A stretch of 33,996 nt of DNA from Asterionella formosa (Eukaryota). Below the pieces are notes generated by a model. That model saw only the letters and a list, made by a program, of their open reading frames with translations. It made no database searches and was not told where the DNA came from. This document shows positions 1 to 33,996 of this stretch, one piece after another (position 1 is the stretch's first letter; each line of letters starts with the position of its first letter). The stretch lies in assembly GCA_002256025.1 (NCBI GenBank), contig NKIB01000276.1:1-33996 (forward strand), in the 5' to 3' direction. Made by a program: the position numbers and the translations under genes.

Positions 1-1085
1 ACGCAATTATCTCTTTGTATCTAATTTTGCTCTCACATAATATAGAAAGGCGGCGAACAAATGCTGCTTGCCTCGTCAGCTGCTTGCAAATATATGCTCG
101 CTTGTTTAAACTCTAATCTTGGAAAATTAGCTGCACCATGAGTTAATGTTAGTAATTAACTCTATTTTAATAGTCCTATGAATGAACTACTATTCCATGT
201 TTCATATTAGTAGGTCAAATCCGGCTGGAATTGGATTATTCACGTCATACTACTCGTAGACCAATTGGCTCTTGATAACCTCTAAACCAGTTTGGTTATA
301 AATGTATGTTAACAATTTTTAAAGTGTATTTAAGCAAATCTATTAGTTACAGATTCATTGTTATTGCTCTCCATGACCCAGGCAAGGTAGTCACAAACGA
401 TGAAGGAAAATTAAAGTTGATCACTCTCGTTTTGAACAATATTGTGCAGGCAAGCAACAGTTGTGGTGGCTCCAACCTTTGACTTGTTCAGGGAAGGCTC
501 TGTTTGAGCAGGCCCATTTGATTTCCAATATTAGATTTCAATGTTGAATTGATGTAGAGGTGTCCTGGATGTAGTCGTCGACTGGGAGAGGCGTCCATCC
601 GGCTGCTGATGAGCGCTATCTTATTTATTCTGAGCGACATACGTGCATACCAGTTTCGGTAAATACACTATTTAACTTAAAACCGGTATTTAATACGACC
701 GTTATCCGGTCCCACAACAACCTCGACACCCATGAGAAGTTCTTCGAGCTTCTACTTTTTGTGTGTGGTAGTATTACATGTGTATTAAGGTTATACACAA
801 CCGCGATATACATAAATATATATCGATGGCGACGGAATTATTCTCATTCTCTTTTATGTACAGTTTATATAGTGATTATACATAAATATGAAGGTGAGGA
901 GTACAAAATAAATACCGGTAGGATGATACATATACCGTATATTATTCACATGCCGGTACACCATCTCATAAAATGGAAAATGACAGGAAACAAATAGCCC
1001 AAGCAATTTCATTTTGCTCTTTCGAAACAGCGGCTGCCACTACCGGCATATACATAGCAGGAATATATTCATCAATTCTTCGACC

Positions 1086-2117
1086 ATGATTGTCAAGACG
1101 AGCCGGCAGACCACCTTTCATCTCCTTCTCTCAATGGAGGGATCGACTATTCCTATCATTTTACCTAAAATATTATTTGCTACCACGTTGGGGGTGTTCG
1201 CGAAATTGGTGTGCGATGGCACGTTTGGCGATGACGTCCAAGCTGAACTGAAATTTTCGTTTTCGCCCTTTACAGCCTTGGGAGTGGCGATTTCACTCTT
1301 CCTTGGATTCCATAATAATGCCAGCTATGGTCGATGGTGGGAAGCCCGACAGATTTGGGGAACGCAAGTCCTTGCAGTTCGGAACTTGATTCGATTTTTC
1401 TTGGGGGTCATGGATATCAATGACGACGAAAAGTACATACCTGAAGAGGAATCAAAAGACGAAGCATGTGAGGGCGATATAGAAGATGCAGTACAATGTG
1501 AGGATGAATCTATGGCAAGAAATTGGCGTGAAAAAATAATTGTGCTGGCGATGGCACAAACGCACGCCATCCGCAGTCAGCTGCGACCGTCGTGCAAATC
1601 AGATACCCCACTAACAGCATTACAGGATAGAAATAGATTTCTTGATGCTTCCGATCGTATCATTGTGGATAATGCACCTAATCCTGGTAACGCTATACTG
1701 TTACATGCCAGCAGGATACTAGGACGATCTCCATTGACCGAATACAACATGATCCAAGGAATCTTTCTAATTGATCAACTTGCTGAGATTCAAGCAAAAT
1801 GTGAGCGAATCCACAATACATCGTTGCCATTTGCATATTCGTTATTGGTGCATCGAACTGCCTTTTTTTACGTTGTTTTGGCACCCTTTGCTATGGTTGA
1901 CACAATGGGGTGGTGGACTCCACTTTTTACTGCCATTTTGGCATACACCTTTTTCGGCTTTGACGAGTTGGCCCGTCAGATTCAAGAACCATTTCAAGAT
2001 GAGCCTCATTGTTTGGCACTATCAGCTATGTGTCGTTCCGTAGAAATCGATGTGTGCGAGGCTTTAAAGCGGAAAATCCCGTACCCTTTGGAACCCATAA
2101 ATTCTGTTCTAATGTAA
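1086..2117 (+). CDS. Bestrophin-family anion channel (YneE/UPF0187/KpBest-like), copy 1, 343 aa
   Basis: Motifs LGVAISLFLGFHNNASYGRWWEARQIWG, CERIHNTSLPFAY and FFGFDELARQIQEPF. The ATG at 1086 aligns with the start of the paralog at 4048; the ORF track start at 1014 is a TTG. Confidence 0.9.
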   Translation: MIVKTSRQTTFHLLLSMEGSTIPIILPKILFATTLGVFAKLVCDGTFGDDVQAELKFSFSPFTALGVAISLFLGFHNNASYGRWWEARQIWGTQVLAVRNLIRFFLGVMDINDDEKYIPEEESKDEACEGDIEDAVQCEDESMARNWREKIIVLAMAQTHAIRSQLRPSCKSDTPLTALQDRNRFLDASDRIIVDNAPNPGNAILLHASRILGRSPLTEYNMIQGIFLIDQLAEIQAKCERIHNTSLPFAYSLLVHRTAFFYVVLAPFAMVDTMGWWTPLFTAILAYTFFGFDELARQIQEPFQDEPHCLALSAMCRSVEIDVCEALKRKIPYPLEPINSVLM

Positions 2118-3585
2118 TGAGTTAAAAAAGCAAAATCACTACCATGGTCTAAATCAAGGCTTGAGTCTATGTCTCATTATCTATAAAAGTTGACAAGATG
2201 GTGTTTCTTCTGAACTTTTCATGTTTGCGATGAGCTGAGCAAAGAGATGATAACCAGGGATACAATGCGAAGGATTTATTGTCATGTATCTAGCCTACAT
2301 ATAGGTACCTATGTCGAGTTTTGTTCGATATGCTCTGGCGACCGGCAACAAATTTTTTAGTCAAAGTAATCAAATAAGTGATCTCCAGTTGTGCTGGGAG
2401 GAAGAGTAACAGTACCGGTAGCAGGAAACACTTCCGGATATCATCTTGCTCATCTTGCTTAGCCTTTAGCTCCTTGTCGTTCAGAGTGTTGTACTGTACC
2501 AGTACCCGAAAACCGGTACATAGGAAAGATAAAAAACATGGAAGGATTATAACTGTATACATGGATGAATAAGAGTGCTTGTTAAGTCATCTTTGTTCTT
2601 GTTTAAGGGTGTATGTATAATATTTATCAACGTTTATTAAAATGTGATGAAAGGTAAAAAAAGAAGGCGGGCAGAGTAGGGTCAATTACCGGTACCACAA
2701 CATCAGAAGAAAACCATCAAGGCTGAGGAGCATACGTATGCAGTGGGACATCCTTCTTACCGTTAGTATTATAGACGAGGGAAACAGGGGATGTGCACAA
2801 AGCGCGCATTCAAGCCGCAGAAAAACAGGAGAGATCGGAATGCAGGCAGACTGAGGAAAAATTTAGCAAGCACGGGAGCTAATTAAAAACCTAGCAAAAT
2901 TGAAGATGAAGTTCGAAAGCAAGCAAGTGACATGTACACCAAGCAAGGAGAAGGTCACGGAAGAGTCGATCTGCCAGAGACCAACCATGCAAGGGGTCGT
3001 TTCAAGACAGCAAGGTCATAATTCTGCGAATTTTTTTTTGAACAAAAAGCAAATTGTTGATCACCAAGCCATGCAAATTTATAAAGTCTTAAGATAAAAT
3101 TCACCCACCCTTGGCTAATGTGCAAAACTCTACTGCAGCTATGGGAAACCTGGAGGAAAGGAATTACCCAATCTAGCTACTTAAAACCGAATTCAAAAAA
3201 CCAACAACGAGTTTGCTCAGAGATCAGTTGGTGCAACAATTCAACCTCTACAAAGAATCGAAATAGAAACAAAGGAACATTTGCAGAAAATGCAGTCGAA
3301 TTAGTTGGTAATTGAGTCGAAGTAACTTCGGCCAGTAAGCTACCAGGATATAGCAATGTACGTACGTACACCGGCACGAATGTGTTCATACATTTACTAG
3401 CACTGGTCGTTTGTCGTGATTGCTGATTATGTACCGGTAGACCCATCAGCTGTATCATCACCGGTATATTTACAACAAACTACCGGTAGGCAGTCTACCC
3501 CAAAAAACTCTTAGAATACCGGTAGTCCACGTACCGGGTACACACATATTTTTTCCCTTCTGCCTTGTGGGAGTAACTGTGGGTT

Positions 3586-3870
3586 GTACCTGGTACCTGG
3601 TACCTTGGTACCAGTTTCCTAGCGTGGTACTCCAGTATAGCAGTTTAGTACCTGGGTTCTGGTACCTTTTTAATTTATTCATACTGGTGCATATTGATAA
3701 AAAGGTATACCAGATACCAGGTACCTGGCACCTGCTACCATGGGTACATACGTATGATAATGAACATCATCCATGTACCCGTAATCAACATACCGGTACC
3801 ATGTACTTGCTATTTCTATTGGAGTTTTTGTTATATCGGTATGTAATGGTATACCTGGAACCGGTGGTAC
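3586..3870. repeat. Cluster of GGTACC / CCTGGTA / ACCGGT near-palindromic words upstream of bestrophin copy 2
   Basis: gtacctggtacctggtaccttggtaccag at 3586-3614, plus many further ggtacc/accggt words. Confidence 0.75.
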
Positions 3871-4047
3871 TCGTACATTTTATAAAATATTGATGAGAAA
3901 ATGTTTGTTTATTGGTGCCACAAAAATATATTTCACTACACAAAGTCAAATCTAAACCAACTCTCTCATCTACCGGTATCTAATTGCTTTGTCCTGTCGA
4001 TACAACTGCCGCTACTCCACAGCAATATATAAAACAATTCCTCGACC

Positions 4048-5076
4048 ATGATTGTCAAGACGAGCCGGCAGACCACCTTCCATCTCCTTCTTTCCATGCA
4101 GGGGTCAATCATTCCTGCAATCGCTCACAAAATATTGTTTGCCACCATCTTGGGCGTGATCGCCAAATTTGTGTACGACGGCAAGTTTGGAGATGATGTT
4201 GAAGCTGCTATGACCTTTTCGTTTTCGCCATTTACAGCCTTGGGAGTGGCTATTTCACTCTTCCTTGGATTCCACAACAACGCCAGCTATGGTCGATGGT
4301 GGGAAGCCCGACAAATTTGGGGAACACAAGTCGTTGCAATGCGGAACATGATTCGATTTTTCTTGGGGGTTTTGGATGTCAGTGATGACGATATCAACAT
4401 AACCGAGGAGGTAGATAAATCAGCCATTGACGGCGACGTGGAAGAGGCAGTATCGTCTGAGGATGAATCCATGGCGAGAAATTGGCGTGAAAAGATCATT
4501 TTGCTTGCCGTGGCGCAAACACATGCCCTCCGAAGTCAGCTGCGACCATCGTGCAAATCAGATACCCCACTAACAGCATTACAGGATAGAAATAGATTTC
4601 TTGATGCTGCGGATCTACTGGTGGTGGAAAATTCGCCTAACCCTGCCAACGCTATCTTGTTACACGCTAGCAAGATATTAGGACAAGCTCCATTAACCGA
4701 ATACTACATGATCCAAGGATGCATTCTGCTTGATCAACTCTGTGATATTCAAGCCAAAAGTGAGAGAATCCAAAATACATCGTTACCGTTTGCATATTCT
4801 TTATTGGTGCATCGAACTGCTTTTGTTTACGTTGTTTTGGCACCTTTTGCTATGGTAGAAGCAATGGGGTGGTGGACGCCGCTCTTCGCTGCCATTTTGG
4901 CATATACATTTTTCGGTTTTGACGAGTTGGCCCGTCAGATTCAAGAACCCTTTCAGGACGAACCTCATTGTTTGGCATTATCAGCAATGTGTCGCACAGT
5001 TGAGATTGATGTGTGTGATGCCCTAAAGCGGGAAATCCCTCAAAAACTGATACCTATAGATTCTGTCCTAATGTAA
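4048..5076 (+). CDS. Bestrophin-family anion channel, copy 2, 342 aa
   Basis: Collinear paralog of 1086-2117 carrying the same signature motifs; intact ORF. Confidence 0.92.
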   Translation: MIVKTSRQTTFHLLLSMQGSIIPAIAHKILFATILGVIAKFVYDGKFGDDVEAAMTFSFSPFTALGVAISLFLGFHNNASYGRWWEARQIWGTQVVAMRNMIRFFLGVLDVSDDDINITEEVDKSAIDGDVEEAVSSEDESMARNWREKIILLAVAQTHALRSQLRPSCKSDTPLTALQDRNRFLDAADLLVVENSPNPANAILLHASKILGQAPLTEYYMIQGCILLDQLCDIQAKSERIQNTSLPFAYSLLVHRTAFVYVVLAPFAMVEAMGWWTPLFAAILAYTFFGFDELARQIQEPFQDEPHCLALSAMCRTVEIDVCDALKREIPQKLIPIDSVLM

Positions 5077-5137
5077 ATTCGGCAAGTCCATCGACACCAA
5101 CGCTCCTCAACCAACCCGGGAATAGGTCTTATTGCAG

Positions 5138-7246
5138 TTACACTTCAACCACGTTCTCCTTGCGAAATTTATTTCTCTTCAACGAGATGAGCAGAGTATC
5201 ACTATCCGAAGAATCGTCAGGTTTTCGTTGTACACCAGAGTCTCGTAGCTTCCCTTTTACAGAACGTCTAATCCCTACTGCCTTCTTCTTTTTCTTTGCC
5301 GCTACTTTCTTCGTTGATAACAATGTGCTCTTGCGCTTTTGTGTCTCACTTTTTCTCGTTTCTGTCCGTGTTGAATCAGCTCTCCTCGTCCGTACAGCAC
5401 CCTTGGATGTAGACGGTTTTGATGCTACCTGTTCAAACAGTTGTGCAATCCTCTGTTGCGAAGTCATTATCTCCCTCCAACGTTTCTTGTAGGGCGTTGT
5501 TTTGATTGCCTCTATATCGCGGCCCAACATTTGTACTTCTTCATCCAATCTCACAACGATATTGTGAACTTCTATTTGAGTCACGAAACATGTCCTAGCA
5601 ATGTGTTCCAACAAAAGCAAGTACTGTGGATGAAGGTCTGATATATCCTCCTGTCTCTCATCTTTCTTGTCATACAAAATGTACATGCCCAAACCGTTGG
5701 CATCTGCCCACACGGCTCGTGACTTGCGAACGCGAAGAAAAAAGTCATGATGTTTTTGGCGACGATCCATGTTGAGAGGTTGATTGGGATTAGGTGCACC
5801 AGCAATCAGAATAGGGAAGGATTCCGACGACCGGTCTTTGTCATCTATTACCTGCAACCGGTTGGTAAATTCAGGCATGATACTTCCCGTTGCATCCACT
5901 CTGCCATTTCTATCGCAAAAATCTAAATAAGAATTCAAATGACTATTTCGCAATTGTTGTGCCATGGCATCGTTCCATGGCATCTCTGGCGAACACCTAT
6001 AGTACTTCCATGACTGCCAATCTGGACACATTTTTACGGCGACAACCAGGACTCCCAGAATGTGACGAATATCCTTGATATTCAATCGGACCAGGGGTTT
6101 TGGTAACCAGTAGCGCGGGGGACCTCGGTATTGACCCATCAACGCCAAGGCATTGTCTAAGACTTGCTGACGGAATCCAAGCTCCATGACGAGGCGTGTC
6201 ATCAGGATTGGAATTGATGTTGGTGTGATGAGACTAGTTGGTGAAACGTCGTCCTGTTTTCTCGAAGTTATTAACAACAACTTTGCTTGATATTCCACTT
6301 GATAGATTGATGGGATTGACTCAAGTCGAAAAAAATAGGCAATATGGTGAAGTTTTTCTTGTAGCTCCTTTGTCAAACAGTTTTGAAAGGCATTCAGAAG
6401 GGGTAGTTTGCCATTGGCTATCCAGGTTATGACGTGATGTCCAGCAATTCCTAGGCGATACGTGGCCAGTAACAGCACACTAGCCACTTGGGTCATGCTG
6501 GGTTTGGTTCTTAAAGCTGCTTCTAGTCGGCCTTTTCGCTTGTACAGGTCCAACATTTCCAAAATGTTTACAGCGGTACCAGTGTTGATTTGTGTTCCAT
6601 TTGTGTCTTGTTCATCATTATCCTGATTTTCGCCTGCGTCGTCTATTTCTTGGTTGATCTTTTTCATCGCTTCATAGCTCAGATACCTCAAAATTTGAGC
6701 CCTATGAGGGGCTAGATTAATGAAAGCATCCCGCAAGCAAAATCTAACCTCGGGATGGAGCTTGCCATAAAAATCAGCCCCTTCCTTCCACGTTTTGAGA
6801 AAGGAGAACCAAATCGTTTTGACCCTATCATGAACCGATGCTGCCGTCTCCTTGTCCAAGTCTAAAAGATCACACAGGACAATGGTAGAGACTTGAAGCA
6901 CCACTTTATACCCTTCCAGACATGTCTCTAACGAAGGAAAGGGCGTTGACGTGTCCCACTCGTCAAGACTCACTTTCACAAAGGTTCCTTTATTGCGACG
7001 CTTTCGAATTCCCATTATCTGTCCTGACTGATTGCGGGCTGCCAAGGCTTGAACTTCATCCACATCCATTTCTTCTTGTGTGTGAGCTTGGGATTGCGTA
7101 TAGCACGATGCACAAACCAAAGCGCCAGTCGTAGAGTCCTTGTAGTTGTCAGTCGAGCCACAATTCGGACACGACCTTGACAAGAAGTTGTTGTTGTCGT
7201 GAGAAGCGTCGTCATCGTCGTCGTCGTCGTCATAATAGAACGACAT
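5138..7246 (-). CDS. RRN7: RRN7/TAF1B-like RNA polymerase I initiation factor, 702 aa
   Basis: N-terminal zinc ribbon CPNCGS...GALVCASCYTQ; helical middle with a WIANGKLPLLNAF segment resembling TAF1B/Rrn7 cyclin-like repeats; basic, NLS-like C-terminus. Confidence 0.6.
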   Translation of the reverse strand: MSFYYDDDDDDDDASHDNNNFLSRSCPNCGSTDNYKDSTTGALVCASCYTQSQAHTQEEMDVDEVQALAARNQSGQIMGIRKRRNKGTFVKVSLDEWDTSTPFPSLETCLEGYKVVLQVSTIVLCDLLDLDKETAASVHDRVKTIWFSFLKTWKEGADFYGKLHPEVRFCLRDAFINLAPHRAQILRYLSYEAMKKINQEIDDAGENQDNDEQDTNGTQINTGTAVNILEMLDLYKRKGRLEAALRTKPSMTQVASVLLLATYRLGIAGHHVITWIANGKLPLLNAFQNCLTKELQEKLHHIAYFFRLESIPSIYQVEYQAKLLLITSRKQDDVSPTSLITPTSIPILMTRLVMELGFRQQVLDNALALMGQYRGPPRYWLPKPLVRLNIKDIRHILGVLVVAVKMCPDWQSWKYYRCSPEMPWNDAMAQQLRNSHLNSYLDFCDRNGRVDATGSIMPEFTNRLQVIDDKDRSSESFPILIAGAPNPNQPLNMDRRQKHHDFFLRVRKSRAVWADANGLGMYILYDKKDERQEDISDLHPQYLLLLEHIARTCFVTQIEVHNIVVRLDEEVQMLGRDIEAIKTTPYKKRWREIMTSQQRIAQLFEQVASKPSTSKGAVRTRRADSTRTETRKSETQKRKSTLLSTKKVAAKKKKKAVGIRRSVKGKLRDSGVQRKPDDSSDSDTLLISLKRNKFRKENVVEV

Positions 7247-8057
7247 GCTTTACAGTTCGTTGCGAGTATTATGATCGAGGAGTAAGGTACGGGGCTGAAA
7301 CAGTCGTCATCGGTGATTGTTAGTCTTGTGCGTTCAATTCGTTAAATATGTTTTACATATTTTTTGACGGTGTATTTATATCCATAATAAGCCGCCGAAC
7401 AAAAAGTGATACGAAACCGTAAATTAAAATTTACTTAAAAAAATCTTGTGGAAAATATTATAGCTAAGCAACAATGATCAAATTTTATCATTTGTTGTTT
7501 AATTCAAAATCATCTCTTCATATGCACTGTGTCAAAAGTCTACTAATGGGAGGTATTGAAAGCAGATATTAGGATGATCCATATCAAGACTAATAAATCT
7601 TTAATAAAGCATAAGTGCTACATGGCAACATTACTGGAGATGGATGTCGCTGTCGTCACTGGAATGTTATGGAGTGACAAAAGGGCCAACTACATGCACT
7701 ATTACTCGGATTGAATTTCCTGCCTATCCTATTTCAACGCTTGCTACAATAGGGAGGAGTGGTAGCTTCGTCTGGTTTAAGTACCACTCTGTCAAAGTGA
7801 CTTTCACCAACTCAATACATATTAGAGAAGGGCCATGTTTGTCATTTACTGGCTAGTGATCGGATCCTATTCCATGGTGTGTATAAGCGACTTGACTGCA
7901 CCTACTATTAGATGCTCATGAGCTCCCTTGCTTAGCATGCCGAGCTGAAAACGTTCCATTATTACAGACAGACTCGACCCATGGCATCATCTGATCGCGA
8001 TTAGTATGTCTGGCATGTCCCCCTTTGGCTGATTTTGTGTTTCACTCTTGAAACGTT

Positions 8058-9797
8058 TTATGGTATTATGAACCCATTTATATTCCGACCTCTTGTGCCC
8101 TTCATACCATCCTTTCTTTGTCGTCCTCCTTTTCCAGTGTGAGGTTTCGGTGAAGGAGCGACGACAGCAGAATAACCATCGTCGTCAGCTGGACCTACTT
8201 TGTCGTCATTTGGTGGACCTTCATTGTCATCGTCTGCTGGTCCAATTTTGCTTCCCATTCCCATCATGCCCATTCCCATCATATCCATCCCACCTTTACC
8301 CATTCCCATCATATCCATCCCACCTTTACCCATACCCATCATATCCATCCCACCTTTACCCATTCCCATCATACCCTTCCCAGCCTTTTCCATGTTTTTA
8401 CTCTTCCCCATACCCATCATGCCCATAACTTCTTTACTCGTTCCCATTCCCATCATGCCCATAACTTCTTTACTCTTTCCCATTCCCATTCGCATTCCCA
8501 TACTGCCCTTGCTCATGCCCATAACAGTAGGCACGTCTGGAACATAGGGTGCATAAAAGGGAGCCACTGGTCTCCCGTACGGGGCAACTACAGGGGACAC
8601 AACGGGAGGTACAACTGGAGGTACAACGGGAGCTGCGACGGGAGATGCAACTGGAGGTGCGACGGGAGGTGTAACAGGAGCTGCGACGGGAGCTGCAACA
8701 GGAGCTGCGACGGGAGCTGCAACAGGAACTGCGACGGGAGCTGCAACAGGAGCTGCGACGGGAGCTGCAACAGGAGCTGCGACGGGAGGTACAACAGGAG
8801 CTGCAACGGGAGCTGCGGCGGGAGATGCAACTGGGGCAAGCGTAGCAGTCTTAGGTAGTGGGGATGGAGAAGTAGTAATTGGAGCAACAGTCTCTTGTGG
8901 CGGAGGCGAAAACGCTGACGGAACAGGGGTCCCTACGGTCCCTGTTGATGGAGCAGGGGTCCCTGCGACCCCTGTTGACGGAGCTGCAGCGGGAGCAATT
9001 GTGCCATCCATGCAAGCACACGGCGCGACATAAACAGAAGTAAAGGAACATGTCAGTTCGTCAATAGAGCCGTCTAACCCCAAACGCTGATATTCTTCAC
9101 ATGTTTCCGGAGGCATTCGGTTATCGACATTTGCGGTTGGGTTTGTAACAACCTTTCCTGTACCACAAACTGAACATGTAGGATATGTCCCTCTTGATGT
9201 CGCAGCAGTAGGTAGACTAGTTGCTGAGGGAGCAGCCGCCGGAGCTTGGTCTATAGAAGATACAATGAATCTGGAGTAGTAATATATGCTTTCAACACTG
9301 TCGTTGTCGACGACAATTGTCACATCCAAGGGCATGTCTGCTGCAACTGCATCCAAATTAAGATAGGCAGTAATGGTAGTCTTGTCGTCGCTAGTAGTAT
9401 GCGTAATTCCCCCAACACCCGCTGCTGTACAGAGAGGAGATACCTTCAGCTGACTGTCAGTGTTGCCATCAAAGGCAAGATCAGTCATGGCTCCTGTTTC
9501 CCCTAATCGTATAAGGAAACCCTTGAATTGCTTGCTACTTGAATTTATTGTCAAGGAAGTTTTGGTATTAATGGGGAAGGTGAACGTTTGGAATTGAGCA
9601 AGAACGGAGTCTCCCAGAGTGACAGAGAAGCCTCCATCTGAAAGGGGTCCAGTGTTGATGGGTTTCCCGGTGGCCACATGGCTCTCCCCAGGTTGTCCAA
9701 TGGCATCGGCGCCTTCAGCACAGCTGCCAGCGCCATCGGGATAGGCAAGCACTGACTTGCACAACGCTGCAAAGACGAGAGGAGTAAAAAAGAGCAT
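8058..9797 (-). CDS. Secreted Reeler-like + 6-Cys domain + Pro/Ala/Val stalk protein with Met/Gly/Lys tail, copy 1, 579 aa
   Basis: Signal peptide MLFFTPLVFAALCKSVLA-YPDG; Reeler-type motifs YPDGAGSC, FKGFLIRL and GITHT...K; CSVCG...C...C...CAC domain; (PVAA)n stalk; MGMGKGGMDM repeats. First ATG is at 9797. Confidence 0.85.
   Translation of the reverse strand: MLFFTPLVFAALCKSVLAYPDGAGSCAEGADAIGQPGESHVATGKPINTGPLSDGGFSVTLGDSVLAQFQTFTFPINTKTSLTINSSSKQFKGFLIRLGETGAMTDLAFDGNTDSQLKVSPLCTAAGVGGITHTTSDDKTTITAYLNLDAVAADMPLDVTIVVDNDSVESIYYYSRFIVSSIDQAPAAAPSATSLPTAATSRGTYPTCSVCGTGKVVTNPTANVDNRMPPETCEEYQRLGLDGSIDELTCSFTSVYVAPCACMDGTIAPAAAPSTGVAGTPAPSTGTVGTPVPSAFSPPPQETVAPITTSPSPLPKTATLAPVASPAAAPVAAPVVPPVAAPVAAPVAAPVAAPVAVPVAAPVAAPVAAPVAAPVTPPVAPPVASPVAAPVVPPVVPPVVSPVVAPYGRPVAPFYAPYVPDVPTVMGMSKGSMGMRMGMGKSKEVMGMMGMGTSKEVMGMMGMGKSKNMEKAGKGMMGMGKGGMDMMGMGKGGMDMMGMGKGGMDMMGMGMMGMGSKIGPADDDNEGPPNDDKVGPADDDGYSAVVAPSPKPHTGKGGRQRKDGMKGTRGRNINGFIIP
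8250..8523 (-). repeat. Coding tandem repeats: 30-bp unit (MGMGKGGMDM x3) and 36-bp unit (MGMG(K/T)SKEVMGM x2)
   Basis: cccattcccatcatatccatcccacctttac occurs about three times; ccatcatgcccataacttctttactc occurs twice. Confidence 0.9.
8590..8835 (-). repeat. Coding 12/24-bp repeat encoding (PVAA)n/(PPVV)n
   Basis: ggagctgcgacg and ggagctgcaaca alternate. Confidence 0.9.
9241..9769. repeat. Near-identical duplicate of 12076-12604 (Reeler-like head of copies 1 and 2)
   Basis: Ungapped alignment at offset 2835; about 14 mismatches in 529 nt by hand count. Confidence 0.92.
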
Positions 9798-10769
9798 CGT
9801 GTGCCGTCTCGTTTGGGATATTTTTAAAAGTATGACTAAGCAATTCAAACGATAGCAACTTTCATGGTACCTAACCGTCGTAATGGAACTTATTTCATAC
9901 TTCGAGCAAGACTGAAGAAGGAGGCGCGCCGTGGAGGGCCTAAACCCGGTAGAGTTACCGGATCAAGTCTACCGGGTAGTGAAAACGCAAATGAATATTT
10001 TAAGCATCGCGCACCAGAATTCAACGCATGGGTACTGTATGCATTTAAGGAGAACAAAACATGCTCACTCGCATGCATGGAGTGATTCCCCAAACAAACT
10101 CAAAATCCTTAAATAGAACTCAAACCCATGATTGATTGATTTAAAAAAAAATATATATGCTGACCAGCGAGTGTGCACATGGGACGAAATGGGAATATAT
10201 GGACAAGTTAAAACCTTTGTTGACCCTCCCCTACTATAATGCAATCTTTCGACAAGTTAAATAACTCAAATCTCCTCTATATTCTTAGTTTTAAATTGTG
10301 AGTCGTTACAATCGACCAAAAATTCAAATTTTCGGCTTGGCGAAGGCTAAAACTGCGACGCCGGGCAGGGACACTGACAGTTCCATTGCGCACGCGTTTA
10401 TTTGCGTTAGTCGTTTGTTCGTCAGCTTCAAGTTACAGAGACTTAGAGGTCAGATGTGACAGGCAATCCGCACGACAGCTTTGTCAAGGTTTCGTCAGAG
10501 CCAAAACGGAAACACTTCCCAATTTTCACTCCATGTGCCTTCGCAAATGTATGATCCAAGAGTAGCATAGAGCAGCCATGGTTCAAGTGCTGGAGACTCA
10601 GATTACACACCGATCATTCCACCCATGCCTCGCATGTCCTTCATAGGCATTGTATAAACCATTGCTGTACGATTCATTGAAGAGCCAATCTCAACCACAC
10701 CAATAGTTCCCATTTTATGTTTTCCCACACCAAGAGGTCGCATATTACGACTTCCAATGCCACCATTTT

Positions 10770-12632
10770 TTAAGCATTTCCCATATCATGCTTTCCAATG
10801 CCACGAAGTCCTACACCAACATTTCTCATGACAGGCATTCTCATATGTTGCTTTACGATGACAGGCATTTCAATTTCATTGATTCCCGTGCCACGCAATA
10901 CCGGACCACCAATTCCTCCACTCTTCATTCCCATTCCCTTCATCCCAAGACCATTCATTCCCAGATCCTTGATTCCCATTCCCTTCATTCCCACACCATT
11001 CATTCCCATACCATTCATTCCTAAATCATTCATTCCCATAACATTCATTCCCAAACCATTCATTCCCATAACATTCATTCCCAAACCATTCATTCCCATA
11101 ATATTCATTCCCAAACCATTCATTCCCATAATATTCATTCCCAAACCATTCATTCCCATAATATTCATTCCCAAACCGTTCATTCCCATAACATTCATTC
11201 CCAAACCATTCATTCCCATAACATTCATTCCCACACCATTCATTCCCATAACATTCATTCCCATAACATTCATTCCCAAATCATTCATTCCCATAACATT
11301 CATTCCCACACCATTCATTCCCCAATCATTCATTCCCATAACATTCATTCCCATGACATTCATTCCCAAACCATTCATTTCCATTACTTTCATAGGTGCG
11401 ACAGCAGGTACTACTGGAGGTGGGCGAGGGGACACAACAGGAGGTGCGACGGAAGGTGCCGCTGTCGGTGCAACTATAGGTGATACTGGAGATGCGACAG
11501 GAGCGGCACTTGGATCGTTGGTGGCAGCAGAATCTCCTGGGGAACCTACTGGAGGGGAACTTGGAGGATTGGTCATGGGGATAGGAGGAGAGAGCAACAC
11601 GGGAGGAGAAGTCAAAGGCACCACAGGAGTTGCAGGTACAGGAGCTGAAGTTGCTGAAGGAACAATAGGGGCAGTGCCAAAAGGAGATATTGCTGGACTA
11701 CTAGCAGAGAGGTTAGGCGATGGCGGAATTGGGGCGATTGATACAGGAGTGCTAGGAACAACAATCGAAGGAGCTGATGTCACCAGTGCAGGAGTGGAAA
11801 GAGGCATGCTTCCTGGAATGCATCCGCAGTTTGTAGCAAGGCCTACCAATTGAGGGCAGGTTACAGGATTGATGTAACCCATTGAACCAGCAAATTGGAA
11901 AATTGAACACGATGTGTTGTTCTGTCCCGGAGGTTGGACGACACCATCTGGGATGGAAACGACCATTCCTGCGCCACAAACTGAGCACGGAGGGTAGCCA
12001 GGGTTGGGAGGGGGAGTCCGAATGTTATCAGCTACTGGATCAGTTACCCCAGCAGTAGGAGGAGCAGTATCCACTGGAGCTTGGTCTATAGAAGATACAA
12101 TGAATCTGGAGTAGTAATATATGCTTTCAACACTGTCGTTGTCGACGACAATTGTCACATCCAAGGGCATGTCTGCTGCAACTGCATCCAAATTAAGATA
12201 GGCAGTAATGGTGGTCTTGTCGTCGCTAGTAGTATGCGTAATTCCCCCTACACCCGCTGCTGTACAGAGGGGAGATACCTTCAGCTGACTGTCAGTGTTG
12301 CCATCAAAGGCAAGATCAGTCATGGTTCCTGTTTCCCCTAGTCGTATAAGGAAACCCTTGAATTGCTTGCTACTTGAATTTATTGTCAAGGAAGTTTTGG
12401 TATTAATGGGGAAGGTGAACGTTTGGAATTGAGCAAGAACGGAGTCTCCCAGAGTGACAGAGAAGCCTCCATCTGAAAGGGGTCCAGTGTTGATGGGTTT
12501 CCCAGTTGCTACATGGCTCTCCCCAGTTTGTCCAATGGCATCGGCGCCTTCAGCACAGCTGCCAGCGCCACTGGGATAGGCAAATACTGACTTGCAGAAC
12601 GCTGTGATGAGAATGAAAGCAGTGAATCTCAT
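10770..12632 (-). CDS. Secreted Reeler-like + 6-Cys domain + Pro/Ser stalk protein with (GMNxx)31 tail, copy 2, 620 aa
   Basis: Signal peptide MRFTAFILITAFCKSVFA-YPSG; same head as copy 1; pentapeptide-repeat tail. Confidence 0.87.
   Translation of the reverse strand: MRFTAFILITAFCKSVFAYPSGAGSCAEGADAIGQTGESHVATGKPINTGPLSDGGFSVTLGDSVLAQFQTFTFPINTKTSLTINSSSKQFKGFLIRLGETGTMTDLAFDGNTDSQLKVSPLCTAAGVGGITHTTSDDKTTITAYLNLDAVAADMPLDVTIVVDNDSVESIYYYSRFIVSSIDQAPVDTAPPTAGVTDPVADNIRTPPPNPGYPPCSVCGAGMVVSIPDGVVQPPGQNNTSCSIFQFAGSMGYINPVTCPQLVGLATNCGCIPGSMPLSTPALVTSAPSIVVPSTPVSIAPIPPSPNLSASSPAISPFGTAPIVPSATSAPVPATPVVPLTSPPVLLSPPIPMTNPPSSPPVGSPGDSAATNDPSAAPVASPVSPIVAPTAAPSVAPPVVSPRPPPVVPAVAPMKVMEMNGLGMNVMGMNVMGMNDWGMNGVGMNVMGMNDLGMNVMGMNVMGMNGVGMNVMGMNGLGMNVMGMNGLGMNIMGMNGLGMNIMGMNGLGMNIMGMNGLGMNVMGMNGLGMNVMGMNDLGMNGMGMNGVGMKGMGIKDLGMNGLGMKGMGMKSGGIGGPVLRGTGINEIEMPVIVKQHMRMPVMRNVGVGLRGIGKHDMGNA
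10917..11381 (-). repeat. Coding 15-bp tandem repeat, about 31 units with 30-bp higher-order period, encoding GMNVM/GMNGL
   Basis: cattcattcccataa and cattcattcccaaac units, in frame with the 10770-12632 ORF. Confidence 0.95.
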
Positions 12633-13698
12633 CGTGTCGCTATTGGTAAAGGAATTCCAAAAAATAAGAGTTGAATTGAATAGACGCGACCCGACGGTTG
12701 AGAGGGGTGCGCCATTGTTATGGAATCACTGACGCGGCGCACCGACAAGGGGTTAACATGATAGGCATAAGTCATGAACAATGCGCACCTTCTCATCTGA
12801 AGTAACATACGCGATACTCCCTCATCAACTGCCGGGTGGAAAAAATATTTGAGCTCACGAAATAATGTGACGGCCGCGTGTGAGAGCAAACGAACCGTCA
12901 ACCGCAACAACCCGTTAGGTAAAGTTGAAGTGGCTTTCTGTCGAACATGGCTCTGGTGTCCGTCTTAGTAGCTGGCGCATGATCTCTTTATTCAGTATTT
13001 TAGCATTTATACGTCGTACTCACTGCAATGAAAAGCACATGAGCACAGTTATGTGGGGTATGTTAAAGTCCAATCGCTATCATCACGTAAAATTAATATA
13101 CCGTAGGCAACTATAAAACAAATTAGAAAACAAATATCAGTTCTCGCCGAGATCACGCTAAACGTAGGCTTGATGACATGTTAAATTATGGCATGTAATG
13201 ACTCTCAACATGTTATTCCTAAATAGAATTCACATGTGCATTAGAATTTATGCAATAATAAAATGATAAATTAAACAAGACCAATAATATGATTGAGTGT
13301 TGAGATACCGTAAAGCGCTCATCCAAGGATATGTAGAGAGAGGATACAGGTTTACGAAATGTACTTCTATTAGTCTAGTCTCGATTACTTCAATGCAATT
13401 ATAAATGAATTCATTAATACAGAAATCGTGAAGCTTATACTTTTGTTGGTTATATAAGACATTGCTGTGTTGTCCATACTATCTCAGTCAGGATGTTTTA
13501 GACCGACTCAACCAAATCTGGGGAAATGAAAGTATACACTAATAACTGAATGATGGGTTCTTTGCCAGCACCTATAGACACAGTAATGTACCGGGTAATT
13601 GCATTTCTAGTCAGTGTATATAGTTTACGATGATGTATTAGTCTTCACAGCTGTCTATGGTTTACAAAAGCGATATCAAATCAATTGCATCAAACGAG

Positions 13699-15651
13699 CT
13701 AACTGAGTCGACCTCGATAGCCTTTCTTAGTTTCCTTTCCTTTGTCACTGGCCTTTCCCTTCTTTTTATTCTTTCCCTTTTTACCTGCATTCTTCCCTTT
13801 GCGTCCCATTTCCTTCTTCAGCTTCTTTGACTTCTTCTTTGCTTTCTCACCCTTCTTTTTCCTTGACTTCTTTTTCTTTGACTTCTTTTTCTTTGACTTT
13901 GATCCTTTCTTCGACCTTCCTTTGCCCCCCATCATGTTTGAACCACCACCACTATAAGAAACGGGTGGGAGATTTGGAGCAACAATTGGAGTAGCAACCG
14001 GAGGAACAATTGGACGAACAACTGGAGTAGCAACCGGAGGAACAACTGGAGGAAAACCTGGAGGAACAACTGGAAGAACAACTGGAGGAACAACTGGAGG
14101 AACAACTGGAGGAACAACTGGAGGAACAACTGGAGGAATAACTGGTGGAACAACTGGAGCAGCAACCGGAGTAACGGCTGGAGAAACGATTGGAGGAGCA
14201 ACTGGAGCCAAAACCGGAGTAATGGTTGGAGGAACAACTGGAGCAACAACCGGAGCAACGGCTGGAGGAACAACTGGAGCGAAAACCGGAGTGACGGTTG
14301 GAGAAACAATTGGAGGAACAACTGGAGCAGCAACCGGAGTAACGGCTGGAGGAACAGATGGCATACCAGTCATGGTTGACGTACTGGGGGGTTTCACCGG
14401 AGCACCAGTCAGGGAGCTTGGGGCAGAAGATGGGGCTCCTGTTGTAAGAACTGGAGCGACAATTGGAGCACGAGACACTGGAGCAACCGTTTGAAGACCA
14501 GAAGGAGAGATGGAAGGCCCAAGAGTAGTAGTTGTTGGAACGGTTATGGTGGGACCTGTAACAGGAGCTAGTGGCGCTGAAGTCACAGGCGCAATGGAAA
14601 CTGGAGCCGTCGTTACAGGAGCATCTGTTGTTACAATGCCACTGGGATCTGGAGTTGTTGCAAGAATAACAGGGGCTGTTGTCATAACAAGTACCGAAGG
14701 GGGGACTGTTGGTTTTAGGACAGTTGGAACTGCAGTCGGAATAGTAGTACCAGTAAGAGCTAATGGAGCAGCAGTTGTTGGGGCAATCGTGGCAGCAGCA
14801 ACCGGACTGGGAGCAACTGTCCCATCGGCACAGCCACAGTTCGACACGAGCACAAACACCAAAGGACACTGCGAAGAAACAATATAACCTTCATACCCAA
14901 ACGATTGGAAGGCAAGGCACGTGGTATTAAAAGCAGAAGAATTACCAAAAGCAGGAATTTGAACAGTTGTGTCCGGGTTATTGATAACCTTTCCTGAACC
15001 ACAAACTGAGCATAAGGGATACCTGGGGCTAGGAGGTAAAGCGATTGGTAAAGCGGTCGGTGCAGAAGTAATTACTGGAGCAGAAATTTCAGTAGTTGCT
15101 GCGGTAGCAGTCAAAAGGAATCGAGTGTAATAGTATTCACTAATTGCCCCCTTGTTCTCAACGACAACGGTCACATCCAAAGGCATATCAGATGCAACAG
15201 CATCTAGATTTATATATGCAGTAATGGTGGTCTTGTCGTCACTAGAAGTATGCGTAACTCCTCCTACGCCCACTGCTGTACAGAGGGAAGATACCTTCAG
15301 CTGACTGTCAGTGTTACCATCGAAGGCAAGATCAGTCATGGCTCCTGTTTCCCCTAATCTTATAAGGAAACCCTTAAATGGCATGTTATTCGTAGCTATG
15401 GTCAAGGACGTTTTGGTATTAATGGGGAAGGTAAACGATTTTGATTGGGCAAGGACAGTGTCTCCAAGAGTGACAGTGAACCCTCCATCTGAAAGGGATC
15501 CAGTTGTGATGGATTTCCCAGTTGCCACATGGCTCTCTCCAGGTTGTCCAATGACAGCCGCGCCTTCGGAACAGCTGCCAGCGCCATCGGGATAGGCAAG
15601 AACTGGCTTGCACAGAGCACTGATGAAGCATAAAACTGCAAATCGCTTCAT
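13699..15651 (-). CDS. Secreted Reeler-like + 6-Cys domain + Thr/Pro/Val stalk protein with Lys-rich tail, copy 3, 650 aa
   Basis: MKRFAVLCFISALCKPVLA-YPDG signal peptide from ATG 15651, which aligns with the paralogs (an upstream in-frame ATG at 15672 is possible); (PPVV)n stalk; tail roughly half Lys. Confidence 0.87.
   Translation of the reverse strand: MKRFAVLCFISALCKPVLAYPDGAGSCSEGAAVIGQPGESHVATGKSITTGSLSDGGFTVTLGDTVLAQSKSFTFPINTKTSLTIATNNMPFKGFLIRLGETGAMTDLAFDGNTDSQLKVSSLCTAVGVGGVTHTSSDDKTTITAYINLDAVASDMPLDVTVVVENKGAISEYYYTRFLLTATAATTEISAPVITSAPTALPIALPPSPRYPLCSVCGSGKVINNPDTTVQIPAFGNSSAFNTTCLAFQSFGYEGYIVSSQCPLVFVLVSNCGCADGTVAPSPVAAATIAPTTAAPLALTGTTIPTAVPTVLKPTVPPSVLVMTTAPVILATTPDPSGIVTTDAPVTTAPVSIAPVTSAPLAPVTGPTITVPTTTTLGPSISPSGLQTVAPVSRAPIVAPVLTTGAPSSAPSSLTGAPVKPPSTSTMTGMPSVPPAVTPVAAPVVPPIVSPTVTPVFAPVVPPAVAPVVAPVVPPTITPVLAPVAPPIVSPAVTPVAAPVVPPVIPPVVPPVVPPVVPPVVPPVVLPVVPPGFPPVVPPVATPVVRPIVPPVATPIVAPNLPPVSYSGGGSNMMGGKGRSKKGSKSKKKKSKKKKSRKKKGEKAKKKSKKLKKEMGRKGKNAGKKGKNKKKGKASDKGKETKKGYRGRLS
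13985..14350 (-). repeat. Coding 12-bp repeat (PPVV) with about 60-bp higher-order units
   Basis: ggaggaacaact tandem units; PAVTPVAAPVVPP blocks recur. Confidence 0.88.
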
Positions 15652-15733
15652 TTTCCGTTTTCCCTCGTACATAAAAAGTGGAGCACTTTGAAAAATGTGA
15701 ACTCAAATTTCAACAATGTTATGAGTACACTGT

Positions 15734-16030
15734 GTACCAGGTATACCTGTGCAACCTGGAGTACCTGGTACCTGGTACCACATTGAAAAGATGATTTGTA
15801 ACCGCAAAAGGTGCGCAATATGACCGGTACCTGGTACCAATGTACCTGGAGTACTAATGCTAGCATTACCTTCTAGGACCTGGTACCCTACTTGGTATAC
15901 AACATCCCGTATATACTTATGTGGATTCTTGCAATTTCCGGTATTCCTTTCAAGAGGGGCGGAAAACATTTCTAATATGATATCTTATCGTCATGATACT
16001 GGTACCTGGTACCTGGTACCCCGGTAACCA
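15734..16030. repeat. GGTACC/CCTGGTA motif cluster upstream of secreted copy 3
   Basis: gtacctggtacctggtacca at about 15761-15780; ggtacctggtacctggtacc at 16001-16020. Confidence 0.75.
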
Positions 16031-16791
16031 GTACTCACATCAGCAAGGAGTGGTAATAAATATATCAATCTGTACGTACTCACTACCGGTACAGGCATGA
16101 GGATTGTTATGATTATTCCCGGCATGCGTGTATAACATAGAAGCTCAGTCATATACGGTAATCTATATGTATGGTACTATACCCGTATCATATACCAGTA
16201 GTATTCTATATGTGGAACAAAACACATGTCACAAAACCCGGAAACTGTTTTGAATATCATCACGATAATTCATCTCGCTCGTTGCTGTCCCCTTCCTGTG
16301 GGAAAGAATGCCACAGGGACGAGAGAAGAGCCAAGTGACAAAGAGAGAGCGAGAAAACATAAAAGAAATCATTATACTAACTATAAAAGGAGAAATATGT
16401 TGTCTCATAGTTTGTACTCGTCCATGTCAGCCATCATCATAAATCACATATACATTGCTTACATAGATGCAATGAATTATGTAAAACAATTCACATGGTG
16501 ATAGCATAGAGTTGAGCTGATTTTAGGATGTGTTGTAGTAAAAAATTTACATCGGGCGATCACGAGGATTGAAAAAAATATGAGAAGATTTATGATATTG
16601 ATGAGAAATGTTGTTGATCAGTTGATATACATTGTGTGATGAAAATGTTCTTACTATCATTTTACTTCAAGGTCGTTAAAATATTTATAAACCATCATAG
16701 TTATAGGATACCTTGATCATAGTTTTGATCCAAAAATTATCATATATACGAAAATCCTGTGCCACTTAGCTTACGATACCCTTGATCCTAT

Positions 16792-17079
16792 ATGCATGAA
16801 ACTTTTTATTTGCAGATGCTGATTGCTCTCAATAGCCATGCTGGTTTCATTCAACATGTTCATTGTCTCTTACCAATGGGAAAAGTAGAACGCAAATGTG
16901 CAATAAATTTTCAAAAGGATGATGGGTATAATTGTTGCCCAATTGCTTGCCTTGTCCTGGGTTCGATTTTTGAACCAGAAATTGTTAACATATCAGCTAT
17001 TTCTCCAAATAATTATCGCTCCTTTTTTGAAACAATGTTTAAGGAAGTGGACTGGTCGATCGATTCAATGCAGAATTGA
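16792..17079 (+). pseudogene. Possible decayed Ulp1/C48-like cysteine peptidase fragment (transposon-associated?)
   Basis: QKDDGYNCCPIAC resembles the Q-x-D-G-x-(N/D)-C-G catalytic motif; the surrounding DNA is AT-rich and full of stops. Confidence 0.3.
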
Positions 17080-18377
17080 TCTTACCAGCCAAGTGAACTA
17101 CACGATACTATTTCAACACAGTAACTGGATACTGCTGAGCAAGTGAATACTGAAGCTGAAGAAAATGGTAGCGAGGAAATTATTTAGTGGGAATGAGAGT
17201 AGGTAGTATGCCAAACATGCTGCGGAAAGGGCAATTAAAGAAACTCTCATCAAATTAAAAAATGCAAGACAAGAACTCGCACAATATGTTATTGAATCTA
17301 ACATCACTTATATAAAGCGCTTTAAGACTACTCATTTGCTAGAAGGGTACAGCGCATAGAGCGCGTAGCGCTTCCTATTGCTACCAGCCGTGATGTTCAT
17401 GTACTTATGCACTCATTTGCCAACCCAGAATCATCCGGATCTGTACCGGTTTTAATCGTTGGTACAGTACAACGGGAAATTGTCTTTCTAATTCATTAGC
17501 CGCACCTCCGGAAGCATAGATAGGGACTAAATGAAAACGAAAGACAGGTGGAGAATTCAGGAGTCGAACCCGCCACCCATGAAGGCGTGGTGCTAGCCAA
17601 CTAAGCAATCCCTCTATGCACAATATTTTTGAGCACAAGGACAGAAATATCAAAGTAAATACATAAAAAGGAAGACATATGCAGTAAAAGTGAAAGGCAG
17701 TTTTTGGATCAATAGTTACACTTAAAATGGACTACTACAAAGATGTAGGCAAACCACATGGAATTTCTGTAATTGTGGTTGCCCTATCTAGCTACAAATG
17801 CACTTTCTTTGACAAGTAATACAAGCAGTGACTGATAATGGCATTAGTGTATATGTTCTGGAAAAGGAAGAAATGGGAAGATATACTTTATCCCTCAAAA
17901 AAAGATAAATCGCCCATCCAAATGAGGTAATCAGCATTTCACCATATTTGAATGAAAAGAGACAAGCCATACTTGATGAAGTTTCCACTTGTAAAAATTA
18001 TTGAAGAATGAGTATGTAGCAACCTCATGCTTTGCGTTACCCTCAAAATAGCAAGTAAAAAACATGTAAGTGTACGAAAGAATACACGAAGGCTTGTAGG
18101 TGTTTTAAGGCATGGTTGCAATGTGTCTTGCAAATGTCCTGCAAAATGTATTAACAAATTTAATAAAATAATGCTCAAATATAAGCAGCAATTATTAGGT
18201 AACAATTCCTTTCATCAGATTTTTTGTCATAGAAAATCTGATGAAACAGTTGCATAGGGAACTGTAGTGAATATAGTAATGATTGGATAATGCCTCACGC
18301 TATAGCTAGTTTATCTCATTTTATTTTCCTTGGTTATCTGCATACTAGCTACAGGTATACCTAGGGGGCACCCCCGC

Positions 18378-18415
18378 GGGCGGGGGGGGGGGGGGGGGGG
18401 GGCGGGGGGGGGGGG

Positions 18416-18457
<42 letters not shown>

Positions 18458-18536
18458 GGGGGGGGGGGGGGGGGGGGGGGNNNNNNNNNNTATACTTTTA
18501 ATATTTGTGTTACTCCCCCCCCCCCCCCCCCCCCCC
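18378..18536. other. Assembly gap (10 N at 18481-18490) flanked by a poly-G run on the left and a 22-nt poly-C run (18515-18536) on the right
   Basis: Directly visible in the sequence. Confidence 0.95.
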
Positions 18537-18884
18537 TTATATCAACGGTCAGCAGGTCAGAATGATGATTTTCTTAGTTATCTTTTACTTCAAAAACATT
18601 TAATTAAAATTCAATTGCAGATTTCACTAGTAAATTCTGCGTATTTGGATTTCATCAGATATGACTTAACAGATCTGAGTTGCTATTGGTTGTCATGATG
18701 TTAGATTACATCCAAAACCACGGCACCTCGAAAAAGCATGATGTAGGTCCTACTAGCTAACTCAAAATTCTAGTCAAATGGTGAATTGAGTACTGGTGCT
18801 ATGCATACGGAGTGAGCAGTAAAAATCCACCATGTAGGGCTACGATTTCATCCGTGCATTATATATTTTGTAATTTGCCGCCCA

Positions 18885-21421
18885 TTGGCTCTGGGGAACT
18901 GTTTTTTCGTCGCCATGGACTGGAACTATACAAAATTTGAATACTATCTGATTACCAAAGAGGAATCAAAAGTCGAAATCAAGTTTACTTCTGGAAACGA
19001 CTTAACAACTTACATGATAATCCCACAAAAAATGTTCAAGATGGTCCTCGGAACCTGGGGGCAATGCTTACACGACCTGAAGGCAACAACAGGGATGAAT
19101 AAAAAAAATTGGTAGCAAAAAGGAAAGCAATGAGTCTGAACATTTCGGCTTCGACACTGAAATTCCATGAGGCTTTGCTAGCATATCAGACCATGATTCA
19201 TCCGGCAATGAAGTGGTATCCACTATGTGCTCCTACATTTACTATCCAACAGTGCCAACAAATAGATCGGTCATATTTACCAACTTTGTCAACAAGGATG
19301 GCTTTTAATAAAATGACCAAATGTCTCGTCCTATTCTTTGGTCCGCCGAACTTGGGGCGGGGCATATGGCTTTGCAGACACTTAGTACACAGCAGACCAA
19401 GTAATTGCACAACTACAAATGCTATTGGGCCATATGCGCCACAATGACGAGATCGCTCAGCTTATTTACATTTTACTTAAGCATTCACAAATACAAATGG
19501 GGGTGTCCGGCAAACCATTCCAATTTTCCATGGCCCCGTCCATGAAATACATCAAATCTAATTGGATTTCATCGGTATGGAGGTTTATTAATGACCTGAA
19601 AGCTACAATACACATTGAAGATGAGTGGCAATTAAATCCCCAGAGGATGAATGACAGATGCCTTATGGATATATTCAATAGCAACCACTTGCGTTTACAG
19701 CCCAAGGAATGGGAAAAATAGTCTCTATCAAGGATACATTTGAAAATTTTGACACAGACCATGGGAGATTTTGTTTTCCCGTCAAATATCCTTCACTTCA
19801 GAGAAAGTCTGGTTTCTGGATTAGTGGTTCTGGCGTCGGATGGATCCCTTATAGCCACTCCACCTGCAATGATCGCTACTCATGGGTGGAAGTTACATGA
19901 TCGAAAAACCAAAGAACAGGCATATGTTCATGTATGCATGGGTTCCTAGCGGGGGCCAAGAAATGTCCTCACTTAGCTCAGAGAGAGGTGGACTTTTGGG
20001 TGGAATGGCGGCCATTTCTTATCTTTTAATGGTTGAGCTGTCAGTTACTCCAGGTAAAAGAATATCTCTGAGTGTTTATGTAGATAGCTTAGCCCTGATA
20101 TCTCGGATCAAACGGTTGAAATATGGGGGCCCATCTGGCACACTTCGTACCACAGATTATGATATTTTGCAACTGTCAATGCATTGTGCTGAAGAACTAG
20201 TAAATATTGATTTGATTCCACACCATGATATTAAGGCTTGCTCACTAAAATGATGACGACAAATTATATGATCAACTAGTATCCTGGAAGGCAAAACTAA
20301 ATTTCGATTGCTAGTACCATCAAGCTGCACAAGTGCGGAGTTGTATGAAATGTGCTAAAACATCACAGGTATATCAGCTGCCCCCAGGGGATAAAGTCAC
20401 TTTACAAATTGGCTCCACGTATTTTACTACTCAACTTTCGTTGGCCATAAGAAATGCAATGTACAGAGAAAAAATGGTGCAATACATAATGAAATGCGCA
20501 GGATGGGACACTATTTTTGTCTTTGATTTGGTCGACTGGGAAGCTTGCAATCTAGCATGGCAAAAGGTACGGGGATCGAAGAAAATGACAATCTTCAAAT
20601 TAGAATTTGATTTACTGGCGACTTTTAGGCGTCGCTCGAAATACAACCGTACAGTCGACAACAGGTGCTTTCGGTGCAAACGACGAAGCGAGGAAGTGAA
20701 TCACATAATCTGATGCCTGGGTTATCAAATAGACATCTTCTGGTCACACATTTTGCAGAGAAAGTCTTACAGGATAGTGGCAACTCATGCCAGTATCATA
20801 CTACACAAAAATTTAAGGAAGGTCTGCAACAGTGGCTCAATTTTGAACCAGAGAGGTGGGTATGCCCAATACCCCTTGAAACAGATGTTGTGGTACGGCT
20901 AGCTAACCTTTTAGGCAATTGTGAATCAAATCGATATTGGCTGGGGTCAGCCAGGCCTTTAGAGGGAGACCATCACGGCCTGCCTTTCAAGCCGCTAAAG
21001 ACATGGGTGACTCAAAAGACAGGGGATATTGGAGGGCGCGAGTAATAAAAGGACTATGGCAAGTCATAATCAAAAGATGGATCCATCGCAATGAGGAACT
21101 ATATGGAAAGACAGCGGAGGAACAAATTGCAAAGATTACCAACAAGCAGAGAGGTTGAAGATAAGATTCGAACAAGATCAAGGGAAAGTGCTGCATGAGG
21201 AAGATAAATCTTTTTTCCTTCTTTCCATAGAAATAAGCATACGTCGTCACTCTATATCTCAAAAACTTCAGTGGATTGAATCAGTAGACATGGCAGTCAA
21301 CGCGTGGTATCGAACACAGCAGGCTGTTGGAACCTTGGAAGGCGGAGCTCTGCTTCACCTTGCCCCTTGCTTATGGCAAAGAAATCACGGCTGGTGCCCT
21401 AGTAGGGTTCGGAAGAAATAG
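18885..21421 (+). mobile_element. Degenerate, 5'-incomplete non-LTR retrotransposon (RT C-terminal/thumb region, RNase H, CCHC finger, C-terminal W-x-x-R-N motif)
   Basis: Frame-shifted + strand ORF pieces in canonical order: LGNCFFVAMDW; AYQTMIHPAMKWYPL...FFGPPNLG; LLGHMR; VLASDGS (19836), SSERGGLLG, VYVDSLALI, IKA and AKLN (RNase H); CFRCKRRSEEVNHII-x-C; GLWQVIIKRWIHRNEELYG. Boundaries are approximate. Confidence 0.8.
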
Positions 21422-21825
21422 ACGTGAAAGCGGTAAGGTGTCTACCAAGGCACAAGTGCAATTTTTTGTTAGTTTAAATGTACTATAAATCTTGATTGCG
21501 AAACACCATTTGTAATTTGCTGCCCAATTTCGATTTCAAGGATGGTATACGAACGGATTCTGGATTCCGTTCCGTAGTACACTCGTGTGTAGAATTCATT
21601 GTCTGTTACATGTGACGTGTTCATATGTTCTCATCCATCTGAACTACCCGTACTGGTACGTGTATACCAGTACGTAAATGGCAAAGTGTCCCGCAAAAAC
21701 TCAACATCACTCGTCGCAACAAAGCAAATAATATTATCCGCGGTAAATATCTCTTATACATAGCAAGCAATGTTGCGTTTTTGCTCCAGCCATTTTTTAT
21801 TGTTGCTGGTTTTTTTCCCCCTTCT

Positions 21826-22914
21826 ATGATACGAACGCTCAATTGGACTGGACTTGTTGTCGTCGCCACTTTTCCATTTTTCTGGTTGGTGATCGGTATT
21901 AGCGGACTATCCTCCCCTTCACCTAGCAATAATATCAAAATGTCAACTATCAACGATTCCGCTTGCGGCAGGAAGGTTCAATCGATCTTCCGGAGTCAAA
22001 ATATTCTTTTGACGGGCGCTTCAGGCGGTTTGGGTCGATCATTTGCATTGCAATTGGCGCACTGTGGGGTTGCTTCCATTATCTTGAGTGGTCGCAACGA
22101 AGAGTCCCTTCAACAGGTGGCTGACGAATGCAAATCCATCCAGGCGGGTATTATCATACATGTCATCACAGCTGACCTGGGGTCGCCTGCATCTGTCCAA
22201 GACCTAGCCAATAAGGCGCTGCAGGTAACATCTGCAAGAGTTGATATTCTGATCAACAATGGCGGTGTTTCTAGTCGATCCAGCTTTTTAGAAACTAAAC
22301 TCGAAGTGGATCAAACTCTGATGCAAATCAACTTCTTTGCTGGTGCGGCACTCGCAAAGGCAGTAGTTCCTGGGATGGTCGAACGAGGATTTGGAAAAAT
22401 TATATGGATCAGCAGTGTTCAAGGATTGATGGGAATACCTAACCGTACAAGCTATGCCGCTTCCAAATTTGCAGTCCAAGGCTATTGTGAAGCCCTGCGA
22501 GGTGAACTTGCAACGAGTGGCATTATGGTGCACGTAGCATCACCTGGATACATTCGAACCAACCTGAGTCGGTCGGCTATGACTGGTGATGGTCGGAAAC
22601 ATGGGCAAATGGACAAAACGACTGCCAATGGTGAGTGTGAAAAGTGCGAGTGCGCAGTTTTTAATGTGATGCGAGTTTGAAACTTTGGTGGTTGCGATAT
22701 ATTCGACTGAAACTTTCATTTATTGTTACCCGCAGGTTCACCACCAAATGAGGTTGCAGTAACCATCCTTGAAAATGTTGCAAAGGGGAAGGCGGATTTT
22801 GTCGTTGCAGCGGGTATTTCAGCAAAGGCGGCTATTTGGTTACGATTCTTTGCTCCTGCCTTGCTCCACAAGATTTTGGTCAAGCGCTACGAAAAGTCAT
22901 TAAAGGAAGGATAA
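21826..22914 (+). CDS. Short-chain dehydrogenase/reductase, DHRS7B-like; join(21826..22630,22736..22914), 327 aa
   Basis: TGASGGLG, DILINNGG, SSVQG and YAASK motifs; hydrophobic N-terminus; splicing restores ...TTANGSPPNEVA... Confidence 0.9.
22631..22735 (+). other. Spliceosomal GT-AG intron, 105 bp, phase 1
   Basis: Donor G/GTGAGT, candidate branch site gactgaa, acceptor ttacccgcag; joins the two ORFs in frame. Confidence 0.88.
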
Positions 22915-23373
22915 TTCGTCATCTCCCTGATTGTGTTGCTATTTTCATGTTAAGATATCGATTTTCCATTTCCATCTTGATGCTCCTATAAGGATTAAAA
23001 TGCACGATCGCCCATGCTTCAATGAATAAGAGTATTGTTCTCCTTCGGTTAAGGAGAAGAACCGAGCGACAACCGGGAATGCCCTAGGTAAAATCTCCGA
23101 ACATATTTTTCTAGTCTCTCATGTCATAACTCGGGGGATGTTGTCAACGCCCTTATTTAGTAGTTATTCTATTTCAAGATGACAGTACTAGCTATACGAG
23201 GAATGCTGAACATCACATATTTCAATTCTGATACTTCTTGGACTATACAAATTTTCCCCCATCCCTTTGCATAACTCAAGCAAGCACAAACACGTTCATT
23301 ACTTTGCCCCTACCTATTGGAGAAGTTTGTCATGGGCGAAAATTCCAGGAGATAGCGTCCCAGTATCCCCTTT

Positions 23374-24636
23374 TTAATTTCTCCAATCTTCATTAGTATT
23401 CAAATATTGATATTCCTGCGTCGTCGGATTCCAAACCATGCCTTCTTCCGCCACGTCTTGCTTCTTCATGGCAGCTTCTAACAATTTCTTACGTTCTTCC
23501 AATTCCTGTTGTCTTTGTCGTTCTTCGGCAGCTTTCTGTTCTGCGATCAACTGCCTAGCCCGGTGTTCGTCGCGTGCCTTTTTCGCCTGCGCATGAACGG
23601 GAATCAAGTTTCTCAATTCCTTTTCTAGTTTGTCGCAAAGCTCCAAGTCTTCAGCATCTTGCAGAAGCACCGAACGGCACCAGTGAATATACCGAATAGC
23701 TTCTCGTTCTAATGCTCGTCTGTCTTGTGCAATCTTGTATAGATTGACCTGCTCTTTCCTAACAAGGGATTGATAATCCTTAACCTTGTCAAAGGCCTCG
23801 AGTAGGTCGTCGCCCACCAGCTGTTCGATCCCAGTGTGTGTCAAGTGATCCTCATGAATTCCCGCGAGAATGGTTTTTGATGTTTCTAGGGACTGTTGTA
23901 ACGATGCCACGTTGTTCCACAAGTCCATGAGTGAGGTTGTTGACAGGACTGACTTGCGCCGTTTCTTGGGGTTGCGTCGCTTTCGTTTGGCCACTGGAGC
24001 ACGGTCTTGTATGCGCGTCGCATCAACCTTGACATTCAACAAAGACTCTTCGGAATAGTCAAAGAGAAAATCCTCATCATCGGAGGAAGCAACATCGGGT
24101 GCGAGCAAGTCCTCCAGAGAAGGGGATGTGGTAACGTTTGCAGGACTGGGAGGATCGGCGGCGGGTTGGTTGCCCTTTGCCGCCGCAACTTGTGGGGAGC
24201 TCGGAGAAAAGGAGCCTTGATCAGGCACTTCATTCGCCGCCCCATGCCGAAGTGACTCCAATCCCAATAATAGCTCTGAAATGAACCTTGGCGAATACAC
24301 GGCCCGATCACCCCAAATCTTGGCCGTTCTCCTGACTTTTTCAACAATGGTGCTATCCTGTCGACATATATACTGCAACGCCTGACCTAAAACGGGCGAG
24401 AAGGCCTCTAGGAACTTGGTACCTCGATTTCTTTTGGAGTTTTGTAGCACTTCGTTGCAGATGTATAGTAAGGGAAGGAGTTTGTCCGGGGATTTTGTGG
24501 CGTAAAGGCAGTTGCGCCACGCGTTGACGGCGACGCCTGCGGACTTGTCGTAGTGACGCATCATGGCAGCGGCAGCATTGTGAATGGAGGGCTGCGAGCC
24601 GTCCACGTTACAGAGCGTTTCGTGGAGAGATGCCAT
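23374..24636 (-). CDS. CTD-interacting domain (CID) protein, RPRD1/Rtt103-like, 420 aa
   Basis: SQPSI...W...KLLPLLYICNEVLQNSKR...F...IWGDRAVY CID pattern; NLS-like KRKRRNPKKRRK; C-terminal coiled coil. Confidence 0.85.
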   Translation of the reverse strand: MASLHETLCNVDGSQPSIHNAAAAMMRHYDKSAGVAVNAWRNCLYATKSPDKLLPLLYICNEVLQNSKRNRGTKFLEAFSPVLGQALQYICRQDSTIVEKVRRTAKIWGDRAVYSPRFISELLLGLESLRHGAANEVPDQGSFSPSSPQVAAAKGNQPAADPPSPANVTTSPSLEDLLAPDVASSDDEDFLFDYSEESLLNVKVDATRIQDRAPVAKRKRRNPKKRRKSVLSTTSLMDLWNNVASLQQSLETSKTILAGIHEDHLTHTGIEQLVGDDLLEAFDKVKDYQSLVRKEQVNLYKIAQDRRALEREAIRYIHWCRSVLLQDAEDLELCDKLEKELRNLIPVHAQAKKARDEHRARQLIAEQKAAEERQRQQELEERKKLLEAAMKKQDVAEEGMVWNPTTQEYQYLNTNEDWRN

Positions 24637-25259
24637 AACGACAAACTAATAGGGGTAATGACACTTTAATCTAACTATACAAACACGTAATTGTGTGCTA
24701 AATGGCAAGTGATAAATGTCGAATAATGAAATTGACCTTCTTGTCAACGATGCTGGATAGTTCAACCTTTCGCATCAACGTTACTAGAATTGGCAGGCCC
24801 TTGACTAAGTAATCGTATGAATCTTTGAGCGGCAATGAGTATGAAGAAGTGGGGGAAATGTTGGCAATAGTAAGAAGAAATGGAACGATGGTGTGGTTGT
24901 CCGCAACAAGCAAGATTAATTACCGGTAGATGGCCATAAGGAAGCAATCCACTCGGAGCAGCGCTGGGGTTTTGCCTGTTTTTTTCATGCAGAAAAAAAA
25001 TTCGTTATTACTACATATGTAGTGGTATGTACAGTTGTCAAATTACCAACAGGCAGCAAGGAGAAGAAGATCCAGCTCCAGCTTGTTTCGCAACAGTATA
25101 CCGGTATATAGACTATTAGCGTACCGGTATCAGCTACCGGTAGATATTGCGGTACTATGATTGTTTACGCACTGGAACAAATCAGAACTTTGAATACTGA
25201 TAGTCGACCGTATATATACGTAGCTTCGCTAGCGATGCGTTCATAATCCATACAGCACT

Positions 25260-25336
25260 TGGTACCAGGCACTGGGTACCAGTACCAGCTACACCACCAG
25301 GTAGTTAGTACCAGGTACCAGGGTACCAGTACCAGG
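25260..25336. repeat. GGTACC/ACCAGGT motif cluster in the divergent intergenic region between the CID and rhodanese genes
   Basis: ggtaccaggcactgggtaccagtaccag...gtaccaggtaccagggtaccagtaccagg; taccggta words at about 25099-25142. Confidence 0.75.
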
Positions 25337-25571
25337 TGCGATCTCCTGGACCACTCGCTCGACATCTCTGATGGCCACCATAAGAATAACCCACCACCAC
25401 CATTTTATGCAACAACGCACTGACTGGCACCACACGATAAGCAAGGCAAGACACTGAGGGCCTTGCATCACCATGATGCTTCCTTTTGTTGATTGATGTA
25501 TTCACATCCACCTGCCGCTGTCCTCCTACCATTAAACACATTCAATCTCAGCTTTGAATCGCCACTGTACA

Positions 25572-27038
25572 ATGGCGACGACCAGCAAACAAGTCGTTCT
25601 TGCAGAAAACTCCAAATCGGTTGCCGGCCGAGCGCTGCCTCCATGCGAAGAGCCTTACGCCGACGAGTCTGTCTACGGGACCATCCTCTTGTTCTATCAA
25701 TACAAGGAACCAGTATGGACCAAACAAGAGCACAAGACAGTTCTGAAGCAGGTTCTCACCATTGGAGCATCCCTTGACATTACTGGCCGCGGTCGCGTGG
25801 CTCCAGAGGGCGTCAATTGCACATTGACCGGCTCACCCACCAAGGTCCGACAGTTTTGTCAGGCTCTGCGAGAGTACAATGCCATCTTTTTGAACACGGA
25901 CTTTAAGCTCACTGACGGCGTCACAAAAGACAAGCTATTCAAATCACTAAGCATTCGCAAGACCACAGAACTCGTGGCATACGGGTTAAGTGGAGACAAG
26001 GCCCCCTCCTTGGAACATTTTGCAGGAACGCACTTGGAAGCGAAGGACTATCACGACGCCATGCTAGATCCTAACACGGTTGTCATTGATGTTAGGAATG
26101 CCTATGAAACGACGATTGGGAGATTCCAACCTCCGCCGGGAGGGGCAACATTGGTGGACCCCAAGATGCGGAATAGCATTGAATTCCCAAAGTGGCTGCA
26201 TGATCCAGCTACCCAAAGGCAGTTGAACGGAAAGAAGGTACTCATGTACTGCACTGGTGGGATCAGATGCGAACGAGCGACGGCGTTGTTGAATCAAATA
26301 TCTACTGTGAATCCTGCAGTGAAGCCGAATGGAGTATATCACATGCAGGGCGGGATTGAACGGTATTTAAAGACTTTTCCTGATGGGGGATTGTGGAAGG
26401 GAGCTAACTATTTATTTGATCGAAGGATGGAGCAACTTCCAGGGAACAAGACTGCGTTGGAGGATATCACCTCCACCTGCGTTGTATGTCGGCAACCGCA
26501 TGCGCACTATCGGGGGAAATTCAAGTGTGCTCAAGGATCGTGTGGGGTTCCAGTCATTGTCTGCGACGACTGCAAACAAAAAGCAACGGAAAAACCAAAG
26601 ATACTTACATGTGACTTATGTCGGGAAGGATACAAAGCACCCCAATTGATGCCAGACTTGGCCGGGATGAAACGCAAGGCTGAACGTCTTGTCAGTGTCA
26701 ATGGATCAAAACAAGCCAAGTGCGTTGATAATCTCTCATCGTGCGAAGATCGCCTCTTTTTGTCTCGACTCCCACTGACAACCACAAGGACAAAAATATC
26801 AGATGCTCTCGGCGGCGGGGTCAAGATTGTACATTGGTTGACTGATAGTAAAACCGGGGCATTTTATGGATCAGCCATAGTGCAGATGGAGACAGTCAAA
26901 GATGCCGAGCGAGCGACTCGAATGGTGCTTCAGCTCGACAAGAAAAAGGGGCGCTTGACTTATTGTCAGCGCAAAGAAACGGACGTTTGGCCACCTGTTG
27001 GTCATCAGGAACGCGAATACCCTCCGGTGGGAAGTTGA
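25572..27038 (+). CDS. TrhO/YceA/TSTD2-family rhodanese-domain protein with C-terminal RRM, 488 aa
   Basis: LLFYQY, GRGRVAPEGVNCTL, VIDVRNAYETTIGRF, MYCTGGIRCERA, GGIERYL and NYLFDRR; Cys-rich C-terminal domain; RNP2-like LFLSRL and RNP1-like FYGSAIVQM. First ATG is at 25572. Confidence 0.88.
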   Translation: MATTSKQVVLAENSKSVAGRALPPCEEPYADESVYGTILLFYQYKEPVWTKQEHKTVLKQVLTIGASLDITGRGRVAPEGVNCTLTGSPTKVRQFCQALREYNAIFLNTDFKLTDGVTKDKLFKSLSIRKTTELVAYGLSGDKAPSLEHFAGTHLEAKDYHDAMLDPNTVVIDVRNAYETTIGRFQPPPGGATLVDPKMRNSIEFPKWLHDPATQRQLNGKKVLMYCTGGIRCERATALLNQISTVNPAVKPNGVYHMQGGIERYLKTFPDGGLWKGANYLFDRRMEQLPGNKTALEDITSTCVVCRQPHAHYRGKFKCAQGSCGVPVIVCDDCKQKATEKPKILTCDLCREGYKAPQLMPDLAGMKRKAERLVSVNGSKQAKCVDNLSSCEDRLFLSRLPLTTTRTKISDALGGGVKIVHWLTDSKTGAFYGSAIVQMETVKDAERATRMVLQLDKKKGRLTYCQRKETDVWPPVGHQEREYPPVGS

Positions 27039-27835
27039 AAGGTACGCCGACTTCGTCTTGTTTATATCTTGTCGCACTTGAGAATGATGTAAATGCCGCA
27101 GTGCCCGAGGAATAAGCCCCGAGGGTCTGACTAAACGAGGTGCCTGTTGGAATCGGTCGGAGTCAAATACCGATTTCACGGACCATTTTATATTACCCTT
27201 GACGTTCGGCATCACCACTGATTCAAGTTTCTGCTACGAGATGATATTGGTTGATCGCTTGACAATTTTTCTCTGAGCTAACTTTAGCCAATCTTTTTGC
27301 AGGTTCCAAGAAAATGGGCTTCCCACTTCCTGGAAGATCCGTCGGCTTGTATGTAATGAGCTCAACCTCATCAATTTCTGATTTATACTTGCCATTTTCT
27401 GCTCCCTTCAACTTTGAAGGAATGATCATTGGACTATGTAAGTATGGGTAACGCGAGTATTCCCAGAACTAATTTGAAGGGTGACTACACGAGAAACTAA
27501 CGCAGAAACGGACTACAAAGTAATACTTGGATTGAAAAAAAATTGTTGAATGTTGCTGTTTATGCGACGTGACTAAGCTGTTCAGACGATCTCGGTATCT
27601 TTGTCAGGCGAAGGCAAATGAATTTAAAACAACAGAAAAACTAAGACATTTTACTAAACATGTTCAGTTCATACCAACCATTCCTAAAGTAGATAGCCTC
27701 AGAAACAAAAAGTTTTCCAATAATTACTGATCTATTCTCGTTTAAAATGACAAAACATCAAGGTCAATATGCACCTGTCACATTGTTGCACACCAGTCTC
27801 CCTTCCTCATGTAGATCTTGCGGCAAATTTCTAGT

Positions 27836-28136
27836 CCATCTCACGACATCGATGCAGAGGAAGGGCGTAGTTGAGCCACTTGTTATGTTCGTACACTTCC
27901 TTGGTTTCTTCCATAAATTCATCAAGCACTTCCAGTGACGATTCCAACTGACTGTCCAAGCTGTTGTAGAATTCAACAACATCTTCCTCATTAGTGCAAA
28001 GTCTTATAATCAACCATACAGGAAGTCCTTCGAGGGATTTCAGGGCATTCACAAGGTACCTTTTCGTGCTTTCATTGCATGTACTAAAGCCATCGGTAGC
28101 CAAAATAACGGCAACCTTTGTTCCATGTTGTCGCAA
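27836..28136 (-). pseudogene. Internal fragment (about 300 bp) of the VWA gene at 33172-33996
   Basis: Aligns to 33441-33756 with high identity; has a 15-bp deletion; homology ends abruptly on both sides; stop directly after REMD. Confidence 0.88.
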
Positions 28137-28276
28137 AATGTGAGTAAGCAAATCGTGTTTCGAGCACGATGAGGTTCGGCCTAAAATTATACCGTATATG
28201 TTTATGACGTCATGTATTTTTCCATATAACGGTGAGAAAATACGGAAGTCGAAAAGAATGCTATCGGTATGACACT

Positions 28277-28397
28277 CTGGTACGTGTACCCTGGGGCGTA
28301 CGATAGGTACCAGGTCATGATTCAGAGGAACTATCTTATGACCTGGTACCAGGTACCTGGTACTCTGTACCAAGTACCATGATGTACGATTAGTACC
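28277..28397. repeat. GGTACC/CCWGG motif cluster upstream of the cyclin gene
   Basis: acctggtaccaggtacctggtac at 28341-28363, containing the palindrome acctggtaccaggt. Confidence 0.75.
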
Positions 28398-28580
28398 AGC
28401 TATATAAAATGCGGCTGAAAATAATGATGTACCCGGAGCATGAATACAAGACACACAAAACATTCATCTATCGCAAAGATGTAACGGTGATGATAAAGGT
28501 GTGCTTTGCATCACCTTTTATTACTCTAAACCTGTTTCTTTTGGCTAACAACGATAGAGGGGGCAATAGTCGCGTGAAAC

Positions 28581-29351
28581 ATGTTGAAGGGCCCTTCAAC
28601 GGACGAAAATGATCAATTCTTGCGACATGATGATCTAGAGCTCGTGCCCCCTCTGGCTGAATACAAGGCAGACAATCACGTCCTGATAGATCCACTCCTT
28701 AAAAAGCTATGGATAGCTTGTCATATCCTGGAATTAGGCCACGAAACTCGATTTGCGGTTCTTGTCCTGCTACATCGCTACTATGCGTACTCGACTGGCG
28801 ACGAAGATTTGCAGTGGCGATGGATTGGGGCAGCTTGTATTGTGCTGGGCTGCAAAATGGAAGAAACACCAAGAAGGTTAAGAGATGTTGTCAACGTTTC
28901 TATCATGTTGGACTTTAGTTTGGAGGCCGGCACAGATTCAAGAGTGGCTATTATGCCTCAGCCTCCCGACTTGAATGCCGATTATTGGAAGGCAAAGGAA
29001 GAAATCGTCCGGACAGAGCAAGCCGTGCTGAGAGTATTGGCTTTCGAGGTAACTATATCTCATCCGCATCGTCTAGTAAAGATACTCTTGGAGACGGATG
29101 CTCTTCAGCAGTCTGATTTGCTACTGAGCTCTTGGCGGCGACTAAACGATGCCCTTTTTTGGGCTCCAGCTCTCACACATTCAGCGCCGGAGATTGCTCT
29201 CGCTGCTATTCAGTTGTCCCGTGAAGAGGTGGAAGAATCCTTACCATTGGAAAATAATATTTTGATGCTTTTTGGAGTAGATAACGAGAGTCTTCAGCAC
29301 ACAATTTCTGACTTGATGACGGCAACAACGAGGCTACACTTGCAAGATTGA
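28581..29351 (+). CDS. Transcriptional-type cyclin (cyclin L/K/T/M-like), 256 aa
   Basis: AVLVLLHRYY, GAACIVLGCKMEETPRRLRDVVNV, EQAVLRVLAFEVTISHPH and APEIALAAIQL. Confidence 0.85.
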   Translation: MLKGPSTDENDQFLRHDDLELVPPLAEYKADNHVLIDPLLKKLWIACHILELGHETRFAVLVLLHRYYAYSTGDEDLQWRWIGAACIVLGCKMEETPRRLRDVVNVSIMLDFSLEAGTDSRVAIMPQPPDLNADYWKAKEEIVRTEQAVLRVLAFEVTISHPHRLVKILLETDALQQSDLLLSSWRRLNDALFWAPALTHSAPEIALAAIQLSREEVEESLPLENNILMLFGVDNESLQHTISDLMTATTRLHLQD

Positions 29352-29501
29352 CCTTTGACGATTGAGGAAAAATTGGATTCCCTGAACCGTCAAATGTTTC
29401 ACATGTCTTTTCAGATTATTGTACCATGCAGGTTTTGTGGTGGAACACTCATCTAAAATAGAGCTGTAGAAAATTGAGATCAATATCATGCACTTGTCAT
29501 G

Positions 29502-30689
29502 TTACATGATTGCACATCTACATCCACTACCTTGCCCATAGGCATGCTCCTTGTAGGTCTCAGCCAATTTCTTCACATCCACCCATGGACTTAACTTCTT
29601 TGTAATAGGGTTCCATTGCATGGGCTCCATCTCTAACAATTTACTCACATGCAGAAGAAAGCCTTTCATGTCACCTTGAGGGTCAAACCTCATGACAGAA
29701 TCATCTAACAGTAGTCTGAGGAATTGTCGGACTTCGTCAATAGCCAACTGTTTTTCATCAAGCAAGTCAAATAGCTTATTGCTGTAACCCATCTCACGGC
29801 ATCGGTGTAGAGGAAGGGCATAGTTGAGCCACTTGTTATGCTCGTACACTTCCTTGGCTTCCTCCATGAAATCGTCGAGAACTTCCAATGACAATTCCAA
29901 CTGGCTGTCCAAGTTATTGTAGAATTCAACAACATCTTCCTCGTCAGTACATAGTCTTATAACCAACCACACAGGAAGTCCTTTAAGGGAGTTCAATGCG
30001 TTTACAAAGTCCTTCTTCGTATGGTCATCGCACATACCAAATCGATCAGTAGGAAGTCCATCGGTAGCCAAAATGATGGCAACCTTGGTTCCGTCTTGTT
30101 GCAATGTCGGTAGCAGTTCCATCAAATTTCGTCGAATCTCATGAACATGTGCAACCAATGGAGTAACGCCATCTGGAGTTGTATTAATCATTACAGAACT
30201 GGCTTGGGCGACTTCCTGCTCGAGATCTCCTTGTCCATTTTCACCAATGCTAAATTGCTGGGGCCCAACTGCTCTTCCAGGATCATTTAGGAGACGAAAG
30301 ACTGTTGGAGCTTGCAAAAGAGCTGCCATTTGGACATGATAATCGACTGTCTGCTGAATCTCATTCCATCGTGTGCAGGAGACCATCTTGACATGTTTGT
30401 TTTCGTTTGATTCAACTAGTCGATGTCCATCCGATGTAACCATGGACCCGGAATTATCAACTACCCAGATCCGCAAGGGAAAGGCTGCATTATTCTGTGT
30501 CATGGTCCTGGCCAAACCATGGGTAAATCCTTGTTCCCGCATGGCGTCGATCTCTATACTTGACATGGCTTTTGATTTTTGTATTGGCATCTTGATATGA
30601 CTTACGCGGCCCATGTTGAAATTTTGCGGGGGTGGCATTGCTGTGTCCCCTACAGGCACGTAATAGATTGGGATATCATCGACGTTCAT
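29502..30689 (-). CDS. VWA-domain protein with C-terminal CaaX (CAIM), 395 aa
   Basis: MIDAS elements RIWVVDNSGSM, GVTPL and IILATDGLP; ends GSGCRCAIM*. Confidence 0.88.
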   Translation of the reverse strand: MNVDDIPIYYVPVGDTAMPPPQNFNMGRVSHIKMPIQKSKAMSSIEIDAMREQGFTHGLARTMTQNNAAFPLRIWVVDNSGSMVTSDGHRLVESNENKHVKMVSCTRWNEIQQTVDYHVQMAALLQAPTVFRLLNDPGRAVGPQQFSIGENGQGDLEQEVAQASSVMINTTPDGVTPLVAHVHEIRRNLMELLPTLQQDGTKVAIILATDGLPTDRFGMCDDHTKKDFVNALNSLKGLPVWLVIRLCTDEEDVVEFYNNLDSQLELSLEVLDDFMEEAKEVYEHNKWLNYALPLHRCREMGYSNKLFDLLDEKQLAIDEVRQFLRLLLDDSVMRFDPQGDMKGFLLHVSKLLEMEPMQWNPITKKLSPWVDVKKLAETYKEHAYGQGSGCRCAIM

Positions 30690-31059
30690 CTCTTGCTGGC
30701 CTTAATCTCTTCTTAATTTGCAATTTCTTTGGCCTCCTGTATTGTGATTTTGGCAACAAGGATGACAGCTCCTCACAAGCAAATTCTTTTTTTAGTCGTG
30801 GCTATACTAGCTTCACAAATTACCGGTAGGATCCCGAACTTGAGCATCAACCAGACGCCAAACAATGTTACTAAACTACCTGTATCATGTAGAGTCAACT
30901 TGTAGAGAGTGATTTACTATACCGGTATGTGCCAGGTATGATGACATTTCGATGCATGAGATCCCGAACCCTTGTTAACAGTCCCAGGTTTCACGATTGA
31001 ATCTTGTTGATGGTGCTACTAGGGTCATACGGAACATACGGGCTTACGCTAAGTTGCAT

Positions 31060-31116
31060 ACCAGTACCGGTATACCGGTACCAGGTACCAGGAACCAGGA
31101 ACCAGGTACCAGGTAC
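31060..31116. repeat. 7-bp tandem (ACCAGGW)x5 plus TACCGGTA words upstream of the VWA gene
   Basis: accaggt accagga accagga accaggt accaggt at 31080-31114, preceded by taccggtataccggta. Confidence 0.85.
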
Positions 31117-32935
31117 TGATTATCATGATAGTCGTATCTTAGCATTTTATAAACCAAATAAAATACAGGTACTCGGAATTTAGTTTCATAGTGTTTATGC
31201 ATGTCTTCCGGTAGGTGCTGGTATGTATACCGGTAGTCTAGAAGTCTAGGCAGAATACCTTTGTTTGTCCATTGCAATACATACTTCTTGTTCAAATTTA
31301 TCGCATATAATCTATGCATTTATGTACCAGCCAGGGTATAAGATCCTTGGCAACCAGCACTACATTTGCCATTACTAGGATGATCTTGTTTCACCACCCC
31401 ACATTAAGGGTACAGCTTCAGCCATCCAATATAGCTTTGAATTTTGGCCTTCATTGTAGAACTCTACCTATAATTGATCCTAAATATGCCATACTAAAGT
31501 AGTTCAGCCACAGCATTTATGCTTGGATATGAGCACTTATACTGGCAGGATCTACTATGGTGAATATGATCATCAGACTTCTCCAGTCCCAACTTTAGCT
31601 GACATTGCAAGGTTTTTACATATCAAAAATGGTGCACAAGAAAAAGAATTTTAAAAAATTTCTCTTTTAATCAACAGTTGAATCGTTCCGAGCGATCAGC
31701 TCATATAGCTAGAAGAAGACAGCAGTTAAGTGAGCAGTAGCAAGGCAACTACGTCTACTATGCTCAAGGCCAATGGTGAAATTATGAACAAATGACGAGG
31801 AGGATATGATCAAAGCTATGCTAGATTTGCAATATAGACTAATATCATTCACAGAGCAAGGATCATGATTTAAATATAATAAGAAGGTCACTGCAAGCAA
31901 GGTCTACATAGTCATGCATTGAGGATCAGTCTGGGAATATTTTAGTGACTAGGTTTTGCACATATCCCCAGCTCCCCCACCATAAAATCCAGGGACCACA
32001 TGCATCTACAAGACTGCAGAGTTGGTTCCTTTCAAAAGAGTCTTGGCCTTAAGGAAAAGCTCTCCATAGGCTTATGTTTGAGTTGATTGATATGCTGCTG
32101 CCATGATAGATTTTTGGATATATGTTGACTGTGCAGACTATGGATGAGAACTGTGTGAATTATTTACTAATAGTTGGATGATGGTCAAGATTAAAGGTCT
32201 CCTTTGCGCTTACAGTGGCGCTTTGAGAACTTTGTTTGGCTGAACGAAAATTGCATTGTATAATATATTCTGCTTTCCTTGGAATTCTGCACATCAGCAG
32301 TCCACTCTTGGATCAAACATAAATCAAAGTTGAACATTTTCAAACCTTTTGACATTGCATCTTGACAATTAACCAACAATTCATTATTCTTGTGTTCAAT
32401 CATCGCAAATTAGGCTGCTAGTAGTACAGGTGGAATATACAAGACTAAATTTTAACACGTCTTAACTATTCGAACGTTCGACACACATACCGGTAGTGTA
32501 TTTCATTTGCTTGTTCTCTTTTGCTGGATAATATTTTTGCACCAATTTTTGCTTTTTAGCCTTGTCAATATATATGTGCTAGAAAAAACTGATTAATGAC
32601 CAAACGTCGAAATTTCATTGACCAAATGATATCATGACCTTCAATTGACTTTTTCTTTTTGTCGATATGGTGTGGGCTATGGATACCCTTCCTCTAGGCT
32701 GGTTGTTATTGCAAAAGTCTAATCTATAACATATTATTGTGATATGACTGATGTGGTCACATATAATTTTGATGATCCAAATGCATAGTACAAAATATTC
32801 TATCATTAATGCATACATTTGACCTCAACAATATCTTTCTTATTTCTAATTAAAAATAGAAATATCACATACTTAGAGAAATATACATTCAAAGATCATA
32901 CCTGAATACCCAACTGCTCCAGGAAGAGAGAAAAG

Positions 32936-33002
32936 TTCATTCTTGTCTTGCACAACAATACGAGATATTATACCTTTCATTCTTTTCTTGCACAACAATA
33001 CG
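32936..33002. repeat. 27-bp direct repeat x2 (1 mismatch) in the 3' flank of the second VWA gene
   Basis: ttcattcttKtcttgcacaacaatacg at 32936-32962 and 32976-33002. Confidence 0.85.
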
Positions 33003-33171
33003 CAAATTTAGAAAGAGGTATCATACCATTAGTATTTGCTTGAAATATTGGCTTGTCATATTTACTTACAAACTAATAAATCTGATAAATTTTTATTTAG
33101 ATTATTCCATTCAGAACATAAGTCTCAGTAATCTCACGATAATAACAGAAAATAGCTCAACCTGCATATTA

Positions 33172-33996
33172 TTACATAACTGTACATCCCCCACGCTTCC
33201 CCTTATAAATCTTGGCCAATTTCATAGTATCTACCCATGAACTCAAATTCTTTGTATTGGGATTCCATTGCTTAGGCTCCCTATCCAACAAGTTATTCAC
33301 GAGCCGAAGAAAGCCTTTCATGTCACCTTGGGGGTCGACAGTCATGACAGAGTCACCCAACAACAGCCTCAGAAATTGACGGACTTCGTCGATAGTCAAT
33401 TGCCGCTCATCGAGCAAGTCCAAGAGTCGATTATTGTAGCCCATCTCACGACATCGATGCAGAGGAAGGGCGTAGTTGAGCCACTTGTTATGTTCGTACA
33501 CTTCCTTGGCTTCTTCCATAAAATCATCAAGCACTTCCAGTGACAATTCCAACTGACTGTCCAAGCTGTTGTAGAATTCAACAACATCTTCCTCATCAGT
33601 GCAAAGTCTTATAACCACCCATACAGGAAGTCCTTCGAGGGATTTCAAGGCGTTTACAAGGTCCCTTTTCGTGCTATCATTGCATGTACCAAAGCCATCG
33701 GTAGGAAGTCCGTCGGTAGCCAAAATAATGGCAACCTTGGTTCCGTCTTGTCGCAATTTAGGTTCTAGATTGAGCACATTTTGTCGAATCTCAAGAATGT
33801 GGGCGACCAATGGAGTAACGCCAGCCGGAGTAGCATTTAGCATGACAGACTGCGCTAGTACTACTTCATGGTCGAGATTGTCTGGTCCATTTTCGCCAAC
33901 GCTGAATTGCTGGGGCCCAACCGCTCTACCAGGATCATTGAGGAGACGAAAGACAGTAGGCGCTTGCAAAAGGGCCGCCATTTGGACATGGTAATC
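33172..33996 (-). CDS. VWA-domain protein paralog with C-terminal CaaX (CTVM); 5' end lies outside the window
   Basis: The frame is open to the window edge (DYHVQMAALLQ..., matching the 395-aa paralog); GVTPL and ILATDGLP; ends KIYKGKRGGCTVM*. Confidence 0.88.
   Translation of the reverse strand, partial: DYHVQMAALLQAPTVFRLLNDPGRAVGPQQFSVGENGPDNLDHEVVLAQSVMLNATPAGVTPLVAHILEIRQNVLNLEPKLRQDGTKVAIILATDGLPTDGFGTCNDSTKRDLVNALKSLEGLPVWVVIRLCTDEEDVVEFYNSLDSQLELSLEVLDDFMEEAKEVYEHNKWLNYALPLHRCREMGYNNRLLDLLDERQLTIDEVRQFLRLLLGDSVMTVDPQGDMKGFLRLVNNLLDREPKQWNPNTKNLSSWVDTMKLAKIYKGKRGGCTVM

Follow-up and report, generated by a model that had tools for sequence, protein, structure and literature searches.

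Three tandem genes with a shared module order

The window, a stretch of 33,996 nucleotides from Asterionella formosa, carries three intron-free open reading frames on its minus strand: copy 1 (579 aa, ATG 9797 to stop 8058), copy 2 (620 aa, ATG 12632 to stop 10770), and copy 3 (650 aa, ATG 15651 to stop 13699). In each, a signal peptide-like N-terminus is followed by a Reeler-like head, a six-Cys module, a Pro-rich stalk and a repeat tail, which confirms an earlier note on this DNA that described three same-strand genes with a shared module order. The features are as follows (KD11, best 11-residue Kyte-Doolittle mean):

9744..9797, minus: copy 1 signal-peptide-like N-terminus, aa 1-18 (KD11 2.30)
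9249..9743, minus: copy 1 Reeler-like head, aa 19-183 (Pfam Reeler E 0.038, 15 bits against a cut-off of 21; 98% DNA identity to the copy 2 head)
9012..9185, minus: copy 1 six-Cys module (CxxC...C...C...CxC), more diverged than those of copies 2 and 3 (36% to copy 2, 43% to copy 3)
8526..9005, minus: copy 1 Pro/Ala/Val stalk (P 28%, A 25%, V 21%; 12-nt tandem unit)
8247..8525, minus: copy 1 Gly-Met-Lys repeat tail (10-aa unit GMDMMGMGKG; RNA contig X13 record 2 spans the stalk-tail joint)
8058..8246, minus: copy 1 acidic PADDD/PNDD segment, basic end and stop (read from the sequence; P(A)DDD-like segments in L049 and L050)
12579..12632, minus: copy 2 signal-peptide-like N-terminus (KD11 2.35)
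12084..12578, minus: copy 2 Reeler-like head, aa 19-183 (beta-sandwich model, pLDDT 85.4; Foldseek match to F-spondin Reeler)
11820..11996, minus: copy 2 six-Cys module (small alpha/beta model, pLDDT 86.6; 63% to the head-less paralogue L050)
11394..11813, minus: copy 2 Pro/Ser/Ala/Val stalk (P 29%, S 17%)
10923..11393, minus: copy 2 (GMNxx) pentamer array, 31 units (contigs of 3/3 RNA runs bridge into the array)
10770..10922, minus: copy 2 degenerate tail end and stop (same end in P0197 and P0196; no indel in 4/4 runs)
10603..10782, minus: stop-free -1 frame of 59 codons behind the copy 2 stop (37% Gly+Met)
15595..15651, minus: copy 3 signal-peptide-like N-terminus (KD11 2.70)
15109..15594, minus: copy 3 Reeler-like head (77% protein and 83% DNA identity to copies 1 and 2)
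14830..15021, minus: copy 3 six-Cys module (from sequence)
13957..14823, minus: copy 3 Pro/Val/Thr/Ala stalk by composition, 289 aa, with VVPP repeats (15-nt in-frame deletion at 14703 in run X6)
13699..13956, minus: copy 3 polycationic tail and stop (42% Lys, net +37; bridged by contigs of 3/3 RNA runs)

A hydrophobic stretch of 18-19 aa opens each protein, and the scan of 11-residue Kyte-Doolittle windows on which the signal peptide call is based gives best means of 2.3-2.7, supporting the secretion-type N-terminus claimed before. The heads are 162-165 aa long; Pro makes up 27-29% of the stalks, and Pro, Thr and Ser together account for 27, 25 and 35% of the whole proteins of copies 1-3, in which N-glycosylation sequons number 2, 5 and 2 by sequence count. 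Each protein contains nine or ten Cys, six of them in one CxxCG module. No hydrophobic C-end was found in copies 1-3: the final 25 residues are hydrophilic (mean hydropathy -1.2, -0.3 and -2.2) and so do not form a GPI-type end, in agreement with the reported absence of a transmembrane or GPI-type C-terminus, and hydropathy over 19 residues peaks within the Pro-punctuated stalk (1.8 in copies 1 and 3).

The head and its family

Animal Reeler domains have a conserved Cys pair and His motifs and stand N-terminally in secreted proteins. Against the Pfam Reeler model (PF02014) the whole window proteins score 15-15.2 bits and the copy 2 head alone 18.7, below the gathering cut-off of 21; three relatives exceed it (P0019 at 22.5, P0044 at 32.1 and P0091 at 22.4 bits), and 14 of 21 heads of this genome match the model at E<=0.1. 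The window heads are Reeler-like, short of formal PF02014 membership. By sequence the head matched no solved chain; the top Foldseek match of the copy 2 head model is the F-spondin Reeler (E 4.2e-6, TM 0.51-0.53, 12-15% identity), and eight of the first ten rows are F-spondin Reeler chains (PDB 2zot, 3coo), so that the model (pLDDT 85.4) bears out the Reeler-type fold first proposed. A wide structural search (VIA) places Reeler at rank 6 (Z 7.9, rmsd 3.4, 115 aligned), the copy 2 head has an ESM feature score of 0.93 against Reeler clusters, and the nearest Atlas clusters to the head are arthropod Reeler proteins. The window heads thus resemble the F-spondin Reeler in fold and in N-terminal place in a secreted protein, and differ from it in having diatom modules as partners and in scoring below the Pfam cut-off.

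Among the aligned rows of diatom-type heads, two Cys (139/140 and 150/150) and two His (147/147 and 143/149) are conserved, and in relatives, as in the window, the head opens with F/Y-P some 17-30 aa into the protein, which would give a mature F/Y-P N-terminus. The invariant His and this N-terminus would suit metal or haem handling at the surface, with that His and the free amine of the N-terminus as ligands in the head; the tails rich in Met would soak up Cu(I)/Ag(I) or oxidants. Cu(I) is bound by Met clusters, and the haem ligands of cytochrome f are its N-terminal amine and a His; cytochrome f came top of the wide structural search, with 134 residues of model 1-165 aligned to chain 1-247 at Z 9.2 and rmsd 3.0, and copper-binding YcnI came fifth. 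However, cytochrome f lies within 1 Z unit of an unrelated BBSome chain and 1.3 above Reeler, the head sequence lacks the CxxCH haem attachment motif, the His residues persist irrespective of the tail (a Met-rich block occurs in 6 of the best 150 of 1146 relatives), and metal-related neighbours are absent from the window; we regard metal or haem handling as very unlikely.

The head has 27 matches in this genome and 1146 clusters at E<=0.001, including relatives in Seminavis, Synedropsis and Nitzschia that support the suspected diatom affinity, and the family is large and apparently undescribed. Among the best 150 of these 1146 clusters, whose C-termini were classed by our own thresholds, 45 have a hydrophobic end, 13 a K/R-rich block and 6 a Met-rich block, while 6 carry the Cys module, 78 a Pro stalk and 19 the head only; fusions of the head with Hint and fasciclin exceed the Pfam cut-offs. 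Judged by these partners, the head is a promiscuous module that occurs with GPI-like ends, with Hint, with fasciclin and with Lys tails. The idea of one head with alternative C-termini therefore stands family-wide, among those best 150 clusters, but not as three exchanged cassettes in the window.

The three window heads form one clade (support 100/97). Between copies 1 and 2 the heads share 98% identity, as against 64% for the Cys modules of this pair, which points to homogenisation of these heads by gene conversion. Insect Reeler-only defence proteins are reported to bind and aggregate microbes, and a large, fast-evolving, tandemly duplicated surface family with arthropod Reeler proteins as its nearest Atlas clusters might serve recognition or defence, with the head binding microbes or parasites, which the stalk and tail would aggregate. 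We find this highly improbable: the head is the conserved, homogenised part and not the diversifying one, and an arms race predicts the reverse.

The six-Cys module, head-less paralogues, and silica

For the six-Cys module of copy 2 no Pfam or solved-structure match was found, and the tree of Cys modules has poor support, with stars on 2 of 19 branches. Three paralogues without a head retain a related signal peptide, Cys module, stalk and Lys tail, and the head is therefore not indispensable. The tails of two head-less paralogues, L049 and L050, resemble the P(A)DDD segment of copy 1 with scores that beat 200 of 200 shuffles; these two contain 14 and 8 K[SG][SG]K motifs, respectively, and, like L047, they have an RXL directly behind the signal peptide.

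Such motifs are consistent with a silaffin- or cingulin-like role, namely entry into the silica deposition vesicle and silica formation or patterning, in copy 3 through the Lys block. As described in the sources consulted for Thalassiosira pseudonana (PMC5501833, PMC9650480, 10.1101/2021.09.18.460806), silaffin-like proteins and cingulins share with the window copies a signal peptide, low complexity, Pro-Thr repeats and, in copy 3, a Lys block; unlike them as described there, the window copies have folded N-terminal domains and no RXL behind the signal peptide, and copy 3 has consecutive Lys runs. Met-rich SMSM motifs are present in silica proteomes, and copy 3 fits the published pentalysine expression (K..K..K.{1,2}K..K; background 1.5% in centric proteomes) at 4 overlapping places, but these matches need consecutive Lys, with 0 in non-consecutive form (a looser five-in-12-to-14 rule gives 1 match), and L049 and L050 themselves give 0 under the published expression. 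Moreover, K[SG][SG]K, pentalysine clusters and RXL are all missing from copies 1 and 2, and copy 3 has one K[SG][SG]K and a sole RXL (aa 177) that lies inside the folded head. A silaffin-like role appears distinctly unlikely. The screen of PMC5501833, applied to the three copies as candidate silaffins, rejected them (KXXK with X = S/G: 0, 0 and 1; RXL: none behind the signal peptide).

Tail composition and history

The earlier note had seen three chemically distinct tails. In bulk, however, tails 1 and 2 are alike (Gly 26 and 27%, Met 22 and 25%), tail 3 stands apart with 42% Lys, and the net charges are +6, +3 and +37 for copies 1, 2 and 3. At the DNA level tails 1 and 2 reach a local score of 93 versus 31+/-5 for codon shuffles, with 0 of 300 reaching it, shuffle nulls being lenient for periodic repeats; on this comparison the two are homologous Gly-Met expansions, and only tail 3 differs. 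The copy 2 array consists of 31 pentamers in register, 26 of which begin GMN (157 aa, 25% Met). A search of longer proteins gave no relative of this array, and its matches in its own genome are weak and compositional.

Four relatives (P0002, P0019, P0025 and P0086) have the head-Cys-stalk build of the window proteins and short mixed G/M/K/S/N tails, and an eight-module Synedropsis protein has a short K/G/M tail at its end. Since same-build relatives carry short mixed Gly/Met/Lys tails, and since a single Gly-Met repeat underlies tails 1 and 2, the window tails seem to have arisen by runaway expansion of a single ancestral tail rather than as swapped cassettes. None of the window tails beat residue shuffles against the short tails of P0002, P0019 and P0025 (best 22/200); the likeness is compositional, and a single-ancestral-tail history accordingly rests on composition and position.

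Transcript evidence consists of assembled RNA contigs, considered here in their larger listed pieces, apart from 276 smaller ones. Among these, the stalk-tail joint is spanned in 1 of 3 RNA runs for copy 1 and in 3 of 3 for copies 2 and 3, and no splice joints are listed inside the three genes; every joint is thus bridged, and the tails are present in RNA contigs. Indels between strains within the coding tails and stalks are whole repeat units, in frame (15 nt): the copy 3 tail has a 15-nt in-frame deletion at 13863 in runs X9 and X6, and the GMN array of copy 2 has 32 units in another assembly (P0197) versus 31 here. A cluster of small gaps at 14280-14296 in one X13 contig looks like misplacement in the repeat.

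Behind the copy 2 stop, the -1 frame runs for 59 codons with 37% Gly+Met, a frame given by 0 of 5000 base shuffles, and the flanks of copies 1 and 3, as a control, have 2-14% Gly+Met. Its composition strongly indicates a relic of the tail end (59 codons) lost to a frameshift, which is common to 4/4 runs and two further assemblies (P0197, P0196). Less likely, ribosomal slippage at an in-frame G-GGA-AAU heptamer would read this frame; the RNA structure downstream of the heptamer is weak (z -1.4 to -2.5).

This loss, the shared DNA repeat core of tails 1 and 2, unit numbers that vary among strains, and the isolation of the GMN array would all fit neutral tails, made by slippage in low-complexity DNA after duplication while all three proteins do the head's job at the same place; tandem duplicates of Seminavis are described as less constrained (PMC7335047, in the part consulted). 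Yet all coding tail and stalk indels seen keep the frame, the 157-aa array, at 25% Met, is expensive to make and stays in register, and the net charge of copy 3 differs from the others by 30 or more, and we consider neutrality of the tails rather unlikely.

Surface-coat proteins and comparison with known systems

We hypothesize, with a probability of about 0.5, that the triplet encodes secreted mucin/HRGP-like surface-coat proteins of a pennate-type diatom, with the Lys tail as a putative electrostatic anchor and the Gly-Met tails as putatively cohesive. After signal cleavage, a stiff Pro/Ala/Val stalk (a polyproline rod, probably hydroxylated or glycosylated) would hold the Reeler-fold interaction head and the small disulfide module away from the cell, and the C-terminal tail would substitute for the GPI-like end of relatives, keeping the protein within the frustule's organic coat or mucilage. 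The Lys block of copy 3 may bind anionic silica or polysaccharide for an electrostatic hold, and the Gly-Met expansions of copies 1 and 2 would more likely stick to themselves or to matrix. As to history, the sequences strongly indicate that an ancestral gene with head, Cys module, stalk and short G/M/K tail was duplicated in tandem, that slippage then enlarged different tail sub-repeats, that heads 1 and 2 were homogenised, and that the copy 2 tail end was frameshifted away. In the parts of the literature consulted, diatom adhesive-trail and surface proteins are modular and PTS-rich with six-Cys repeats (10.1101/2023.03.06.531300), and Lys clusters direct proteins to the frustule (PMC9650480, PMC5501833), but cingulins with Lys-rich regions deleted or mutated are not mislocalised (PMC9650480).

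Further observations run against the surface-coat reading: the stalks, with Ser+Thr at 13-24% across copies, are less mucin-like than trail proteins, and the loss of the copy 2 tail end in every strain seen, together with varying repeat numbers, is what weak constraint would give.

A bolder proposal, which we judge unlikely, makes the head an overlooked ligand- or metal-binding display module (free N-terminal aromatic-Pro amine plus invariant His on a cytochrome f-like fold) that pennate diatoms send, through its C-terminus, to distinct phases outside the cell: a GPI or Hint-derived lipid would send it to the membrane and a Lys block to silica or anionic polysaccharide, and Gly-Met(-Asn) polymers would self-assemble into a new elastomeric or coacervate mucilage biomaterial. 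If so, nature would have run a tail-swap experiment in the triplet, whose heads gene conversion keeps alike.

Abductin is a Gly/Met-rich elastomer of the scallop hinge ligament; tails 1 and 2 share with it short-period Gly/Met-rich repeats, a likeness of composition only, and tail 2 differs in being rich in Asn/Val/Leu and without Phe. The motif C[EQR]G[DS]C, which we take to be of ACR type, occurs in 9 of the best 150 of 1146 head relatives, including a Seminavis protein; multiple ACR domains are absent from copies 1-3. Frustulins, as far as the source consulted describes them (PMC4557024), likewise carry secreted Cys modules on Pro-rich linkers in an organic coat, and the window module (CxxCG...CxC) differs from theirs in pattern, in not being of acidic-repeat type and in occurring once per protein. 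CaFAP1, CaTrailin3/4 and Ca5609 of Craspedostauros australis resemble the window proteins in being secreted and modular with Pro/Thr/Ser stretches and six-Cys modules that match no known domain (10.1101/2023.03.06.531300); the window proteins differ in their single Cys module and Ala/Val-rich stalk, and the portion of that source consulted mentions no Reeler or Gly-Met tail. As in CaFAP1-type proteins, Pro/Thr/Ser-rich regions lie beside the Cys module, here one six-Cys module with no alternating repeats; copies 1-3 had no Pfam match to choice-of-anchor A or GDPH at E<=0.1, and the GDPH motif is absent from their translations.

The statement that no characterised protein has this architecture holds, within our searches, for the exact four-part build but not for the pairing of a Reeler with a low-complexity tail: CfSMP1 of the snail Crepidula fornicata, from the extracellular biomineral matrix of the shell, joins a Reeler to a disordered Gly/Gln tail (PMC9365450). 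As described in the part of that source consulted, it has 275 aa, a 45-aa Gly/Gln tail, a calcium carbonate setting and no Cys module or Pro stalk, and its likeness to the window proteins is one of analogy by description.

Three tandem genes and their transcripts

The tandem triplet that the earlier note had described, with head, six-Cys module, Pro stalk and tail in each copy, is confirmed as three minus-strand open reading frames (ORFs):

9797-8058, minus strand: copy 1 ORF, 579 aa
12632-10770, minus strand: copy 2 ORF, 620 aa
15651-13699, minus strand: copy 3 ORF, 650 aa

Each starts with a hydrophobic N-terminus of 18-19 aa with V-x-A ahead of Y-P (best 11-residue KD mean 2.3-2.7 in a hydrophobicity scan), followed by the head (162-165 aa), a short linker, the six-Cys module, the stalk (140-289 aa, 27-29% Pro) and the tail. 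Tail 1 (155 aa) is rich in Gly (26%), Met (22%) and Lys (11%) and contains three PADDD/PNDD segments; tail 2 (207 aa) has 27% Gly, 25% Met and 14% Asn, with 31 in-register pentamers; Lys makes up 42% of tail 3 (85 aa), whose net charge is +37. The same scan found a hydrophobic C-terminal end in none of the three copies, which bears out the reported absence of a GPI-type C-terminus. The neighbours of the triplet are unrelated by Pfam (bestrophins, a short-chain dehydrogenase, CID, rhodanese and cyclin), and comparison of the flanks of 11 genes for shared regulatory elements returned, besides overlapping windows, a common repeat of the GTACCAG type alone. Such GTACCAG/GTACCTG heptamer repeats lie in intergenic DNA (window 15730-16100, 25308-25336 and 31073-31116) and upstream of several paralogues, and look like a genome-wide simple repeat.

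The window or part of it is contained in 20 of the 24 listed sequencing runs, labelled as algae or as lake or freshwater metagenome; four runs (one DNA and three RNA, which stem from no more than three samples and three studies) were compared with the window, as contigs only. RNA contigs span the stalk-tail joint of copy 1 (run X13) and those of copies 2 and 3 (X13, X6 and X9), and no splice joint within the three genes is listed among the contigs of the four runs, so the earlier note's concern that the tails might be spliced out or untranscribed was not borne out. The three genes are real; for their transcription this is good but not final evidence, as RNA libraries can hold DNA. The RNA runs leave bins uncovered between the genes, and parts of copies 2 and 3 in X13, all of which the DNA run covers; these gaps, in contigs that cannot prove absence, are a weak hint of three separate transcripts.

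The Reeler-like head

Built from an alignment of 21 heads of the genome, the head model is a beta-sandwich (pLDDT 85.4) whose best Foldseek match is the Reeler domain of F-spondin (E 4.2e-6, TM 0.51), with Reeler domains in 8 of the first 10 rows. Pfam Reeler matches the window heads weakly (15-18.7 bits, against a cut-off of 21); it is matched by 14 of the 21 genome heads at E<=0.1, and some relatives score above the cut-off. Language-model features place the head near Reeler clusters (0.93, low recognition), and searches of NCBIfam and of PDB sequences gave no match. The label "Reeler-like" is therefore right, since the fold match is strong, whereas the Pfam score leaves the head short of formal Reeler membership. 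Insect Reeler proteins with a role in defence exist; a defence role for the triplet appears very improbable to us.

In a wide structural search cytochrome f came first (Z 9.2), with the match starting at residue 1, followed by an unrelated BBSome chain (8.6) and Reeler (7.9). The near-invariant residues of the head are two Cys, two His, one Arg and one Lys, and in the head alignment and 150 relatives an invariant His lies about 19-22 residues after the F/Y-P N-terminus. The haem ligands of cytochrome f offer a comparison, and this His and the N-terminus may form a metal or haem site; Met clusters, for their part, bind Cu(I). Metal or haem handling as the role of the genes is nevertheless improbable in our estimate. 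One complex prediction for a head homodimer, made without the alignment, scored 0.00 and speaks neither for nor against such a dimer.

The head belongs to a large family, with 1146 clusters at E<=0.001; few relatives carry a taxon name, and those named are diatoms (Seminavis). The genome has 27 head matches (about 24 genes after removal of obvious duplicates and fragments), which are lower bounds because the genome was queried with single proteins. These heads stand alone or are joined to a hydrophobic GPI-like end, a Hint module, Cys-rich domains or a His/Met/Arg tail. By our own thresholds, the best 150 of the 1146 clusters comprise 45 with a hydrophobic C-terminal end, 13 with a K/R-rich block, 6 with a Met-rich block, 6 with the six-Cys module (at least two of which may be the source organism or cut gene calls) and 19 with the head only; a motif of the ACR type occurs in 9 of 150 head relatives. 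Many relatives (P0005, P0056, P0078, P0081, P0117, P0029 and P0156) end in a short basic motif of the R-x-L-R/K type, whose recurrence in secreted relatives suggests a common C-terminal processing or sorting signal.

Several further head loci of the genome were observed. A second tandem triplet (L028-L030, G000:C14113:18338-33934) carries in each copy three Cys-rich domains with no clear Pfam match, besides a Pro stalk; a relative weakly matches ShK. L039:2110-3657 and L040:4097-5644 encode one and the same protein on two contigs, in which the head is followed by a small segment resembling a Cys knot, a Hint module (Pfam E 8e-21) and a hydrophobic end. L032:4365-5489 and L031:3060-4865 have nearly identical heads and bodies that differ: the first has a (MHGG)n/Arg-rich tail on a short stalk, the second a long stalk ending in Lys/Trp. 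At L036:3097-4262, adjoining an intact paralogue on C5337, a head gene is divided over two frames, by a frameshift, an intron or an assembly error.

The six-Cys module and its head-less paralogues

The six-Cys module has no Pfam match and is confidently modelled as a small alpha/beta unit (pLDDT 86.6), for which no clear structural match was found (best Foldseek E 2.6, best Z 3.1 in the wide search); absence from these lists does not amount to a new fold. It occurs as a repeat domain in proteins of pennate diatoms (29 matches), with many copies in single proteins of Synedropsis and Nitzschia inconspicua, and its Atlas clusters (<0.9) are from Bacillariophyta. The genome, queried with single proteins, holds at least ten matches, among which are no other head-bearing contigs and three paralogues without a head:

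Contig G000:C4585: L047, head-less paralogue
Contig C3146: L049, head-less paralogue
Contig C5544: L050, head-less paralogue

In these three a signal peptide like those of the window, a remnant of the YPxGxG start and an RXL site lead directly into the six-Cys module, and a Pro stalk, PDDD(Y) segments and a KxxK-rich tail follow; the head is thus optional in the six-Cys sub-family. A metagenome scan with the full head alignment found 18 loci, none with the six-Cys module, and hence no second array of the exact build; the build of head, module and stalk does recur in four relatives from other sources (P0002, P0019, P0025 and P0086).

The Lys-rich tail of copy 3 raises the question of a silica-forming role. 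The window genes fall outside the KXXK and RXL criteria of the silaffin-like screen (PMC5501833), and the pentalysine count of copy 3 is ambiguous under the expression of 10.1101/2021.09.18.460806. In one cingulin, targeting did not depend on the Lys-rich regions (PMC9650480). We consider a silica-forming role of the triplet unlikely; judged by motif content, L047, L049 and L050 are better silaffin-like candidates than the window genes.

Origin of the tails and homogenisation of the heads

Abductin is a known Gly/Met-repeat protein for comparison. Tails 1 and 2 align in DNA at a shared Met-Gly-Met core (score 93, against 31+/-5 for codon shuffles; 0/300), while tail 3 DNA aligns with neither tail 1 nor tail 2 above codon shuffles (42 and 151 of 300). 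At the protein level the scores of tail 1 with tail 2, L049 and L050 exceed 200/200 shuffles, and tail 3 shows a modest likeness to L050 (2/200 shuffles as good) and L047 (7/200), shuffle nulls being lenient for such periodic sequence. The three chemically distinct tails of the earlier note are thereby reduced: tail 3 stands apart by its Lys content, but tails 1 and 2 share an origin in DNA. In the four relatives of the same build the tails are short mixtures of Gly, Met, Lys, Ser and Asn, whose likeness to the window tails is compositional only. Among proteins of 364-2000 aa, none of 57 candidates was a GMN-tail relative, which is weak evidence. In the simplest history, a single short ancestral tail would have given rise to the window tails as different sub-repeats of it expanded.

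After the copy 2 stop, the -1 frame (window 10603-10782, minus strand) stays open for 59 codons with 37% Gly+Met (0/5000 shuffles). The early stop is common to all four runs and two further assemblies, so a fixed loss of one base most likely removed the end of tail 2. A slippery G-GGA-AAU heptamer stands in frame three bases ahead of the stop; losing one base from a run of Met-Gly-Lys codons creates just such a heptamer. The RNA fold behind the stop is weak: two near stretches were equalled or bettered by 16-24 of 200 shuffles and a 137-nt stretch by 5/200. Programmed -1 frameshifting is unlikely. Assembly error and an intron were also considered and rejected: no indel or splice joint occurs in any of the four runs, and two assemblies have the same end.

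Copies 1 and 2 have heads with 11 differences in 495 bases (7 synonymous codons, 3 replacement codons), whereas their signal peptides are 78% and their six-Cys modules 64% alike; such near-identity between diverged flanking parts points to putative gene conversion over about 500 bases, by which these heads would have been homogenised. The module of copy 2 is closer to that of head-less L050 (63%) than to that of copy 1 (36%), and the three window heads form one clade (100/97), while their modules, in a weak tree, do not. Mixed forms, with the N-terminus of one copy and the body of the other, occur in public assemblies (P0001, P0008 and P0194), and one RNA contig has copy 2 letters inside the copy 1 head; these may be real conversion alleles or assembly chimeras, their exact phasing being unsure.

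Much of the striking look of the triplet can be put down to slippage, gene conversion and duplication in tandem, the last of which is very frequent in the genomes of pennates (PMC7335047). Two 15-base deletions in other strains keep the frame (13863, tail 3; 14703, stalk 3), and copy 2 has 32 pentamers in the independent assembly P0197. Neutral turnover of the tails would fit such length changes and is a minor but real contender; behind one and the same head, hydrophobic ends alternate with Lys blocks, which suggests that the tail is an anchor.

Proposed role

What is known of the wall-coat and mucilage proteins of diatoms comes from a few model species. With architecture, fold type, presence in RNA contigs and family context established, the triplet seems to encode modular secreted matrix proteins with low-complexity tails, a known kind, built from two modules for which descriptions in diatoms seem to be lacking. 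We hypothesize, at a probability of about one half, that they are surface-coat proteins: copies 1-3 would be secreted, the stalk would be polyproline-like and probably modified, and the tail would keep the protein in the coat of the frustule or in mucilage, through cohesion for copies 1 and 2 and through charge for copy 3. The earlier note's extracellular kit, a common head on alternative tails for different materials, holds in that one head carries varied C-termini family-wide, but not for tails 1 and 2, which are one Gly-Met repeat. A metal- or ligand-binding head routed by the tails, together with a self-assembling Gly-Met polymer, is a rather doubtful reading.

By analogy, such coat proteins would work in a way closest to that of the mucin-like surface and trail proteins of diatoms (10.1101/2023.03.06.531300), although the CAA and GDPH domains of trail proteins are absent here. 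The window proteins are not frustulins (PMC4557024). The nearest characterised analogue of the build is CfSMP1 of the snail shell matrix, with a Reeler domain and a Gly/Gln tail (PMC9365450). No account of a diatom Reeler family was found in the literature searched, which leaves out most subscription papers, and "reeler domain" was absent among the 20 of 221 literature matches listed for Reeler and cytochrome f.

The searches turned up no description of either the Reeler-like head or the six-Cys module for diatoms. With heads that are nearly identical and tail charges that lie far apart, the three copies are natural constructs, to which the head-less paralogues can be added, and so let one ask how tails of low complexity direct proteins to silica, coat or mucilage; were the (GMNxx)31 array to self-assemble, it would constitute a novel protein material.

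Other features of the window

A tandem pair of bestrophin genes of bacterial/fungal type (984-2117 and 4033-5076, plus strand) matches Pfam Bestrophin_2 at E about 1e-69. A poly-G run of about 100 bases with N bases (18378-18480) marks an assembly gap, and the broken ORFs after it (about 19100-21420) look, by eye, like a decayed retroelement. Three related ORFs without Pfam match (27831-28463, 29502-30701 and 33172-33996, minus strand), one an apparent fragment, have a cyclin-N gene between them and carry DNSGSM and ATDG motifs reminiscent of vWA domains.
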